A DNA stretch of 64,000 nucleotides, from NCBI GenBank assembly GCA_033762295.1, contig JANRLW010000070.1, positions 1 through 64,000 on the forward strand, read 5' to 3'. The first letter of the stretch is position 1, and every line of letters starts with the position of its first letter. The notes beneath the pieces are model-generated. The model made no database searches. It had not been told where the DNA came from and was given only the letters and a program-made list of their open reading frames with translations. Shown here piece after piece: positions 1 to 64,000 of the stretch. The translations under genes and the position numbers were made by a program. This DNA is from Capsulimonadales bacterium (lineage in GTDB: Bacteria > Armatimonadota > Armatimonadia > Armatimonadales > Armatimonadaceae).

Positions 1-2
1 AG

Positions 3-761
3 GAAGCCTACCGGGGCGTCGAAAAGGTCATCCGGTTCGATCGGGTCGAAAGCTGTGAAACCTGTATCGGCACGGGCGCCGCGCCCGGCTCCCAGCCGGA
101 AACCTGTCCCGCCTGTCGCGGAACCGGGCAACTGCGACAGGTGCAGAACACCATCCTCGGCCAGATCAATACCGTCGTTCCCTGCGCACGATGCGGCGGC
201 CGAGGAAAGGTCGTCACCAACCCGTGCCAGACCTGCTCCGGCCAGGGACGGGTTCGCCGCGCCCGGGAACTGACCGTGGAAGTGCCGCCCGGCGTCGATT
301 CCGGAATGCAGATGCCCGTGCGCGGGGAAGGGGAAAGCGGGACTCAGGGGGGACCGCCCGGTGACCTTTATATCTTCTTCGAGGTGACCGATCACCCGAT
401 CTTCGAGCGACAGGCGCGGGACCTGCATACCGTCGTGCCCATCTCCTTCGCTCAGGCCGCCCTCGGAGACGAGATCGCCGTGCCTACCCTGAGCGGGGAC
501 AAAGGCTCCCTGAACCTGCCCGAAGGAACCCAACCCGGCACGACCTTCCGTGTCCGAGGACAGGGCATGCCCGACGTCCGCGACCCCAATCGCAAGGGCG
601 ATCTGCATGTCACCGTCAAGGTCGAAGTCCCGACCCGACTGACCGACGAACAGAAGAAGCTGCTCCGCCAGTTCGCCACGCTGCGCGAGGAAAAACTTCC
701 ACAGGAGCATAAGGGCCTTTTCGGACGGCTGAAGGAGGCGTTCACCCACCACGAGGAGTAG
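3..761 (+). CDS. dnaJ: Chaperone DnaJ, 5'-truncated by the window edge
   Basis: Four CxxCxGxG zinc-finger motifs (CETCIGTG, CPACRGTG, CARCGGRG, CQTCSGQG), then the C-terminal GDLY / GQGMP / GDLHV domain. Confidence 0.96.
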   Translation, partial: EAYRGVEKVIRFDRVESCETCIGTGAAPGSQPETCPACRGTGQLRQVQNTILGQINTVVPCARCGGRGKVVTNPCQTCSGQGRVRRARELTVEVPPGVDSGMQMPVRGEGESGTQGGPPGDLYIFFEVTDHPIFERQARDLHTVVPISFAQAALGDEIAVPTLSGDKGSLNLPEGTQPGTTFRVRGQGMPDVRDPNRKGDLHVTVKVEVPTRLTDEQKKLLRQFATLREEKLPQEHKGLFGRLKEAFTHHEE

Positions 762-836
762 ACCGGGAAAATCTCCGGGAACCGGCGACCGGAAAACCGG
801 TTGCAAATGAACAGCAGAAAGGTGAAGGCTCTCGTC

Positions 837-1682
837 ATGGAAGACACGGTTTCCTCGCCGGTTCCCCTCGCGTCCGGACACGACGCCGGAAAGATCACGC
901 CCGAGCAGCTTGCGGCGGTGTTTCTGGCGATCGGACAGGTCGTCTCTCCCGCGCTGGTCACGTCGCTTTCCGGCCGACAGATCGGGGATACCCCCGGCCT
1001 CGAACCGCTGACGACCCCGGCCGGGTACGCCTTCATCATCTGGTCGCCGATCGTCCTCGGCTCGCTGGCCTTCGCGGTCTACCAGGCGCTCCCCGCACAG
1101 ACCGATCGCAGCTTCTATCCGGTCATCCGGCGTCCGGCAATCGTCGTCTTCACCGGTTTCACTCTCTGGCTGGTCGCCGCCGTCCTCGATCAACTGGCGT
1201 GGACCGTACTGATCTTCGTCGCCATGCATCTGGCGTTATGGCGCATTCTGCCGGTCATCCTGAGCGAAAAAGATCGCTGGTCCCCGGCGGACCGCTATCT
1301 GGCCGCGTTGCCGTTCTCCCTCTACCTGGGGTGGACGACGATCGCTATCTTCGCCAATCTGGCGTCCGCCCTGACGTACTACGGTCTGACCCCGGCCGGA
1401 ACGATCGGACTCCTCTGGCAGACCGCGATCCTCGTCGCCGCGACCGTGCATGGCGTTTTCGGCGTCCGTCGAACGGCGGGTGACCTGCCCTATTCGGGGA
1501 CGCTGCTCTGGGCGCTCACCGGTATCGTCGCGAAAAACCTGACCGCCCCCGCGTCGCCGGATTTTCCGCCGGTCGCGGGCGCCGCGCCAGCCCGAATCAT
1601 CGCCGCCGTGGCGGCCGTGGCGGCGGGCGTCCTGGTCGGCGTCACCGTATTTGCGCGAAGGACCGCCCGAACGCTACAATAG
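837..1682 (+). CDS. Multi-pass membrane protein, TspO/tryptophan-rich sensory-like
   Basis: PAGYAFIIWSPI and PFSLYLGWTTIA motifs; about 8 hydrophobic helices. Confidence 0.6.
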   Translation: MEDTVSSPVPLASGHDAGKITPEQLAAVFLAIGQVVSPALVTSLSGRQIGDTPGLEPLTTPAGYAFIIWSPIVLGSLAFAVYQALPAQTDRSFYPVIRRPAIVVFTGFTLWLVAAVLDQLAWTVLIFVAMHLALWRILPVILSEKDRWSPADRYLAALPFSLYLGWTTIAIFANLASALTYYGLTPAGTIGLLWQTAILVAATVHGVFGVRRTAGDLPYSGTLLWALTGIVAKNLTAPASPDFPPVAGAAPARIIAAVAAVAAGVLVGVTVFARRTARTLQ

Positions 1683-1685
1683 CGC

Positions 1686-3245
1686 ATGGAACCTGTCGAC
1701 AACGCCGTCTCGCCCGTCACCGACGAAACTCTGCGCTCCACGCGCCTGCTCCGCGAACGATTGCTCGCCGATCCGTATCGACCCGGCTACCACTTCTGTC
1801 CGCCCGAGGATATCGCGATTCCCGGCGATCCGAACGGCGCGTTCTACCACGACGGTCGATACCACCTGATGTACCTGTACGCCCGAAACGGCTCCGGCTT
1901 CTGCTGGGGACACCTGTCGAGCGTCGATCTGGTCCACTGGCGGCACCACCCGGACGCGATCGGGCCGGGCGACGGGGACGATGGCTGCTTCAGCGGCGGG
2001 GCGTTTATCGACGACGACGGAACCGCCTACCTCACCTACTGGATGCTTCCGCCCGATCCGCCGAAAGGGATCGGCCTCGCGCGCAGCCGGGGACCGTCGT
2101 TCGACATCTGGGAGAAATTCGCCGAGAATCCGGTTATTCCCTCGACGCAGTGGGGGCTGACCGAGACCACGACGCCCGACGGCCTGCTGTTGATCTACGG
2201 TTCGGCCGATCCGTCCAATATCTGGAAGAAGGACGGACGCTACTACCTGCTCACCGGCAACCTGCTCGTGCTGGAAAAATATGGCCGCGCCGATGACGCC
2301 CTGCCCTCCCACCAGGGGGATCGCCTCTACCTCTTCGACTCCGAGGACCTGATCCGATGGAACTACCGGCACGTCTTCTACGAACGCGACCCCGAAAAAA
2401 CCGACCGCAGCGAGGACAACATGTGTCCGAGCTTCCTGCCCCTGCCCTCCTCGCCCGACGGAGGCCCTACGAGCGGTAAATATCTATTGTTGTTCATAAG
2501 TCATAACAAGGGCTGTCAGTACTACATCGGGGAGTATACGGAGGACCGCTTCCTTCCCGAAAGCCACGGGCGGATGACCTGGGTCGATAATACCTATTTT
2601 GCCCCGGAAGCCCTGATCGACGGCAAGGGCCGCCAGATCATGTGGGCATGGCTCACCGACAATCCGAAAGGCGAAAAGGAAAAGGGGTGGTCCGGCGTCT
2701 ACGGGCTGCCGCGCGCGCTCTGGCTCGGGGAGGACCATACCCTGCGAATGTGTCCCGTTCCCGAACTGGAGGCGTTGCGCCTGAAGGAACGGTCCTGGCA
2801 CGATCTGACGATTTCGGACGGTGGGGAGATGACGCTGGCCGTCCCGTCCGGAGATTCCTGCGAGCTGCGCCTGGAAATCGCGCCCGAAACCGCCGTCCGC
2901 TACGGCGTCAAGGTGCGTGTCTCGCCCGATGACGCGGAGGAAACCTGCCTCTATGTCGACGCCGAAACCGGGGAACTGGTTTTTGACGCGACAAAAAGCG
3001 GCGCGGACGGGCGAACGACGGTTGAACGCGCCCCGTTCGTGCCGACGTCGGGCGAACCGCTGATCCTGCGTGTCTTTGTCGATAAGTCGGTGATCGAAAT
3101 CTACGCCGGAGACCGTCAGGCCATCTGCCGCCGGGTCTACCCCGCGCGGTCGGACAGCCTCGGTATCCGCCTGTTCGCCCGGGGCGGAACCGCCCGGTTC
3201 GTCACCGTCCGCGCCTGGGAGATGGCCCCGTCCAACCCGTTCTGA
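1686..3245 (+). CDS. Glycoside hydrolase family 32 (beta-fructofuranosidase-like)
   Basis: RPGYHF, GDPNG, WGHLSSVDLVHW, GCFSG and VDKSVIEIY motifs; the canonical ECP motif appears as MCP. Confidence 0.88.
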   Translation: MEPVDNAVSPVTDETLRSTRLLRERLLADPYRPGYHFCPPEDIAIPGDPNGAFYHDGRYHLMYLYARNGSGFCWGHLSSVDLVHWRHHPDAIGPGDGDDGCFSGGAFIDDDGTAYLTYWMLPPDPPKGIGLARSRGPSFDIWEKFAENPVIPSTQWGLTETTTPDGLLLIYGSADPSNIWKKDGRYYLLTGNLLVLEKYGRADDALPSHQGDRLYLFDSEDLIRWNYRHVFYERDPEKTDRSEDNMCPSFLPLPSSPDGGPTSGKYLLLFISHNKGCQYYIGEYTEDRFLPESHGRMTWVDNTYFAPEALIDGKGRQIMWAWLTDNPKGEKEKGWSGVYGLPRALWLGEDHTLRMCPVPELEALRLKERSWHDLTISDGGEMTLAVPSGDSCELRLEIAPETAVRYGVKVRVSPDDAEETCLYVDAETGELVFDATKSGADGRTTVERAPFVPTSGEPLILRVFVDKSVIEIYAGDRQAICRRVYPARSDSLGIRLFARGGTARFVTVRAWEMAPSNPF

Positions 3246-3266
3246 TCGCCCTGCTCCGGCAGACCG

Positions 3267-4172
3267 TTACCGCCGGATCGGGTTCGACCAGGCACGGCCG
3301 CCCCGATGGTCGCGGACGATCACACGGAAATACGGGCTGTTGCCGAGGGTTTTCAGAGGCAAATCCACTTCGGTGATTCCGTTACCGTAGACATACGAAT
3401 AGTAGGAGCCGAAACCGACGGCCCAGACCCGTTCCGCCGGGGAGCAACGGACCCGGATCGTTTCCGCGTCGGTCGCGGCGATGTCGAAAATCTGCGGCCC
3501 GGTGCTGGAGTAGTACGCGCCCGCCCGCAGCGCCTCCAGCAGCGCTTCCGGTTCGAGTGTCTCGCTCCTCACCTGCACCCAGCCCCGCTGCGCGTCGTTC
3601 CGTTCCGGGACCGAGTGCGTGTCGTCCGTTGCCAGCGCGAAGTACCGTTCGCCGCGCATCAGCAGGAGATCGTAGATATACTGGCTGTCGTCGCGGTCGT
3701 TGTGATCGGCGGAGGTCGCATTGTAGGTCTCCACCGCATGGATCGGCCCCAGAGAGCGGATATCCGCCTCGGACAGTCCGTACCATGCCGGGTGGGCGGC
3801 GGCGACGAACGCCCCGGCGGCCAGGGCGCGTGTGACCACCTCCGGACCGGTTTCGCCCGCCGGATACGGCGCGAAATCGAGCGGCAGACCGACGGCGAGG
3901 ATATGCCAGAGATGCCCGAACTCCGTATGACCGGTATGCAGTTCCGCACCGATCAGCGTGGTGAACGCCTCCGTCCGGAACGGACGAGTGTCCGTCATCG
4001 GATATCCGTAATGTTCCAGAAAGTGGTCGGTCACCGCCAGAAAATCGTACCCGGCCTCCCGGTACTCCCGGCAGATCGCTTCCGGCGACTTTCGTCCGTC
4101 ACTGCGTGTGCTGTGGGTATGGAGGTTGCCCTTCCAAAAACGACCCGGTCGAGAAAATGCGTTGATTTCCAT
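3267..4172 (-). CDS. PHP-fold metallohydrolase (CehA/McbA family)
   Basis: KGNLHTHSTRSDG, VTDH, AAHP, ATDDTH and the C-terminal AWSNPI. Confidence 0.85.
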   Translation of the reverse strand: MEINAFSRPGRFWKGNLHTHSTRSDGRKSPEAICREYREAGYDFLAVTDHFLEHYGYPMTDTRPFRTEAFTTLIGAELHTGHTEFGHLWHILAVGLPLDFAPYPAGETGPEVVTRALAAGAFVAAAHPAWYGLSEADIRSLGPIHAVETYNATSADHNDRDDSQYIYDLLLMRGERYFALATDDTHSVPERNDAQRGWVQVRSETLEPEALLEALRAGAYYSSTGPQIFDIAATDAETIRVRCSPAERVWAVGFGSYYSYVYGNGITEVDLPLKTLGNSPYFRVIVRDHRGGRAWSNPIRR

Positions 4173-4268
4173 AGCACCCTATCGTAAACGATTTTTCGGG
4201 ATTCTGTCAAAGGAAGCGGGCAGGAACACACGTCGGGCGCGAACAACCTGACCGCAGGAGCGACAACG

Positions 4269-5012
4269 ATGCATATTGAGATTCGAGACACCAAGACCGA
4301 ACTGGGAAAACAGGCCGCCGAGGACGGGGCTGCCGTTCTGCGCCGCGCCCTCGCCGAGGACGGCAACGCCACCGTTCTCCTTGCCACCGGTATGTCCCAG
4401 TTCGAAATGCTGGCGGAACTGGTCAAAGCGCCCGACATCGCCTGGGACCGCGTGACCGCGTTTCACCTCGATGAGTATGTCGGCCTGCCCGTCACGCACC
4501 CGGCCTCGTTCCGCAAATACCTGCGGGAGCGGTTCGTCGCGCAGCTTCCCGGGCCGCTGGCCGCCTTCCACGAGATCAACGGCGAGAACGACCCGCCATC
4601 GGAGTGCGAGCGGCTGAACGCCCTGATCTCCGGAAAGCGGATCGCCGTTGCGTTCGTCGGTATCGGGGAGAACGGTCATCTGGCGTTCAACGATCCTCCC
4701 GCCGATTTCGACACCGAGCAGCCCTATATCGTCGTCGACCTGGACGACGCCTGCCGTCGCCAGCAACTGGGGGAGGGCTGGTTCCCGACTTTTGATGACG
4801 TCCCGGCAAAAGCCATTTCGATGAGCATCCGCCAGATTCTGAAGGCGGAAAGAATCCTCTGCGTCGTGCCGGACGCCCGGAAGGCGGAGGCGGTTCGAAA
4901 CTGTCTCGCCGGTCCCGTTTCGAACCTTGCCCCGGCCTCCGCCCTTCAGGATCATCCGGCGACCACGGTCTATCTCGACCCGGCCTCCGCCGCCCTGCTG
5001 CCGAAAGGATAA
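4269..5012 (+). CDS. nagB: Glucosamine-6-phosphate deaminase
   Basis: [16 protein letters not shown] and [13 protein letters not shown] motifs. Confidence 0.88.
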
Positions 5013-5016
5013 CGGG

Positions 5017-6972
5017 ATGGACTGGGCCGATGCGGAGCGATGGACCCCTCAGTCGTGGTTCTACGATGTCTCCGATGTGCTGATCCGGCACATCTACGAA
5101 CGATCGCGGCGGGCGTTCGAGGAGGGCGATGCCGCACGGGACGCGCTGACCACGCCGAAGGCGATCGTTGACCGGCAGCGGTACGTTCGGGAACGATTCC
5201 TGGCAGGCATCGGCGGACTGCCCCCGTCCGACACGCCGCTGAACGCCCGGATCGTCGGTACCGTCCCCGGCGACGGCTTCCGGATCGAAAAAGTCATCTT
5301 CGAGTCCCGACCGCAGGCGTATGTTACCGCCCACCTCTACCTGCCGGACGGACTTTCCGCGCCGGAGGCCGCCGTTCTCTTCCTCTGCGGACATCATCGC
5401 GAGGCCAAGCACCATCCGGAGTACCAGTCGGTCTGTCAGACTCTCGTGCGTGCCGGAATGATTGTCCTCGCTCAGGACCCGGTCGGACAGGGCGAACGCC
5501 TCGGCTACTACGATCCGGAGACCGGAATCCCCACGGTGAACTGGGGAACGACCGAGCACGATCATGCCGGGGCGCAGTGTCTCCCGCTCGGCGACGGTCT
5601 GGCGCGCTACTTCCTGCAGGACGCCCTGCGCGGACTGGATTATCTCGCCTCCCGGCCCGAAGTCGACCCGGCCCGTATCGGCATTACGGGCAACTCCGGC
5701 GGCGGAACGCAGACGAGCCTGGTACTGCTCGCCGCGGCCGATCGGATCGCCGCCGCCGCCCCGACCACGTTTATCATGGACCGGGAATCCTACCAGCGAA
5801 CCACCGGGGCGCAGGACGCCGAACAGATCTGGCCCGGCTTCACCGCCGCCGGTCTCGATCATGAGGATATCCTGCTCGCCCTGTGTCCGAAACCGGTGCA
5901 GGTGCAGGCGGTTACCGGCGACTTCTTCCCGATCGAGGGGACGCGCCGCACCGCCGAGCGCGCCCGCCGGCACTGGGTGACCTGCGGGGCCGGGGACGCG
6001 TTCCGTCTGGTGGAGGATGAATCGGACCACCGATATACCTCCCGCCTGGCGAAAGAGGCCGCCCGATTCTTCGCACGATATCTGCGCGGAACCGAACCGG
6101 ATGACCGCGTATCCGTTCGACCGTTGCCACCCGAAACTTTGTGGTGTACGACGTCCGGCCAGGTGCGCGGCGAACTCGAAAACGCCCGATTTCCCTATGA
6201 GGAAAACCTGGATCGTCTCGCTGATGCCGCGCAGCGACGATCGGTTTCCGGGGACGATCCCCGTTTATGGCTGTACGACCGGGTCGCGGTCGGTCGAAAC
6301 TTCGAGGACATGAACCCGCGCTACCTGTTTTCCGGGGAGATCGACGGTCTGCGTCTGCAATCCTGCCTCTGGCGACCGCAGGTCGATCTGTTCAATCTGG
6401 GCTATCTGTTCCGCGCGTCGGCGCGGGACGGCGAAACGTTGCCGGTGACCATGGCCCTCTGGGACGACGGCACCCGCGCCGTTCGGAGCCATGCGAGCGT
6501 CATTCAGGAAATCTGCGCCTCCGGACGGGCGGTCCTCGTTCCGGACACGTCCGGGGTAGGCGCATTGCTGCCCCGGTCGATCAACGGCCACCCGCCGCAT
6601 GCCCTGTACGGCACCCTGCACAAACTCGCCTGCGATCTGCTTTTCCTCGACGACGACCTGCTCGCCCTGCGTACCTTCGAGGTGCTCCGCGCCGCCGAAA
6701 TGCTCGAACACTGGCCGGGAGTGCATGCGGAGGGAATCGAAATTCTCGCGTCGGGACGGCACGGGATATGCGGGCGACTGGCCGCCGCGCTGAGCGACGC
6801 CTTCGCCCGCGTCACGGTCGTCGACGGGCCGCAAAGCTGGGCGGAATGGGTATCGGCCCGCCATTACGACACGACCGGCATCTACGAGACGATCCTCCGG
6901 GGAGCATTGAACCATTTCGACCTGCCCGATCTCCTTTCCGTCGTCCCCTTCTCGTCAGAATCGTCAGAATAG
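5017..6972 (+). CDS. Alpha/beta hydrolase, acetylxylan esterase-like
   Basis: FESRP, LCGH, DPVGQGER and the GNSGGG nucleophile elbow; ATG at 5017. Confidence 0.8.
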   Translation: MDWADAERWTPQSWFYDVSDVLIRHIYERSRRAFEEGDAARDALTTPKAIVDRQRYVRERFLAGIGGLPPSDTPLNARIVGTVPGDGFRIEKVIFESRPQAYVTAHLYLPDGLSAPEAAVLFLCGHHREAKHHPEYQSVCQTLVRAGMIVLAQDPVGQGERLGYYDPETGIPTVNWGTTEHDHAGAQCLPLGDGLARYFLQDALRGLDYLASRPEVDPARIGITGNSGGGTQTSLVLLAAADRIAAAAPTTFIMDRESYQRTTGAQDAEQIWPGFTAAGLDHEDILLALCPKPVQVQAVTGDFFPIEGTRRTAERARRHWVTCGAGDAFRLVEDESDHRYTSRLAKEAARFFARYLRGTEPDDRVSVRPLPPETLWCTTSGQVRGELENARFPYEENLDRLADAAQRRSVSGDDPRLWLYDRVAVGRNFEDMNPRYLFSGEIDGLRLQSCLWRPQVDLFNLGYLFRASARDGETLPVTMALWDDGTRAVRSHASVIQEICASGRAVLVPDTSGVGALLPRSINGHPPHALYGTLHKLACDLLFLDDDLLALRTFEVLRAAEMLEHWPGVHAEGIEILASGRHGICGRLAAALSDAFARVTVVDGPQSWAEWVSARHYDTTGIYETILRGALNHFDLPDLLSVVPFSSESSE

Positions 6973-7881
6973 GGAAAGACGCTCGAACATGCGGGAGGCG
7001 TGGAGCGCGTAATCGAAGTCGCCGCCGATGTCGGAGGCTGCCCGGCCCTGCCCGCGCAGTCCGTCCATGACCAGCGCCCACCCGGCTTCGAAAAACGTGA
7101 TCACCCATTTCATGGTCTGCAGTGTCTCGTAATCCCGGTCTTCCGGCAGTCCGTACGCCGCCAGAAGCGTTCTTTGCTCCGCTTCCGAATACTGCCCGGC
7201 CATGGAAATCGTCGCCAGGTCGATCAGCCCGTCTCCCTGGCCCGCGAACTCCCAGTCGACCAGGTAGAGATGCGCGCCGTCATCGAGGAAGTTGTTCGCC
7301 CACAAATCGTTGTGCGCCAGTCCGGGAACGAAGCGCGGATCGCTCCGACGCCCCGCCTCGATACCCGCCAGTCGGGTGCGATACTCCTCGATCCGCGAGG
7401 GCAGTTCCAACCCGAGGGAGCGCGCGCTGTTCAGGAGCCTTTCGATGCGACGAAACGACGAACCCTCCGCCGTGACATTCCGGACGGAATGCAGTCGCCG
7501 GAGGGTTTCCGCCAGTCGGAGGAGGTTCTGCGGTTCATGAAACGCTTCCGGTTCCCAGTGCCGACCGACAACGAACGAGGTAACGATCACGCCGGACGGT
7601 TCCGCGTAGAGCACCGCGGGCGCAACCCCCACGCTCGCCGCCGCCATAGCGGCGGCAATCTCCTCCTCCCGTCGGATACCCAGGTGACGGGCCGTGTCCG
7701 CGCCGATGCGCAGCAGGTAGGAGATGCCGTCGCAATCGACCCGGTAGTTGGCGTTGTTCAGGCTGAGGACACCGCTCAGCGGCGAAATACGGCGTTCGGA
7801 CGCCCCGGCGAAGAGCGGGATGCCTGCCGCCAGAGCAACGACCGCCGCCGGGACCGCCTCCGAATCGAAATCCTCGACCAT
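6964..7881 (-). CDS. Choline/ethanolamine kinase / APH-family phosphotransferase
   Basis: HNDLWANNFL and VDWEFAG kinase motifs. Confidence 0.82.
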   Translation of the reverse strand: MVEDFDSEAVPAAVVALAAGIPLFAGASERRISPLSGVLSLNNANYRVDCDGISYLLRIGADTARHLGIRREEEIAAAMAAASVGVAPAVLYAEPSGVIVTSFVVGRHWEPEAFHEPQNLLRLAETLRRLHSVRNVTAEGSSFRRIERLLNSARSLGLELPSRIEEYRTRLAGIEAGRRSDPRFVPGLAHNDLWANNFLDDGAHLYLVDWEFAGQGDGLIDLATISMAGQYSEAEQRTLLAAYGLPEDRDYETLQTMKWVITFFEAGWALVMDGLRGQGRAASDIGGDFDYALHASRMFERLSLF

Positions 7882-7904
7882 AGTGGTGACCCTCCGGTGC
7901 GGAC

Positions 7905-8951
7905 TTACTCGTTTCCGCCGTAACGCAGGTCCAGGTAGTCGCGCGACACTTTCAAATCCTCCAGCGCCTCCTCCGCCGTACACATCGGCGGGCGTTCGCC
8001 CCGAATGGCCGCGACAAAGTTCATCGCCTGCTGGCGCATCGCATGGACCCAGGGCAGCTGCGGGATCACCGTCTGCGGGGCGACGCCATTGCCCGGATCG
8101 GAGAAGATTTCCAGCCGTCCCGGACGGTTGTGCGCGAGCGGCGCGGGAAGGTCCACCTTCACGTATCCCCGTTCGAACGTCACCAGTGCGCTCTCCTGCC
8201 AGTCGATCGTGGTGCGATAGGGCGTCATTTCGATGACCCCGGTCACGCCGCTCTCGCTTTCGGCGACCAGCAAAGCGCCCGACCGATCGGCGAACGTCAC
8301 CCGGTACGGCTCGCCGAAAAGATGGCGCAGCAGGTTGACCTGATGAATGAAGTAGTTGACGAAACTAACGTATTTCGAGTGGTTGGGCTGCTCGGTATCG
8401 TTCGGCAGGGACGGATATGGCTCGTCGCTCCGGACGTTCTCGTTGAACCCCCCGGCGATCCAGTCGCCTTCGGGCATCGTCAGACGAACGAAACGCATCT
8501 TCCCGACCGTGCCGTCCGCCTTCCACCGCTCGATTTGCTCCTTCGCCGCCATCGTCGCCGGGTCGCTGCGCTTGTGGTAGCCGACCATGTGCCAGGAACC
8601 GCCGCGCCGCAACTCCGCAAGCATCCGTTCGCCGACCTCGATTGCCGACGCCAGCGGTTTCTCGGTCAGAACCGGAACGCCGGCCCGATACAGCGGCGCG
8701 ACGATGCCGCCGTGTTTCTCAAACGGCTGGGACGCGACGATCCCATCCGGTTTTTCCTTCTCCAACAGGGCCTCCGCATTCGGATAGACCCGGGGGATAC
8801 CCCATTTGCGTGCCACCTTCTCGGCCAGCTCCGTGCGAAGTTCGGCGATTGCCGTCACCTCGCAGTCCGGCAGCGTCCGGTAGTTGCGCAGATGTGCGGC
8901 CTGTCCCATATTCCCGACGCCGACAAAAGCGATGCGAACCTTTTCACTCAT
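7905..8951 (-). CDS. Gfo/Idh/MocA oxidoreductase
   Basis: GVGNMG Rossmann motif and EKP motif. Confidence 0.88.
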   Translation of the reverse strand: MSEKVRIAFVGVGNMGQAAHLRNYRTLPDCEVTAIAELRTELAEKVARKWGIPRVYPNAEALLEKEKPDGIVASQPFEKHGGIVAPLYRAGVPVLTEKPLASAIEVGERMLAELRRGGSWHMVGYHKRSDPATMAAKEQIERWKADGTVGKMRFVRLTMPEGDWIAGGFNENVRSDEPYPSLPNDTEQPNHSKYVSFVNYFIHQVNLLRHLFGEPYRVTFADRSGALLVAESESGVTGVIEMTPYRTTIDWQESALVTFERGYVKVDLPAPLAHNRPGRLEIFSDPGNGVAPQTVIPQLPWVHAMRQQAMNFVAAIRGERPPMCTAEEALEDLKVSRDYLDLRYGGNE

Positions 8952-9018
8952 CTTCGTTCCTCGTTTCGTCCGATTTGCCTGCCTCCCCTATTTTCATCGG
9001 CATACGCGAATTTGCCTT

Positions 9019-11022
9019 TCACGAAATGGTGTCCAGCAGGGCGGCGACGAAGTTCCAGAGCACCGGCACGACCAGCCCGCCGAGGGTCAGACCCAGGAAA
9101 AAGGGAATGCCCCGGCGATAAGCCGGGCCACCCCCGTAACGAAGGATCATCGATTTCACCATCCACATCAGGAGAAAGGTCGGCCAGGTATACTCCACAC
9201 CGAAGCACATCGCCAGAGCGAAACCGATCGGATGCAGCGGAAATCCGGGGAAGAAGTGCTGCGCCGTCGCTAACCCCGCCGTTATCGCCCCGCCGAGCGC
9301 CATGAACCCGATCTTCAGCGGGTCCGGGCCGCGCGGCGTCTCCATCCACTCGCGTACCCGGTTGAACAGCCCCGGCGCGCCGGCCTCGCGCCACCCGCCC
9401 TCCCGCCACTGATCCTCCCCCACCGCATAGGCGAAGTGCAACTGAAAGAGCAGGGCCGCCGCCGCACCCGCCATGAACGCCACCAGAATCCACTTTCCGA
9501 ACCGACGCAGCGAAAGACCGCTCTCGCGCGCCACGTACAGGGCGCTCATCTGGTGCGCCATCGGATGCCCCGAATTGGTCCGGCTCAGCCAGTACAGCAG
9601 ACCTAGGTGCGTCGCCGACCCGTGGTCGAACAGACGGGAACCGAAGACGGACGCCAGCGTGCTCTGCGGGTCGAGGAAGTATAACTCCAGGGTCGGCGGC
9701 CCCACCTGACAGTAAACGCGGGTGGCGGTGATGTTCAGCATCTGGAACAGCGCATAATACAGGATCGCGATCAGCGGAGACATACCTCCGGCCACGCTGA
9801 AAAGGATCAGGAACACGGTGCCGGCGACGAGCAGACGCGCCGCCATTCGATAGCTGCCCGGCTCCTCACCATCGGCATTTCGCTCCGACGTGCCCCCGAA
9901 CGCATCGCGAAAAACGCCCCGCAGATGCCCCCACTCGGCGCGAATCAGCACGATAAACAGCACCAGCCATGCGCCCGCCGCCTGCGAACGCGCCTGCGGA
10001 AAGCCCGCCGCATCCCAGCCCAGTTCCCGCCAGCCCATCAGGCGGCCAAAAACCTCCAGTCCCTTCCGGAACACCTGGAAGACACCCCCGCTCAGCAAAA
10101 TGTCCGTCGGAATAAAGTAACAGAGGCCGACATGCAACGCGGACCAGGTCAGTTCCACCGGCGCCAGCGCGTTCCAGGGATGCGGCATCCCGGACAGGAC
10201 CCCGCTGAAATTGGCATGGAGCGGCACGAACGGCACGTTCGGGACCAGTTCGTGCAACGCCTGTGCCGACTCGATGGCCGCCGCGATGCCGAAACCCAGG
10301 AAGAAGGCACGCTCTCGCAGCGGCCCGTCAAAACCGGCGTTGCGGCAGATCTCCATCGGCAACTGGACGTTCGGAAACCCCAGGCGGTCGTTATCCATCC
10401 AGCGACGGCGCAGCAGGACGTTCCACGACCACATCGTCGTTCCCAGAGCCAGCAGATAGGCCAGCCAGCAGAGCAGCGGGACCACCCACGCCGACAGGAT
10501 TTCGGGCGACAGGAACGAACGATTGCCCAGGTAGTACGGCTCGACGATCGACGGCGACTGCGGCACCATCCAGGTCGGAATATGCCGACGAATCTCCACC
10601 GTCTCCTCGAACTGCGCCCCCCGAAACGGAAACAGGTGCAGCGGAAACAGCAGAAGCGTCTCGTCCATCGCCGCGATCGCCCCGGCAATCGTCGTCATCC
10701 CGAAGATGACCGCCATCTCGCCCGGCAATAAGGCCCATCGCGGACGGAACCGCCGGAGCGGCGTATTGACCAGGGCGATCAGAAACAGGTAAAACACCGC
10801 TCCCGGAAGGAGGGAGTACCAGGAGGGATAGGGACCGCTCGTCCAGGGAGGCACGACCAGCATCGGCCGTACCTTGGTCATCACCTGGAGAAGCGCGATC
10901 TGAACCGCCCCGAGAAGCCCGAGAAGAAGGGCCCGCCCGGTCACGCCGATCGGTCCGCTCCCTCCGGCGGACGAGGCATCGGCAGGCGTCGGTGTGGCGG
11001 CGCGGGTAACGGATGAGGACAC
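9019..11022 (-). CDS. Large polytopic membrane protein (DUF6785/DUF6784-like, putative transporter)
   Basis: Many TM helices; W..RLGFP.VQLP, PLHPIG and ILRYGG...PFFLGL motifs. Confidence 0.7.
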   Translation of the reverse strand: MSSSVTRAATPTPADASSAGGSGPIGVTGRALLLGLLGAVQIALLQVMTKVRPMLVVPPWTSGPYPSWYSLLPGAVFYLFLIALVNTPLRRFRPRWALLPGEMAVIFGMTTIAGAIAAMDETLLLFPLHLFPFRGAQFEETVEIRRHIPTWMVPQSPSIVEPYYLGNRSFLSPEILSAWVVPLLCWLAYLLALGTTMWSWNVLLRRRWMDNDRLGFPNVQLPMEICRNAGFDGPLRERAFFLGFGIAAAIESAQALHELVPNVPFVPLHANFSGVLSGMPHPWNALAPVELTWSALHVGLCYFIPTDILLSGGVFQVFRKGLEVFGRLMGWRELGWDAAGFPQARSQAAGAWLVLFIVLIRAEWGHLRGVFRDAFGGTSERNADGEEPGSYRMAARLLVAGTVFLILFSVAGGMSPLIAILYYALFQMLNITATRVYCQVGPPTLELYFLDPQSTLASVFGSRLFDHGSATHLGLLYWLSRTNSGHPMAHQMSALYVARESGLSLRRFGKWILVAFMAGAAAALLFQLHFAYAVGEDQWREGGWREAGAPGLFNRVREWMETPRGPDPLKIGFMALGGAITAGLATAQHFFPGFPLHPIGFALAMCFGVEYTWPTFLLMWMVKSMILRYGGGPAYRRGIPFFLGLTLGGLVVPVLWNFVAALLDTIS

Positions 11023-11065
11023 GGCGTAGTGTTTTCCTTTCGGCAGGACCGATCCGGACGACGAT

Positions 11066-12238
11066 TCAAGGAGCGGTTTCGGCGTGCGACGTTTCCGGGA
11101 AATCGCCGGAAGTCAGCGCGACGCCCAAACCCGGCGCGTCCGGCAGCGCCATCGTTCCATCCTCCGCCAGGGTCGGCTCCGGGGTGACCAGCGCCCGACG
11201 CAGTTCCGACGGCCACAGAAGCGGGGAGAGAAACTCGAAAAAAGGCGCATTGGCCGTCGCCGCCTGAAAATGGCGGCACGCCGCGACCGTGATACCCGTC
11301 TTCCAGGCATGCGGGACGACAAGTGCGCCATACCACTGCGCCATCTCGGCGATCCGTCGAATCTCGGTCAGCCCCCCGCAACGATTGATATCCGGTTGTA
11401 AAACGTCCACTTTTCCGCGTTCCAGCCATTCGCGGCATTCCCACCGGGTCGCGGCGAACTCCGCTCCGCCGATCCGAACCGCGACGGCGTCCGCAAGGCG
11501 GGCATGACCGGCCAGATCATCATGCGACAGGGTCGCCTCCGCGAAGAAGAGCCGACAATCCTCGGAAGCGCGGAGGACATAGGCGGCCTCTCGCCAGTCC
11601 GTGAAACGGTAGCCGAAGTCGGCGATCAACTCGATGTTCGGGCCGACCGCCTCACGCGCCGCCCGGATCGCCGCGATCAGTTGGTCCGACGTCATTTCGG
11701 GAAACAACAGTTCCGCCTTGACCGCCCGAAAACCGAGAGCGACCGCCCGCCGCAGCAGGTCGAGCAGCGCGTCCGTGTGTTGCGTGACCGTGCGATCGGC
11801 GGCGGAGCCGACGTAACAGGTGGCGTACGGAGTCAGTCGCGCACGACGCGCCCCGCCGAGAAGCCGGTATGCGGGAACCTGATACTGCTTGCCCGCCAGG
11901 TCGTATAAAGCCATATCCACGGCGGACAGGGCATGAATGCCAAGACCACGTCGTCCGGTGTACAGGGTCGCCTCGTAGCTTCGGTCCCAGAGCGCGGGGG
12001 CCTCGAGCGGGTCCGCCCCGATCAGCAGGTCGGACAGTCGCTGACTGAGATCGTGTGCGTGACGCATCTCCAGAAACGCCCGAACGGCGTCCGGCGGGGC
12101 GTCGGCCTCGCCGATGCCGGTTCGTCCGTCAACGTCGGTCAGGCGGACCACGATCGTATGGGAGGAGGGATCGAGCCGCTCCGACGACCCCTCCGTGGAC
12201 GCCTCAAACGTGAACGTTTCCAGGCGTGCGATTTTCAT
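11066..12238 (-). CDS. Mandelate racemase/muconate lactonizing enzyme family
   Basis: SAVDMALYDLAGK, LQPDINRCGGLTE and PGLGV motifs. Confidence 0.88.
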   Translation of the reverse strand: MKIARLETFTFEASTEGSSERLDPSSHTIVVRLTDVDGRTGIGEADAPPDAVRAFLEMRHAHDLSQRLSDLLIGADPLEAPALWDRSYEATLYTGRRGLGIHALSAVDMALYDLAGKQYQVPAYRLLGGARRARLTPYATCYVGSAADRTVTQHTDALLDLLRRAVALGFRAVKAELLFPEMTSDQLIAAIRAAREAVGPNIELIADFGYRFTDWREAAYVLRASEDCRLFFAEATLSHDDLAGHARLADAVAVRIGGAEFAATRWECREWLERGKVDVLQPDINRCGGLTEIRRIAEMAQWYGALVVPHAWKTGITVAACRHFQAATANAPFFEFLSPLLWPSELRRALVTPEPTLAEDGTMALPDAPGLGVALTSGDFPETSHAETAP

Positions 12239-12966
12239 CGCGTCTCTTCCGGGACGACGTTAAACTCGGACCCCCGACGGAAAAGCCCCATCAACTGGGC
12301 GCGTCGCTCGCCCTTACCCTCGATATACTCGGTCATTTCGCGCAACGGGCGCGGACGTTCCGGGTACGCGCACTGTTTATGCCAGAAGTGACCGTAATAG
12401 ACGAAGATGCCGCGCCGTGGCCGGTCGGTTTCGTTCCGCCCCGTCCGATGCCACAGCGCGTCGGAAAAGACGACCATCGTGCCGGCGCGACATTCGACCG
12501 TTACCTCGCCCGGAATCGGCGCGAAAAGTTCGTCCGGAGTGAGCGTGAACGGCCCCCGGTGCGAGCGGGGAACCACTCGCAGCGCGCCGTTGACCGGCGT
12601 CAGGTCATCCAGGTAGAGGGCGCAGTTGACCGTATTGACGACCGGCGAGAAGTACGGATGATCGGTGTGCCAGGCCATGTCGCCGCCGCCCGCCGGGCAC
12701 GTTCGCAGATCCATCGCCAGCAGTTGAAGGTCGTCGCCGATCAGCCGTTCCAGCACGGGGAGACCCGCGTGTCCGTCGATCAGGTCTTCGAAGACGGGAG
12801 AGAGGGCGAGCAGGTTCCGGTCCGTCGCCTTCCGCTCGGTCAAAGTCTCCGTGGCCGTCCGCAGGCGGTCCAGGTACGCGGACGAAACCGCCTCCTCGAG
12901 GAGCACGTATCCGTTCTCATGGAAAAAGGCGGCCTGTTCCTCCGTCGTTCGGGGTCGGAGCGGCAT
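12235..12966 (-). CDS. Phytanoyl-CoA dioxygenase family (Fe/2OG)
   Basis: FHENGY, WHTD, NGALRVVPRSH and LWH motifs. Confidence 0.85.
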   Translation of the reverse strand: MPLRPRTTEEQAAFFHENGYVLLEEAVSSAYLDRLRTATETLTERKATDRNLLALSPVFEDLIDGHAGLPVLERLIGDDLQLLAMDLRTCPAGGGDMAWHTDHPYFSPVVNTVNCALYLDDLTPVNGALRVVPRSHRGPFTLTPDELFAPIPGEVTVECRAGTMVVFSDALWHRTGRNETDRPRRGIFVYYGHFWHKQCAYPERPRPLREMTEYIEGKGERRAQLMGLFRRGSEFNVVPEETR

Positions 12967-12975
12967 GTTTCCTCC

Positions 12976-13806
12976 TTATTCCTCCCCGTCAGAAACGCCG
13001 AGAGAGCGGAGCAGGACCCGGGTCAGGCGGTTCGGCTTTCCGTAGAACCGGCGCGTCCTCTCGTCCGGCGCATTCCGCCGGAGGCGCGGGGGCAGAATCG
13101 TCGCGTCATTGATCGGCTCACGATCCGGATGCCCGTAATACACCTGGAGAATCCGCCGCTGATGGGGCGTCTTGCGCATCGTCAGACCATGATAGATCGC
13201 GCAATTAAAGAAAATCGCCGTTCCCGCCCGACCGTGAAAGTGGACCGTGCCCCGCCGCCGTAACTGCTCCTCCAGAGGAACGGGTTCGCTTCCGGCGACC
13301 TCCGGACTGAGGGTGAAGCAGTGAGTCGTCTCATCGACATCGGTCAGGTAGACGATCAGCTGCGGATAGTCCAGACCGTACGGGTGTTCCGGCCAGTGGG
13401 CGCGGTCGCGATGCCATCCCGTCGGTTTCTCGACCTCGCTCGGTTCGGTAATCTGGACCGCCGACTCCTCGAACACGTACTCGCTGCCCATCAGGGCATC
13501 GAGCAGTTCGAGAACGGCCGGTGGGCGAAAGGCGACATCGACCGCCGGTTCGGTCAGGAGAAGGTTACAACCGCAATTGGGGTTCCCCTGAAACCACCAG
13601 AGAAACGGGTTCTCGCTCCGATCCCGGTCGATCGCCTCATGGATGGCGCGCACCTCGTCCGGCGAAAGCAGGTTCGGCAGGACGACGTAGCTGTTCTCGC
13701 GGAAAAAGTCGAGGCGGTCCTTTGGCGCGGGCGCGTTCGCCTCGTTGGCGACCGTGGTCATGGTGGTCGTGACGGTCGGTTCGACAGGATCGGAAATGGA
13801 ACTCAT
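12976..13806 (-). CDS. Phytanoyl-CoA dioxygenase family (Fe/2OG)
   Basis: WHRD, VYLTDV and IYH...R motifs. Confidence 0.8.
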   Translation of the reverse strand: MSSISDPVEPTVTTTMTTVANEANAPAPKDRLDFFRENSYVVLPNLLSPDEVRAIHEAIDRDRSENPFLWWFQGNPNCGCNLLLTEPAVDVAFRPPAVLELLDALMGSEYVFEESAVQITEPSEVEKPTGWHRDRAHWPEHPYGLDYPQLIVYLTDVDETTHCFTLSPEVAGSEPVPLEEQLRRRGTVHFHGRAGTAIFFNCAIYHGLTMRKTPHQRRILQVYYGHPDREPINDATILPPRLRRNAPDERTRRFYGKPNRLTRVLLRSLGVSDGEE

Positions 13807-13888
13807 GTCTCCATCCTACCCAATTACCCGCCCGGAAATCCACCGGTCACGGGGCGGGTCTTCCGTGTCCGTACGTACTTCACCCCTG

Positions 13889-13929
13889 CGATACTATCTT
13901 TTGACGATACTATCTCGAAATAATAGTAT
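13889..13929 (+). promoter_or_regulatory. sigma70 promoter of higBA with a probable HigA operator
   Basis: TTGACG(13901)-17-TAGTAT(13924); CGATACTATCT direct repeat at 13889 and 13905; ATACTAT/ATAGTAT inverted repeat. Confidence 0.7.
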
Positions 13930-13938
13930 GGTGTCATC

Positions 13939-14157
13939 ATGATCGGGTCCTTCAAAGACGCCGAAACGGAACGAATATTTCGCGGAGAGCAATCAGCAAA
14001 GTTCCCTGCGGATATTCAGAACCTGGTACGGCGCAAGTTGAGAATGATCGACGCAGCCACGAGGTTGGAAGACCTTCGAATTCCTCCGGGGAATCGACTG
14101 GAAAAACTGCAAGGCGGCCGGGCAGACCAACACAGTATCCGCGTCAATGACCAATAG
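13939..14157 (+). pseudogene. higB: HigB (RelE/ParE) toxin with a premature amber stop
   Basis: MIGSFKD...LRIPPGNRLEKL...HSIRVNDQ followed by TAG where the family has W (NDQWRI); the downstream residues are degenerate. Confidence 0.8.
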
Positions 14158-14206
14158 GGAATCCGCTTCCACCGGGAAGCCGGGACAAGGAAGGTTCGTT
14201 GGAATT

Positions 14207-14509
14207 ATGGCGCGACTGGAGAACATACACCCGGGTGAGGTGTTGGAGGAAGAATTTTTGATTCCGATGGGTATCACTGCATATAAGCTCGCAAAGAGCA
14301 TCGATGTGCAGCAAACACAGATAAGTCAGATCATCCATGGCAAGCGTGCCATTACCGCCGCGACAGCATTGCGGCTTGCGGCCTTCTTTGGCACGTCGGC
14401 CCAGTTCTGGCTGAACCTTCAGGCACAGTACGACCTGGAGGAAGCACGGCAAGAGATGGGAGAAGCGCTGGCCGCCATCCCGCGCCATTCCGTGTTAGCC
14501 TCAGCTTAA
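14207..14509 (+). CDS. higA: HigA antitoxin (HTH)
   Basis: IHPGEVLEEEFL...ALRLAAFFGTSAQFWLNLQ. Confidence 0.93.
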   Translation: MARLENIHPGEVLEEEFLIPMGITAYKLAKSIDVQQTQISQIIHGKRAITAATALRLAAFFGTSAQFWLNLQAQYDLEEARQEMGEALAAIPRHSVLASA

Positions 14510-14598
14510 ATACTGACCTGTAGAATTTCTGTTTCCATGTCTTTGAAGGAGCCGGTCGCCGATTGACAGCGATCGTGCCGGGCCGTTACGATGACCGC

Positions 14599-15528
14599 AT
14601 GGACGGATACTTCGATCTACAGGTGAACGGTTATGCGGGTATCGATTTCAATCACGACGATCTGACGGCGGACGACCTGCGCCGCGTCTGCCGACGTCTG
14701 GCGGACGAGGGCGTCGCCGGGATTCTGGCGACCGTGATTACCGAGGAGATCGAAGTCATGGGTCGCCGCCTGCGCCGCCTGGTCGAACTGTGCGCCACCG
14801 ACGCCGAAATCGCCGCCGTGATCGCCGGCCTGCATATCGAAGGGCCGTTTTTGAATCCGACCCCCGGTTATCGCGGCGCGCACCCGGTCGACGCGATCCG
14901 TCCGGCGGAGATCGACGTCATGGCCCGTCTGGTCGAGGCCGGAGGCGGATGGGTCCGTCTGGTAACCCTCGCGCCGGAGCAGGATGCCGGGTTCGCCGTC
15001 ACCCGGTGGCTGTCCGACCGGGGGATTGCGGTCGCCGCCGGCCACTGCGACCCGTCGCTCGACGTGCTGGACGGCGCGATCGACGCCGGTTTGACTCTGT
15101 TCACCCATCTGGGCAACGGCTGTCCGATGACGATGCATCGTCACGACAATGTGATTCAGCGAGTTCTGAGCCGTAGCGACCGTCTGTTCGTTACCTTTAT
15201 CGGGGACGGGGTTCATGTCCCGTTTTTCGCCCTGCGGAACTACCTGAACGTCGTGGGTCCGGAACGCGCGATTATCGTGACGGATGCCATGGCGGCGGCC
15301 GGTCTGGGTCCGGGTCGTTATCAACTGGGTCGCTGGGCGGTCGACGTCGGCGAGGACGGCGCGGCCTGGGCGCCCGACCGCTCGCATCTGGTCGGCGCGG
15401 CGATCACCATGCCCCGGTGCGTCGAAAACCTGCGCACTCGCCTGGGCCTCTCCGAATCCGTCGTCCGTCGCCTCACCGCCGAAAACCCCGGAACGGTCGT
15501 AGGACTCCGGTCCCGGAATGTCGTATAG
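14599..15528 (+). CDS. nagA: N-acetylglucosamine-6-phosphate deacetylase
   Basis: DLQVNG, HIEGPF, VTLAPE, THLGNG and VTDA motifs. Confidence 0.88.
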   Translation: MDGYFDLQVNGYAGIDFNHDDLTADDLRRVCRRLADEGVAGILATVITEEIEVMGRRLRRLVELCATDAEIAAVIAGLHIEGPFLNPTPGYRGAHPVDAIRPAEIDVMARLVEAGGGWVRLVTLAPEQDAGFAVTRWLSDRGIAVAAGHCDPSLDVLDGAIDAGLTLFTHLGNGCPMTMHRHDNVIQRVLSRSDRLFVTFIGDGVHVPFFALRNYLNVVGPERAIIVTDAMAAAGLGPGRYQLGRWAVDVGEDGAAWAPDRSHLVGAAITMPRCVENLRTRLGLSESVVRRLTAENPGTVVGLRSRNVV

Positions 15529-15616
15529 CCGGGTCTTCGTTTTTGGGTCTTTCCGATCATACGGGAACCATCGATCGGCGTTATACTCACATCACCGGGA
15601 AAAACGGAGGCGGACG

Positions 15617-16987
15617 ATGGAAGAGCGAGAAATCACCCTGGAGCAGCGGTCGTGGCTGGAGCGAGAGATCGCGGAGTGGCGGCGGCGCGGGGTCGTGACG
15701 GACGAAACGGCAACACGTATTCTCGAACTGTATGTGCCCGCCGCCACAGTCGCCGAACGAAAGGGCGCGACGCTGGTCTATGCCCTGATGACCATTGCTG
15801 CTCTCCTGACCGGCGTTGCCCTCCTCCTCCTGATCGGCTTCAACTGGGCGGCTATTCCCAATCCTGTTAAACTTATACTGCTGTTCGCCATTCTCGGCGG
15901 CGTTCAAGGCATCGGATGGCATCTTCGCTACCGAAAAAACGAGCCGCGTCTTGCCGACGTCGCCTTCTTCCTCGGTTGCTTTATCTATGGCACGAACGTC
16001 TGGCTAGTTCAACAGGTGTTTCATGTCAGTGCCCCTGCCACGGTCGGCCTGCTCTGGTGGGCGGCGGGAGTCCTGCCATTCGTCCTGATCCTGGATCGCC
16101 CGGTCTTTCACGCCCTTCTCGTCGGCCTACTCGGTCTGTGGAGCCTGTACTTCGCGCCATTTTTCGGCGGCGGTTCGGGCGGCTTTCCCTGGCAACACTG
16201 GTTGCCGCCTTTGATCGTCCTGTTGCCGGTTGCTCTTCCGGGAATATGGGTTGGTCATCGCAACGAACGCCCGGATTTGATCCGTTTTTACGTGCCTTTG
16301 GTCGTCTGCTGGTCCGTTCTCCCGCTATGGGAGAGCGACGGGTGGACGCTTCCGCCCGTTCTCGGCCTGCTCGGGACCGTTTTCCTGATGGTTGCCGAAT
16401 GGCCATCCCTCACCGAACCGATGCGAACACCGTACCGTCGGTACGGCGGACTGCTCGCCGGCGGCGTATTGCTCCCCCTCGGCTACTACGGATGGCATAC
16501 CGCGTTTTCCGGGACGGGCGGGTTAAGGACCGGCTCACCAGGAACGGGGATGGTGATCCTGGCCGTCGCCGCCTCCGCCGTCTTTCTGCTCGTTCATGAG
16601 TTCCGGAACGGCAATCGCGCACGTTGGTTCCGCCAGGACTTCTTGTTGCGTTGCTCCCTGGCGATCCTGTTCGCCGCACAGACCGGACTGGCGTTCCGGC
16701 AACCGCCCCACGCCACCGAACTTGCCCTCCTCCTGAGTCTGCTTTCGAACGCGGCAACCCTTGGACTGGCCGTTTCCCTGATCCGCCGCGGACTTTTGCA
16801 CGACCGGGGAACCCCCTTCGGTTTCGGAACCGCCTATCTGCTTCTTTGGATCTGCCTGCGGTACTTCGATCTCTTCGGCGAAGTCGGAGGAATGCTCGGA
16901 GCCGGGTTACTCTTCGCGCTTTGCGCAGGCATCCTGTTCGGAGTGGCATTCCACTGGCGAAACCGAAAAGGAGTCCACCATGCCTGA
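15617..16987 (+). CDS. DUF2157-domain membrane protein
   Basis: N-terminal 'EIAEW..G.V' and 'NWAAIP'; many TM helices; paired with a GDYXXLXY gene. Confidence 0.8.
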   Translation: MEEREITLEQRSWLEREIAEWRRRGVVTDETATRILELYVPAATVAERKGATLVYALMTIAALLTGVALLLLIGFNWAAIPNPVKLILLFAILGGVQGIGWHLRYRKNEPRLADVAFFLGCFIYGTNVWLVQQVFHVSAPATVGLLWWAAGVLPFVLILDRPVFHALLVGLLGLWSLYFAPFFGGGSGGFPWQHWLPPLIVLLPVALPGIWVGHRNERPDLIRFYVPLVVCWSVLPLWESDGWTLPPVLGLLGTVFLMVAEWPSLTEPMRTPYRRYGGLLAGGVLLPLGYYGWHTAFSGTGGLRTGSPGTGMVILAVAASAVFLLVHEFRNGNRARWFRQDFLLRCSLAILFAAQTGLAFRQPPHATELALLLSLLSNAATLGLAVSLIRRGLLHDRGTPFGFGTAYLLLWICLRYFDLFGEVGGMLGAGLLFALCAGILFGVAFHWRNRKGVHHA

Positions 16988-17495
16988 TGAGAGGGAGAAA
17001 CGCGGTCCGCGTCAACTGCTTGCCGCAATCCTGTTCCAGTTCGCGATCCTGTTGATCCTCATCGCCGGTGCCGCCCGTCCGCTGATGATCGGACAACCGG
17101 TTCTTCTGCGCGTGATTCCCGTCGATCCGCGCGATGTGTTCCGGGGAGAGTACGTGACGCTCCGCTACCTGGGAATCCACGATCGCCCGGTCCCGACAGG
17201 AACGGCGTCCGCATCGGTAGGGGGAGAGGCAGTCTACGTTCCGCTGACCCCGGACCCGGACGGGAAACACTGGACGCCGGGAGCGCCGGTGTGGGAACGT
17301 CCGAAAATCGGACGGTTCCTCCGCGGAACAAGGCAGACGTCCGGGCAGGTACATTACGGCATCGAGTCGTATTATTTGCAGAGCGGAACCGGTCGGACCT
17401 ACGAGGAGGCACTGCGCGACCGACGCCTATCGGCGGAGATCGGGCTGACCTCCGACGGCCAGGGGATCGTGAAACGTCTGGTCATCAACCCCTGA
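16980..17495 (+). CDS. GDYXXLXY-domain protein
   Basis: PVDPRDVFRGEYVTLRY and YGIESYY. Confidence 0.88.
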   Translation: MPDEREKRGPRQLLAAILFQFAILLILIAGAARPLMIGQPVLLRVIPVDPRDVFRGEYVTLRYLGIHDRPVPTGTASASVGGEAVYVPLTPDPDGKHWTPGAPVWERPKIGRFLRGTRQTSGQVHYGIESYYLQSGTGRTYEEALRDRRLSAEIGLTSDGQGIVKRLVINP

Positions 17496-17583
17496 TCCGT
17501 TGGGCCGACGGAGGAGCAACGACCGCTCCCTGAAGGAATTTGCCGTTTTCCGAAGCGGAAACGACCGGGGGTAAATCATCGTC

Positions 17584-18933
17584 ATGAAACGCTACGCCAT
17601 TGTCGGCCTGGGCAGTCGTTCCTCGCTCTACACTCACGCCCTGCACACCGATTTCCGCGAGTTCGGAACGCTCGTCGGCTTCTGCGATCCGAACCGCACC
17701 CGCATGAACTACTGGAACGCCCACTACGCCCGATCCCTCGGCGTCGAACCCGTTCCCACCTACACCCCGGCCGATTTTGAAACCATGCTGACCGAACAGG
17801 CCGTCGATACGGTCCTCGTGACGAGCATCGACCGGACACACGACGACTACATCCTCCGCGCGATGCGGCAAGGATGTGATGTCATCACCGAGAAACCGAT
17901 GACCATCGACGCCCCCCGCTGTCAGCGTATCCTCGACACGATCCGAGAGACCGGGCGACAACTGGTCGTCACCTTCAACTACCGCTACGCCCTCCTGCCG
18001 ACCCGCATCCGGGAAGTGCTGCGGACCGGGGTGATCGGCGACATCCTCTCCGTCCATTTCGAATGGCTTCTCGATACCCGACACGGAGCCGACTACTTCC
18101 GACGCTGGCACCGCGACAAACGCAACTCCGGCGGCCTCATGGTCCACAAGGCGACCCACCACTTCGATGTCGTCAACTGGTGGCTCGGCTCCTATCCCGA
18201 AACCGTCTACGGCATCGGGCAACTGGCGTTCTACGGACGGGAAAACGCCGAAAAACGGGGCGTGACCGCGTTCTACGAACGGGCAAAAGGTAGCGAGGCG
18301 GCCAGAGACGACCCGTTCGCCCTGCATCTCGACCGGCATACCCGACTGACCGCCCTCTACGGCGACGCCGAGCACGAGGACGGCTACGTCCGCGATCGGA
18401 GCGTCTTCGCCGACGGCATCTCCATCGAGGACGATATGGCGGTCCTGGTCCGCTACGCCTCCGGTGCGACCATGACCTATCACCTGACCGCCTACTCGCC
18501 CTGGGAAGGGTGGCGCATCGCGTTCAACGGAACGAAAGGCCGCCTGGAAGCGGAGATGCACCAGAATTCCTATATCAGCGGCGGGTCGGGCGACCCGAAC
18601 ACCCCGAACACCCCGAACACCCCGAACGCACGGACCGTCCCGTGGGCAAAGGAGGCCGATCTGCGCGAGGAAGCCTTCATCCGTGTCCGCCCCCACTGGG
18701 AGAAACCGTTCGATGTCGAGGTGCCGACCGCGACCGGCGGGCATGGCGGCGGGGACGAACGACTGTTGCGCGACCTGTTTCTGCCGGAACGCGAACCCGA
18801 TCCGCTCGGACGCGCCGCCGGACCGATCGATGGCGCGTACTCCCTCCTGACCGGAATCGCCGCCAACCGATCGTTTGCCACGGGACTGCCCGTGCGCATC
18901 GCCGACCTCGTCCGATTCCAATCCCGATTCTGA
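17584..18933 (+). CDS. Gfo/Idh/MocA oxidoreductase
   Basis: VGLGSR, EKP, HGADYFRRWHR and GHGGGD motifs. Confidence 0.9.
   Translation: MKRYAIVGLGSRSSLYTHALHTDFREFGTLVGFCDPNRTRMNYWNAHYARSLGVEPVPTYTPADFETMLTEQAVDTVLVTSIDRTHDDYILRAMRQGCDVITEKPMTIDAPRCQRILDTIRETGRQLVVTFNYRYALLPTRIREVLRTGVIGDILSVHFEWLLDTRHGADYFRRWHRDKRNSGGLMVHKATHHFDVVNWWLGSYPETVYGIGQLAFYGRENAEKRGVTAFYERAKGSEAARDDPFALHLDRHTRLTALYGDAEHEDGYVRDRSVFADGISIEDDMAVLVRYASGATMTYHLTAYSPWEGWRIAFNGTKGRLEAEMHQNSYISGGSGDPNTPNTPNTPNARTVPWAKEADLREEAFIRVRPHWEKPFDVEVPTATGGHGGGDERLLRDLFLPEREPDPLGRAAGPIDGAYSLLTGIAANRSFATGLPVRIADLVRFQSRF
18595..18627 (+). repeat. In-frame 9-bp tandem repeat (CCGAACACC x3.7, encoding PNT)
   Basis: Seen directly in the sequence. 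Confidence 0.9.
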
Positions 18934-19082
18934 TCCCTTCCGATGCCGCTCGCGATTGCCAAGATTCGGGCGTTTCGTATATGATGGACCCCGGGAAGGG
19001 GGCATCGCCGGAAAAAGGCGAAGCGGGAACCTTCCCGGGGTTCAAGAACGAACCGACACACTTATTGTTTGGGGAGGGGCCA

Positions 19083-20909
19083 ATGCGGAAATCGCGACGA
19101 TCTTTTGCCATCATCGGCGGGGCAACGGGCCTTGCCGCACTCGTCGGCGGGTGCGGTTCCGGTTCAGGGAATCTGGCGGATTTGAACACGCCCGTGTTTC
19201 GCGGACGAGAATTCATCGTTCTGGGCGTGCCGGCGGTCGATCCCGTGACGTCCGAACCGCTCGAGTTTACGCATGTAAACCCGGCGGCGCCGGACGGTGG
19301 GGACGGCACCGCTTTCCGGCCGTTCAAAACGGTCGCGGCCGCCGCCGCGGTCACCAAACCGGGCGGAATCATCTATGTCCGAAGCGATGCGGCCGGGAGA
19401 CTGCCCGGATTTGTCGTGCCAGCCGGCGTCAAGGTCCTTTCGGCCGGAATAGCCCAGAGCGTCGACGTCAGGGGCCGGGGAGCCGTCGCCCTTCCGTTCT
19501 CTGCAAACGGCGTCCGCCCCGTGGTGACCGGCACCGTGACTCTCAGCAGAGACACCAGGCTGTCCGGTTTCGATATCACCCCGTCGACCGGCGCCGGAAT
19601 CGTGGGAGTGAATGTCACCGGCAATGTCGAGATCGCCGATAACATCGTCCGCCGGGCCGGAGCCGGCAACAGCGCCATCTTCGTGTCCAATACGAGCGGC
19701 GACGCCACACTGCGAATCGCGAATAATTCGGTCTCCGGCGGCAATGACAGCGGAATTCAGGTAAAGAGCGACGGCACCGCCGTGATTAACGCGACCGTGA
19801 CCGGGAATACCTCGACCAATAACCTCGGATCGGGTATCTTCTTCTATCTGTTCCGGGGGCGCGTGACGGCAACCATCTCCGGGAACAACACCCGCGAAAA
19901 CCGGGCGCGTGAGCCTCAGGAGGCAGGTATCCGCTTCGGAGTGTTCAATGACGCGGTCGGTAATCTGACCCTCACCAACAATACGTCCACCAACAACGTC
20001 GCCAACGGGTTCTTTGTCGGCACGCAGGGGACGAGCCGGACCCAGGTGGCCGTCTCCGGAAACACGTCGACCGGCAATACGGGCAACGGCCTTTTCGTCG
20101 GAGCGAATGAGAATGCCGCCGCGACCGGAACGATCGAAAGCAACACCGTCAGCAACAACCGGATCAATACCGCCTTTTCGCCCTTCCCGACCGGCAACGG
20201 TATCTTTGTCGGGGCGCAGGTGAATGCCAGCGCCGACATCACGGTGCGAAACAACACGACCGCCGGTAATGGCGACATCGGCATTTTCTGCTTCACGGCG
20301 AACAACGGCAAGGAGACCGTCAACGTCCTCAACAATACGTCGACCGGCAATACGCGAAACGGTATCGAAATCAACGCCGGTTTGAACGGCGGTCCCGGCG
20401 TTCCGGCGGCGCCCGGCGACCGACCGGAAGCGACCGCCGTCGTGTCCGGTAACATCATCACCGGAAACCTCGGTATCGGTCCGCCGCTCGGCGGCGGCGG
20501 CCTGTTCGTCCTGGGCTTCAACCGGGCGGTCCTGCGCGTCACTGCGCAGAACAATCGGATCGAGGGCAACGCGACGTCCGCGGGCGCGTTCGGCGGAATG
20601 GCCGTCGTCAGCGTTCAGAACGCTCAGGTACTTGCGACGGTTCGGTCCAATACCTTCACCGGAAACCGGGGAGCCAATCCGGGCTTCACCGCCCTGGCCG
20701 GAGTGCCGCCGACCGTACTGGGGGGAACCCTGGCCGGTCCCTCCTCCATCGCTCTGCGCCTGACCGGCAACGCGTCGGACAACGGCTACGCGCTGGTTCG
20801 CTCGCCCGGCACGACCCTGGCGGCGGAGACCACCGGCAATACCGGGGGACCCGTCGTCGTTCCCGCACTGCCCGTGGAACCTCTCGGCAGCATCGTCCTG
20901 CCCGACTAG
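19083..20909 (+). CDS. Secreted lipoprotein with right-handed parallel beta-helix repeats
   Basis: Signal peptide with lipobox LVGGC; GDGTAFRPFKTV motif; Asn/Gly-rich 'GNTSTxN..GI' repeats. Confidence 0.8.
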   Translation: MRKSRRSFAIIGGATGLAALVGGCGSGSGNLADLNTPVFRGREFIVLGVPAVDPVTSEPLEFTHVNPAAPDGGDGTAFRPFKTVAAAAAVTKPGGIIYVRSDAAGRLPGFVVPAGVKVLSAGIAQSVDVRGRGAVALPFSANGVRPVVTGTVTLSRDTRLSGFDITPSTGAGIVGVNVTGNVEIADNIVRRAGAGNSAIFVSNTSGDATLRIANNSVSGGNDSGIQVKSDGTAVINATVTGNTSTNNLGSGIFFYLFRGRVTATISGNNTRENRAREPQEAGIRFGVFNDAVGNLTLTNNTSTNNVANGFFVGTQGTSRTQVAVSGNTSTGNTGNGLFVGANENAAATGTIESNTVSNNRINTAFSPFPTGNGIFVGAQVNASADITVRNNTTAGNGDIGIFCFTANNGKETVNVLNNTSTGNTRNGIEINAGLNGGPGVPAAPGDRPEATAVVSGNIITGNLGIGPPLGGGGLFVLGFNRAVLRVTAQNNRIEGNATSAGAFGGMAVVSVQNAQVLATVRSNTFTGNRGANPGFTALAGVPPTVLGGTLAGPSSIALRLTGNASDNGYALVRSPGTTLAAETTGNTGGPVVVPALPVEPLGSIVLPD

Positions 20910-20918
20910 GAAAACCCC

Positions 20919-20954
20919 GGACGGCAGACCGATCCCCCGATCGGTCTGCCGTCC
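20919..20954. terminator. Perfect 16-bp hairpin between convergent genes
   Basis: GGACGGCAGACCGATC-cccc-GATCGGTCTGCCGTCC. Confidence 0.75.
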
Positions 20955-20963
20955 TCCCCGCAC

Positions 20964-23024
20964 TCAGCCCAGATGGTCGGCCAGATAACGATGGTACAGT
21001 TCGCACCGGAACCGGATCGCGCCGTCCCGCTTGCGGACGATTACCCCGGCGGACATCAGGCGATCGAACGAAACCGTGTCGGTTACCGTCGCCGTGCCGT
21101 TCAAAACCTGGCGCACGAACGCCCGGACCGTGGGCAATTCCGTAATCCCCAGCATCAGTCGCTGCAGATGGTCGTGGAACGGCCCGTCGTCCCGTATGGC
21201 GTCCTGTAGCAGCGCGGCGCAGGTGAACGTACCGGTCGCGACGCTATCCAGAGCACGACGCGAGAGAAACGGCTGACCGGAGAGAAGCCCGTAGACCTGC
21301 TCCTCCTCGAACGACGACAGCGGGTTGCCGTAACGATGGTTCAGCAGGTGAAACTGTTCCGGATCGAAATCGACGAGTTCCAGCTTTCTGCCGACGTTAA
21401 ACGGCGACTGGTTCAGGTCCCGAATGAACAGGCGCGCTTCCGTCGCATAGGCGATGATCAGGGTGAGCCGGTCCCAGGGACCGTCGGGCCGGTTGGCACG
21501 GGAGTTGTGGAAGGAACGGATCAAACCGTAAAAATCGGAGGCGAATGTCGCCGGAAAGACCTTATCCGCTTCATCCAGGCACCAGACCAGCGGCGTGTCG
21601 GCCGAGTTTACCAGCGACTCCAGGAAATAGTTCAGATTTTCGTTGGGCGCGAGAAAGTCGTCCCATTCCTGTTCGAAGTCGTAACGAAACCCCTGCTGTT
21701 TGGCCATTGTGGCGGCCAGACCCCGATAGAAACGTTTCTCGTCGGCCAGGTAGGACGCATTCACCTGTTGGAAATCTGTCTGCAGAACGCGCGCGCCCGC
21801 GGCCCGCGCCTGCTGAGCCGCCCTCGCCAGCAGACTGGTCTTCCCGACCTGACGCGGCCCCGGAATCAGAATGATGCTTTCACGGGCGTCCACCGCGGCG
21901 GTCAACAGAGTGTCGCACGGACGGGAAATATAGAACGCAGAGTTCAGCGGAACCGCGCCCCCGACCGGTTCCAGACGGGTCGCCTCCACCGGACGCAGGG
22001 GACCGCGAATCGCCGAAACGATCTCCGCGACGATCCGGTAATCGTCCTCGGAGGAGTTCCGGACCAGCGTCGGCAGATCGTGCAGCCAGCGGGTGACCTC
22101 GTCGTCCGCGTCAGGCAGTTCCTCGGTAAGCCCGACCAGCAACGGGAGAATAGCCGGTCGGCCCGTGTCATCGAAAAACTCCCGGGCCTGCTCCAGTTCC
22201 CAGGGAAGCATCTCACTGCGGCGGCTTTCCGGTGAGACGACCGCAATCACCGCCTTTGCTGTTCGAATTCGCTCGCGCATCTCCTCGGCCCAGCCGGGCC
22301 GGAAGCACCGGTTGCGATCACGGAAGACGTGAAACCCCTGCTCCTCCAGAGAACGTTCGATAAAACGCAGTATCTCTTCGTCCCTTTTCCCGCCCCGACG
22401 ACAGAGCAGCACCACGGTCGGCGAATCGGATTCGGAAACAAGATCGGACGCATTGATGGAAGGATGGACCCCTCCCCAGTGCGCCGGAATGGTCCGACTG
22501 CCGATCCGCATTCCCGCTTCCTCCGTCACCAGGGTGAACAGAGTCAGTTCCAATCCATGTTTGGCGATACGCTGGCCGAGCGGGAAAAGGAGATTCCGCC
22601 AGTGATCGGACTGCCGAAGCCAGTTGGCATGCTGTTCCGAAAGCAGTATATGTCCGGCATCCCCCTGGTCCATGACGCGTTTGGCGGTATTGATTCCCTC
22701 GCCCACCACGTTCCGCTTCCCCGAAATATCGTTCAGGATATGCACCAGGCCGCTATGGAGGCCGATGCGGAGGGGGATGGCCCCGGCAATCCTCCGGGTC
22801 AATTCGATCGCACAGCGAACGGGCGCCGTGACGTCGTCCTGAAAGACGAGCGCCATTCCGTCTCCGGAGGGAACGGGAAGAACGCTTTCGGCCACCCGCG
22901 CCTCCACGAAAACGGGCAGTTGATCGACGGTTTCCGTCAGCAGCCCGAAGATGCGCGATTGCTCTTCCAGCGAAACCGTGCTGTAACCGACGATATCGAC
23001 GAACAGAATGTGGGCGATCCTCAT
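20964..23024 (-). CDS. Class III nucleotide cyclase - TIR - AAA_35 (STAND) ATPase fusion
   Basis: FVDIVGYS, GDG, LRIGLHSG and INTAKRV (cyclase); VFRD...SEMLPWELEQA (TIR); GGAVP, GPRQVGKTSL, LDEAD and SPFNVG (AAA_35). The start could lie further upstream, up to 23165. Confidence 0.85.
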   Translation of the reverse strand: MRIAHILFVDIVGYSTVSLEEQSRIFGLLTETVDQLPVFVEARVAESVLPVPSGDGMALVFQDDVTAPVRCAIELTRRIAGAIPLRIGLHSGLVHILNDISGKRNVVGEGINTAKRVMDQGDAGHILLSEQHANWLRQSDHWRNLLFPLGQRIAKHGLELTLFTLVTEEAGMRIGSRTIPAHWGGVHPSINASDLVSESDSPTVVLLCRRGGKRDEEILRFIERSLEEQGFHVFRDRNRCFRPGWAEEMRERIRTAKAVIAVVSPESRRSEMLPWELEQAREFFDDTGRPAILPLLVGLTEELPDADDEVTRWLHDLPTLVRNSSEDDYRIVAEIVSAIRGPLRPVEATRLEPVGGAVPLNSAFYISRPCDTLLTAAVDARESIILIPGPRQVGKTSLLARAAQQARAAGARVLQTDFQQVNASYLADEKRFYRGLAATMAKQQGFRYDFEQEWDDFLAPNENLNYFLESLVNSADTPLVWCLDEADKVFPATFASDFYGLIRSFHNSRANRPDGPWDRLTLIIAYATEARLFIRDLNQSPFNVGRKLELVDFDPEQFHLLNHRYGNPLSSFEEEQVYGLLSGQPFLSRRALDSVATGTFTCAALLQDAIRDDGPFHDHLQRLMLGITELPTVRAFVRQVLNGTATVTDTVSFDRLMSAGVIVRKRDGAIRFRCELYHRYLADHLG

Positions 23025-23030
23025 AGGTTT

Positions 23031-23078
23031 GGTCAATGGTTTGGTTAATGGTTGGGTTAATGGTTGGGTCAAGGATTG
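23031..23078. repeat. Imperfect 12-bp tandem repeat x4 between the STAND genes
   Basis: ggtcaatggttt / ggttaatggttg / ggttaatggttg / ggtcaaggattg. Confidence 0.85.
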
Positions 23079-23106
23079 GATGAAAGTTGGTGAATGCGGT
23101 GTTCTT

Positions 23107-26100
23107 CTACCGGGTCCCGGTCGGGCGAACCGCCGTCGCTCTCTCCGGATGGCCGGACGCTTCACGTCGAAGGACGAGAATCATCCGGCGATTGGGCCAG
23201 TCGGACGGGGCCGGGGGTCTGTTCGGCGCGTACTGTCCGGCCTGAAGCAGGCGCTCCCGTGCGGATTCCGGATTCTTCAGACGCGCCGCCGCCATGCCTC
23301 CGAAGGTCGCGCACCACGCTCGCTCCCAGTCCGACAGCGAATCCCACGCGCGCGAAGCGCGCAGCCGTTCATACAGGGCGGATGCCTCGGCGTACCGGCC
23401 TTCCCGGTATCGCCAGGCCAGCACCACCGAAAGCTCGGGCGCCGACCCGTCTCCCATGAGATAGAAGGCCAACTCCGCGGCGTGCTCCCGGGTCTCCCGC
23501 GAGACCGACGGTGTGAGCGACGCCAGTCGGAGCGTGGAGACCGCCGCTTCGCGAATATTCTCCGCGGGCGTCTGCGGAGACGCGCCCAACCATTCGGTTA
23601 CCAGTTGCGTCGCCCGGTCGCACAGAAACCGATACCCGCGTACGTCCCCTAACTCGAGGAGCAGTACCCCGCGTTCCGCCAGCAGATAGGTATTGCCGGA
23701 ACCGCCCAGAAGGAAGGCGGTACGGTTCAGGTCCTCCAGCGCGCCCGCCGCCGCCCCCTGCCGAATCAGAGCGTAAGCCCGATGTTCCAGCGCCCATCGG
23801 TCGATCGGGTCCGCGGGGTCCGCCTCCGTGCTGTTGAGCAACTGCGTCAAATGCCCAACCGCCCCGGCCCAGTCGCCGCGAGCCAGACATACCTTCGCCC
23901 GCAGTTGCAGGACGCGCGTCGGGGCCGTCACCGGGTTCGTCCGATACGTCAGCGAAGCCCGCTTCAGCCGGGCCCAGGCGGAATCGGTCTCCGCCGGGGT
24001 CGGCAGCTTCATATCCCTCTCTTTCCGGTCACGGTTGAAAGGGAGAACATGCGTCGTCGCCAGTACGGCGGATAGGTCTTGCGCCTGGGACAGAGTCAGG
24101 GAGGAGATCGGCGTATCCCAGCAGACGACCCCCAGCCACCCACCGGAAGCGACCGATCGCCCGTCGGGGCTGATCGCCAGCGTCACACAGGAGTTGATTC
24201 GCTTACGCGGATCGTCCGTCCGGAGGAGGGACAGTACACGGGCGTCCTTGCGAAGGCCCATCAGCATGCCGGAGTCGGCGTCCCAGAAGCGCACGACACC
24301 ATCCTTGTTGCCGGTTGCCACGAATTGACCGTCCGGGGAATAGGCGATTGACAGGATGGCGGTGCTGTCGCTGTCGCGGATCGGCGGGATGCTCCATCGT
24401 CCGGTTTGCAGGTCCCACAGGTAAACGGTATCGGCTTCGTTAAACCGGGTGAGAAGCCGTTGCCCGTCGGGGCTGAAATGCGCTTCGACCGGAGTATGCT
24501 CATGAGGAAGACGTCGCCATTCCTGGCCGTCGGCCACCCGATACAGGACGGCGTCCTGAGGTGCATCGTGATCATTTCCGATCGCGCCGAAGCTGAGGAG
24601 GTGGCGCCCGTCAGGCGAGAAGCGGAGACAACTGCCCGAGGTATTTTCCTGACTCCGGACGAGTGAGCCGGAGTCGTTCAGGGAGCGTCGCCGGAGGTCT
24701 CTGAGTTCCATTCGCCGGTCTTGGGACAGGAGGGCGAGATACTGCCCGTTCGGACTGATATCCAGGTCGACAATTCCGGCCGGCAGGCGCAGCGGAGTGT
24801 TCAAAGGACGTCGGGCACGCGGATCGACCGGAACGAGGGTCCCTTTATCGCCGGCGAGGTACAACGTACGGTGGTCGGCAAACCGGCAGCGACGGATGTT
24901 TTCGCCGCCGGGCAGGAGGAACCGACCGATGAGACGGCCTGACGGAACCTCATAGATCGCCACCCCCTCGGAGCGGGATTCGCTTCCCGTCCTGAGCGGC
25001 TCCGATAGAGGTGATCCGATCACCGTAACGTCCCGTTCGCTGCGGTACCTATCGAGAACGGCGACCAGTCGGCTGTCCGGACTGAAGCTGATGTGGTTCA
25101 GAGGGTAGAGATTGGACGCATTGAATGGCCGTGCGGACAACCAGGCCGTTTGCGCGATCCCGGTTCGGGCGTCGGTCAGCAGCATTCCCCCCTCACTCTT
25201 GATCAGAGCGATGAAATGGCTGTCCGGGCTGAAAACCGTTTGACGAACGAACATATCATGCCACATCGTCGTCAGTTGCCGGGCGGAGGACGGCGCGGTA
25301 TCCCAGAGCCGCACCCGGTTACCATCATCCACCGTGAGAGCGAAGCGACCGTCCGGGCTCAGGTCCGCCGTTTTGGGAGAAGCCGCTATGCGCAAGGGAG
25401 AAGCGATACGCTGACCGGTCCGGGGATTCCAGAGGGCGGCGGTGTTATCCTTGCTGGCGGTAAGGAGTCGGTCGTTATCCCGTGCCATGACCAGGGAGAC
25501 AAGCTGGGCGCCATGCGCATGGAAGGCCGTAATGAATCTGGCCTCAGCGCTGTTGCTACTAAGGGCATAGGTGAAGACGAGGCCGTTCATATTGGCGGCC
25601 AGAAGCAGTTCTTCGCCCGGTGCGAAGCAGGCCAGCGTGGTGTATTTTGTGTCGAGAAGGTGTTTTCCGTCGGGGTCTCTGGGAAACCGGACCTGTTCCT
25701 CCGCGCCGGGCGATGGCAGGGGAAGGAGGACGGTGCCGTACTCGGTAGCAAGGACGGCACGCCGGGCAGCGCGATCGAGGGCAACGGAATGAATCCCGCC
25801 CCAGACGGGAAGACGAGCGAAGGGGTCCGGGGAGGAGGCGGATCGACCGTCCGGCGGATCGAGTCGATAGAGGCAGAGAGAGTCCTGATTGTACGTTCGG
25901 GAGGGAAGCCGGACGGCGAGGAGTTGCCCGTCACGGCTGATCTCCGCCATGATCCGGGTGTCGGGGAGGGATTGCTCGAACACGATGCGCCGTTCCTCGG
26001 TGTCAAAGACAAGGAATTTATTGAGTTCCCGTTTATCCGAAGATATCAGGCGAAGGACGATCCGACGGCCCCGGTCGGAGAGGCGGTAGCCGTCCGGTTC

Positions 26101-28170
26101 CATCCCGGGAGGAAGCGGCACGAAGAAGGGCGGACCGACCGTACGGACATGTTCTCCGATGATGTCGAGTATTTGCGCCTGGAACCGACCGCCACGGGTT
26201 GTCCGAACGGTCAGCAGGCGATCCCGGTCCGCAGTGAAGGCCGCCACCCGGGGAAGGTCGTTCCGGTCGTCGTTCCGTTCCGCGAGCCGGGCGAGCGTGA
26301 ATCCGTCCGGATCGGGCGTCGGAAACCGCAGTTTGAAAGCCGGGGACCGATCGGAGTCGCCGGCGGAAGAAATCAGTCCGCCATCCCGGCTAAAGGCGAC
26401 AAACGGCGTATATCGGTCAACCGGCGTCGCCTGGAGGAGACGGGGCGACCGGTTCAACGCTTCCGTGATCTGGGTGCCATAGACCCGGCGTCGTTTCGGA
26501 TCCTTTTCCCGGTTCCAGGCGTCGGCGAAGAACGGCAGGGAGGCCAGATAGTCTCCGGAGTGAACGGCGGCCATCGCCGTGTTGACGTCGCGAGTAATGA
26601 CCTCCCATTCGGCGACCTGCTGGGATTGCTCGGCCCGTCGTCTCTGTCGGGCCTCGCTGATTCGCGCGGAGGAGGCGACCTGTTCCTGGCGTCGGGCCTC
26701 TCGGGCGGCCTTGTTGGCGCGTTGGCTGGCCTCCTCCGCCTGTCGCCTCTGCCGCTCGGCCATCCGTTTCTGTGTTTCGGCGACCCGTTTCTGCCCCTCG
26801 GCGATTTCGGTCTGCCGTCGAGCGTTATCCCGTTCCTCCTGGGCAATGAGCCGCTGTCGATCCGCTTCGCTCTTTTGGTTCTGGGCGATGGCCTTTTGTT
26901 GTTCGGCGATATTTTTCGCTTTCAGTGCCTCCGCCCGTTGCTGAAAAGCAAAAAATGCCAGTGCACCAAAAAGGAGGACCAGGGCGCTCAGGCCGAGCGC
27001 GGCCCGCTTTAACCCGGCGCGGTACGCGCTGCGCAGGCGGCGCTTCTCGGCGTCCGGACGGTTTTCGTCGATCCATTCCCGGTCGAAGACCCGACGATAG
27101 ATGCGGTTTCGGACACGAAGGCTACCCTGGTCCACGCGAACGATGCCGGACAGTTTCAGCAGTACGACCAGCGGGTTGGTTTCGTCATCGGGAACCTGCG
27201 ACCGTTCCTTCAAAAGGCGCTCATACAGCGCCAGAATCGCCGCCTTCTGCGCGTCGTCCGCCGGGTCGATCGATCCCGTCTTCCGGGTGAGCATCCGGTT
27301 GGCAACATCGGCCAGGTGGACGTTCCCCCGGCGCGCGGCGCGTTCGAAATACATCTCCTCGACGAGAGCGTCCACCATGCGGACAGTGCGAAGCGAGGTG
27401 TCCTCAGCGATGCGGGCGCAGAGAGATTGGGTAAGAAACGGGTGTCCGCCGGTCCAGTAGTAGACACGATCCAGCCAGGCGTCGCCCGCGCGACCGGCGC
27501 GATTCAGCCCTTCGCCGAGGGGAGCGATCTCCTGCCGGGTGAAGTCGCGCAGGTCGATCAACCGCCCGATATTGAACGGGGACAGGCGCGTGTCGCTGAC
27601 CAGATCCGCCGGCGCCGCGGAACCGACGAGGCAGAAGGTGAGATGACGGAGGGCGGGTTGAGAGACACGCCGGTTGTAGAGCGACCGCAGGGCTCCGAAA
27701 AACTCATCCCGGGAGAAGGAAAGGTTGAGAACGGAATCGATCTCGTCGAGAATCAGAACGATCGGGCCGTCGATGCGGGCCAGAGCGATCTCCTCCAGGG
27801 CGGAAAAGAGCCAGGAGACCGGCGTCTGCTCGGCGCGTTCCCGACGATGCTGAGTGAATTCGGCATGCAGACCGAGTTCGCGTCCGATCCGACTGAGCAG
27901 CGTCGCATACCACGCGGCCGAGGTGGCGTTCACTCCGCCGATCGCGCTGAGTTCGAGGTAGACCGTGCGAACGTTGCGCGCCTCCAGCTCCTGCCGAACG
28001 CGGACGCAAAGCGAGGACTTGCCCATCTGCCGCGTATTCAAAAGGTAACAGTACTCGCCGTCCAGCAGACCATGGAGCAGTTTCTCGTCGGAGTCTCTGA
28101 CCAGATAGGAGGGGGCGTCGGTGGGAAGTGTGCCTCCGATGCGGAAAAAAGTACGGTCGTGTGCGGACAT
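23107..28170 (-). CDS. AAA_35 STAND ATPase - TM helix - coiled coil - WD40 - TPR protein
   Basis: GGTL, RQMGKSSL, LDEID and SPFNIG; one TM segment; Q/E/R-rich coiled coil; many FSPDG / LWD repeats; TPR-like C-terminus. Confidence 0.9.
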   Translation of the reverse strand: MSAHDRTFFRIGGTLPTDAPSYLVRDSDEKLLHGLLDGEYCYLLNTRQMGKSSLCVRVRQELEARNVRTVYLELSAIGGVNATSAAWYATLLSRIGRELGLHAEFTQHRRERAEQTPVSWLFSALEEIALARIDGPIVLILDEIDSVLNLSFSRDEFFGALRSLYNRRVSQPALRHLTFCLVGSAAPADLVSDTRLSPFNIGRLIDLRDFTRQEIAPLGEGLNRAGRAGDAWLDRVYYWTGGHPFLTQSLCARIAEDTSLRTVRMVDALVEEMYFERAARRGNVHLADVANRMLTRKTGSIDPADDAQKAAILALYERLLKERSQVPDDETNPLVVLLKLSGIVRVDQGSLRVRNRIYRRVFDREWIDENRPDAEKRRLRSAYRAGLKRAALGLSALVLLFGALAFFAFQQRAEALKAKNIAEQQKAIAQNQKSEADRQRLIAQEERDNARRQTEIAEGQKRVAETQKRMAERQRRQAEEASQRANKAAREARRQEQVASSARISEARQRRRAEQSQQVAEWEVITRDVNTAMAAVHSGDYLASLPFFADAWNREKDPKRRRVYGTQITEALNRSPRLLQATPVDRYTPFVAFSRDGGLISSAGDSDRSPAFKLRFPTPDPDGFTLARLAERNDDRNDLPRVAAFTADRDRLLTVRTTRGGRFQAQILDIIGEHVRTVGPPFFVPLPPGMEPDGYRLSDRGRRIVLRLISSDKRELNKFLVFDTEERRIVFEQSLPDTRIMAEISRDGQLLAVRLPSRTYNQDSLCLYRLDPPDGRSASSPDPFARLPVWGGIHSVALDRAARRAVLATEYGTVLLPLPSPGAEEQVRFPRDPDGKHLLDTKYTTLACFAPGEELLLAANMNGLVFTYALSSNSAEARFITAFHAHGAQLVSLVMARDNDRLLTASKDNTAALWNPRTGQRIASPLRIAASPKTADLSPDGRFALTVDDGNRVRLWDTAPSSARQLTTMWHDMFVRQTVFSPDSHFIALIKSEGGMLLTDARTGIAQTAWLSARPFNASNLYPLNHISFSPDSRLVAVLDRYRSERDVTVIGSPLSEPLRTGSESRSEGVAIYEVPSGRLIGRFLLPGGENIRRCRFADHRTLYLAGDKGTLVPVDPRARRPLNTPLRLPAGIVDLDISPNGQYLALLSQDRRMELRDLRRRSLNDSGSLVRSQENTSGSCLRFSPDGRHLLSFGAIGNDHDAPQDAVLYRVADGQEWRRLPHEHTPVEAHFSPDGQRLLTRFNEADTVYLWDLQTGRWSIPPIRDSDSTAILSIAYSPDGQFVATGNKDGVVRFWDADSGMLMGLRKDARVLSLLRTDDPRKRINSCVTLAISPDGRSVASGGWLGVVCWDTPISSLTLSQAQDLSAVLATTHVLPFNRDRKERDMKLPTPAETDSAWARLKRASLTYRTNPVTAPTRVLQLRAKVCLARGDWAGAVGHLTQLLNSTEADPADPIDRWALEHRAYALIRQGAAAGALEDLNRTAFLLGGSGNTYLLAERGVLLLELGDVRGYRFLCDRATQLVTEWLGASPQTPAENIREAAVSTLRLASLTPSVSRETREHAAELAFYLMGDGSAPELSVVLAWRYREGRYAEASALYERLRASRAWDSLSDWERAWCATFGGMAAARLKNPESARERLLQAGQYAPNRPPAPSDWPNRRMILVLRREASGHPERATAVRPTGTR

Positions 28171-28371
28171 CGTGGTTAATTATAACCCCGACCTGACAAT
28201 TATGAGCGGGTTAATTTGTAAAAATCTAAAAATTCGGAGGGACGACGTTGTGGGAGGGGAAGGTATCATATCGTGGCGACGTCCGCGCCTTCTTCGCTCC
28301 GGCGGATGGCATAGCCGGCAAATACGAACGACAGGCAGGCCGGTGAACTGCGCGGACGACAGGAGGATGAC

Positions 28372-29916
28372 ATGACCCAGGTGGGATTCGGCGTGCGTAC
28401 CGGACGCCGTCTGCTGTTTCCAAGACTGGCGGTAGCCGCAGCAATCGCGGCGATCGGCGGCGGGGCGTTCGGTTTCGCCAGTGTGCTCTGGGGGCGTCAG
28501 CAACCGTCGCCTTATGCGAACGGCGTCTGGATGGCCGGTGACCACCATATCCACACCCGGTATAGCGGCGACGGTCAGTATCAGATCGAGCAGCAGGTCG
28601 CTCATGCGGCGGCGCACGGTCTGCACTGGTGCGTCATTACCGACCATGGCTCGCGCCGCCATGAAAAGGTCGCGCTCGATCAGGCGTACCCGGACCTGGT
28701 TGCCGCCCGGCGCAAGCATCCCGAAATCATCGTGTTTCAGGGGCTGGAATGGAATATCCCGGCTGCCGAGCACGGCAGCGTGATCCTGCCGATCTCCGAC
28801 GACGAAGCCCGAAGGATCTCGGAGTTCGAGGCCCGTTACGACGAGCGGAACGAATCCCTGCCGGACACGCCGGCGAACACGGAAGCCGATGCCGTCGCCG
28901 GGGTGAAGTACCTGCAGGGGCTGTCTCCGAAACCGCTGTTCATCGCCAACCATCCGGCGCGGCGCGGACTGGACAGCCCGCATGAGATGCGCGCCTGGTC
29001 GGACGCCGGTCCGGACGTCACCCGTGGCTTCGAAGGCGCGCCGGGGCATCAGGCGGCGGCTCTGAACGGAGGCGCGCGCGGCGGTTATGGCAGCGACCCG
29101 GCTCCTGCCTCGTTCTCCGGATATCCGACCGCCTCCTATCGAACCTGGGGCGGCTATGACTGGTACGTCAGCCAGGTGGGCGGGCTATGGGACAGCCTGC
29201 TGGGTGAGGGACGTTCCTGGTATATCACCGCCAACTCCGACAGCCACCGCCACTTCACCGATCGAACCATCGTGGACGCCTCCACTCTGGCCGAAAAAGG
29301 GTATGTCACGCCGACGGATAAAAAAGCGGACAAAAACGACAACGAGGACTATTATCCGGGCGAGTACAGCAAGACCTGGGTGTTCGCGTCCCGACGTGAA
29401 CCGGGGGCGGTTCTGGAGGCGATCCGATCGGGCAATATGTTTACGGTTCTCGGCGACCTGATCGACCGTTGCGAACTGTACGCTCTGTCGGGCGATCGGA
29501 CCGCCTCGATGGGAGGCACGCTGTCGCTGGATCGCGCCGGGCAGGAAGTGAACATCCGTCTGCGGGTCCGCGTTCCGTCCCGGGCCAACTTCGGCGGGAA
29601 GCGCCCGACACTGCACCATATCGACATCATCACCGGCGACATACGGGGGACGGCAAGCGACCGGGACGCAATGACGAACCCCGGCACGCGTGTCGTGGCG
29701 ACCCTGCGGGCGAGCGAGGCGAAGCGGGACGGGGAGTTTCTGGAGTTCACGCATCGTATTCCGGACGTGCGCCAGGACTTCTTTGTCCGGGTGCGCGGCA
29801 CCAATACGGATGTCGATGCCCCGCGTCAGGATGTCGGCGCGGCCGACCCGTGGGGCGACCTCTGGTTTTACAGCAATCCGGTCCGTGTCCGACTTCCGCA
29901 ATCCGGGCGTTCGTAA
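28372..29916 (+). CDS. Secreted PHP-domain phosphoesterase
   Basis: AGDHHIHTRYS, ITDH, ANHP, ANSDSH and DLWFYSNP; signal peptide. Confidence 0.8.
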   Translation: MTQVGFGVRTGRRLLFPRLAVAAAIAAIGGGAFGFASVLWGRQQPSPYANGVWMAGDHHIHTRYSGDGQYQIEQQVAHAAAHGLHWCVITDHGSRRHEKVALDQAYPDLVAARRKHPEIIVFQGLEWNIPAAEHGSVILPISDDEARRISEFEARYDERNESLPDTPANTEADAVAGVKYLQGLSPKPLFIANHPARRGLDSPHEMRAWSDAGPDVTRGFEGAPGHQAAALNGGARGGYGSDPAPASFSGYPTASYRTWGGYDWYVSQVGGLWDSLLGEGRSWYITANSDSHRHFTDRTIVDASTLAEKGYVTPTDKKADKNDNEDYYPGEYSKTWVFASRREPGAVLEAIRSGNMFTVLGDLIDRCELYALSGDRTASMGGTLSLDRAGQEVNIRLRVRVPSRANFGGKRPTLHHIDIITGDIRGTASDRDAMTNPGTRVVATLRASEAKRDGEFLEFTHRIPDVRQDFFVRVRGTNTDVDAPRQDVGAADPWGDLWFYSNPVRVRLPQSGRS

Positions 29917-29951
29917 ATCCCTTTTGAGGGCGGTCGATCACCGAACGAAAA

Positions 29952-30159
29952 CAGTCTGATGGAAAAATCATCCATCAGGCTGCCTGTTTTGGGTGCAGGT
30001 GCGGAACTTATCGCGAAGAATTCCTGCGCCAATCCTGTTCGGTACGCACCGATAATCGTAGAGACAGTCATGCTGAAACCGACCCGCACCCAGGTTCGCG
30101 CCCTCTATACGACATGGCCCGACGATGGTACAGCAGGCCAGCGACCACACACGGCATGA
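29952..30159 (+). repeat. att-like copy A: hairpin + tRNA-fMet 3' fragment + conserved coding tail
   Basis: 41 nt (29956-29996) identical to 42001-42041; similar to 49709-49755. Confidence 0.85.
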
Positions 30160-30169
30160 ACTGACTTGG

Positions 30170-30455
30170 CTCCCGAATGATCTACCCCTTCGGTTCGGGA
30201 GCCTCATCGTATATTGCTCGAATCTTGGCGGCATACACAGTATCGTTTACATTGTTGACCGCCGAGCGGTAGTGGCGGAACTTGGCGGCTATTTCCGCCG
30301 CGTCTGTCGAGGAACTGTTCGACCTGCTCGCCCAGCAGAAGGTCAAACCGGTGATCGCCGATGTCATGCCCCTGCGTGATGCGGCAAAGGCAAACGAAAG
30401 GCGCGAAAAAGGCGAAGTAAAGGGCAAATTAGTGCTGAAGTGCAATTTCGAGTAG
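30170..30455 (+). pseudogene. C-terminal remnant of a zinc-binding/quinone oxidoreductase
   Basis: Frame VEELFDLLAQQKVKPVIADVMPLRDAAKANERREKGEVKGKLVL* with no N-terminal part; start coordinate approximate. Confidence 0.7.
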
Positions 30456-30468
30456 GGAACGGTTTGTG

Positions 30469-30678
30469 TCAGGCGAGACGGCGTTTTTCGACGATATCGA
30501 TCTGGACCACCCGCCCGTCCTGAATAATCAGTTGGACAGAGCCATGGCGGACCTTCTCAATCGCGGCTTTGATTTCCTCAATCGGGATCGGGTGACCGTT
30601 TTTTACCGTATCCGATAGATCCGTCGGAGGAGCGGGGGGGTTGTCACTGACCTGAGCGATCTTTCCGGTTCGGTACAT
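30469..30678 (-). CDS. yezD: YezD/OscA (DUF2292) small protein
   Basis: IKAAIEKVRHGSVQLIIQDGRVVQIDIVEKRRL; last gene of the ssu operon; alternative GTG start at 30699. Confidence 0.85.
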   Translation of the reverse strand: MYRTGKIAQVSDNPPAPPTDLSDTVKNGHPIPIEEIKAAIEKVRHGSVQLIIQDGRVVQIDIVEKRRLA

Positions 30679-30717
30679 GGCATCCAATCCCTTAATCACC
30701 GATTGATAATTAAGACT

Positions 30718-31500
30718 TTATATCACTGATGCTACGTTTATGTCAATCTGACGTGCATCTGTTTCCGGTACAGGCTTTTTTCGTCCAAGCAATTCGTCCA
30801 GGATATGCTCCTCGATCTTGGTGAACTCGATGGCGCTGTGGTTGCGGGGACGTGGAAGATCGACCGTTATCGTATCCACGATCCGCCCCGCATCCAGCAC
30901 GATCACACGGTCTGCAAGCGCAATCGCCTCCTCGACATCGTGTGTCACCAGAATGACGGTGAACCCCTCTTCAAGATAGAGTTCCTCGATCAATTGCTGC
31001 ATCTCACGCCGGGTCAGCGCATCCAGCGCTCCCAGTGGTTCATCAAGCAACAGGAGCCTTGGACCGCTTGCCAGAGCACGGGCAAGCGCCACGCGCTGAC
31101 GCTGTCCGCCCGAAAGAACGCCCGGCCAGTCCCCGGCGCGATCCTCCAGGCCGACATGCGATAATGCCCGCTGTACATGCTCGCCCGGCAACAATCCAAG
31201 CCCGATATTGTCGCGCACCCGTTGCCAGGGCAGGAGACGCGCCTCCTGAAACATCAGGCGTACATCGGGCGGAGTCCCGGCAAAGGTCTGACCATCGCGT
31301 CGAATCTGACCACGGGTCGGTGTATCGAGTCCGGCGGTCAGCCGGAGCAACGTGGATTTACCGCAGCCGCTCTTCCCGACGATGGCGACAAACTCCCCGG
31401 CCTCGACCGTGAGATCGATCCCTTTAAGGACGACCTTTGCTCCAAAAGATTTCTCCACCCCCTCGACGGTCAGGCGGGTGCCGCGCTCTTGCTGTCGCAT
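30718..31500 (-). CDS. ssuB: Aliphatic sulfonate ABC transporter ATPase
   Basis: [29 protein letters not shown] and [15 protein letters not shown]. Confidence 0.9.
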
Positions 31501-32360
31501 GTTGCCCTCTCCTTCCCCTCGGATCCCGGTGGCTGTGTCGCCTTTGCCCTCGTGTTTTGCTGACGTTCTGGCGGCGGTGTGGCCAGGTAATTCGCGTTCC
31601 AGGACAGCAGACGCCGTTCCAGCGCACGCGCAATCACATCGGCCAGTTTCCCCAGTAATGCATAGATCAGGGTTCCGACAACAACGATATCGGTCTGCAT
31701 AAACTCCCGCGCCGTCGTGGTCAGATAACCGATGCCCGCCTCCGCTGCCAGCGCTTCCGCCGCAATCAATGTCAGCCACATCGAGCCAAGCGAGAAACGC
31801 AGACCGACCAGGATAGAGGGCAGAGCGCCGGGAAAGATCACCAGACGGAACAATCGCCATCCGCGCAGACCATAAACCTCTGCCATCTCGCGCAGACCGG
31901 GATCGATCGAACGAATGCCATGGTAGGTGTTGAGATAGAGCGGGAAGAAAACCCCGAGCGCGATCAGAAAGACCTTAGTCTCCTCCCCGATGCCGAACCA
32001 GAGGATGACCAGGGGAATCATCGCCAGGTTGGGGATCGTGCGCAACATCTGCACCGTGCTATCGAGCAACGTGTAGGCGAGCCGTGACAGACCGGTGAGC
32101 AGACCAAGAGCAAAGCCAATGCTTCCTCCGATGAAAAGCCCGGTCAGCGCACGACCGGAGCTAACGGCGAGATGTTTCCAGAGATCCCCCGACTGGATCA
32201 AGGTCGACCCCGCCTTCAGGACAGCCGTTGGCGCGGGCAGGATCTTTGTCGGCAGAATGCCGGTGACGGAGAGAATATGCCAGAGCAGAAACAGCGTCAG
32301 AGGCAAGGCATAGGGCAATATGGCACCAGAAATCGCTCCGATTCGCCTGTTTATCTTCAC
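31470..32360 (-). CDS. ssuC: Aliphatic sulfonate ABC transporter permease
   Basis: [23 protein letters not shown] and [15 protein letters not shown]. Confidence 0.92.
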
Positions 32361-33394
32361 GGTCGAACGTTCTTTCTGTCAGCCGGAGCAAGAAGGGCAT
32401 ACTGCGCCGGGGTCAATGTCGCCTCGCGCACATCGATCTTTCGTGGCAGCAATCCGATCTTATAGAAGTTATCCGCCGAGGTCTGTTGCGCTGCGATTAT
32501 TTTTTCATCAATGGAACGAGCGCCCGTTCGAGAGCGCCGCTGCAAAAGAAACGTCAGCGTTTCCTTATCGACTCCCGTGTTCCGAGCAAGCAGATCGGCG
32601 GTTTCCTGCGGATGCTGGTAGGACCATTCGCTCGCCCGATCCACCTCCTCCAGAACGATCTTGATCAACTCCGGATGCTCCTCGGCGAACTTGCGCGAGG
32701 AGAGATAGAACGCTCCCGGCGTGTTGATTCCCACACGATTGGCGATGATCCGTGCCCCGCTCTGTTTTATCGCGACCGCGAGAAACGGGTCCCAGACGAC
32801 CCAGGCATCGATCTTCCCGGACTCGAATGCAACGCGTGCATCCGGTGGCGCAAGATAGAGCGGTTGTATGTCCGAGTAGGCGATTCCCGCCTTCTGCAGA
32901 TGCTGCAACAGCAGATTATGAGAGCCGGATGCCTTTTGAAAGGCGATCTTCTTCCCCTTCAAGTCCTGAACCGATCGTATCGGTGAGTTTTTGGGGACGA
33001 TGATCGCCTCACCATCCTCGGCATGCTCACCAAGGGGAATATTGGCAATATAGACAAGTGGGGTTCCGGCGGCCTGAGCGAACAGCGCCGGAGAGTCGCC
33101 GGTCGAGCCAATATCGATACTTCCGACTCCAAGCGCTTCAAGCAGAGGCAGTCCGGCAGTGAAATTGAGCCACTCGACGCTCACTCCTGCCGGTGCCAGA
33201 CGCTTCTCCAGGTCGCCACGTAGTTTCAGCAGATTGAGCGGGTCGGCACGCTGATGCCCGATTCGCAGGACGACATGCTTCCGGTTCGTGGCGGCAACAC
33301 CTGTCGCCGCTGTCTCCCCGGCGGGCCGGGAACAGCCGGAAAGACAGACGCAGACCCCTAACAGCACCAGAATAAACCCGCACATCCTGCTCAT
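32357..33394 (-). CDS. ssuA: Aliphatic sulfonate-binding lipoprotein
   Basis: Lipobox LSGC; LEALGVGSID, FAQAAG and DAWVVWDPF. Confidence 0.9.
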   Translation of the reverse strand: MSRMCGFILVLLGVCVCLSGCSRPAGETAATGVAATNRKHVVLRIGHQRADPLNLLKLRGDLEKRLAPAGVSVEWLNFTAGLPLLEALGVGSIDIGSTGDSPALFAQAAGTPLVYIANIPLGEHAEDGEAIIVPKNSPIRSVQDLKGKKIAFQKASGSHNLLLQHLQKAGIAYSDIQPLYLAPPDARVAFESGKIDAWVVWDPFLAVAIKQSGARIIANRVGINTPGAFYLSSRKFAEEHPELIKIVLEEVDRASEWSYQHPQETADLLARNTGVDKETLTFLLQRRSRTGARSIDEKIIAAQQTSADNFYKIGLLPRKIDVREATLTPAQYALLAPADRKNVRP

Positions 33395-33414
33395 GTGTTT
33401 TCTCGTTCTCTACT

Positions 33415-34293
33415 TTAGTCTTCGATAAACCAGCCAGCGGCGCTCGGATACTTCACCCGGCTGTAGACGACACCGTTGGGATTGGGATTCGGCACCAGAT
33501 TCTGATAGGACGCAAGCGACCCATCGGTGATGGAGGGGTTCGGGTCGCCGGTGTAGGACGGCGTCGAGGATCGGACCCACTTGGCATGTCCATCGCCGAA
33601 CGCGTAGTTGCCGCCGTCACTATGGCGGCTGCGCCCGGTGAAATACTCCGCGCTACAGATCACGGCATCCGGGATCTGGGCCAGAACGACGGGATCATCG
33701 ATGCCATCGGTCCAGACACAGCGGCCACGCGCCTCCGTCAACAGGATTACCTGCGCCGGGTACTGTGGCTTGGCCAGGGTGGCGGAAGGAATCCGTCGTT
33801 CGGCGGCGACATTGAGCGCCATGGTCCCAATCAGGTATCGATTGACCGAATAGGAGAGCGAGGGGCGATAGGGGTTGCCTGCGGTCGAGTTGCCCGCGGT
33901 CCGCCCGGACTTATCGAAGGCGGGGCAGACAAAGATGCTTTTGCCGCCAGCCTGGGCGACGCTCGATGCCATCCCCGCCTTGATATAGGGATCGACGGTA
34001 TAGAGCCAGGTAACGTTGCCGATGCCGGGCGTCGCGCCCTCCGGCGTCGAGTTGGCCAGGGGATAGGTCTCATCGTAATCCTGTGCATACATCAGAAAAC
34101 CGAGACCAAGCTGCTTCAGGTTTGAGAGGCAGGTCGTCTGTCGTGCTTTGTCCCTTGCCTGGGCGAACACTGGGAAAAGAATCGCTGCCAGTATGGCGAT
34201 TATGGCGATAACAACGAGCAGCTCGATCAGCGTAAACCCCGCTCCGGGGTGGAAACCGGATATGATCTTCCGATACGTGGGAGATGGTTTCAT
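33415..34293 (-). CDS. Prepilin-type N-terminal cleavage / DUF1559 / H-X9-DG protein
   Basis: [29 protein letters not shown] and [17 protein letters not shown]. Confidence 0.9.
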
Positions 34294-34347
34294 AAAAACT
34301 CCTTCAACAACCGTTCCAAAAAAAGTAAAAGGGTAGTCTCCGTTTCC

Positions 34348-35424
34348 CTAACGTTCCTGGACAAGGGGCAGAAGTGGGAATACCAGTTCCGCGAACCGGT
34401 ACGCCTCTTCAAGGTGGGGATAGCCTGACAGAATAAAACTGTCGATGCCGAGGTCCGCGTACTCGCGCATCCGTTCGGCGACGGTCGCCGGATCGCCGAC
34501 CAGGGCGGTGCCAACGCCGGGGCGCACCAGACCCAGACCGGCCCACAAGTTGGGACTGACCTCAAGGTGCGGGCCGCGTTTGCCTCCGTGCAGAGCCTGC
34601 ATTCGACGTTGCCCTTCCGAGTTATCCCGTGAAAGCCAGTCCTGTGCGCGGGCGATCGTCTGATCGTCGAGACGCGAGATCAGTCGATCCGCCGCTTCCC
34701 AGGCCTCGTCACAGGTCTCACGCACAATGACATGCAGGCGGATACCAAAACGCACCGTTCGCCCGAACTCCGCCGCCTTCTCACGAACGCGATCTAATTT
34801 CTCTTTGACCTGCGCGGGCGGTTCCCCCCAGGTGAGATAGACATCGCTATGCCTGGCTCCGACCCGGATGCCCTCATCGGAGGAGCCGCCGAACCAGAGC
34901 GGCGGATAGGGCTTTTGTACGGTCGGGAACGGGTTACTCCCCCCCTCGATCCGGAAGAAGTCCCCCGCGAAGTCCGCTTTGCCCTCCTCCAAAAGAGAAC
35001 GCCAGACGGTCAGGAACTCATCGGTCACCTGATAGCGGCGATTGTCCTCGACAAAGATCCCTTCCGCCGCCATCCGGTCCTGCGCTCCGCTCCCCGTCAC
35101 GATATTGATCAGCAGACGTCCTCCGGTCATCCGGTCAAACGTCGCCGCCATACGCGCCGCCAGAGCGGGCTGCATGATCGCCGGGCGGATCGCCACCAAA
35201 AAGCGTAACCGCTGGGTCAATGCCGAGAGCCCGGATGCCAGAACCCACCCCTCCGGGCAGCCGACACCGGTCGGGAGCAATGCGCCATAGTAGCCAAGGG
35301 AATCCAGAGCCGTCGCCAGCGTCTTGAGGTAACCAAAGTCGGTCTGCCGACGCAGGACAGGTGAGCCAAGATAATGCTCATCGCCCGGAGTCGGAAAAAA
35401 CCAGAGAACGCGAATTCCACTCAT
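34348..35424 (-). CDS. ssuD: FMNH2-dependent alkanesulfonate monooxygenase (LLM family)
   Basis: LLPTG, FLVAIRP, YLTWGEPP, PNLWAGLGLVR and SGYPHLEEAYRFAE. Confidence 0.9.
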   Translation of the reverse strand: MSGIRVLWFFPTPGDEHYLGSPVLRRQTDFGYLKTLATALDSLGYYGALLPTGVGCPEGWVLASGLSALTQRLRFLVAIRPAIMQPALAARMAATFDRMTGGRLLINIVTGSGAQDRMAAEGIFVEDNRRYQVTDEFLTVWRSLLEEGKADFAGDFFRIEGGSNPFPTVQKPYPPLWFGGSSDEGIRVGARHSDVYLTWGEPPAQVKEKLDRVREKAAEFGRTVRFGIRLHVIVRETCDEAWEAADRLISRLDDQTIARAQDWLSRDNSEGQRRMQALHGGKRGPHLEVSPNLWAGLGLVRPGVGTALVGDPATVAERMREYADLGIDSFILSGYPHLEEAYRFAELVFPLLPLVQER

Positions 35425-35456
35425 ACTTATATTCTTATACTTCTTACGGCGTCGTC

Positions 35457-35552
35457 CAAAACGACGAAAGGCTGGAAACCCGGCCAGAAACCGCCCGATT
35501 CCTCCGGCAGTCTCCAGCAGAAAGGTTTCCAGCCTCCTGTTGACAGGTCAGC
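35457..35552 (-). promoter_or_regulatory. Leader attenuator copy 1: conserved 21-nt hairpin (35532-35552) overlapping a long terminator
   Basis: Minus strand GCTGACCTGTCAACAGGAGGC; arms GAGGCTGGAAACC / GGTTTCCAGCCTT, followed by a T-rich tail. Confidence 0.75.
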
Positions 35553-35574
35553 TACTTTCTCAAATTTATCGCAT

Positions 35575-35592
35575 ACCGATTAAATCGGTCGA
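35575..35592. promoter_or_regulatory. Palindromic operator-like box (Rrf2/CymR-like)
   Basis: ACCGATT-A-AATCGGT just downstream of the leftward promoter. Confidence 0.55.
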
Positions 35593-35620
35593 ATTTTACA
35601 ACAATATCTCATTCATCCAG

Positions 35621-35649
35621 AGTATAGCCTGGCATTTCAGGTATGTCAA
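35621..35649 (-). promoter_or_regulatory. sigma70 promoter of the leftward ssu operon
   Basis: TTGACA-17-TATACT on the minus strand. Confidence 0.85.
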
Positions 35650-35685
35650 GTTAAAGTAGCTCTTTTCTTGTTTTGCCTTACGCCC

Positions 35686-35714
35686 TTGACAACGGGGTTC
35701 TATCGGGGCATAAT
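35686..35714 (+). promoter_or_regulatory. sigma70 promoter of the rightward ssuD-tauD operon
   Basis: TTGACA-17-CATAAT. Confidence 0.85.
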
Positions 35715-35808
35715 GCCCGAACAAGCAAAGTTGATTTTAGCAATCAACTAACCGGCAATTTAATAGCGTATTCCGTTTTTACGCTATGCCGGCGGTCCGT
35801 TACGACCG

Positions 35809-35880
35809 GCTGACCCGTTAACGGGAGGCCAGAGCTTTATGAACGACATTTCGTTCGTAAAGCTCTGGCCTCGTTTTTTT
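35809..35880 (+). promoter_or_regulatory. Leader attenuator copy 2: 21-nt hairpin (35809-35829) + 22-bp intrinsic terminator
   Basis: GCTGACCCGTTAACGGGAGGC; GAGGCCAGAGCTTTATGAACGA-catt-TCGTTCGTAAAGCTCTGGCCTC-GTTTTTTT. Confidence 0.8.
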
Positions 35881-35908
35881 GGCGTGTCGCTTCGACAGGA
35901 GAAAGACC

Positions 35909-37114
35909 ATGAACGGACTCGATGTTTTCTGGTATTTACCGACACAGGGTGATGAACGATATCTCGGCACCTCACACGGACTGCGAAAGCCGACGCCCGC
36001 CTATCTGCAACAGATCACGCAGGCGGTCGATTCCCTAGGCTACGGGGGCATGTTGCTCGGCACGGGCACCAAACTCGACCCGTTGATCGTGGCCACTTCC
36101 CTGATCCATGTCACAAAACGCCTCAAGTTTCTGGTCGCGGCCCGCCCCTCCATCATGACGCCTGCACTCTGGGCACGTATGGCGGCCAGTTTCGATCAGT
36201 TGTCGCAGGGACGGATTCTGCTCAATATCGTCACCGGCGGCAGCACCGAACAGTTGGAGAGCGATGGGATCTTCGCCGATCATGAGGAGCGCTATGAGAT
36301 CACCGATGAGTTCCTGCATATCTGGCGCTCCCTGATGCTCGGGGAAACGGTGAATTTCGAGGGCAAACATCTCCGCATCAAAAACGGCCAGCAGCAGCTA
36401 CAGCCGATCCAGAAGCCCTATCCTCCGCTCTACTTCGGCGGTTCCTCCCCTGCGGCGCTCGATGTCGCCGCCCGCCATATCGATGTCTACCTCTCCTGGG
36501 GCGAACCGCCGGCGATGGTCCGGGAAAAGATCGAGGAGGTGCGCCGCCGTGCCGCTACCCATGGACGCACTCTTCGCTTTGGTATCCGTCTCCATATCAT
36601 CGCCCGTGAGACCGATGCCGAAGCCTGGGCCGTCGCCGAGAAACTGATCCAGCATGTCAGCGATGAGTCGATCCAGCGAACGCTTAAATCCTATGAGCGT
36701 TCTGAGTCCGAGGGACAGAAACGGATGGCGTCGCTTCACAACGGTCGGCGCGACAGTCTGGAAATCTACCCCAACCTCTGGGCGGGTGTCGGCCTTGCCC
36801 GTGGCGGCGCGGGAACCGCTCTGGTCGGATCGGGCCAATCCATTGCCCGTCTGATGGGCGAGTATCAGGAGCTTGGCATCGACACCTTTGTTCTTTCCGG
36901 CTACCCCTCGCTTGAGGAAGCCTATCACTGCGCCGAGTATGTTTTCCCCCATCTGAAACAGCCCGTTCCCGCGACCTCGCCCTTTAACTCAGGTACGGAA
37001 GGGCCACAGATGGCACGCTGGCGCACCGCCCACGATGTTTCCGAATCGGCAGTCCAGTCTCCGCTAACGAAGGTCGCCGCACGAAATGAACCGGCGCTTT
37101 CAGGAAGGAACTGA
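35909..37114 (+). CDS. ssuD: FMNH2-dependent alkanesulfonate monooxygenase, second copy
   Basis: VFWYLPTQGDERYLG, YLSWGEPP, YPNLWAGVGL and SGYPSLEEAY; RBS AGGAGA. Confidence 0.9.
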   Translation: MNGLDVFWYLPTQGDERYLGTSHGLRKPTPAYLQQITQAVDSLGYGGMLLGTGTKLDPLIVATSLIHVTKRLKFLVAARPSIMTPALWARMAASFDQLSQGRILLNIVTGGSTEQLESDGIFADHEERYEITDEFLHIWRSLMLGETVNFEGKHLRIKNGQQQLQPIQKPYPPLYFGGSSPAALDVAARHIDVYLSWGEPPAMVREKIEEVRRRAATHGRTLRFGIRLHIIARETDAEAWAVAEKLIQHVSDESIQRTLKSYERSESEGQKRMASLHNGRRDSLEIYPNLWAGVGLARGGAGTALVGSGQSIARLMGEYQELGIDTFVLSGYPSLEEAYHCAEYVFPHLKQPVPATSPFNSGTEGPQMARWRTAHDVSESAVQSPLTKVAARNEPALSGRN

Positions 37115-37116
37115 TC

Positions 37117-38184
37117 ATGCGAGGTACACCCCTTCCTCTCCTGTCGCTCACGCTATGGATACTGACCATCACCGGTTGTACGACAACGCCGACCGGGAGC
37201 GGCACAACAACAGCACAGGCTCCAGTGAAGCTACGGATCGGTTATGGCAAAGGCGGCAACTTCAATATCATGCGCCTGCGCGGCACACTGGAGAAGCGGC
37301 TTGCCGGACAGAATGTGAAGGTCGAATGGATCAACTTCCCGATGGGGCCGCAGGCGATGGAGGCGATCGGTACACGTAGCCTGGAGATCGGCAGCACCGC
37401 CGCCACCCCTCCGCTCTTTGCGCAGGCGGCGGGAATCGACTTCGTCTATGCCGCCAACACTCCTCCTGGCAAATCCGGCAGTGGCGGCGCAATCATCGTC
37501 CCGATCGATTCGCCGCTTCGCTCCCTTCGTGATCTCAAAGGGAAACGAGTCGCTTTTCAGCCCGGCGCGGTCTGGCAGTACCTGCTGATCAAGGCGCTGG
37601 AACGTGAGGGAATGCAGTATTCCGATATCATTGCGGTCAAGATGCCGCCCGCCGATGCCACCGCCGCCTTTCATAGCGGTTCCATCGACGCCTGGGTTCA
37701 GGGTGAGCCCTACCTCACGCTGGTGCAGCAGAAGGGTGAGGGGCGCATTCTGGTCAGTACAAAGGACATCCCGACCTCCGGTGGCTTTATTCTCACACCA
37801 CGCACCTTCGCCGCCGAACACCCGGAACTGATCCAGGTGACGCTCGATGAACTGCGAAAGACAGGCGATTGGGCGCGGCAGCACCCGCATGAGGCAGCCA
37901 CCATGACCGCGCAGTCCGGCGGGTTAGACGTGCCCACCCTCGAACAGATGATCCGCCAGCAGGAGAACACCGAACTGCGCCCGGTCGATGCCAGCGTCAT
38001 TGCGCTTCAACAGGAGCAGGCCGACTATCTGACCCGTCTCAAGATCCTACCCCGGAAGATTGCGGTGCAGGATGCCGTGCTCTCCGCAGACCAGTACGCC
38101 CGTATTCTGCCGCCTCCCGCATCCCATCAGGAGGCGCGTGCGATACAGACCACTTCCACGATTCATCAGACCCGCGAAAGGTAG
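37117..38184 (+). CDS. SsuA-type sulfonate/sulfate-ester binding lipoprotein
   Basis: Lipobox ITGC; FAQAAG, DLKGKRVA and IDAW. Confidence 0.85.
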   Translation: MRGTPLPLLSLTLWILTITGCTTTPTGSGTTTAQAPVKLRIGYGKGGNFNIMRLRGTLEKRLAGQNVKVEWINFPMGPQAMEAIGTRSLEIGSTAATPPLFAQAAGIDFVYAANTPPGKSGSGGAIIVPIDSPLRSLRDLKGKRVAFQPGAVWQYLLIKALEREGMQYSDIIAVKMPPADATAAFHSGSIDAWVQGEPYLTLVQQKGEGRILVSTKDIPTSGGFILTPRTFAAEHPELIQVTLDELRKTGDWARQHPHEAATMTAQSGGLDVPTLEQMIRQQENTELRPVDASVIALQQEQADYLTRLKILPRKIAVQDAVLSADQYARILPPPASHQEARAIQTTSTIHQTRER

Positions 38185-38191
38185 ATTTTCC

Positions 38192-39142
38192 ATGTCCACG
38201 CAAACTTTAGACGTGCCCGTCGCTTCACGGAACGCCGCTCATCTGACAATCTCTCCGGTGACGCCGGTCATTGGCGCGGAGGTGTCCGGCATCGACCTGC
38301 GCCAACCGCTCGATGACTTCACCATCGACCAGCTTAAAAATGCCCTGCATCAATGGAAGGTCCTGTTTTTCCGCGATCAGCCGATCAGCGATCAGGACCA
38401 GTTGCGCTTCGGTCGCTACTTCGGCCCGCTGACACCGGCGCACCCGATCGCCGAGGGACTGCCAGAGCATCCGGAGATCTGGGAGCGGTCGGCATCGGAG
38501 TACAAGCGCCATCGCCCTGATGTCTCCGTCGTGACGGCGCGTCCGCCCCGTGACTACAAGGGCTGGCATATCGATATCACCTTTGTCGCAAACCCCAACA
38601 AGTACTCGATTCTACGTGGCGTCGAGATCCCGGCCTATGGCGGCGATACGCTCTGGAGCAATCTGGTTGCCGCCTATGAGGGACTATCCCCGAAGATCAA
38701 GGAATTGATCGACGACCTGCAAGCGGTGCACGGCACAAGCAGTTATGATCGCGGAAGCGGCGACAAACCGCGCAAGGGACCGTTCGTCTCCCTGCACCCA
38801 CTGGTTCGCGTGCATCCGGAGACGCGGGAGAAAGCGCTCTTCTTCAATCCGGGAACGACAACCCATATCATCGGACTGCGCGAGCGTGAGAGCCAGGCGA
38901 TCCTCGACCTGCTTGCGGAGGAGGTGACGCGCCCGGAATATCAGGTTCGGTTCCACTGGTCCCCGAATGCAATCGCCTTCTGGGATAACCAGGTGACCGC
39001 CCATGCCGGTCCGATCGACTATGCCCACTTCACCGCGACGCGCACCGTGCGACGTATCACGGTGGCGGGTGACCTGCCGGAAGGACCGGACGGTTTCCGT
39101 TCCCGGCCGATTGAGGGCGAGCTTTTCGGAATTATCGGGTAA
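38192..39142 (+). CDS. tauD: TauD/TfdA-family dioxygenase (taurine or alkylsulfate)
   Basis: IGAEVSGIDL, WHIDITF, GGDTLW, HPLVRVHPET and WDNQVTAH. Confidence 0.88.
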   Translation: MSTQTLDVPVASRNAAHLTISPVTPVIGAEVSGIDLRQPLDDFTIDQLKNALHQWKVLFFRDQPISDQDQLRFGRYFGPLTPAHPIAEGLPEHPEIWERSASEYKRHRPDVSVVTARPPRDYKGWHIDITFVANPNKYSILRGVEIPAYGGDTLWSNLVAAYEGLSPKIKELIDDLQAVHGTSSYDRGSGDKPRKGPFVSLHPLVRVHPETREKALFFNPGTTTHIIGLRERESQAILDLLAEEVTRPEYQVRFHWSPNAIAFWDNQVTAHAGPIDYAHFTATRTVRRITVAGDLPEGPDGFRSRPIEGELFGIIG

Positions 39143-39200
39143 CACGGAAAGAGCGGTCCTATCGTTTCGGTGGGGCCATCTCGAAAGGAAATTTCACCGC

Positions 39201-40229
39201 ATGGCAGGAATCGTTCCGACTGTTCCACTGGGTAAATCCGGCCTAAAAGTCAGTAACCTTTGCCTTGGCTGTATGAATTTCGGGGAGTCTACGAGTGAGG
39301 AGGACTCGCTGGAAATACTGCGTCAGGCGCATGAAACCGGCGTCACCTTCTGGGATACCGCCAATGTCTACAGCAATGGCGGCAGTGAGGCCATTCTCGG
39401 CAAAGCCTTTGAACAATTCGGCTTTCGGGATGAGATCATTCTTGCTACCAAGGTCAACGGTGCGATGGGTCCCGGTGCCAATGACCGCGGGCTTTCGCGT
39501 CGGCATATCTTAAAAGCCGTCGAGGACAGCCTGCGTCGTCTGAAGACCGACTATATCGACCTCTACCAGATGCATCGCTATGACCCGACTGTGCCTCTGG
39601 ATGAGACCCTGGAAACGCTCCATCTGCTTATCCAGCAGGGCAAGATCCGCTACTATGGCACCAGCACCTTTGCCTCATGGCAGATGGCGGATGCGCTCTG
39701 GCGGGCGCGGCTCAAGGGATGGAACGAGGCAGTGAGCGAGCAGGCCCCGTACAATATCCTCGACCGACGCATCGAAAACGACCGGGCCGGGTTCCTGCGC
39801 CAGTACGGTTGGGGTCTGATTCCCTGGTCACCGCTCGCCGGGGGACAGCTTACCGGCAAGTACGGCCAGATTCGCCCGGATAACCTGCCGGAGGGCTCCC
39901 GTATCCAGCGCAACGACCGCTGGCGCGAACGGACCAACTCCACCGCCGCTGAGGCATCCCTCGCCTTTACCGCGCTCGCACAGGAGCATGGCTACGATCC
40001 CTCTGTCGCCGCCACTGCCTGGGTCCGTCAGCAGGACATCGTCACCGCGCCGATTGTCGGCCCGCGCACGCTGGAGCAGTTTACAGGCCTTCTGCCCGCC
40101 GCGAATCTGGTCCTGCCCGCAACCTTCCTGAGCGCCGTCGATGAGATCGTTCCACCGGGAACTGCCGTCGCCCACTTCCTGAACAACGCCGGATGGCAGA
40201 TCGGTCGCCTCTCCGGCCTGGACAAATAG
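39201..40229 (+). CDS. Aldo/keto reductase
   Basis: LCLGCMNFG, DTANVY, SLRRLKTDYIDLYQMH and WSPLAGG. Confidence 0.92.
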   Translation: MAGIVPTVPLGKSGLKVSNLCLGCMNFGESTSEEDSLEILRQAHETGVTFWDTANVYSNGGSEAILGKAFEQFGFRDEIILATKVNGAMGPGANDRGLSRRHILKAVEDSLRRLKTDYIDLYQMHRYDPTVPLDETLETLHLLIQQGKIRYYGTSTFASWQMADALWRARLKGWNEAVSEQAPYNILDRRIENDRAGFLRQYGWGLIPWSPLAGGQLTGKYGQIRPDNLPEGSRIQRNDRWRERTNSTAAEASLAFTALAQEHGYDPSVAATAWVRQQDIVTAPIVGPRTLEQFTGLLPAANLVLPATFLSAVDEIVPPGTAVAHFLNNAGWQIGRLSGLDK

Positions 40230-40238
40230 CGTTGCGAC

Positions 40239-40267
40239 TTGACAGGGAATCGCTTTCGTGTTATAAC
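40239..40267 (+). promoter_or_regulatory. sigma70 promoter of the second DUF1559 gene
   Basis: TTGACA-17-TATAAC with an extended TG; box TCGATCAATTAAATCAG at 40289-40305. Confidence 0.8.
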
Positions 40268-40322
40268 GAAAACGCAATCACATATTCGTCGATCAATTAA
40301 ATCAGTATTAATCAAAACCAGT

Positions 40323-40385
40323 GCTGACCCGTCATCGGGAGGCCGGTAGAATCGCAAACCGCGATCTACCGGCCTTTGTCTTTTT
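40323..40385 (+). promoter_or_regulatory. Leader attenuator copy 3: 21-nt hairpin (40323-40343) + intrinsic terminator
   Basis: GCTGACCCGTCATCGGGAGGC; AGGCCGGTAGA...TCTACCGGCCT-TTGTCTTTTT, then RBS GGAGG. Confidence 0.8.
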
Positions 40386-40399
40386 GGAGGAAACCAAGT

Positions 40400-41266
40400 A
40401 TGTCTTTACCATCCTCTCGCTCACTGAGAGCGAGCGCCTTCACTCTCATCGAATTACTTGTTGTTATCGCCATAATAGCGATTCTGGCAGCGATTCTTTT
40501 CCCGGTCTTTGCTCAGGCACGGGAGAAAGCCCGACAGACGACCTGCCTTTCTAACGAGAAGCAGCTTGGCCTGGCCATCCTTGGCTATGTTCAGGACTTC
40601 GATGAAACCTACCCGGTGGCGAATTACCCGGCACCTCCGAGTATCGAAGCCGGTCTCGATGCCAATTCGCGGCTACACTGGTATAGCCTGGTCGAGCCCT
40701 ATATCAAAGGTGGCTACACCCGCACTTCCGCAAGCGCCGTCGGCACAACCGCCGGGAAGAAACTCAGCATCTATGTCTGCCCGACCTATGATAAGAAGGC
40801 CCGCGCCTTCAATCTCAATCCCTCATGGAGCTATGTGATCAACTCGAATCTCGCGCCGCCTCGCGCCCAGAACCCGGCCACCCCGGATATCCCCCCGGCC
40901 TGGGCAAACCAGGCTCCGGGCACACTGGCCTCTGTCCAGGCCCCGGCGAACGTTGTTCTGGTTGCAGAAGGCTCTGGAGGACGCGTCTACACCCCCGGCA
41001 ACGACACCGGCAACTATGAGTTTTACCCCGCCTACGGCACCGGGAAAGATACCAGTCTGACCTATATCTATGCACGTACGCGCCATGGCGGCGGATCGAA
41101 TGTCCTGCTGACCGACGGGCACGCCAAATGGTTCCGCTTTCCCGAACCGAGCTTCACCTCACCGGACAGTAACTACCTGAACGATGTGCCGGTGCAGAGC
41201 AATAACACCGTCGCCTATCAGAAGAGCCTCTCGCCCAACGCTCAGGCCTGGTTCCGCGAGGACTGA
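40400..41266 (+). CDS. Prepilin-type N-terminal cleavage / DUF1559 / H-X9-DG protein
   Basis: [33 protein letters not shown] and [17 protein letters not shown]. Confidence 0.9.
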
Positions 41267-41326
41267 TCCGAACCCGCGCTTTCGCAGGGCCCCTCCCTTT
41301 TTCCGTGAGCCCGTTCTCTTTCTCTT

Positions 41327-41656
41327 TCAGACGGGTGCAGACAGGGCAGGGGCCGTTTTCAGTCGACCGAGACATCGACCATTCTCATGCACGATCGGAT
41401 GATCGGGTAAAAGGGGGTAAAAGCGTTCGATAAGTCGAGCGCGACGGTCCGTTTCCTCCGGAGAAAGTCCCAAACCTCCCCGTGCGGAAATCGGTCTTGT
41501 GCTGACGTTCCAAAACTCGACCAGATTTTGGGAGACGTAATACAATTCTTCGCCCTGCTCCCGCAGCGTGCGAAGGGCGGTACGCACCACCATATGAGCC
41601 GGGTCGCCACGATGCGCGATACGGATCAGGATATTACTGTCGAGTAGATACGGCAT
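41327..41656 (-). pseudogene. VapC/PIN toxin, 3'-truncated
   Basis: MPYLLDSNILIR...QNLVEFWNVSTRP...GLGL; the C-terminal HDA/TFN-type PIN motifs are missing. Confidence 0.7.
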
Positions 41657-41898
41657 TAATCGTGATCGGAGTAGATGTCTTCGCGATTGTAGGTGACGGT
41701 GGGGTCGGACGGGATGTCTTCGGTCCCTTCCCCGATGGCGTCCATAGCGGCTTCGAAATCGTCCGGGAAGAAGGAGGCGGTTTCGGGCAGTTCCGGCAGA
41801 ATCATCACCCGGAGACGCTGGGTCCCGATCGCCTTGAAACGATCCGATAGTTCCTGTCCCGTTCCCTCCAGTATTTCGGCGGTCTGCATCCCAGCCAT
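41656..41898 (-). CDS. Putative antitoxin of the PIN toxin
   Basis: Small acidic protein ending REDIYSDHD; TAATG coupling to the PIN ORF; AAGGAG RBS. Confidence 0.7.
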   Translation of the reverse strand: MAGMQTAEILEGTGQELSDRFKAIGTQRLRVMILPELPETASFFPDDFEAAMDAIGEGTEDIPSDPTVTYNREDIYSDHD

Positions 41899-41930
41899 TG
41901 CTCCTGCTCCTTGTCATCTCTCGCTTACGA

Positions 41931-41960
41931 TCGTTTCCAGTCGTTTCCAGTCGTTTCCAG
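41931..41960. repeat. 10-bp tandem repeat TCGTTTCCAG x3
   Basis: Three perfect copies. Confidence 0.9.
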
Positions 41961-41995
41961 TATAGCGCAGAACGCAAAGGCAGGCGAAAAACGAA

Positions 41996-42216
41996 GCAGC
42001 CTGATGGAAAAATCATCCATCAGGCTGCCTGTTTTGGGTGCGGGTGATGGAGTTATCGCAAAGAATAGGCCCGCCACCCCTTCTCTGTACGCCCCGATCA
42101 TCGTGGAGACGGACAAATTGAAGCCGTCCCGCGAGCAACGCCGCGCCCTGTATACGACGTGGCCCCGCGAGGGAACGGCAGGACAAAGACCGCGCACGGT
42201 GGCCGCTGACAGGTGA
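41996..42216 (+). repeat. att-like copy B: hairpin + tRNA-fMet 3' fragment + conserved coding tail
   Basis: GCAGCCTGATGGA...TCCATCAGGCTGC; TGGGTGCGGG (42035-42044) is identical to tRNA 49746-49755. Confidence 0.85.
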
Positions 42217-42283
42217 ATCTGTCCCTGCCCGCTGTCAGGTGGCGGGGTGGAAACCCCACACCGCCGGTCGATACCATCACTTG

Positions 42284-43588
42284 ATGGAAGAGACGAACGA
42301 AAGCCAACCCGCACCGAAAGCGGGAAAGAGAATTACACGGGCGAAGGAAAAAGAGAACGGTCTACCGTCCGTACCTTATAACCGTGTGGACGATCCCGCC
42401 GTGCGCGGCACCTATCGCGCCAAGACCTATGATCTCTTGCAGGCGTTGACAGGTGGGCAACGCGGTGTTGCGGGTTCGTCGTACATGGTCAGTCTCGCCC
42501 AGTGCTTCGCCGAGGCTGTCGCCCTGCCGCATGATCCAACCCCAACGCATAAAGAACTGGAAGCCCTTTACGATGATGTCGATGCGGATGTTGATACCGC
42601 ACCCTTCTTTGACGGAGGACGACGGCGGATTGAACAGTATGAGGGGTTCACGGAAACCACGGGCAACTGGCGGGCGCACGGTGTCGGGGATGTACGGTCG
42701 CTCTACTTCTTCGCGGTGCTGGCGATAAACGACTTCGGCCATGACGGAGACGAAGACCCCCTGCGGATGGGCGGCTTCCCGCCGACACCGCACGGGATCG
42801 TAGGAGTACGGCGACTGGTTGCCCGAAGCGGCCATCGTGTTGGCCCCCGTGCGTCGGAATGGCTGGCCTACGATGCCTACCTTGGCGATGGTCTGAAGCA
42901 TCTGGGCGTCGAATGGCTGGACATCGAAGATGCCGTTACCGCCGCGTTCCTCGGTTCGATCCCGAAGCAGTACCGTGCCCTCCTTGATGCTCAGGATGTG
43001 CCGCGCCCGCTTTCCCTCATTCTTTGGAGACACGATTTTGAGCGGTGGCAGGCTGTCATATCTCATGCGGCTGCGATATTGAAAGTGGAGAAGGCTCTGT
43101 CTGCCGCGCTTTGCCCGCTCCCTTTCGCTCCGCTTCTTGGCTCAGGAGTAGAGGACGTTCCCGCGATGCTGACACGGCTTCGACAGGTCGTGACCGTTCC
43201 TGAATGGCAGGTCGTGACCGTTCCTAAATGGGCGGATGCCGCGACATGGCGTCTCCCTGACTTCAAGAAGGTAAATCCCCCCACGGTGCGGCCCGTATAC
43301 CGCGCGATTGCCGATACACTGGCAGATCGAATCGGTGGACTGTCGCGGGCGGCGGTTCCTCCCGATGATGCCCCCGTGTTCGCTCACCGACTTTTTGCGA
43401 GTATGGCAGGGAGCGGCGGCGAGAACGGGCGTCAGAGCCGCGATTTCCTTTCTCTGGTCGCTGACATCCTGTTCCATCTCGCGGTCGCACGTGGCTATCC
43501 TTCAGCCTATTGCCCCGATGGGTCGCTACAGTCCCCTACTTTCCACGACTGGAAAAACGTTCGTTACCTTCTGGCCGAACAGGAATAG
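42284..43588 (+). CDS. Hypothetical protein with an internal 24-bp duplication (43184-43231)
   Basis: Long ORF with no recognisable domain; QVVTVPEW / QVVTVPKW. Confidence 0.55.
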   Translation: MEETNESQPAPKAGKRITRAKEKENGLPSVPYNRVDDPAVRGTYRAKTYDLLQALTGGQRGVAGSSYMVSLAQCFAEAVALPHDPTPTHKELEALYDDVDADVDTAPFFDGGRRRIEQYEGFTETTGNWRAHGVGDVRSLYFFAVLAINDFGHDGDEDPLRMGGFPPTPHGIVGVRRLVARSGHRVGPRASEWLAYDAYLGDGLKHLGVEWLDIEDAVTAAFLGSIPKQYRALLDAQDVPRPLSLILWRHDFERWQAVISHAAAILKVEKALSAALCPLPFAPLLGSGVEDVPAMLTRLRQVVTVPEWQVVTVPKWADAATWRLPDFKKVNPPTVRPVYRAIADTLADRIGGLSRAAVPPDDAPVFAHRLFASMAGSGGENGRQSRDFLSLVADILFHLAVARGYPSAYCPDGSLQSPTFHDWKNVRYLLAEQE

Positions 43589-44050
43589 ACGGTTCTCCCC
43601 TCTTTTCGCGTAGGATTTTGCCCGAATGGGCGGTCTTCATCAGTTTTCCTACGCATCCCAGTTCCAAAGGTCGTTTCGGCCTACGATGCCTATGTCGTCG
43701 CGGACAGGCGGCAGGATCGTGAAAGCCCCGATCCCGCTGCCTTGCGACGATACGCAGGGTAAGACATTGGCACGGAAACCGCGACAACTGGACGCAGAAC
43801 TGGAACCCGCACCGATACTCCCAGAGGGCATTAACCTGGAGAGCGACGGCGCGGTGTTATCAGTAGCGTGGGTACGAGCGACAGCGATTCTGCTGCGCGG
43901 TATGGCGCGTCGTGACGCCCGCCTGAGTACAGGCTCCGTCGAAACGTCTTTCGGGAGTATTGCCACTGTTGCTACCCTGCAAAAAACCAACATCAAAATC
44001 CCCTTACCGATGTGAGGATGCAAGGGAAAGCCATGTTTGACGCGACGACC

Positions 44051-44444
44051 ATGACAACCACGACGGAGAACACCGTCAACCAGCCCTCTTATGAGGAAGC
44101 GACTCAGCAAGAGATCGAGGAGATGCCCCGATCCCTATGACCTCGGCACTTACGATGCCTGGGCCTGCGCGTCCTGCGGGGTCATCGCTGCGGAGTCGGG
44201 AGGCCCGCTGTATGAGTGCGGCGGATGCGGAACGCAGTTCAACCGCGACACCTCGCACGACGGATGCAGCCACCGATGCCCCGACTGCGGCAAATTCGCA
44301 GGGCGAATCGCCGATCACTCGTGCGCCGATTGCTGCATGGCTGAGGCGGAAGGTATTGAGGCTGTTCAGTGTCCTGAATGCTGCGAAGAGGTCGATGTCG
44401 AAACGTGGGAAGATCATTGGGACGATTACCACGCGACTTTCTGA
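44051..44444 (+). CDS. Cys-rich multi-zinc-ribbon small protein, possibly frameshifted
   Basis: Five CxxC motifs in the 44091 frame; an upstream ATG frame (44051) joins it if one C is removed at 44126-44129. Confidence 0.5.
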
Positions 44445-44564
44445 CCAGACGGGGTCTGGGGGAGGAAAAGACGGGAAAAGGAACAGTCCTCTAAGGGGGA
44501 GGAGCGGTGCGTCAACGAGGCTCACCGTCCGTCCAAACACGGGTTTTACTGCCCGAAACGAGCG

Positions 44565-44590
44565 CGGGGGCGGGGCTTCTCCCGCCCCCG
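44565..44590. terminator. GC hairpin between convergent genes
   Basis: CGGGGGCGGG-gcttct-CCCGCCCCCG. Confidence 0.5.
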
Positions 44591-44629
44591 TCCACCCCGC
44601 CGCGAACGGCACACCCAGAACCCGACAGA

Positions 44630-45271
44630 CTACTTAACAAAACTGTTGAACACGCCACGAACAACCAAGAGGGAAGTTGTAACGCTCATCAAACTTGGAT
44701 AGGTGTCATTTGGATCGAAGTAGTCAGAGTAGTATCCGTTGTATCCAGTCTCTTTATAATTTTGAATCATTTCACAGGGAATACCACTCCGACGCAGAAG
44801 AGCATAACCTGCCCCGTGCATAAACACATAGAAATGGCTAACACCCCTACTCAACGCATCTTCGCAGGCAACTCCTAATAGGCCGAAGCGGATCATTAGG
44901 CTAAGGCGCGGATTCCGAACGTTGCTCGCTAAGGCAAATCTCCCTAACTCTGCAATCGCATCGCGTGGCAGAGCAGGAGGCGGCAAATTGAAAAACTTTT
45001 CTGTATAGGACGGCTTAGGGTATGAGTTATTATAGATTACGCGACAACAGGCGATAGGAACACCTTTGTATGAAGCCAGAATGTGAGACGAATACGGATC
45101 GTATTCGTCTGAATCAAGACGGTCAGGGCAGGTTGACTCGTTTAGGTATCCGAGTTCTTCTCCGAACACCTGATAGCGGAAAGCCTGATGTTCTCGGAGC
45201 CGAGACATAGGCAACACCTCGAACTTGATCTGCGTGATTTCCAGGTCAGGAAACAGGTCATTATCAGCCAT
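44630..45271 (-). CDS. GNAT acyltransferase, FeeM/LuxI-like N-acyl amino acid synthase
   Basis: FRYQVFGEELGY, DEYDPYSSH, CCRVI and AELGRFA. Confidence 0.8.
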   Translation of the reverse strand: MADNDLFPDLEITQIKFEVLPMSRLREHQAFRYQVFGEELGYLNESTCPDRLDSDEYDPYSSHILASYKGVPIACCRVIYNNSYPKPSYTEKFFNLPPPALPRDAIAELGRFALASNVRNPRLSLMIRFGLLGVACEDALSRGVSHFYVFMHGAGYALLRRSGIPCEMIQNYKETGYNGYYSDYFDPNDTYPSLMSVTTSLLVVRGVFNSFVK

Positions 45272-45272
45272 C

Positions 45273-46064
45273 CTACTCCCCTCCCTGTTTCCGTTGAACG
45301 CATCGCACCAGCCAGTCCTGCCCCGCGTAGGTCGGCTTGATCTCGGTGATGTTCAGCCCGTTGGCGGCGAACATACGGGTTAGTTCGTCTTGGCTCCAGA
45401 AGTACTGGGAATCGCGCCCGTTTTTCACGATCCAGATGTTCATGATGCCGACCATGATGAGCGCGGGGATGATCCGCAGGGTGGCGAAAAAGTCCCCAAT
45501 GCCGCGACACATCCCGCAGTGCGCCCAAAACACCCCCATCGGGTTGAAGCGGGTCTGCGGCGTGGCGTGAACCATCAGGCCGTCAGGTTTCAGCAGGTCG
45601 CGCAGTTGGGCCAGCGTCGCGGCGGGATCAGGCAATGTGTAAAGGACGTTGGTGGTCACGATGCGGTCGCAGGAGGCGGGGCGCAGGCCCGCAGCGTCGG
45701 GGGAATCCCCAAAGACGAAAACAGCCCCCACCGACACGGGCACCTTGCGTTCGGCCCGCTGGAGCATGGAACGGGATGAGTCGATGCCCGTCACGCGAAC
45801 ACGGGGAGCGCGGGCCAGGGCAAACCGTTCAAAGTTGCCCGTGCCGCAGCCGTAGTCCAGCACCGCCATGTCGTCCTGCAGTTCCAGGGCGTCCAGTATG
45901 TCGCCCATCATCTGCTGGTACGGCTTCAATCCTGTAAGCGAGTCGTAACAGACGGCGTACAGGTTCCAGAACCCGCTCCGAAGGGTTCTGGGGGCCGCAC
46001 CAGCATCTATTGGTGTTGCGGACGATGCCGCATCTGTATTCTTGGCAACGATGTCGCTGGGCAA
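45273..46064 (-). CDS. Class I SAM-dependent methyltransferase
   Basis: VLDYGCGTG, GIDSSRSML and LKPDG. Confidence 0.88.
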   Translation of the reverse strand: MPSDIVAKNTDAASSATPIDAGAAPRTLRSGFWNLYAVCYDSLTGLKPYQQMMGDILDALELQDDMAVLDYGCGTGNFERFALARAPRVRVTGIDSSRSMLQRAERKVPVSVGAVFVFGDSPDAAGLRPASCDRIVTTNVLYTLPDPAATLAQLRDLLKPDGLMVHATPQTRFNPMGVFWAHCGMCRGIGDFFATLRIIPALIMVGIMNIWIVKNGRDSQYFWSQDELTRMFAANGLNITEIKPTYAGQDWLVRCVQRKQGGE

Positions 46065-46120
46065 GGCGTTCCCCTCCCTTCTGCACGTTCGACGCGGAAA
46101 GTGACGGTTCGCCGCGTCCT

Positions 46121-46885
46121 CTATTTGATGGCGTCGTTCGCGGCCTTCGCTCGCTCATATACGGCATCCCACATGGCGAGCGGGTAGACAAACAGAAGAC
46201 AGTCCATGCCATACATGATGGATGCGCCCGCGCCGTCGTACTGCTCGGTACAGTGTTCGATCAGGTGGCGCATCAGGTTCGAGTGCTGAATGTCCTCTTT
46301 AGCGTGGGTGGTGATAAACACCAGTCCGTCGCCCGACACGCCCATCTTGGCGAGGTTGGCTTCGATCATCTCCGCAAGGATCGAGGTCAGGTTCTCGAAC
46401 AGATATTCCGCGCCGAGGAATACGAACGGGTCGCGAAGATACTGGATTGCCAGCCACACACCAAGCATGGCGACCGCGCCAGGACTCATCGGAGCGTTGC
46501 GAGCAAACTCCTTGTCACCGCCGAGCGCGACGTAACCGTTCAGGGCGACCTCACCGTGAGTAAACTCCTCGGCCATCAGGTTCAGCATCGCCTTGAATTT
46601 TCGTTCCTCCAGCGAGCGGGGAAACTGGGCAATACAAGCGATGGATGCCTCGACTACCTGGGCCTCGTAAAAGTAAATCTCCAAGTACAACTCGCGCATG
46701 ATCGCCTGCACGAGTCTGGGGTCGCTGTCGGGCGAGGAGACGACTTTCCAGTATTCCTTCTGCTGTATTTGTCCCACCAGGGCAGCGATTTTGCCGTCCA
46801 GGTAATCCATCACCTCCTGCGCCGTGTAGCGGCGGTCGGAGATGGATTTCTGCATCGGGCGTAACAAAATAGAGGCTTCGGCCAT
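46121..46885 (-). CDS. Heme-oxygenase-like diiron oxidase (iron-containing redox enzyme)
   Basis: EEFTH, E, and HAKEDIQH (ExxH / HxxxDxxH) on a helical protein. Confidence 0.78.
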   Translation of the reverse strand: MAEASILLRPMQKSISDRRYTAQEVMDYLDGKIAALVGQIQQKEYWKVVSSPDSDPRLVQAIMRELYLEIYFYEAQVVEASIACIAQFPRSLEERKFKAMLNLMAEEFTHGEVALNGYVALGGDKEFARNAPMSPGAVAMLGVWLAIQYLRDPFVFLGAEYLFENLTSILAEMIEANLAKMGVSGDGLVFITTHAKEDIQHSNLMRHLIEHCTEQYDGAGASIMYGMDCLLFVYPLAMWDAVYERAKAANDAIK

Positions 46886-46897
46886 GTTCTTTCCTTA

Positions 46898-47569
46898 CTA
46901 TGCGTAGGCAGCGACGGATGCGACCAAGGGTATCTTCTCCTGTGGTTTGTGCGCGTCGGCGGCAAGACACTCACGGCACACGTCCACATAGGGGGAGCGA
47001 ACTTTGATGAGATGCGATAGATCGCGAAATCTACAAACCATCAACCGAGACGGGCCGAACTCTGGATGCTCGGCAGGTTCCCGATACTCAACATAGCCGA
47101 TCCGCTTGTAGTAACGCTCAAGATGTTTGAGGTTGACGTCAACAGTGATGAAATCCAAACGCGCTCCCATATTCCAGGTGGCGCGATATGCTTCGATTCC
47201 AATACGGGTCGGCAAAAGGGAATTGCGATGCGCGGCGGCGACCAACATCTTTGTGGTCATGGAAACCTGACGGGGGTAGGCGTCGCCCGCATATTTCGCC
47301 ATTTCGCACAATTCAAGATAGTAGCCCAGATCGCAGGTCAATCCGAAGTTTCTGCGGACTGTTCCTACTACTTCGTCGCCCTGAAACGCTGCAACAATCA
47401 CGCCCGTAGCGTCCAGTGGTTCCTCGACTTTGCGTCGTTCGTGATTGGCGTAGTGTTGCTTCCAGCCGAGTTCCTCGACATATACCTCGTAGCGGAAGCG
47501 GTATACGGCGGCGCGGTCTTCGTCTGATTGCGCGATGCGTATTGCGATTGATTGCTCGTTATTTTTCAT
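46898..47569 (-). CDS. GNAT acyltransferase, FeeM-like
   Basis: VYRFRYEVYVEELG, VVGTVR, TKMLV and YYKRIGY. Confidence 0.8.
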   Translation of the reverse strand: MKNNEQSIAIRIAQSDEDRAAVYRFRYEVYVEELGWKQHYANHERRKVEEPLDATGVIVAAFQGDEVVGTVRRNFGLTCDLGYYLELCEMAKYAGDAYPRQVSMTTKMLVAAAHRNSLLPTRIGIEAYRATWNMGARLDFITVDVNLKHLERYYKRIGYVEYREPAEHPEFGPSRLMVCRFRDLSHLIKVRSPYVDVCRECLAADAHKPQEKIPLVASVAAYA

Positions 47570-47745
47570 AGCGACCTAACAGACGGTGTGACTGCTGCTG
47601 AACCCGTCATATAAGGAAAGAGAAACGCAGGGGGCAGCATATTACCGACGCACAAAGAATTTTTTGAAGCGGTTCCACGAATCGCCTCGACGCTACCAAC
47701 GGTTCTTACAGGGGAGCGATCTTCCTTGCTCTCCACGGTTTGCAT
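47566..47745 (-). CDS. 59-aa small peptide heading the cluster
   Basis: AAAGGAG RBS 6 nt before the ATG; stop overlaps the next start (ATGA). Confidence 0.55.
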   Translation of the reverse strand: MQTVESKEDRSPVRTVGSVEAIRGTASKNSLCVGNMLPPAFLFPYMTGSAAVTPSVRSL

Positions 47746-47861
47746 GTGATCTCCTTTTCTCATACCTGCATACCTTACAAGCGTTTCCGATGGCAGGCAA
47801 TATCGAAAAACGATACGATTTGGGGCGAATCACAGCGAGAAAAATCAAGAGAAGTCTGCCG

Positions 47862-48115
47862 ATGTTTTTGCGCTTTCGCCCTGTTCGACTCGATGACTTA
47901 CCCGTGTGCGCGAGGATCACGCGGGATCGTTTTGCCTTCTCGACAGAAGCCGACCGTTCTGGTCTGGTGGAGATGTGGGGCGACCTTCAGAACGAGGAGT
48001 GGATGATCGGGGCAATGACAGAAGATGGTGCTACACTGTCGAGCAGGGCATAGCGTGGATGTGCTTCAAAGTGTTCGCCACCTCCGACAGCGGAGAGAAG
48101 GCTCGTAACAGGTAA
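47862..48115 (+). pseudogene. N-terminal remnant of a paralogue of the 48284-49243 regulator
   Basis: MFLRFRPVRLDDLPVC..TRDRFAF...MW aligns with MIFRYRPTRPQDLLSC..ARDAFAY...MW; frameshifted and truncated. Confidence 0.7.
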
Positions 48116-48283
48116 CTTACGTGTGGGATTGCGGCAAACAGGAAGCAGGTTGTTTTTCACGTCCGCGAAAGACCCAAAGCCGACCAGGAAACAGTTCATA
48201 TGCTTGTGAGAACGCATAGAGTGACAATGAAATTGCCAGTGTTCGTAAGATAAAAAGAGATTGACAGGTGCTATCGGGAAACA

Positions 48284-49243
48284 CTATGTTGCCTTGTAAG
48301 GGCGCAACTCCTCCATATGATGCTCAAGGTAGGACAGTAGACGACGTTTTTTTTCCGCGCCGCGCTTGCCAGCACTCTCCTTGTCCATCTCTGAGCCGAA
48401 AAAATTGGGCTGAACGTCCATAACCCGCCGATAGATCGTATCCCAACGCTTTCTGATGGTTACGGAAGCCAAACACAGACTTTCACTCAGCGACGTATCC
48501 GTATCACTGGACAATGCCCAAAGCAGCATTTCCTGCTCAGGGGGCGTAAATCCAAATCGCGGCGTTTGATAGTGAAAAAATGTAGTTACCATCGAACCAT
48601 ATTTTTGCAAGGCTTGTGTTCGTGTAATCCCGTATAAATGGGGTCGCTTCTCGCCATAAGAGGCTGGGACACCACCATTTCGGTCGTACCAGTCAGTAAA
48701 ATCGGTTATCCTGTTATAGCCGAAGGTATCGCCCCAGTCACAAGTTACCTTGTCGTATAACTCAACATAGATACCGTTCAAGCGATAACCAGCAAAAGCA
48801 AAGGGATGGCAGTCATTTATCTTGCTCAGCAAAAACGGTAGCCGCCCCGCCTCAATGATGTCGAATGCCATTCCTGATGCGATGCAAAAGAGAGTGACCC
48901 CGCTCGTGGCGTTCGCCCCCCTTACCTGTTCCGCCGATAAAACAGGAAGTGTCCCAGATCGACATTCTTGTAACCAATAGCCCGATGTGAGTGGGGGGAC
49001 ATCAGCGGTCGCGAGTCGTGATGCAAACGCTGTGTTCACAAACGCCATAATAACAAAAAAGACGATCTGTCGCGTATCACGCTCCTCAATGACCATACTC
49101 ATGGCGTTTCCTTCGTTTAGCATACTTAACCACATCGCCTTTATGTCCTCGTGATCGGACGATTTATAGGCAAAGGCATCACGTGCCTGAGCAACACAAG
49201 ATAGCAAATCTTGAGGGCGAGTGGGACGGTAGCGGAAAATCAT
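48284..49243 (-). CDS. Regulator with an N-terminal sensing domain and a C-terminal LuxR-like HTH
   Basis: FTPPEQEMLLWALSSDTDTSLSESLCLASVTIRKRWDTIYRRV. Confidence 0.72.
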   Translation of the reverse strand: MIFRYRPTRPQDLLSCVAQARDAFAYKSSDHEDIKAMWLSMLNEGNAMSMVIEERDTRQIVFFVIMAFVNTAFASRLATADVPPLTSGYWLQECRSGTLPVLSAEQVRGANATSGVTLFCIASGMAFDIIEAGRLPFLLSKINDCHPFAFAGYRLNGIYVELYDKVTCDWGDTFGYNRITDFTDWYDRNGGVPASYGEKRPHLYGITRTQALQKYGSMVTTFFHYQTPRFGFTPPEQEMLLWALSSDTDTSLSESLCLASVTIRKRWDTIYRRVMDVQPNFFGSEMDKESAGKRGAEKKRRLLSYLEHHMEELRPYKAT

Positions 49244-49460
49244 GAATCTGTCCCAATTATACTAGACACGACTCGAAAGGCAATACCCTGTCAGCATTGA
49301 GAACGGAGTAGTGCGACGCTGATACGCGACCCTAATGATAACCGTGAAGACCACAAAGGAAATGACTTTTCATATCCGCGCTACCGCTTTCCATCGAAGC
49401 AATCCGAACACTGGAACATCCACATAGTTCCGCTTGGGCCAAGCCGATACAATGGCATAG

Positions 49461-49745
49461 ATGCCCTACTTTCTCCTGTCGGATGACGAACGCACCGCCT
49501 ACCGCGACCGAGGCTTTGACCTTCTCGAAACGGCGATGAAGGGCAACCTGTTCGGTTGGTTTGGCGGTACATCGGTGCGTGGGTTGTGCGATATGATCGG
49601 GGAAGCAACCATCGAACCCCACGACTTCGTCCCGACCGACGCCGAATGGGAAGCCGCCTTCAGTAACTTCTTCCAAAAGCATACGCTTCGAGAGGGATAA
49701 AAACAAGACAGCCCGATGGAAAATTCTTCCATCAGGCTGCTTGCT
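49461..49745 (+). pseudogene. Possible remnant of an integrase 3' region reading toward the att site
   Basis: ORF 49461-49700 continues in frame past a TAA into MENSSIRL, which is homologous to MEKSSIRL of copies A and B. Confidence 0.35.
49709..49739 (-). terminator. Hairpin downstream of the tRNA (att copy C)
   Basis: CAGCCCGATGGAA-aattc-TTCCATCAGGCTG, with a T-rich tail on the minus strand. Confidence 0.75.
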
Positions 49746-49821
<76 letters not shown>

Positions 49822-49832
49822 TCAACAAAATC

Positions 49833-49861
49833 ATCCTATCATTCCATTCGATGACTGTCAA
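49833..49861 (-). promoter_or_regulatory. sigma70 promoter of the tRNA
   Basis: TTGACA-17-TAGGAT with an extended TG. Confidence 0.8.
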
Positions 49862-50260
49862 GAGCCACCGAAACGTGTCAGGAAGTGTGAGAGCCACCAC
49901 CAAACAACAGACCCCGAACAATGAAAAAGCGACCGCTCCGCCAAACGAAGGGTCGCTCCGAACTTTTTTCGGAGGTTTTCAGGATGATTACACTTTTAGT
50001 ATACCATCCCTTTAACCCGATCACCATCCCATCAACGTGAAAGAATGCTCGGAATGTTCCTGAAATCAGGCAAAAATACGCCCGATAACCCTCGAAAAAA
50101 CGATCAAAAAAGAAAAAATCGCCGTCGAACCCGATAGTTCGACTCATAAATGTATCGGATATATCTCCGGACGGGCCGGAGATCTGTCAGAGGAAAAATG
50201 TCGGTTTCCGAAGAATGTAAACAACATAGATTGTCGACATTTAAGGAAGCGATCCGGTTC

Positions 50261-51382
50261 ATGAATTCCATCCCCCTCGCTCCGCCGGAAGCCGACCCCG
50301 CAGGCGTGACCGGCACGCCGCGCCACGCAACCGAACGACCGGGCGACGCCGGGACGTCCCACCGCGACAATAACTTCAACTTCCTGCGACTCGTCCTCGC
50401 CGCCCTCGTCATGGTTCAGCATGCCCCCGAACTCAAAGACGGAGACCGACACCGGGAAATCCTCACCGCCCTCTTTCATACCGTCGGCTTCGGAACCGTC
50501 GCCGTCAACGGCTTTTTCCTCCTCAGTGGCTACCTGATCGTTCAGAGCTGGCAGAGAAACCCACGGCTTCTCGAATTCCTCAAAAAACGCGTTCTGCGCA
50601 TCTATCCCGGATTCGTCGTCGCCTCCCTGATCTCCGCACTCGTCGTCGGACCCCTCGGCAGCGATCCCGCCACCTATTTCCGCCAGCTCTCCGTCACCGA
50701 CTACGTCCGATCCCTCCTGCTACTCAACGCCCCCGCCGTCCCGGAATCCTTTCCCGGACAACCGTTCCCCGTTGTCAACGGCTCGCTCTGGACCATCGCC
50801 TACGAATTCCGATGCTACCTCGCCGTCGCTCTCTTCGGAATCCTCGGAATCCTGAGACACCGGGCCTGGTGGCTGATCGCGACCGTCCTGCTCCTCCTCG
50901 TCCATCTGGCATCGCTCCGATGGACCGTCCCCGCCAAAATCTTCCCCGGATCGGTGATTCTTCTCGGTAACGCGGAAAACATTCCCCGATTGTTCACCTA
51001 CTTCTTTGTCGGTGGTTGCTTCTATCTGTACCGGGACCGAATCCGATACACCGACCGCCTTGCCCTGCCTGCCGCCATCCTCGTACTGCTGGCCTTTTTC
51101 CGGATGGAAACGGTACACCTGATCCTGCCCACCCTCGGCGCTTACGTGTTTCTCTGGTTCGCGTTCAAACCCCTGCCCGCTTTGCGACGGTTCGGCGCTT
51201 CCGCCGATATCTCCTACGGCGTCTATCTGTATGGCTGGCCCGTACAGAAACTGCTATACTTCCACTGGCCGCAGCTGTCACCCTGGTTCGCCCTCGCGCT
51301 CGCGATGCCGCTTGTCGCCCTCTGCGGATGGCTCAGCTGGACCTTCGTCGAAGGCCCCTTTCTACGCCTGAAAGGAAAATAG
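50261..51382 (+). CDS. Acyltransferase family 3 (OafA-like)
   Basis: NNFNFLRL, FFLLSGYLI, RVLRIYP, NGSLWTIAYE and DISYGVYLYGWP. Confidence 0.9.
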   Translation: MNSIPLAPPEADPAGVTGTPRHATERPGDAGTSHRDNNFNFLRLVLAALVMVQHAPELKDGDRHREILTALFHTVGFGTVAVNGFFLLSGYLIVQSWQRNPRLLEFLKKRVLRIYPGFVVASLISALVVGPLGSDPATYFRQLSVTDYVRSLLLLNAPAVPESFPGQPFPVVNGSLWTIAYEFRCYLAVALFGILGILRHRAWWLIATVLLLLVHLASLRWTVPAKIFPGSVILLGNAENIPRLFTYFFVGGCFYLYRDRIRYTDRLALPAAILVLLAFFRMETVHLILPTLGAYVFLWFAFKPLPALRRFGASADISYGVYLYGWPVQKLLYFHWPQLSPWFALALAMPLVALCGWLSWTFVEGPFLRLKGK

Positions 51383-51460
51383 ACGCCGCTCAACGAATGG
51401 AACGCTACCATCCGTCGGTTCGTTCACAACGAATCGATCCGTAAGGAGGCCACCCGGCCC

Positions 51461-53614
51461 ATGAACTCTCTGCCATCCGGTTATGAGGAACGCGTCTACG
51501 CCGGCGTTCTCGGCAAAATCATCGGCGTCTATCTGGGACGGCCGTTCGAGGGCTGGAACCATCGAAAGATCGAGGAGGAACTCGGCGAGATCCATTACTA
51601 CGTCCACGAAAAGCGCGGAACGCGCCTGATCGTCGCCGATGATGATATCTCCGGCACCTTCACCTTTGTCCGCGCCCTCCAGGACCATAACGCCGGGTAC
51701 CAGCTGACGGCCGAGCAGATCGGGAAGACCTGGCTCAACTACCTGATCGAGAAGAAGACCGTCCTCTGGTGGGGCGGAATGGGAGTCTCCACCGAACACA
51801 CCGCCTATAATCGACTCAAGGCCGGTGTCCCCGCCCCGAACTCCGGCAGCATCGCGCTCAATGGCCCGGTGGTCGCCGAACAGATCGGCGCGCAGATCTT
51901 TATCGACGCCTGGGCCATGGTCTGCCCCGGTGACCCCGATAAGGCCGTCGCCCTCGCGGGAAAAGCGGCCAGCGTCTCTCATGACGGAGAGGCGATCTAT
52001 GGCGCACAGATCATCGCCGCCATCGAGTCCATGGCCTTTGTCGAAGACGACCTGCTGACCCTGATACGGCAGGCCATGGCCTATATCCCTCGCTCCTCCG
52101 TCATCCATACCCTGATCGAGGATATGCTCGCCTGGAAGGAAGCCGAGCCCAACGACTGGCGCGCCACCTTCCGCAAAATCGAGGACAAGTACGGCTACGA
52201 TAAGTACGGCGGCGGCTGCCACATGGTCCCCAACCACGCCGTCATCCTCCTGGGTCTGCTCTATGGCGATAACGACTTCCAGAAAGCGCTCATGGTGACC
52301 AACACCGCCGGATGGGACACCGACTGCAACTCCGCCAACGTCGGCTGTATCATGGGTATCAAGAACGGACTGGACGGCATCAACGCCTCGGTCGATTTCC
52401 GAACCCCGGTCGCCGACCGGCTCTACCTGCCGACCGCCGATGGCGGACGCTGTATCACCGATGCCGTCCGGGAAACCTTCGCCCTCATCAACATCGCCCG
52501 GTCCCTCCAGGGACTGAAGCCGGTGACGCCCAATCAGGGCATGCGTTACCATTTCAATCTGCCCGGCTCCCTGCAGGGGTTCCGTTGTGAGGACAGCATC
52601 GAGTGCGCCGATGTCGTCCGCCTGGAAAATGTTCGCGCCGGCGAGAGCCGGATCGACGGACCGCCCGATGAACGTCTGCTGGCCATCCACTACCAGGGGG
52701 TCGGGCCGGGACGCGTCGCGCGTGTCGCCACCTGGACGTTCCTCCCCCCCGAGGACCTGAACGCCGGCGGGTACGGACTCGTCGCCACGCCGGTGCTCTA
52801 CGCCGGGCAGATCGTTCGCGCCCGCCTGATCGCCGACGAAAGCAACCCGGCCCGCGCCGCCGTTCGCCTCTATCTCAAGGTCTACGGCAAGGACGATCGG
52901 CTCGAACAGGTCGACGGAGAGACCGTCCTTCTCGACAAAGGACAGGTTTTTCATGTCGAATGGAAAGTGCCCGATACCGGTGGACGACCGATCGCCGAAA
53001 TCGGGGTGGAAGTCGGCGGAAACTCGCGCAGCGGAACCGTCTATCTCGACTGGCTCGGCTGGACCGGAACACCGCAACTGACCCTCGGGCGCAATACCGA
53101 GGGACGCGCCGGGCGACGCTCGTGGGTGGTCGCCGCCGATGAACTGCGCGAATGGGGCGTCTCCCGCAGTTTCGCCGTCGTCCAGAACGACGGCACGGGC
53201 ATGGTCTACACCGGAACCGACGAATGGACCGATTACTCCATGAGCGTCGAAGCCCATGCGCATCTGGCCGAAGCCTGGGGAATCGTCGCCTGCGTACGCG
53301 GTCTGCGACGCTACGTCGCCCTCGCCCTCGACCGTCAGGGCGAACAGGGACGACTGCGACTGATCGAACGATACGATGAGGAGGAGCGGTGTCTCGCGGA
53401 AGCCGCGCTCCCCTGGGAACTCTATACCACCGTTTCCTTCTCGCTCACCGTTCACCGGGAGGGAAGCCTGACCGCCATCTGCACCGGTGGCGATTGCACC
53501 GTGACTCTGGACACGCCACTGCCCGCCGAACGAGCCGCCGGCGCCGCCGGGTTCTTCGTGCAGGTCGGCCATTGCCAGTTCGGCGATCTCGAGATCGAAC
53601 CGGCCAACGCCTGA
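51461..53614 (+). CDS. ADP-ribosylglycohydrolase family protein with C-terminal beta domains
   Basis: GRPFEGW, DDDISG and GWDTDCN. Confidence 0.85.
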   Translation: MNSLPSGYEERVYAGVLGKIIGVYLGRPFEGWNHRKIEEELGEIHYYVHEKRGTRLIVADDDISGTFTFVRALQDHNAGYQLTAEQIGKTWLNYLIEKKTVLWWGGMGVSTEHTAYNRLKAGVPAPNSGSIALNGPVVAEQIGAQIFIDAWAMVCPGDPDKAVALAGKAASVSHDGEAIYGAQIIAAIESMAFVEDDLLTLIRQAMAYIPRSSVIHTLIEDMLAWKEAEPNDWRATFRKIEDKYGYDKYGGGCHMVPNHAVILLGLLYGDNDFQKALMVTNTAGWDTDCNSANVGCIMGIKNGLDGINASVDFRTPVADRLYLPTADGGRCITDAVRETFALINIARSLQGLKPVTPNQGMRYHFNLPGSLQGFRCEDSIECADVVRLENVRAGESRIDGPPDERLLAIHYQGVGPGRVARVATWTFLPPEDLNAGGYGLVATPVLYAGQIVRARLIADESNPARAAVRLYLKVYGKDDRLEQVDGETVLLDKGQVFHVEWKVPDTGGRPIAEIGVEVGGNSRSGTVYLDWLGWTGTPQLTLGRNTEGRAGRRSWVVAADELREWGVSRSFAVVQNDGTGMVYTGTDEWTDYSMSVEAHAHLAEAWGIVACVRGLRRYVALALDRQGEQGRLRLIERYDEEERCLAEAALPWELYTTVSFSLTVHREGSLTAICTGGDCTVTLDTPLPAERAAGAAGFFVQVGHCQFGDLEIEPANA

Positions 53615-53699
53615 TACCGTGACGGATCGGGCGGGGGAATGGCCACCGCCCGGTCAGCGGACCGTGTCTCCTTTTGTTCCCGACATCCCGGTCGGGCCC

Positions 53700-53758
53700 T
53701 TGACATGCCGTCAGCGAACGGGTACACTGCCGACGAAAGCGAGAATCATTATTGATAA
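53700..53758 (+). promoter_or_regulatory. sigma70 promoter and Fur/PerR-like box of ahpC
   Basis: TTGACA-17-TACACT; GAGAATCATTATTGATAA at 53741-53758. Confidence 0.7.
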
Positions 53759-53842
53759 GCGGTTGGTCCGCCTCGCGTTTCATCGATCCACCGGCGCTCG
53801 TCCGGAACCCATTCCTGTAGAAAAATAGGAGCAGGACGTATC

Positions 53843-54403
53843 ATGTCGCTCGCTAAAGTAGGGCAGCCCGCCCCCGAATTTACCGCTCAGGTCGCCTACG
53901 CTTCCGACTCTCCCGCCGGAGAGGTGAAGTCCGTTTCCCTTTCCGATTTCCGCGGAAAGTGGCTCGTGTTCTTCTGGTACCCGCTCGACTTTACCTTCGT
54001 CTGCCCGACCGAGATCACCGCTCTGTCGGACCGCTACGAGGACTTTGAGGGCATCGGCGCGGAGATCCTGGGCGCTTCCACCGATTCGGTCTACTCCCAT
54101 CGCGCCTGGCTGCGCACGTCCCGCACGGACAACGGGATCGAGGGCGTCAAGTTCGGCATCATCGCCGATATGACCCAGCAGATCGCCGCCGATTACGGCG
54201 TTCTGATCGACGGTCAGGGAATCGCGCTTCGCGGTCTGTTCATCATCGACCCGGACGGCATTCTCCAGTACGGCGTCATCAACAACCTGAACATCGGACG
54301 CTCCGTGGACGAGACCCTGCGCGTTCTGCAGGCCCTCCAGTCCGGCGGCCTTTGCCCGTCCGACTGGCGACCGGGTATGAAGACCCTCGCCCCCGGCGAA
54401 TAG
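53843..54403 (+). CDS. ahpC: 2-Cys peroxiredoxin
   Basis: YPLDFTFVCPTE, RGLFIID, GRSVDE and LCPSDW. Confidence 0.92.
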   Translation: MSLAKVGQPAPEFTAQVAYASDSPAGEVKSVSLSDFRGKWLVFFWYPLDFTFVCPTEITALSDRYEDFEGIGAEILGASTDSVYSHRAWLRTSRTDNGIEGVKFGIIADMTQQIAADYGVLIDGQGIALRGLFIIDPDGILQYGVINNLNIGRSVDETLRVLQALQSGGLCPSDWRPGMKTLAPGE

Positions 54404-54491
54404 GGATCGTGGGTGTCAGCCGTCTCCGGACCGCCGGCACCCAATGCCTGACACCCCATGTCTGACATCTTCCCTGAAAGGATGTTTTCGG

Positions 54492-54947
54492 ATGGCTTTG
54501 CGAATCGGAACGGAACTGCCGTCGCTGGACGGCGCGACGGAGTGGCAGGGGGGCAGCGTCGAGCGTGACACGCTGACCGGTTCCCCGACCCTCGTCCACT
54601 TCTGGTCCGTCTCCTGCTATATCTGCAAGAATAACCTGCCGACGCTGGAGGAGTGGCAGAAGACCTACGGCCCGAAAGGGCTCAAGGTCGTCGCCATCCA
54701 CGCGCCCCGCGCCGAGGACGAAACCGATACCGAACGGGTGAAATCCGTACGCGAAGAGTTCGGAATGACGGAACCGTGCGCCGTCGATAATACCTTCGCC
54801 CTGGCCGACCGCTTCGAGATCGGCGGACTCTGGCCGCATTACTTCCTGTTCGGCAACGACGGCAAACTCAAGAGCCGGGCCGCCGGCAATGCCGGCCTGA
54901 CCATGATCGGCACCGCGCTGAAAAAACTGCTCGATACCCCGGCCTGA
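54492..54947 (+). CDS. TlpA/redoxin-family thiol-disulfide protein
   Basis: HFWSVSCYICK. Confidence 0.85.
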   Translation: MALRIGTELPSLDGATEWQGGSVERDTLTGSPTLVHFWSVSCYICKNNLPTLEEWQKTYGPKGLKVVAIHAPRAEDETDTERVKSVREEFGMTEPCAVDNTFALADRFEIGGLWPHYFLFGNDGKLKSRAAGNAGLTMIGTALKKLLDTPA

Positions 54948-55066
54948 AACCCGAAGGATCGCTCCGGGACGGCATCCGCCCGACCTCCGGTATTTCGTAA
55001 CGAAGTTCCTTGCGTCGAAGGGCGCGCATTGAGCCCGGACCCGGAAGGAGCAGGTACAATTCGCGC

Positions 55067-56080
55067 ATGGGCGACCGGGAGTACCATCGTTTCGGTTCGG
55101 AGGAACTGTATCGGACGCAGGAGATAAGGTATGCGCCGGACACCGTCCGGCGCATCGCGCTGGCGCTCGGCCCGACACCGCCCGACGACGCCCGACACCT
55201 CCTCGCCCCCGTATCCCTCCCGCCGCCCTTCCCACCCCTGCCCGATGGCCCCCTGCCCGCCACCGAGTTTGTCGTCGAACTGGTCGGTCGCTACCCGATC
55301 TCCGCCGCCGCGCTGTCACAGGCTTTTCCGCCCGGCGGGACCGGGTTGGGATTCGGACGCCTCCGGATACAACGGGAACGATCTCAGGGCCGGTGGTCGC
55401 CGTTCGACCGCGAACGGATCGACGGACGTATCGAGGGGATCGCGTTCTCCTGGGAACTGGCCTCACTGCTCACCGAGGGAACGGAGGCCGTCCGGGAACT
55501 CGCCGGTTATCTGCTCCGCACCGAGGAGATCGCCGGACGCCTTTTCCTGCAAACTGCCCCGTCCGACACGCCGGAGGAGGCCGCCGTCCGCGCCGCCCGG
55601 CTGGCGGAGATCAAACGTCGCTTCGCCCGATCGGTCGAGATGCGGCTGCTGCCGCAGGGACGCTCCTTCCCGACGCGGGCGGTCTGGCGACACGCCTATG
55701 CGCTCGGACTGCGCTGGGGCGACCTCGACCTCTTCCACTGGCACGATCCGGTGGCGGACCTCCGTCTCTTCTCGCTGAACGCTCTGGGGCATCCCGGCTA
55801 CTTCCTGCCCGAACGCGCGGCGGAGGGAGAGGGAACGGCAGGAATCGCCCTGTCGTTCGAACTGCCTCGCTGCCCCGCGCCGATCGAAACGTACGATCGT
55901 ATGGGCGTCGCTCTGGCCTACCTGCGCCAGCACCTCGGGGGTCGCCCGCAGACCGGCGACGGCCGGGAACTCGACGCCGATCGGCTTTATGACGACCGGG
56001 ATGCGCTGGACGACGCCGTGCGCGAGATGAACCGGTTCGGTATCGCCCCTGGCTCTCCCACCGCCGTCCGCTTTTTTTGA
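55067..56080 (+). CDS. Protein with a ZipA C-terminal-like domain
   Basis: LGLRWGDLDLFH...LFSL...PGYF...F.LP...YDRM...LGG pattern. Confidence 0.6.
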   Translation: MGDREYHRFGSEELYRTQEIRYAPDTVRRIALALGPTPPDDARHLLAPVSLPPPFPPLPDGPLPATEFVVELVGRYPISAAALSQAFPPGGTGLGFGRLRIQRERSQGRWSPFDRERIDGRIEGIAFSWELASLLTEGTEAVRELAGYLLRTEEIAGRLFLQTAPSDTPEEAAVRAARLAEIKRRFARSVEMRLLPQGRSFPTRAVWRHAYALGLRWGDLDLFHWHDPVADLRLFSLNALGHPGYFLPERAAEGEGTAGIALSFELPRCPAPIETYDRMGVALAYLRQHLGGRPQTGDGRELDADRLYDDRDALDDAVREMNRFGIAPGSPTAVRFF

Positions 56081-56090
56081 AAGATCGACA

Positions 56091-56309
56091 TCAGTCCGGG
56101 TCGGTCGTGCGCGGTATCTGATTCCAGAAGATCGCGTCCTCGGCGTAAAGCGGGCGCGGACGATGAACGCGCAGGCGGGTCTGCGGGTTCACCTGCTCTT
56201 CCTGCTTCTCAATCATCACTACCACAGGCGTATGGTCGGGCACCTTGACGTCCGGTGAAAGGCGGATAATCCCCTCTTCGACAATCCCGGAAACGGCAAC
56301 GAGAGACAT
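56091..56309 (-). CDS. Small antitoxin-like protein (AF2212/DUF104-like), no toxin partner
   Basis: GIVEEGIIRL..V.VP..T.V.V; AGGAGG RBS. Confidence 0.6.
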   Translation of the reverse strand: MSLVAVSGIVEEGIIRLSPDVKVPDHTPVVVMIEKQEEQVNPQTRLRVHRPRPLYAEDAIFWNQIPRTTDPD

Positions 56310-56549
56310 GGTTTCGTTCCTCCTGTTTCCATCGTACAACCGGTTTCGGTCGATCGGACGCTGTCGTGCGCAAAATCCGCCGTTCGCAGGATAGCCCGTC
56401 GGGTTCCGGGAAACCTTTACCGCCGTCGCGCTTGCGGCTATACTGCTATACTGTGGATACCGTTCGCCCCGGACCGCCGGAAATCGCCGGAGATTGCCGA
56501 ACATCACCGGGGCGAACGGGACGCAAACCTACCCGAGAAAACGATTTTT

Positions 56550-59192
56550 ATGCAAGCGCGTGAACTACGAAAGAAATATCTGGAATTTTTCGAGAGCAAG
56601 GGGGCGCTCCGTCTGCCCTCCGAATCGCTGGTATCGGACGACCCGACCCTGCTCTTTATCGTGGCCGGAATGGTCCCTTTCAAAGCGTACTTTGAGGATC
56701 GCGCCGTGCCGCCCCGCCCCAGTGTGACGACGACGCAAAAGTGTCTGCGAACGAAGGACATCGAGGATATCGGCGATATCTCCCACTGTACGTTCTTTGA
56801 AATGCTCGGCAACTTCTCGTTCGGCGACTATTTCCAGGCCGAAGCGATCGCCTGGGCCTGGGAGTTCCTGACACAGGTGCTGAAACTCGATCCGCAGAAC
56901 CTGCGCGTCACCATTTACCGGGACGACGAGGAGGCCTTCCGCCTCTGGCGCGAACAGGGACTGCCCGCCGAACGGATCACCCGCCTCGGACAGAAGACCA
57001 ACTACTGGCCTGCGAACGCGATTCAGGAGCGGTCGCAGGGGCCGTGCGGCCCGTGCAGCGAGATCTTCTTCGACCTGAAGCCGGAACTGCCGTTCGATAC
57101 CGACTGGGATGGCGAAGGAACGCGCTGGCTGGAAATCTGGAACCTGGTCTTCACTCAGTACACCGGGCGTGGCGAGGGCGAAAACTTCCGGCTGGTCCCG
57201 CTGCCCAAAAGGAATATCGACACCGGCATGGGGCTGGAGCGAACGGCGGCGGCGATCAATCGGCTGTCCGGACCGTTCGAAACCGATGTCCTGCGCCCGA
57301 TCATCGCCCAACTGGAGACCCTCGCGGGCAAAGAGTACCGTTCCACCCCGGATAGCCCGGACGATATCGCCTTTCGCCGAATCGCCGACCACATCCGCGC
57401 GACCGCGTTCCTGCTCTCGGACGGCGTGACTCCGGACCGCTCCGGTCGGGGATACGTCCTGCGTCGCCTGATGCGCCGCGCCATCGTCGCCGGTATCCGT
57501 CGTCTCGGGTTCGAGCAGCGCCCGTTCCTGCACGAAGCGATTCCGACCGTGATCGAAGTGATGGGCGATGCCTATCCGGACCTGGTCGAACGCCGGAAGG
57601 CGATCCTCGATGCCGTACAGCAGGAAGAGACGCTGTTCCGCCGGACGCTGCAGAACGGACTGGTGCGGCTGGACGAGGAACTGGCTCTCGGCGAACTGAC
57701 CGGACGACGGGCATTCTATCTGTACGAAACCTTCGGGTTGCCCTTCGAAATCACGAGTGAGATCGCCGCCGAACGAGGTCTCAGCATCGACCGGGAAACC
57801 TACGACGAGGCGGAGGAGGATGCCCGACAGCGGTCGCGCGCCGTCTCGGAACTCGGGGGCACCTGGGAAGCCGTCTCGGACGAGGCGAAGGAACTGCTCC
57901 GATCCGTTCCGCTCACCCGGTTCGTCGGGTACGAGACACCGGAGACGACCGCGCGGATTCTGGGCATTCTGGCCGAGGGAAACCCGGTCGAGCGGATCAT
58001 CGAGGGTCAGTCGGCCGAAATCCTGCTGGATGCCACGCCGTTCTATGCCGAATCGGGTGGTCAGGTCGGTGATGCCGGTTCGCTGCGCGGCGCCCTCGGC
58101 GGATTCACGGTCGCCGACACGGTCAAGAAAAACGGCCTCTGGTTCCACCGGGGAACGGTGGCGACCGGTACGCTGTCGGTCGGCGACGGGGTGGCGGCGG
58201 AAGTCGATAGCGATCGTCGCCGCGACATCATGCGCAATCACACGGCAACGCACCTGCTGCATAAGGCGTTGCGCTCCCGGCTCGGAGCGCACGTCCAGCA
58301 GCGTGGTTCCCTGGTCGCTCCGGACCGGCTTCGGTTCGACTTCGCTCACGGCGCACAGATGACCCCGGAGGAACTGCGCGATGTCGAGAACGAGGTGAAC
58401 GAGGCGATTCTTTCGGAACTGCCGGTGGAGATCGCCGAGAAGCCGATCGAGGAGGCGCGTCAACTCGGAGCGATGATGCTGTTCGGAGAGAAGTACGGCG
58501 ACGTTGTTCGGGTGGTCTCGGTCGGGGGGGATTACTCCCGGGAGTTCTGCGGCGGGACCCACGTCACCAATACGGCCCGAATCGGTCCGTTCCGCCTGGT
58601 CTCGGAGGGATCGGCGGCGGCGGGCGTTCGGCGGGTCGAAGCGCTGACCGGGCGTGGCGCGGAAGCGTTCGACCTGGCCAACTTCGACGCGTTGAAACGG
58701 GTGGCTTCCCTGCTCGGCGTCCGGGCGACCGACGCGCCGGAAGCGGTCGAGCGGTTGCTCGCCGACCTGAAGGCGACGCGGGACGCGCTGACGAAGGCCC
58801 GGCAGGCGCAGAGCGGCAGCCGGGCGGCGCAGCTGGTGGAGTCGGCTCGGACGCTCGCCGGCTTGCCCGTCGTCGTGACCGCCGTCGAGGACGTGGAGGA
58901 CGGCGCGGCCCTGTCCGCCCTGGTCGACGACGTGCTGAACCGGCTCAAATCGGGAGCGGTCCTGCTGGCGGCGGAGATCGACGGAAAGATCGTCTTCGTC
59001 GCCAAGGCGGCGAAGGACGCCGTCGGCAAAGGGGCGCATGCCGGCCATCTGGTCAAGGCGGCGGCGCAGGTCGCGGGCGGCGGCGGCGGCGGACGTCCCG
59101 ACTTCGCACAGGCCGGTGGCAAGGACCCGGACAAACTCGGGGAGGCGCTGGCCGCCGCGGAGGCGACACTGACCCGGCAACTGGAGGGTTGA
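56550..59192 (+). CDS. alaS: Alanine--tRNA ligase
   Basis: HCTFFEMLGNFSFGDYF, NHTATHLLH, EFCGGTH and GGGGRPDFAQAGG. Confidence 0.98.
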   Translation: MQARELRKKYLEFFESKGALRLPSESLVSDDPTLLFIVAGMVPFKAYFEDRAVPPRPSVTTTQKCLRTKDIEDIGDISHCTFFEMLGNFSFGDYFQAEAIAWAWEFLTQVLKLDPQNLRVTIYRDDEEAFRLWREQGLPAERITRLGQKTNYWPANAIQERSQGPCGPCSEIFFDLKPELPFDTDWDGEGTRWLEIWNLVFTQYTGRGEGENFRLVPLPKRNIDTGMGLERTAAAINRLSGPFETDVLRPIIAQLETLAGKEYRSTPDSPDDIAFRRIADHIRATAFLLSDGVTPDRSGRGYVLRRLMRRAIVAGIRRLGFEQRPFLHEAIPTVIEVMGDAYPDLVERRKAILDAVQQEETLFRRTLQNGLVRLDEELALGELTGRRAFYLYETFGLPFEITSEIAAERGLSIDRETYDEAEEDARQRSRAVSELGGTWEAVSDEAKELLRSVPLTRFVGYETPETTARILGILAEGNPVERIIEGQSAEILLDATPFYAESGGQVGDAGSLRGALGGFTVADTVKKNGLWFHRGTVATGTLSVGDGVAAEVDSDRRRDIMRNHTATHLLHKALRSRLGAHVQQRGSLVAPDRLRFDFAHGAQMTPEELRDVENEVNEAILSELPVEIAEKPIEEARQLGAMMLFGEKYGDVVRVVSVGGDYSREFCGGTHVTNTARIGPFRLVSEGSAAAGVRRVEALTGRGAEAFDLANFDALKRVASLLGVRATDAPEAVERLLADLKATRDALTKARQAQSGSRAAQLVESARTLAGLPVVVTAVEDVEDGAALSALVDDVLNRLKSGAVLLAAEIDGKIVFVAKAAKDAVGKGAHAGHLVKAAAQVAGGGGGGRPDFAQAGGKDPDKLGEALAAAEATLTRQLEG

Positions 59193-59216
59193 GGACTGGA
59201 AACCTTCGGTCGGCGG

Positions 59217-60308
59217 GTGAGGGCGGTCGGCGTGACGCTGCTGCTCGGAGCGCTTGCCTTCGGCGGGGCGACCTGGGCCGCTCCGCCGAAGCTCGTGTTG
59301 CTGCTCGTCACCGGCGTGTCCGCCGCCGACGTCGCGCCGGGCGGCCCCTATGAGAAACTGAGGACGCTGGCGGAAAGGGGAAGCGTCGGGCTGGCCGAGA
59401 TCGGTTTGCCCGGCGAACCGACCGAGGCGGCGGCGTTCCTGACCGTCGGGGCGGGTGTCCCGCTGGCCGTCCCGGACAAAGCCGGGCCGCGCGTCCGGGA
59501 GGGCGGGATCGACCTGACCATGGCCGAGGTCGCGACCCTGGTATTCCGTTCCGACACGCGGGAGGGCGCGGTCGTCTGCCGGGGGTATCGCAAGCGGTAC
59601 GGCCGGTACGCACCGCTTCGCTCCCGGATCGTCCATCTGGGAGTCGGAACGCTGAGTCGCCTTCCGGAGAACGCCCGGTCCGCAGGGAGGATCGGCGAAC
59701 TCGGCGAACGCTGGAAGCGGGCCGGAAAACGAGTGCGCGTCGTCGGAAACTGGGCGGGCGTCCTCGTTGCCATGGACCGCCGTTACGCCGTCTATGATGG
59801 CTCGTTACGGACGCTCGCCCCGCGCGAGATCGGGAAAGTCCTGAAGCCGTGTGATATTCTGGTCGTCTCGGAGGACCGTCCCCGCCAGGGCCTGACCCTC
59901 GCTATGGCCCTGGAAAAGCTGGCGCGCCGGCAAGAGATCCATGCCGTGATCCTCTGCCTGCCGCGTCCCCTGGCCGACAACCCGACGCCCGGACTGGTGT
60001 TCGGACTAGGCCCCTCCTTTCCGCCCGACACCGTCCTGACCGGCAACCGGGAAGGGTGGGCGGCGTTGACGGATCTCGCGCCCACCCTTTCGCGTCTCGC
60101 CGGAACGGAATTCGCGACGGATTCCGGGCGACCGCTCCGGGCGACCGGGGTCGTCGGCGGCAGCATGGCCCGGATTGAGGGGCACCTGAAATGGCACGAG
60201 TTCGTTCGGCACTGGGGACTCGTTTTCCAGGTCGTCTTCTGGGGAACGGCGCTGGCGCTTTCCTGGCTCGTCCTGGCGGCGGCGTTCACCCGATGGCGAC
60301 GGCGGTGA
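59217..60308 (+). CDS. Hypothetical exported/membrane protein
   Basis: Signal peptide and C-terminal TM; LTDLAPT weakly recalls the alkaline-phosphatase fold. Confidence 0.55.
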   Translation: MRAVGVTLLLGALAFGGATWAAPPKLVLLLVTGVSAADVAPGGPYEKLRTLAERGSVGLAEIGLPGEPTEAAAFLTVGAGVPLAVPDKAGPRVREGGIDLTMAEVATLVFRSDTREGAVVCRGYRKRYGRYAPLRSRIVHLGVGTLSRLPENARSAGRIGELGERWKRAGKRVRVVGNWAGVLVAMDRRYAVYDGSLRTLAPREIGKVLKPCDILVVSEDRPRQGLTLAMALEKLARRQEIHAVILCLPRPLADNPTPGLVFGLGPSFPPDTVLTGNREGWAALTDLAPTLSRLAGTEFATDSGRPLRATGVVGGSMARIEGHLKWHEFVRHWGLVFQVVFWGTALALSWLVLAAAFTRWRRR

Positions 60309-60322
60309 CGGAAGGAGCGGCG

Positions 60323-60790
60323 ATGCGTTTTCTGGGGGTGGATTACGGAACGAAGCGGGTCGGCCTGGCGGTGGCGGAGGATCCCGGTCTGGGCGCGTAT
60401 CCGCTGACGACCCTGCACCGCTCCCGCTCCCTGAATCATGATCTGGGGGAGATCGTCCGTCTGGCGAAGAAAGAGGAGATCGACGCGATGGTCGTCGGCC
60501 TGCCGGTCAACGCCGACGGGACGGAAGGACCCGCCGCCCGCAACGCCACACAGTTCGCGCGCTCCCTGCTCAAACACACGACGTTGCCGGTCTACCTGTT
60601 CGATGAGTTCCTGACGACGGCGGAGGCGGAGGAGGAACTGCTGGCGGCGGATGTCTCCCGTCGGAAACGGCGCGAGGTCATCGACCGGATGGCGGCCGTC
60701 CACCTGCTGGAAGGCTTCCTGCGCGCCCGCCGCGAGAACAAGATCGCCCCACCGCTCGAAAGAAAGCCCGCCCCGTCCCCGGAATCCTAG
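60323..60790 (+). CDS. ruvX: RuvX/YqgF nuclease
   Basis: LGVDYGTKRVGLA, VVGLP, DEFLTT and IDRMAA. Confidence 0.93.
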   Translation: MRFLGVDYGTKRVGLAVAEDPGLGAYPLTTLHRSRSLNHDLGEIVRLAKKEEIDAMVVGLPVNADGTEGPAARNATQFARSLLKHTTLPVYLFDEFLTTAEAEEELLAADVSRRKRREVIDRMAAVHLLEGFLRARRENKIAPPLERKPAPSPES

Positions 60791-61995
60791 ATGATCTTGT
60801 TGAAGCCCTTGACCTCGCGAACCGGCGTCCGAAGCTGGGTGAGCCAGGCTTTTACGGCGTCGCGAAACTCCGACGGCCAGCGCGGGTTCATGAACGGTTT
60901 CTCGGTGATCAGGAAAAGCGCCGCGCAGATCGCCAGAATGATCGGAGAGAGGACGACGAACTGTAGCAGAACATTCGGCAGGAAGAAGGAAGTGAGGCGC
61001 GGAAGGTGTTGCGTCACCGGAATCAACGCCGACATGATCTGGGAGTGGTAGAGGTAGATCGTATAGCACATGCCGCCGACCACGGTCACGAACGGAAGCC
61101 GCAGGAACCGACCGAAACCGTTCCCGCGGAATCCGGCCACGACAATACCGCAGAGCAGGATCGGTGTGACGATTTCCAGGAGGGTCGCATTTTGCGGCAG
61201 ATACTGAGTCCCGAGCAAAAGAGCGACCGAAACCAGTCCGACCACGTCCCAGGCGCGTGTTCGGGGCAGGTCGGCGGTCCGGGTGGTGCAGTAGAGGTCG
61301 GCCAGGCCCATGCCGAGGACGAAGTAGGCGATCCGGCTGATGACGCACCAGGGAATCGTCTGCGAGAAGAAGGACTGGAACGGCGCAAGAACGGGAATAA
61401 GTAAAAACGGAATCGCATAGCGAACGTGCGTCCGACGAACCGAATAGAGCCGGTGCGCCAGAAACGGAGCGATCAGGTAGAATTGGACCTCATACTCCAG
61501 CGACCAGGTGACGTAGTTAATGGTGCTCGGCTCCTGGTAGATCAGGGTATGGGCATAAAGGATGCTGGCCAGGAAATGCGGCAGCATCGTTCCGGCGTCG
61601 TACTGCCGGAAAAGGAGAAGGGCGGAGGCCACCAGACAGAGATTGATCAGAAACGGTGGCTCGATTCGGGTAAAACGACGGAGAAAATAGGAACGCAGCT
61701 CCACTTTTTTGCCGTCACGAAGGTAGAACTGCGCAAAGGGCAATCCCAGAATGAACCCGCTGACGATAAAGAACAGCAGAACCCCCAGTTCGCTGCGTCG
61801 GAACAGCGGAAGGGCGAGCGACAGGTTCTCGGAAGCGAACGTGGCGCTCAGATGATGTGTCATCCATCCGGCGATGTGAATGATGATGACATGAAGAACG
61901 GCCAGGAAGCGCAGGCCGTCGATCTCGGGAATATAGCGACCGGAAGTGGTAATACGGGAAAATCGGGAGAGAAAAGACGAAAGGCGGTTGGGCAT
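60787..61995 (-). CDS. Acyltransferase family 3
   Basis: IDGLRFLA, FFIVSGFIL, RRFTRIEPP and WSLEYEVQFY. Confidence 0.9.
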   Translation of the reverse strand: MPNRLSSFLSRFSRITTSGRYIPEIDGLRFLAVLHVIIIHIAGWMTHHLSATFASENLSLALPLFRRSELGVLLFFIVSGFILGLPFAQFYLRDGKKVELRSYFLRRFTRIEPPFLINLCLVASALLLFRQYDAGTMLPHFLASILYAHTLIYQEPSTINYVTWSLEYEVQFYLIAPFLAHRLYSVRRTHVRYAIPFLLIPVLAPFQSFFSQTIPWCVISRIAYFVLGMGLADLYCTTRTADLPRTRAWDVVGLVSVALLLGTQYLPQNATLLEIVTPILLCGIVVAGFRGNGFGRFLRLPFVTVVGGMCYTIYLYHSQIMSALIPVTQHLPRLTSFFLPNVLLQFVVLSPIILAICAALFLITEKPFMNPRWPSEFRDAVKAWLTQLRTPVREVKGFNKII

Positions 61996-62444
61996 GGTCT
62001 AGCGGTTTCCGGAAAGGGGAGAAGACGTCATCGAACGGATCACTGAAAACCGAGCAGTCGCCATGAATTCGCTTTCCTTATCACCCGTGGTCGTATGTTT
62101 CCCCGACCGTGTCGGACTCGCCGTCCGGACGACCTGAGGAAACGATGCTCCGTATTGATTATGGCACAAATGAATGGAATTAATAGACGAGCGGAATTCT
62201 CACTGATTTTTGTATGTTATTCCGAAATTGATCAGTAGAGAAACGCTTCCTCTTTATTCCCCCTTTTCCGCGTTTTCAAACGGTTGGTAAAAGCAATTTC
62301 TTGCTTCGACGCCCTGTCGGCCCGAGGGTGTCCGACCCGGACCGGGGGAGGACGAACGGGCGGAACGGCGAAACGTCGGTGAAAGCGGCTCGCGGGCCGC
62401 TTTGCCCGATTTCCCGCGCCGGAGGCGGGAGAACAGGTCCGAAA

Positions 62445-63446
62445 ATGTATAAACGTTTGCGTTGGTTTATCGTCTTTTTGCTGCTGCTGACGCTGGTGGC
62501 GGCCTATCTCGGCGGGACGGCCTACTGGCGATGGCTGCTCGCCCCGGCGGAGCCGACCGTCACCCGCCGTCAACGGATCGTGATCCCGCCCGGAGCGACG
62601 GTGACGGCGGTCGGGCAGCAGTTGGAACGGGAAGGCGTGATCCGTTCCGGACGCGCGTTCGCCTTCCTCGGCAAAGACCGGACGATCAAGCCGGGTACGT
62701 ACGACCTTTCACCGTCGGAGACGCCGGTCGGCCTGCTGCGCCGCCTGGAAAAGGGCGATGTGGCGACGAACCGGGTCACCTTCCCGGAGGGGTTCACCCT
62801 GCGCCAGATCGCCGCGCGACTCGCCCGGCAGGGCTTGATCGCCGACCCCGAGACGTTCCTTAACCTGACGACGACCCGGGGGGGGACCTTCAAGGCGTCG
62901 TTCCGACCCCCGGCCAACCTGGAGGGCTACCTGTTTCCGGATACTTACCTTTTCCCGGTCGGCGATGACGACCGACGGATCGCCCAGCGGATGCTCGATA
63001 ACTTCGACCGGCTTTTCTCGCGCGGCAAGGCGGACGACATCCGGGACTCGGGCCGTACCCTGTCGGAACTGGTCAATGTGGCGGCGATGGTGGAGCGGGA
63101 GGCCGAGACGGAACCGGACCGGGCGACGATCGCGGGAGTTATCTATAACCGTCTGGCCCGAAAAATGCGTCTGGAGATCGATGCGACCGTCCAGTACGCG
63201 CGGGGACAGCACAAGAACCGTCTGCTGTTCCGGGACCTGGAAATCGATTCGCCGTACAACACGTACCGGGTGACCGGGCTGCCGGCGGGGCCGATCTGCT
63301 GTCCGGGACTGCCGAGCCTGGAGGCGGCGCTCCATCCGGAGAAGCACGACTACCTGTTTTACGTCGCCCGTCCGGACGGATCGCATGCGTTTTCGCGCAC
63401 GTTCGCGGAGCATCAACGAAACATCGCCGAGATTCGCCGGAAATAA
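62445..63446 (+). CDS. mltG: Endolytic transglycosylase
   Basis: FPEG, LEGYLFPDTY, VEREA, DSPYNTY...GLP.GPI and YLFYVA. Confidence 0.94.
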   Translation: MYKRLRWFIVFLLLLTLVAAYLGGTAYWRWLLAPAEPTVTRRQRIVIPPGATVTAVGQQLEREGVIRSGRAFAFLGKDRTIKPGTYDLSPSETPVGLLRRLEKGDVATNRVTFPEGFTLRQIAARLARQGLIADPETFLNLTTTRGGTFKASFRPPANLEGYLFPDTYLFPVGDDDRRIAQRMLDNFDRLFSRGKADDIRDSGRTLSELVNVAAMVEREAETEPDRATIAGVIYNRLARKMRLEIDATVQYARGQHKNRLLFRDLEIDSPYNTYRVTGLPAGPICCPGLPSLEAALHPEKHDYLFYVARPDGSHAFSRTFAEHQRNIAEIRRK

Positions 63447-63460
63447 CGAACGGAACCGCC

Positions 63461-63985
63461 ATGCTGAACTCGAACCTGAAACGCCTGATCACGCCGAACC
63501 GGATCGTCCGTCATGTGTCCGATGTGACGGTGGAGTCCCTGCGCGAACGGGGCGTCCGCGCCGTCGTCTCCGACCTGGATAACACGCTGGTCGCCTATCG
63601 TGAGGACCATGCGGCCGAGGAGATCGCGAACTGGCTTCGCCTGTTGCGGGAGGCCGGTTTCGGGGTCTGCCTCGCCTCAAACACGCGGAAACTATCGCGT
63701 CTGCGGCGGATCGCCGACCATTACGGCATCCTGCACGTTCCGGCGAACTGCGGGAAACCCGGCACAAAGGGTTTGCGTCAGGCGCTTCAACTCCTGAACG
63801 TCCCGGCGTCCGAAGCGGCGATGGTCGGCGATCAGGTCTTCACGGACATGGTCGCCGGGAACCGTCTGGGCATGTTGACCATTCTGGTCAACCCTCTGTC
63901 CCGGCAGGAGTTCCTCGGCACGACCCTGATCAGTCGTCGCCTGGAACGGGTGGTCCTGCGCGGCCCCCTCCGCCGCCCGGAATAG
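63461..63985 (+). CDS. yqeG: YqeG-family HAD IIIA phosphatase
   Basis: DLDNTLV, SN, KP and MVGDQVFTD. Confidence 0.9.
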   Translation: MLNSNLKRLITPNRIVRHVSDVTVESLRERGVRAVVSDLDNTLVAYREDHAAEEIANWLRLLREAGFGVCLASNTRKLSRLRRIADHYGILHVPANCGKPGTKGLRQALQLLNVPASEAAMVGDQVFTDMVAGNRLGMLTILVNPLSRQEFLGTTLISRRLERVVLRGPLRRPE

Positions 63986-64000
63986 CGCCGTTCGAAACGA

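Follow-up and report, generated by a model that had tools for sequence, protein, structure and literature searches.

Protein-dependent antitermination is exemplified by several well-studied bacterial systems. In Bacillus subtilis, the gene of the regulator HutP comes first and is followed by a conditional intrinsic terminator, which is overcome when the gene product binds the RNA. HutP is a histidine-activated hexamer and its RNA target consists of UAG repeats. For BglG, SacY and LicT, the 3' nucleotides of the RAT hairpin are shared with the 5' arm of a terminator, and binding of the protein stabilises the hairpin and prevents termination; where bglG itself lies behind such a terminator, positive autoregulation results. 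TRAP and PyrR are small oligomeric RNA-binding proteins that choose between a terminator and alternative structures in the leaders of biosynthetic genes. The coat proteins of MS2 and PP7 are small dimers, the beta-sheet of which reads a hairpin of about 20 nt that has a loop of 4 nt and a purine left unpaired in its stem. Antitermination by proteins is thus well known as a class, and neither the DUF2292 family nor the hairpin described below is among its known members.

What has been reported on DUF2292 proteins mainly concerns OscA. According to the sections of PMC2996968 available to us, OscA is a small protein of unknown function; oscA and sbp form one transcription unit in Pseudomonas corrugata that is induced by chromate as well as by sulfur starvation (Viti et al. 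2009, via PMC2996968), OscA is a positive factor needed for the sulfur-starvation response of Pseudomonas (Viti 2009, via PMC2996968), and the Shewanella homologue SO4651 is up-regulated (PMC2996968). In the available part of a further report, a DUF2292 gene is merely listed among differentially expressed genes (PMC7921472). Within the accessible text of the literature retrieved on DUF2292, YezD or OscA and on antitermination under sulfur starvation, neither the hairpin nor a mechanism is described. As far as these sources go, OscA and SO4651 resemble the YezD protein analysed here in being small DUF2292 proteins, with OscA encoded directly upstream of sulfate-uptake genes, and differ from the present proposal in that no mechanism has been put forward for OscA. 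Based on comparative sequence analysis, we propose that YezD would be a new kind of RNA-binding antiterminator and the trans-acting partner of a 21-nt hairpin in the leaders of sulfur genes, a reading to which we assign a probability of about 0.55.

The yezD gene and its operon

The stretch of 64,000 nucleotides analysed in this work, in the following called the window, carries a yezD/oscA-like gene on its minus strand (30469..30678), which encodes a protein of 69 amino acids when read from the ATG at 30678. The frame is open from 30469 to 30699, and use of an alternative GTG start at 30699 would result in 76 amino acids. A Shine-Dalgarno-like site, AAGGGA, is located at 30688-30693, and the ATG at 30678 follows 9 nt after it. 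In a Pfam scan, YezD matches DUF2292 (PF10055) with an E-value of 6.4e-15 and 54.9 bits (cut-off 22), residues 33-68 being aligned with positions 2-37 of the 37 profile positions; PF10055 is the sole domain found in YezD at E<=0.01. The 69-residue protein ends in ...DIVEKRRLA. It is the single DUF2292 match in the whole assembly of 5.16 Mb and 132 contigs (54.2 bits in the genome scan, in which an E. coli genome taken as control had none), and it shows the trait of the DUF2292 family, namely a small stand-alone protein encoded together with sulfur-assimilation genes.

All genes of the yezD operon lie on the minus strand and either overlap or are separated by short spacers. The first gene encodes a luciferase-like monooxygenase (ssuD-like, 34348..35424; PF00296, 3.5e-70). 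It is followed by genes for a prepilin-type N_methyl and DUF1559 protein identified in the Pfam scan (33415..34293), an NMT1-type periplasmic binding protein (ssuA-like, 32357..33394; PF09084 and PF13379), an ABC permease (ssuC-like, 31470..32360; PF00528) and an ABC transporter ATPase (ssuB-like, 30718..31500; PF00005, 3.1e-33). The description given in an earlier note on this DNA, of a DUF2292 protein of about 70 amino acids with the C-terminal sequence EKRRL that closes an ssuD-DUF1559-ssuACB operon, is thus correct. Its statement that the island encodes no other regulator agrees with the Pfam scan, in which none was recognised in the genes from 30.4 to 41.3 kb. In the adjoining stretch up to 51.4 kb, five of the ten scanned ORFs are without any Pfam match.

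The 39-nt spacer between ssuB and yezD (30679..30717, minus strand) holds, besides the AAGGGA site, an AT-rich box, CCGATTGATAATTAAGA, at 30699-30715, which overlaps the alternative GTG start. The existence of this box had been pointed out before, together with its assignment to yezD as an element of its own. The sequence is present; a control role, however, did not stand, because a scan for promoter hexamers yielded no promoter-like match in the box or the spacer, and the box was accordingly rejected as a promoter of yezD. It is spacer sequence, and no sign of more was seen. In leaders 1 and 3, which are described in the next section, there are CGAT..AATTAAAT boxes that it resembles only loosely.

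A 21-nt hairpin that overlaps leader terminators

Sequences of the form GCTGACC-N(4-14)-GGAGGC occur three times in the window as compared to 0.04 expected occurrences, and a count of three was reached in none of 100 shuffles. All three fit the narrower form GCTGACC-N8-GGAGGC. Copy 1 (GCUGACCUGUCAACAGGAGGC) is located at 35532..35552 on the minus strand, and copies 2 (GCUGACCCGUUAACGGGAGGC) and 3 (GCUGACCCGUCAUCGGGAGGC) at 35809..35829 and 40323..40343 on the plus strand. An IUPAC pattern search over 301 genomes of the phylum was too unspecific, and a covariance model of the hairpin, R1, was used instead, the E-values of which are rough and which misses variants. The three copies obtain R1 scores of 34.9, 36.1 and 36.1 bits, respectively, and are the three strong copies of the 5.16-Mb genome, all within the window; the next match of the genome scores 21.1 bits.

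Alignment of relatives gave the 21-nt consensus GCUGAC-Y-N-G-(4-nt loop)-C-N-R-GAGGC, or, by position, G1 C2 U3 G4 A5 C6 Y7 N8 G9, a 4-nt loop and C14 N15 R16 G17 A18 G19 G20 C21. The fold, (((..((((....)))).))), includes a GA/A internal loop. In an alignment of 19 distinct sequences (A1), pairing is seen in 99.2% of the cells and double changes in 16, as compared to 5.0 in shuffles, with 0 of 500 shuffles reaching 16; pairs 7-16 and 8-15 alternate among C-G, U-A and G-C. A cross-phylum alignment of 46 distinct sequences (A4) has 99.7% pairing cells, compensatory change in four of seven pairs and 35 double-change cells versus 7.7 in shuffles (35 reached by 0 of 500), values that lean towards structure because A4 was fitted to the model. 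Judged by these pairing patterns, the hairpin acts as an RNA structure. The paired letters of the lower stem are nearly invariant in identity and not merely in pairing, and the loop and the upper stem vary. The near-invariance of the lower-stem letters suggests that they may be read out directly.

Comparison with Rfam 15 at the gathering threshold found one tRNA in the window and nothing else, and the leaders matched at E<=10 microRNA models only, far below the thresholds of these models. Variants of the hairpin are found in Planctomycetota, where GCCGAC is combined with loops of 5-6 nt, and in Lachnospiraceae, where the pair G1-C21 is replaced by A-U (ACUGAC...GAGGU).

All three window leaders begin at putative, near-consensus sigma-70-like promoters about 55-95 nt upstream of their hairpins. 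P1 (TTGACA-17-TATACT, 35621..35649, minus strand) and P2 (TTGACA-17-CATAAT, 35686..35714, plus strand), each with 11 of 12 consensus positions, are divergent and lie ahead of copies 1 and 2. P3 (TTGACA-17-TATAAC, 40239..40267, plus strand) was recognised by eye, since it fails the rule of the scan that demands a T at position 6. At their other end the leaders carry intrinsic terminators. Terminator 1 (35458..35535, minus strand) has a U-rich tail and a 5' arm that starts at hairpin position 18; terminator 2 (35825..35882, plus strand) has a 20-bp stem, a T7 tail and a 5' arm from hairpin position 17; and the 5' arm of terminator 3 (40340..40387, plus strand) again starts at position 18. The leader of copy 1 precedes the yezD operon. 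Copy 2 is followed by a second sulfur operon (35909..40229, plus strand) for a luciferase-like monooxygenase, an NMT1 binding protein, a TauD-family dioxygenase and an aldo/keto reductase, and copy 3 by a gene for another N_methyl and DUF1559 protein identified in the Pfam scan (40400..41266, plus strand).

In all three copies, the last 4-5 nt of the hairpin form the base of the terminator stem. In its minimum-energy fold, each leader forms the terminator and the lower stem of the hairpin is open. Folds in which the whole hairpin is enforced are higher in calculated energy by 5.4, 6.8 and 11.7 kcal/mol, and they lack the 3-5 pairs of the terminator next to the U-tract. According to these calculations, the RNA alone prefers the terminator over the full hairpin. 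The window leaders thus combine an intrinsic terminator in the 5' leader with a mutually exclusive upstream structure, as is characteristic of attenuators, and the geometry of the overlap would be compatible with antitermination. The sharing of 4-5 nt at the 3' end of the hairpin with the 5' arm of the terminator in three of three copies is a likeness to RAT in function and not in membership; the 21-nt hairpin has a different consensus.

An overlapping terminator was also found in 50 of 93 copies defined by a regular expression, a set that includes some chance matches in coding DNA; these 50 comprise copies from Chloroflexota, Methylomirabilota, Acidobacteriota and Firmicutes records. The other 43 are without a recognisable terminator, in particular those of Planctomycetota and of genus g7, where the hairpin lies 27-40 nt ahead of the next start codon. 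Because so many copies have no recognisable terminator, antitermination cannot be the sole output of the hairpin.

Leader 1 also contains an ORF of 10 codons, two of them for Cys (35580-35612, minus strand). Ribosome-mediated attenuation through a leader peptide was nevertheless rejected as a general mechanism, as leader 3 and the leader of a related genome, G013, contain no ATG before the hairpin, and also because the distance from the yezD stop codon to the hairpin behind it varies from about 9 to 121 nt.

Co-occurrence and adjacency of DUF2292 genes and the hairpin

The distribution of DUF2292 genes and of the hairpin was compared in three samples of genomes. Within the organism's own order, 31 of 71 genomes encode a DUF2292 protein and 30 have an R1 match at E<=0.01. 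Both are present in 28 genomes and both are absent from 38, and inside six genera (g7, g2, g10, g15, g14 and g6) presence and absence switch together. DUF2292 without the hairpin was seen in three genomes, one of which (G024) has a truncated 22-bit match and two of which (G316 and G328) have a weak R1 match, with E 0.47 and 0.64, immediately after the gene. The hairpin at E<=0.01 was found in two of the 40 DUF2292-free genomes. One of these, G324, is 69% complete and has its match at the start of a contig; in the other, G013, which is 90% complete, the copy displays the full layout of promoter, hairpin and terminator.

The second sample consisted of 141 genomes of Chloroflexota, the phylum of a Dehalococcoidia MAG. 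DUF2292 is encoded in two of them, and the only R1 matches of at least 30 bits (34.6 and 36.6) are in these two; at this level, the hairpin occurs in 0 of the 139 DUF2292-free genomes. Six other genomes have matches of 23.5-24.9 bits, near the noise level. In the phylum of Moorella, finally, 25 of 141 genomes have DUF2292 and 15 an R1 match. Both are found together in 12 genomes, where about 2.7 would be expected, and both are missing in 113; 13 of the 25 DUF2292 genomes have no R1 match at E<=0.01, and three genomes have the hairpin only (G567 with 35.6 bits, G499 and G531). Hairpin and DUF2292 thus co-vary genome by genome in three independent samples, the counts of which include related, non-independent genomes. 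Phylogenetic co-occurrence, by which the earlier note had suggested judging a partnership of YezD and the hairpin, is therefore strongly positive, and in none of the three samples is the motif common in genomes without DUF2292, an outcome that would have spoken against the idea.

The two elements are also neighbours. The own order contains 34 DUF2292 matches, one of which lies at a contig end, leaving 33 that can be evaluated. In 27 of these the hairpin is found on the same strand 15-93 nt behind the domain, in 24 cases at E<=0.01. The yezD gene of the window belongs to the six exceptions, being located in the same operon about 4.8 kb downstream of copy 1. As this is the nearest copy, the link between yezD and the hairpin in the window rests on operon membership and co-occurrence.

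Furthermore, 79 DUF2292 loci were collected from public genomes of many phyla. R1 matches at E<=0.01 are present in 39 of them, in 31 cases at a position from -12 to +150 nt relative to the stop codon, and 40 have no R1 match within flanks of 2.5 kb. The R1-negative loci are mostly from Planctomycetota and Lachnospiraceae, and in some of them variant hairpins are visible by eye. The pair of yezD and hairpin recurs ahead of sulfur genes under at least seven taxon labels. The record titles of the cross-phylum loci name Armatimonadota, to which the best matches belong, Planctomycetota, Dehalococcoidia/Chloroflexi, Methylomirabilota/NC10, Candidatus Sulfotelmatobacter, Nitrospinota, a "Deltaproteobacteria" MAG, Lachnospiraceae, Ruminococcus, Clostridia and Moorella. 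The statement in the earlier note that similar sequences lie near DUF2292 genes in other phyla is hence substantiated by the matches near the stop codon. A tblastn search with YezD against plasmids gave no match.

Among 37 credible ORFs behind hairpins that were scanned, N_methyl and DUF1559 proteins are the commonest class with 19 members. The scan also identified six NMT1 binding proteins, two other solute-binding proteins (SBP_bac_11 and PBP_like_2), two luciferase-like monooxygenases, two sulfite reductases, one CysK-like enzyme, three radical-SAM proteins (NifB-like), four Porin_O_P porins and one TonB-receptor plug protein. In Moorella thermoacetica DSM 21394, one island of 30 kb contains five hairpins and three DUF2292 matches. 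Here, the hairpins are followed by genes for ATP sulfurylase, APS kinase and a sulfate transporter; by genes for an ssu-like transporter and cysteine synthase; by NifH-like and CysK-like genes; by a second gene for a DUF2292 protein, together with NifB-like and nitrogenase-D/K-like genes; and by two unknown ORFs. The genes downstream of the hairpin therefore differ between genomes, and the unit of yezD and hairpin is constant. The linkage of DUF2292 genes to sulfur loci, cited in the earlier note as established, extends to the relatives, Moorella included. Because DUF2292 and the hairpin co-occur before sulfur-scavenging genes, YezD is probably the binding factor of the hairpin.

That the hairpin of most genomes lies in the 3' region of yezD could also be explained if it were a processing or stability element, i.e. 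an RNase site or a 3'-end protector, of the yezD transcript and of sulfur mRNAs that has no dedicated binder. The identity of the UGA of the motif with the yezD stop codon at two Firmicutes loci (L194 and L163) and the existence of copies without terminators would agree with such a role. However, leader copies that stand alone at a distance from yezD, among them all three of the window, overlap terminators in a fixed register, and a generic RNase site would not be expected to co-occur strictly with a single small protein. We regard this explanation as the most improbable of those considered here.

The predicted YezD dimer and the proposed antitermination

To obtain a view of the candidate protein partner, structure predictions were evaluated. 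An AF2 model of YezD based on 22 aligned relatives (mean pLDDT 73.7) consists of a disordered N-terminus, a helix (33-42) and two strands (46-53 and 56-64). A Foldseek comparison of this model with solved folds gave no match at E<=0.001, its top rows being DNA binders of the AbrB/MazE type with E-values of 1.6-2.4; VIA-align of the model produced a best Z of 2.9 and no convincing fold, and a PDB sequence search with YezD yielded 0 hits. The folded part has a net charge of only about +1, as counted on the sequence, a point against the proposed binding.

Thus, no RNA-binding fold is recognised in the YezD model, as would be anticipated if the hairpin were read by something else: by a small ligand, as a minimal riboswitch, or by another widespread protein, YezD being a co-regulated member of the same module with a different job, e.g. 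in sulfate or sulfonate uptake. Very small hairpins can serve as parts of riboswitches, as in guanidine-II. Such a reader of the hairpin would also account for the genomes that have it without DUF2292 (G013, G324, G567, G499 and G531) and for the many DUF2292 loci without a strong hairpin match. We nevertheless consider this explanation unlikely. Without DUF2292 the hairpin is rare, as the 0 of 139 Chloroflexota genomes at 30 bits or more and the 2 of 40 genomes of the own order illustrate. With a variable loop and a variable upper stem, the GA/A internal loop is left as the only possible pocket for a ligand, and the letters of the lower stem are conserved in identity and not just in pairing. 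For a riboswitch, the controlled gene would be expected downstream of the hairpin, where the genes vary, whereas the constant neighbour is upstream; and no Rfam family matches.

YezD is predicted to be a homodimer. The prediction reached a score of 0.78, as compared to 0.01 for the best control, with a contact agreement between runs of at least 96% and a partner pLDDT of at least 89. The mark for a homodimer was reached by 20 of 30 proteins whose solved structure is a pair of one chain and by 1 of 23 proteins solved as single chains, counts that hold only roughly here because our own alignment was used. The predicted interface is formed by the first strand and the helix (residues 31-57), and the invariant C-terminal residues Q59, K65, R67 and L68 lie outside of it. 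Across phyla, the C-terminal motif hardly changes. When 1.84 billion representatives were searched with a profile, 5,016 members of the DUF2292 family were identified at E<=0.001, and in 31 of the 150 top family representatives one chain contains two DUF2292 stretches. These tandem-fused forms fit a dimeric working unit. Against the proposal, a symmetric YezD dimer has no obvious fit to a single asymmetric hairpin.

A symmetric homodimer is also what one would predict of a small DNA-binding regulator of the AbrB/MazE kind, which would act on promoter palindromes, the RNA hairpin then being an unrelated element of the regulon. The highest, non-significant Foldseek rows are AbrB and MazE N-domains, and suitable palindromes exist: TTTACTA-N9-TAGTAAA surrounds the -35 region of yezD in a sister family, and CCGATTTAATCGG is found in leader 1. 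Matches like TTACTAGTAA with up to two mismatches are present in 7 of the 79 DUF2292 loci, however, and the clear palindromes are all in Armatimonadota records, which makes the palindrome specific to one clade. Across phyla, the element that accompanies the near-invariant C-terminal motif is the RNA hairpin, and a DNA-binding role of YezD would not explain why this hairpin is found behind the yezD stop codon, as it is in 27 of 33 cases. As the Foldseek E-values carry no weight, we hold a DNA-binding regulator of this kind to be highly improbable. YezD as binder of the promoter palindrome was rejected, the palindrome being clade-specific whereas the hairpin tracks the protein across phyla.

For YezD as an RNA-binding antiterminator, the following course of events is proposed. 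The YezD dimer would bind the full hairpin at its conserved lower stem and GA/A internal loop. The bound hairpin would deprive the terminator of the 3-5 base pairs that lie closest to its U-tract, and RNA polymerase could then continue into the ssu, tau or DUF1559 genes. In the window, read-through at copy 1 would yield more YezD. A positive-feedback loop, as previously proposed for this locus, would indeed follow from the gene order of the window, because yezD is the last gene behind copy 1. It is, however, exceptional, since most relatives have yezD upstream of the hairpin; there, yezD would be transcribed first and would gate the genes after the hairpin. In the sister family, the palindrome at the yezD promoter could carry the sulfur signal via a transcription factor.

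Among the known systems, the arrangement of the relatives is that of hutP, with the regulator gene followed by the hairpin in 27 of 33 cases, and the window differs from it in having yezD last in its operon. YezD contains PF10055 only and no HutP domain and is a predicted dimer, and its putative target is a single hairpin with a GA/A internal loop and without UAG repeats. With its position behind its own terminator, yezD of the window resembles bglG, but YezD has neither a CAT nor a PRD domain and no evident PTS link, and the regulon is one of sulfur. The ANTAR system is unlike the present one in that no ANTAR match was found and that a single hairpin with a 4-nt loop takes the place of paired hexaloop hairpins. 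The likeness to the coat proteins of MS2 and PP7 is a functional analogy only, without homology; moreover, MS2 represses translation and has no role in termination, unlike the role proposed for YezD. TRAP and PyrR promote termination when bound, whereas the geometry observed here implies that binding would prevent it.

Beyond this locus, we see even odds that DUF2292 founds a new and widespread antiterminator family of about 5,000 clusters at 50% identity, whose members would be dimeric and bind RNA and which together with the hairpin would form the main post-initiation switch for sulfur starvation in at least seven taxon groups. If so, its regulons would span sulfate assimilation, the use of sulfonates and taurine, nitrogenase-like sulfur-salvage genes and genes for DUF1559 pseudopilin-like proteins, and in some Firmicutes, where the UGA of the motif serves as yezD stop codon, the nascent protein could be loaded in cis. 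Since 2009, OscA/YezD has been associated with chromate resistance and with sulfur starvation, its function being unassigned (PMC2996968).

Overall, the proposal, if true, would add a new family to the short list of RNA-binding antiterminators and a new RNA family to Rfam. Moorella thermoacetica is a cultured organism that carries both the hairpins and DUF2292. With about 40 residues in the protein domain, 21 nt of RNA and one terminator, the pair would constitute a very compact protein/RNA switch for synthetic biology. Sulfur regulons would become predictable from sequence in such poorly studied groups as Armatimonadota, Chloroflexota, Methylomirabilota, Planctomycetota and acetogens, and the DUF1559 genes as well as the nitrogenase-like sulfur-salvage genes would be placed under sulfur control.

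Palindromic elements at yezD promoters and in hairpin leaders

In the sister family, the promoter of yezD, the gene of the DUF2292 (YezD/OscA) protein, lies inside a palindrome of the form TTTACTA-TTGACAAAC-TAGTAAA, which is positioned about 30-80 nt upstream of the gene (loci L038, L039, L086, L093, L103, L105 and L150). TTTACTAGTAAA is found in three further loci (L051, L120 and L167). Across phyla, a TTACTAGTAA-like match with at most two mismatches was present in 7 of 79 loci, and the clear palindromes are those of Armatimonadota records. The palindrome looks like a transcription-factor operator covering the -35 box.

The leaders of the 21-nt GCUGACYNG-loop-CNRGAGGC hairpin were also inspected. 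In leader 1 (minus strand), the stretch that separates promoter from hairpin holds the element ATTCGACCGATTTAATCGG (35576-35594), which includes CCGATT-T-AATCGG, a perfect palindrome. Leader 3 carries ATTCGTCGATCAATTAAATCAG (40291-40312, plus strand), and ATTCGACCAATTTACTC is found in the leader at L108 of G013, a hairpin genome in which no DUF2292 gene was found. These three sequences may represent a further conserved element of the leaders, or a second operator; they loosely resemble the AT-rich box that the earlier note had placed upstream of yezD (30699-30715).

Leader 1 additionally contains a 10-codon ORF, MRYCCKIRPI (35580-35612, minus strand), with two adjacent Cys codons and a stop codon within the leader palindrome. 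Polycysteine leader ORFs are the subject of a preprint (10.1101/834739). The ORF of leader 1 may be a chance occurrence, since no ATG precedes the hairpin in leader 3 or in the G013 leader.

Arrangements of DUF2292 genes and hairpins

Among the best 150 DUF2292 representatives of the profile search, 31 are naturally occurring tandem fusions, which fit two domains into 95-131 aa. In Moorella thermoacetica DSM 21394, five hairpins lie in a 30-kb sulfur island (L221/L222; G342:C3:10500-43000) together with three matches to DUF2292, of which the third is weak (26 bits), and a nitrogenase-like (NifH/D/K/B-like) gene set there adjoins cysteine synthase genes.

In a Clostridia MAG (L194, about 2632-2656) and a Ruminococcus flavefaciens MAG (L163, about 2347-2368), the UGA of the hairpin's CUGAC is the DUF2292 stop codon, so that the hairpin has to be unfolded by any ribosome that terminates there. 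Two hairpins in tandem, about 34-46 nt apart, occur at L107 (G325:C292), L148, L166 and L104; in G325/L148 they are separated from yezD by about 400 nt and are on the other strand. At two Lachnospiraceae loci (L131 and L151) the hairpin is absent, and its place just behind DUF2292, before a NifB-like radical-SAM gene, is taken by a conserved element that includes a T-arm like that of tRNA (GGTTCGAGTCCGCC).

Defence-like and DUF1559 genes

Two large adjoining genes of the window (20964-28170, minus strand) encode a TIR+AAA_35 protein of 733 aa and an AAA_35+WD40-repeat protein of 1687 aa. This pair is STAND-NTPase-like and defence-system-like, and is unrelated to the sulfur island.

Prepilin-type N_methyl+DUF1559 genes account for 19 of the 37 ORFs behind hairpins and are the commonest such genes in Armatimonadota; the window has two (33415-34293, minus strand; 40400-41266, plus strand), and one Lacipirellulaceae locus likewise has such a gene behind its hairpin. 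Their prevalence at this position would make this large, functionally uncharacterised family part of the sulfur regulon.

Follow-up and report, generated by a model that had tools for sequence, protein, structure and literature searches.

A Conserved 21-nt Hairpin Overlapping Terminators in Sulfur-Gene Leaders: a Candidate Antiterminator Possibly Bound by YezD

RESULTS

Genes and leaders at the locus

The window, a 64,000-nt stretch of a Capsulimonadales bacterium contig (phylum Armatimonadota), contains three transcription units whose 5' leaders share a short motif. The features are listed here by leader, with the basis of each assignment in parentheses.

Leader 1 and its operon
35621..35649, minus strand: sigma-70-type promoter, TTGACA-17-TATACT (promoter scan, 11/12 of consensus)
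35532..35552, minus strand: motif copy 1, hairpin P1 GCUGACCUG-UCAA-CAGGAGGC (covariance model, 37.9 bits; fold, -7.3 kcal/mol)
35458..35536, minus strand: intrinsic terminator 1, 5' arm starting in the motif AGGC, then a T-rich tail (folds; coordinates read from the sequence)
34348..35424, minus strand: ssuD-1, FMNH2-dependent alkanesulfonate monooxygenase, first gene of the operon (Bac_luciferase; TIGR03565, 537.5 bits)
33415..34293, minus strand: DUF1559/prepilin-type N-methyl protein (domain matches)
32357-33394, minus strand: NMT1-type binding protein of an ABC transporter (ORF limits; true start may be later)
31470-32360, minus strand: ABC permease (ORF limits; true start may be later)
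30718-31860, minus strand: ABC ATPase (ORF limits; true start may be later)
30469..30699, minus strand: yezD-like gene (DUF2292), last in the operon (PF10055, 54.2 bits; cut-off, 22)

Leader 2 and its operon
35686..35714, plus strand: sigma-70-type promoter, TTGACA-17-CATAAT (promoter scan, 11/12 of consensus)
35809..35829, plus strand: motif copy 2, hairpin P1 GCUGACCCG-UUAA-CGGGAGGC (covariance model, 37.9 bits; fold, -8.8 kcal/mol)
35825..35882, plus strand: intrinsic terminator 2, 20-bp stem from the motif GAGGC, then GTTTTTTT (terminator scan and fold)
35909..40229, plus strand: operon after copy 2 (ORFs, domain matches)
35909-37114, plus strand: ssuD-2 (TIGR03565, 535.3 bits)
37117-38184, plus strand: NMT1-type binding protein (domain match)
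38060-39142, plus strand: ORF of a TauD-family dioxygenase (domain match)
39003-40229, plus strand: ORF of an aldo/keto reductase (domain match)

Leader 3 and its gene
40239..40267, plus strand: promoter-like TTGACA-17-TATAAC (read from the sequence)
40323..40343, plus strand: motif copy 3, hairpin P1 GCUGACCCG-UCAU-CGGGAGGC (covariance model, 38.6 bits; fold, -9.3 kcal/mol)
40340..40386, plus strand: intrinsic terminator 3, stem from motif A18, tail TTTGTCTTTTTG (folds)
40400..41266, plus strand: DUF1559/prepilin-type N-methyl gene (domain matches)

A search of the window with the pattern GCTGACCYGTYAWCRGGAGGC returned exactly three matches, a number unchanged when up to three mismatches were allowed, and these are the three copies that a first-pass annotation had reported, at the same coordinates and on the same strands. 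In shuffled sequences, 0.01 matches are expected, and three or more were reached in 0/100 shuffles. The copies, GCUGACC-N8-GGAGGC (21 nt), each lie inside a 5' leader. When a covariance model was run over the organism's own genome, only the three window copies emerged (37.9 to 38.6 bits), with the next match at 18.9 bits.

The same annotation had described near-consensus promoters and, as first genes in a sulfur context, ssuD, ssuD, and DUF1559. The scan recovers the promoters of copies 1 and 2, and that of copy 3 is legible in the sequence; it is missing from the scan list because the scan rule demands a final T. The gene assignments agree with the domain content of the window, where the ABC genes are of the sulfonate type, and both SsuD proteins score above the TIGR03565 (SsuD) cut-off of 518.2 bits. 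The DUF2292 gene lies 18 nt past the ATPase stop codon and is the sole copy in the 5.16-Mb genome.

Overlap with the terminators

In each of the three copies, the final 4 to 6 bases of the motif double as the basal segment of a long intrinsic terminator; the terminator scan lists that of copy 2 only, those of copies 1 and 3 being taken from folds. Beyond the motif and the T-run, the three leaders show little alignable similarity, in keeping with the earlier remark that the remainder of the terminators is unrelated. As the 3' bases of P1 are common to the terminator base, the two folds exclude each other. The full fold with the terminator intact is better than the P1-forced fold by 5.6 to 6.8 kcal/mol across the three leaders, and in the P1-forced fold, the terminator loses 4 to 5 basal pairs beside the U-tract and is so separated from it. 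The overlap and mutual exclusivity first read by eye are thereby borne out. More broadly, a script placed the start of the terminator 5' arm at motif positions 14 to 21 in 47 of 79 distinct loci.

Fold and covariation of P1

P1 consists of a lower stem (G1-C21, C2-G20, and U3•G19), an internal loop in which G4 and A5 face A18, an upper stem of four pairs, and a variable, A-rich loop of 4 to 5 nt, with fold energies of -7.3 to -9.3 kcal/mol in the window copies. In an alignment of 101 motif copies, 95 of them distinct, 99.2% of cells are paired, and five of the seven stem pairs show compensatory changes on both sides, as expected of the covarying small hairpin proposed at the outset. Double-change cells number 65, against 13.9 ± 5.0 after shuffling, and 0/500 shuffles attain 65. 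The U3•G19 pair is a wobble in 92 of the 95 distinct rows, a pattern that makes sense for RNA alone. G4, A5, and A18, all unpaired, and the pairs beside them hardly vary over a range that takes in Bacillota, Armatimonadota, and Actinomycetota. The motif had not been recognized as a named RNA family, and a search of Rfam 15 likewise matched no family.

Spread across phyla and downstream genes

The first-pass annotation had called for a search of other genomes, which finds the motif in many phyla with sulfur genes downstream. Besides Armatimonadota, at least 121 stretches from other groups carry it (Bacillota, Geobacter relatives, Actinomycetota, Chloroflexota, Nitrospirota, Planctomycetota, and others), against about 9 expected by chance on uniform-composition arithmetic. 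The motif thus has a wide phylum range and is no peculiarity of this genome. The main downstream genes are ssuD, cysH, sat, sulfite reductase, cysK, sulfonate/sulfate binding proteins, metK, and msrA. Of the downstream ORFs sampled across phyla, 49 have a Pfam match, and 28 of these fall in PAPS_reduct, ATP-sulfurylase, NIR_SIR, PALP, NMT1 or SBP_bac_11 binding proteins, BPD_transp_1, TauE, PMSR, MetK, or NlpA. A scan of 20 loci found a same-strand SAM-I riboswitch 220 to 580 nt upstream in 4.

Co-occurrence with DUF2292

Among 151 sampled Armatimonadota genomes, DUF2292 is present in 11/11 with the motif at 27 bits or more, and the motif is present in 12/12 with a strong DUF2292 match, the twelfth (G039) by inspection only. 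In other phyla, DUF2292 is found in 10/10 motif genomes, with yezD adjoining the sampled motif copy in 0/10. DUF2292 occurs in 1/5 genomes having the motif pattern only within genes and in 1/14 control genomes. Related genomes are non-independent samples. The association of motif and DUF2292 is new here.

Gene order points the same way. A yezD ORF lies upstream on the same strand at 24 of 80 cross-phylum motif loci, and on the opposite strand at none; its stop codon falls 2 to 119 nt before the motif in 22 of the 24, with a 24-nt overlap in one and a 492-nt gap in another. Conversely, when 24 loci were picked by DUF2292 protein alone, the hairpin was just downstream in 13 to 14. In 11 of 20 sampled Bacillaceae yezD loci, a pentaloop variant of the hairpin follows within 0 to 17 nt, then a terminator, then a gene whose product begins MLTYE/MLTFE like PAPS_reduct ORFs and which by eye is cysH. 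Six of the 20 have no recognizable motif and form a subtype with the conserved strand TVHDSQVTQIEK, and in three, yezD runs directly up to the next gene and no hairpin lies between. One Pseudomonas genome has DUF2292 without a recognizable motif, its gene preceding an ORF that, judged by eye, encodes a sulfate-binding protein. DUF2292 was not detected in two genomes with a convincing motif and terminator: G330 (one 8.2-Mb contig, 97% complete), with one copy ahead of a Pst-like ABC operon, and G139, where the downstream ORF is cysteine-synthase-like by eye.

The YezD protein

The window DUF2292 protein is modeled as one helix and a beta-hairpin, with pLDDT about 90 within the domain of ~40 residues. 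As a homodimer, it scores 0.77, against 0.00 for the best of three controls, with 100% contact agreement between runs and partner pLDDT of at least 89. The score mark was attained by 20/30 proteins whose solved structure is a pair of identical chains and by 1/23 solved as single chains, counts that apply here only roughly because we supplied our own alignment. Searches with YezD gave nothing informative in the PDB by sequence (best E, 0.15) or in VIA-align with the model (best Z, 2.3), and no Foldseek match at E ≤ 0.001. In PMC3479203, the product of Bacillus subtilis yezD is called small and uncharacterized, and CymR and Spx are given as its repressors. In the literature searched, no molecular function was found on record for OscA/YezD.

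DISCUSSION

A candidate antiterminator of sulfur limitation

The architecture of the switch and its regulon are well supported. We tentatively read the element as the antiterminator hairpin of a sulfur-limitation regulon, with a YezD dimer as the candidate that binds it. As RNA, the 21-nt element would fold into P1, the antiterminator half of an attenuation switch, while the terminator would take nucleotides 16 or 18 to 21 for its basal pairs beside the U-tract. With no factor bound, the far more stable terminator would form and transcription would end before ssuD or the DUF1559 gene. A factor clamping P1 at its lower stem and internal loop would deprive the terminator of its base and allow RNA polymerase to read through. 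For this factor we propose the small DUF2292 protein of the YezD/OscA family, acting as a dimer, a partnership suggested by co-occurrence and gene order. The first-pass annotation had favored protein binding over a riboswitch, and DUF2292/YezD now supplies a concrete candidate for that suggestion. With the sole yezD closing the copy-1 operon, positive feedback would be expected. The co-occurrence could also simply reflect membership of both motif and yezD in a sulfur-starvation regulon.

The main rival, which we regard as possible but rather unlikely, is a very small metabolite riboswitch, maybe joined with the terminator base, in which a sulfur-status metabolite binds the GA/A loop and lower stem; the ligand might be O-acetylserine or N-acetylserine, giving an ON switch, or else a signal of sulfur sufficiency with the opposite action, and yezD would simply be the regulon member that accompanies the motif most reliably. 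Near-invariance of G4, A5, A18, and the flanking pairs across phyla is typical of RNAs with a universal ligand, and the motif does occur in G330 and G139, where DUF2292 was not detected. The compact HMP-PP (thiS) ON switch, as described in PMC6478431, is a precedent for overlap with an element's own terminator. SAM-I upstream in 4/20 loci, at 220 to 580 nt, would fit two-input control. Against this reading, conservation among unpaired nucleotides is limited to three, with a loop that varies, and we know of no riboswitch aptamer as small as P1. It also leaves unexplained why DUF2292 is present in 21/21 motif genomes of the two main samples and why the hairpin so often comes immediately past the yezD stop codon and not ahead of the gene.

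That a different protein binds the hairpin, whether of the ANTAR-domain type or an unrecognized RNA-binding protein, is improbable. Protein-bound hairpins overlapping terminators are a well-known design, and three ANTAR-domain proteins are encoded in the genome; their genes, however, sit on other contigs, and ANTAR targets are hairpin pairs with hexaloops, whereas here a single hairpin carries a variable loop of 4 to 5 nt. A CAT_RBD protein is absent from the genome, and a cross-phylum hairpin requires an equally widespread partner, for which the data point only to DUF2292.

We give still less credence to translation coupling, in which a ribosome reaching the end of yezD, or of a short ORF in the leader, would mask the 5' side of the hairpin and thereby determine which of hairpin and terminator forms, with the YezD protein uninvolved. 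The Bacillaceae hairpin starting 0 to 17 nt past the yezD stop would suit it, as would a short ORF running into window copy 2 and an ORF with two adjacent Cys codons in leader 1 (both by eye), but the stop-to-hairpin gap spans -24 to 492 nt, many copies have no upstream ORF, and leader 3 has no ATG ahead of the motif. Least credible, and very improbable, is a palindromic DNA operator of a dimeric transcription factor: the core CCNG-N4-CNGG is an inverted repeat downstream of promoters, but its flanks are asymmetric, its orientation relative to the downstream gene is constant, its stem positions covary rather than stay conserved, a U•G wobble is among its conserved pairs, and it adjoins a terminator (47/79 distinct loci by script).

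Comparison with known systems

A BglG/RAT-like scheme had been claimed initially, and of this the mutually exclusive folds at the terminator base stand, whereas BglG/RAT itself does not; that system was rejected, as a CAT_RBD protein was not found in the genome (94.5% complete). The likeness to BglG/SacY/LicT-RAT lies in a hairpin with an internal loop that shares a few bases with the terminator 5' arm, so that the folds are mutually exclusive. The hairpin here is 21 nt, whereas RAT is about 29 nt, and the regulon serves sulfur acquisition rather than sugar uptake.

SAM-I (S-box) controls termination of overlapping gene sets (cysH, metK, metQ, and msrA) but is a distinct and much larger RNA, found as a separate element upstream of yezD or the hairpin in 4/20 loci. 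The HMP-PP (thiS motif) riboswitch, as described in PMC6478431, is similarly a compact ON switch whose active fold breaks a terminator beside the U-run, and such terminator-embedded elements are easily taken for plain terminators. The terminator loop is conserved there, whereas here only the preceding hairpin is conserved and the terminators are unrelated; moreover, the present motif has no Rfam match. With OscA/YezD, the window ORF 30469-30699 (minus strand) shares its PF10055 match (54.2 bits), but at 26.7 bits, its protein lies below the 85-bit equivalog cut-off of the NCBIfam "sulfur starvation response protein OscA," a DUF2292 subgroup.

HutP of the Bacillus subtilis hut operon offers a further parallel. 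There, the regulator gene comes first, its RNA site overlaps a terminator downstream and before the structural genes, and HutP binding to that site blocks terminator formation. DUF2292 is an unrelated family with a domain of ~40 residues, whose RNA binding is only proposed here, the RNA site has one structured hairpin in place of NAG triplet repeats, and in the window operon yezD is last and not first. In many genomes, the order of yezD, hairpin, terminator, and sulfur genes resembles the hut arrangement.

The leader hairpin in the window

A pattern search of the 64-kb window for the 21-nt element GCUGACC-N8-GGAGGC (the motif) returns exactly three matches, a count that is unchanged with up to three mismatches permitted. 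Shuffles give an expectation of 0.01 matches, and 0 of 100 shuffles held three. The three copies claimed in the first-pass annotation are recovered exactly, at the positions listed here with the genes discussed below.

Features of the window
35532-35552, minus strand: motif copy 1
35809-35829, plus strand: motif copy 2
40323-40343, plus strand: motif copy 3
33415-34293, minus strand: DUF1559/prepilin-type N-methyl gene inside the ssu operon
40400-41266, plus strand: DUF1559/prepilin-type N-methyl gene downstream of copy 3
30469-30699, minus strand: yezD-like gene

A near-consensus sigma70 promoter had been proposed before each copy, and this agrees with what is seen: the promoters of copies 1 and 2 are divergent and each match 11 of 12 consensus positions, and TTGACA-17-TATAAC, read from the sequence, lies upstream of copy 3. 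The first genes are likewise those expected, with SsuD equivalogs after copies 1 and 2 (TIGR03565, 537.5 and 535.3 bits; cut-off, 518.2) and a DUF1559/prepilin-type gene after copy 3. The minus-strand operon also holds a DUF1559 gene, an NMT1-type binding protein, a permease, and an ATPase, and the plus-strand operon holds an NMT1-type binding protein, a TauD-family dioxygenase, and an aldo/keto reductase. The rest of each terminator had been called unrelated in sequence, and the leaders do align poorly apart from the motif and the T-run. Searched against the 5.16-Mb genome, a covariance model finds only the three copies of the window (37.9 to 38.6 bits; next match, 18.9 bits). In a look-up of sequencing runs, four DNA-type runs contain small shares and no RNA run is listed.

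Leaders 1 and 3 also share a 15-nt A/T-rich box, TCGAYCRATTWAATC (35578-35592, minus strand; 40289-40303, plus strand), 19 to 25 nt upstream of the hairpin, and a similar stretch is present in one further motif locus (L013). The two exact matches are so by construction, and at three mismatches the box is at chance level (8 matches versus 7.8 expected). By eye, leader 1 contains a short open reading frame (ORF) of 10 residues with two adjacent Cys codons (about 35580-35612, minus strand), and leader 2 contains one of 11 codons (35787-35822, plus strand) that crosses the 5' half of hairpin 2 and has its stop codon in the hairpin loop; none was seen in leader 3.

Competition between hairpin and terminator

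Directly 3' of each motif copy lies a long hairpin followed by a T-run, listed as an intrinsic terminator by the terminator scan for copy 2 and seen as one in the folds of copies 1 and 3. The isolated 21-mers all fold as the proposed hairpin (-7.3, -8.8, and -9.3 kcal/mol), with three lower pairs including U3•G19, a GA/A internal loop, four upper pairs, and a tetraloop. In the full leaders the intact terminator is favored by 5.6 to 6.8 kcal/mol. The 3' bases of the hairpin are also the 5' base of the terminator, an arrangement like that of RAT sites, and enforcing the hairpin in the full leader deprives the terminator of the 4 to 5 basal pairs that adjoin the U-tract; as far as folding can tell, the two structures are mutually exclusive at the terminator base, as had been proposed. 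In copy 3 the upper stem is compatible with the terminator, and exclusivity is limited to the lower stem and internal loop, which are also the most conserved nucleotides. The folding energies therefore suggest that whatever operates the switch would have to keep the lower stem and GA/A loop closed.

Distribution, covariation, and associated genes

Among 61 relatives, 13 genomes match the exact pattern and none matches a reversed control pattern. Across 401 genomes of the phylum there are 56 places in 47 genomes, against 8 control matches. In 29 of these places the motif is intergenic with an A-rich loop, mostly with a terminator next and with a sulfur-related gene downstream; by eye, the ORFs that follow are DUF1559/N-methyl, SsuD-like, or O-acetylhomoserine-sulfhydrylase-like, with one binding protein. 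The other 27 places, with G+C-rich loops inside long open frames, are regarded as chance occurrences. From the 29 intergenic copies a covariance model was made, and it recovered compensatory variants at positions fixed in the pattern (7-16 as U-A; 1-21 as A-U or G•U), as well as pentaloop variants.

A scan across bacteria, using one genome per species and the pattern limited to its commonest loops (GCTGACCNGWCAACNGGAGGC), gave at least 121 stretches, compared with about 9 chance matches expected from uniform-composition arithmetic, and 80 loci were fetched. The matches listed include Bacillota (Rummeliibacillus, Paenibacillus, Siminovitchia, Kurthia, Metabacillus, Alkalibaculum, and clostridial metagenome-assembled genomes), Geobacter and relatives, Actinomycetota, Chloroflexota, Nitrospirota, Methylomirabilota, Acidobacteriota, Planctomycetota (including Brocadia and Kuenenia), Armatimonadota, and a few Proteobacteria. 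About 10 of the listed loci are chance matches within genes, for instance of histidine kinases or an Ig-like protein. By script, 47 of 79 distinct loci among the matches listed have a terminator with its 5' arm beginning at motif positions 14 to 21, the T-run rule of the script overlooking several more hairpins. Pfam assigns a family to 49 of the 79 downstream ORFs from the same matches, and 28 of those 49 fall in sulfur, cysteine, or methionine families. Other families found are LysR (2), NifB-like Radical_SAM (3), nitrogenase-component-like (1), DUF1559 (2), and Porin_O_P (2).

Sulfur, cysteine, or methionine Pfam families of ORFs downstream of the motif, among the matches listed
PAPS_reduct: 3 ORFs
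ATP-sulfurylase/PUA_2: 2 ORFs
NIR_SIR: 2 ORFs
PALP: 5 ORFs
NMT1-type binding proteins: 7 ORFs
SBP_bac_11: 2 ORFs
BPD_transp_1: 2 ORFs
TauE: 1 ORF
PMSR: 2 ORFs
S-AdoMet synthetase: 1 ORF
NlpA: 1 ORF

That the stem covaries had been claimed from three copies and is seen far more broadly here. In an alignment of 101 copies (95 distinct), 99.2% of cells are paired, both sides change in 5 of 7 pairs, and 65 double-change cells occur versus 13.9 ± 5.0 in shuffles, with 0 of 500 shuffles as high; slid controls drop pairing to 23 to 56%. These values come from a model-fitted alignment in which most rows were found with a pattern fixing 15 positions and rows to an E value of 0.5 were included. Very probably the motif is a genuine cis-regulatory RNA, widespread and uncatalogued, through which sulfur-acquisition genes are controlled at the level of termination.

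Several lineages show features of their own. In Armatimonadota, DUF1559/prepilin-type N-methyl (H-X9-DG) genes stand repeatedly behind the hairpin (the window; loci L007 to L009, L015 to L020, L078, L079, L089, L110, and L154), which suggests a role in scavenging under sulfur limitation for these abundant pseudopilin-like proteins. In nine planctomycete loci (Planctomycetaceae, Brocadia, and Kuenenia; L102, L118, L125, L127, L131, L137, L142, L158, and L166) no terminator follows the hairpin, and a different conserved structure ends near the ribosome-binding site, which may serve as an expression platform acting on translation; in two of these loci the gene that follows matches Porin_O_P weakly. 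In Geobacter relatives (L100, L117, L155, L151, and L099) the genes behind the motif are NifB-like radical SAM, nitrogenase-component-like, and DUF1847 genes, which may be part of a nitrogenase-like sulfur-salvage system, and one genome of this group (G425, contig C31, 219 to 276 kb) carries 6 copies within about 56 kb. Tandem or closely spaced hairpins are seen in single loci (L088; L121; L221 of genome G190; contig C22 of genome G428; L019/L022 of genome G042). G190 has one hairpin upstream and one downstream of yezD, and one Methylomirabilis record has 3 copies within 4 kb.

Co-occurrence with DUF2292

The yezD-like gene of the window is separated by 18 nt from the ATPase gene that precedes it in the copy-1 operon, and it encodes the one DUF2292 protein of the genome (PF10055, 54.2 bits; cut-off, 22). 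NCBIfam names a DUF2292 subgroup "sulfur starvation response protein OscA"; the window protein matches it weakly, at 26.7 bits against the NF033785 equivalog cut-off of 85. In one sample of 151 genomes of the phylum, DUF2292 is present in all 11 genomes with a motif of at least 27 bits (G000, the genome of the window, and G005, G006, G032, G033, G035, G080, G093, G119, G140, and G190). A twelfth genome with a strong DUF2292 (G039) has a diverged hairpin and terminator 30 nt after yezD, and two genomes with a weak DUF2292 (29 bits) show no convincing motif. In other phyla, 10 motif genomes had no yezD closer than 700 nt to the motif copy sampled, and each of them encodes DUF2292 elsewhere. By comparison, DUF2292 is found in 1 of 5 genomes with the pattern solely inside genes and in 1 of 14 control genomes.

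A same-strand yezD ORF lies upstream in 24 of 80 cross-phylum motif loci among the matches listed, and on the opposite strand in none; the distance from its stop to the hairpin is 2 to 119 nt in 22 of the 24, with a 24-nt overlap in one and 492 nt in one. When loci were picked by the DUF2292 protein alone, the hairpin was just downstream in 13 to 14 of 24. In three genomes from another family of the phylum, yezD follows the motif on the same strand at a distance of 2.7 to 4 kb. DUF2292 occurs in 76 of 90 Bacillaceae genomes, and a strict-filter covariance model finds the motif in at least 9 of the 90, all DUF2292 positive, a floor because direct inspection shows that the model misses a common pentaloop variant. 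Of 20 Bacillaceae yezD loci inspected, 11 have this variant 0 to 17 nt after the stop, then a terminator, and then a gene starting MLTYE or MLTFE that resembles PAPS_reduct ORFs and by eye is cysH. The gene abuts the next one without a hairpin in 3 of the 20, and in 6 it is a distinct subtype with a C-terminal tail and no hairpin. Two DUF2292 subtypes can be told apart by a strand that reads QDGKxIQxEK in one and HDSQVTQIEK in the other. Much of the co-occurrence could be explained by co-regulation alone, which does not explain the gene order.

The motif and DUF2292 also occur apart. In genome G330, a single 8.2-Mb contig that is 97% complete, one good motif with a terminator precedes a Pst-like ABC operon, and no DUF2292 is found at an E value of up to 0.1; genome G139 has the motif before an ORF that by eye is cysteine-synthase-like, and no DUF2292. 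Conversely, a Pseudomonas genome (G420, locus L243) has an oscA-like gene before what appears by eye to be a sulfate-binding protein ORF, and no motif. It follows that the protein plays, or can play, a role independent of this RNA (Pseudomonas and the Bacillaceae subtype), and that the RNA can persist without the protein (G330 and G139). In L243 the intergenic stretch behind the oscA-like gene contains CCCGACCACGGG, which agrees letter for letter with the upper stem and loop of a single Armatimonadota copy but lacks the conserved flanks and a terminator; it could be a remnant or chance.

The YezD protein

In an AlphaFold2 model from a 56-row alignment, window YezD (69 amino acids) is predicted to have a helix (residues 33-42) and a beta-hairpin (46-53 and 56-64) at a pLDDT of about 90, with a disordered N terminus. 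G46, D54, Q59, E64, K65, and R67 are nearly invariant. The homodimer model pairs strand 46-53 of two copies (score, 0.77; best of 3 controls, 0.00), with 100% contact agreement between runs and a partner pLDDT of at least 89. Of proteins solved as pairs of one chain, 20 of 30 attain this mark, compared with 1 of 23 of those solved as single chains; the counts apply only roughly here because our own alignment was used. No solved relative was found by a PDB sequence search (best E value, 0.15); Foldseek gave nothing at an E value of up to 0.001, its weak rows including MazE and AbrB, and a wide VIA-align search gave no fold neighbor (best Z score, 2.3). A protein atlas search with window 30472-30678 (minus strand) returned DUF2292 clusters only. 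One look-alike DUF2292-like cluster in the atlas is annotated as half viral (Uroviricota; score, 0.76) and is a mere lead. Such a small beta-rich dimer, as modeled, would be compatible with nucleic-acid binding, an agreement short of proof.

Candidate effectors and significance

We tentatively favor YezD as the effector. About as tentatively, it can be proposed that DUF2292 (YezD/OscA) is an unrecognized family of small dimeric RNA-binding antiterminators with the 21-nt GCUGACC...GGAGGC hairpin as its cognate site, the two together forming a sulfur starvation switch of Bacillota, Armatimonadota, Actinomycetota, Chloroflexota, Geobacter relatives, Nitrospirota, Planctomycetota, and others. Direct binding of a metabolite by the hairpin is unlikely though well worth keeping in mind, and an RNA acting alone in this way would be among the smallest natural riboswitches. 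It is improbable that a protein other than YezD is the effector: three ANTAR-domain proteins are encoded in the genome, all on contigs other than that of the window, but ANTAR targets are two tandem hairpins with hexanucleotide loops, whereas the motif forms one hairpin, its loop variable and 4 to 5 nt long, and occurs in tandem in few loci only. That the switch works by translation coupling seems very improbable, and that the motif is a DNA operator is even less probable.

Sulfur assimilation is known to be regulated by the DNA-binding proteins CysB, Cbl, and CymR and by SAM riboswitches. No RNA element dedicated to the cysteine, sulfate, and sulfonate branch was found on record, in Rfam 15 at the motif or in the literature searched, which likewise held no cysteine, sulfide, sulfur, sulfate, O-acetylserine, or thiosulfate riboswitch and very few mentions of DUF2292. 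As a marker of sulfur limitation regulons in uncultured bacteria the motif would be new and easy to search for, and it points to unexpected regulon members, namely DUF1559 pseudopilin-like, NifB-like and nitrogenase-like, and porin-like genes. A widespread orphan small protein gains a directly testable function, and if DUF2292 is indeed the antiterminator, OscA/YezD would at last have a molecular function.

Relation to known RNAs and regulatory systems

The motif had not been recognized as a named RNA family, and Rfam 15 bears this out: in window 34000-42000 at an E value of up to 10, only microRNA and snoRNA models appear (18.7 to 25.1 bits, far under their gathering scores), and no family lies at the motif in 20 cross-phylum loci at an E value of up to 1. 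A literature search, from which subscription journals were mostly out of reach, found no description of the motif or of RNA binding by DUF2292. Four of the 20 loci scanned (L092, L112, L133, and L140) have a same-strand SAM-I riboswitch at a distance of 220 to 580 nt upstream. In the Metabacillus locus L133 the order is SAM riboswitch, a 47-amino-acid ORF that is DUF2292 (66.2 bits), 9 nt, hairpin, terminator, and cysH; two terminators stand there in series with the small yezD gene between them.

The logic of motif and terminator is that of classical antitermination. Of the proposed likeness to BglG/RAT systems, the overlap with the terminator base stands and the protein does not: CAT_RBD (PF03123) has no match in the 94.5% complete genome, in a search whose control was positive in 4 of 14 genomes, and the motif system is therefore not BglG/RAT. 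The HMP-PP riboswitch (PMC6478431) is similarly compact and overlaps its terminator, but there the terminator loop itself is conserved. Three other readings were rejected: a guanidine-II-like RNA (a few loops are ACGA, and most are incompatible with ACGR), a T-box (no UGGN bulge by eye), and sequestration of a Shine-Dalgarno sequence (no conserved start codon after GGAGG by eye).

HutP-type antitermination pairs a HutP-family protein with an RNA site of NAG repeats. The present system differs in that its conserved RNA is a hairpin instead of a triplet repeat and in that yezD of the window is the last gene of its operon, not ahead of the terminator. The likeness lies in the layout known for hutP, with yezD upstream of the terminator of the motif in the 24 of 80 cross-phylum loci (matches listed), the 13 to 14 of 24 loci picked by protein, and the 11 of 20 Bacillaceae loci.
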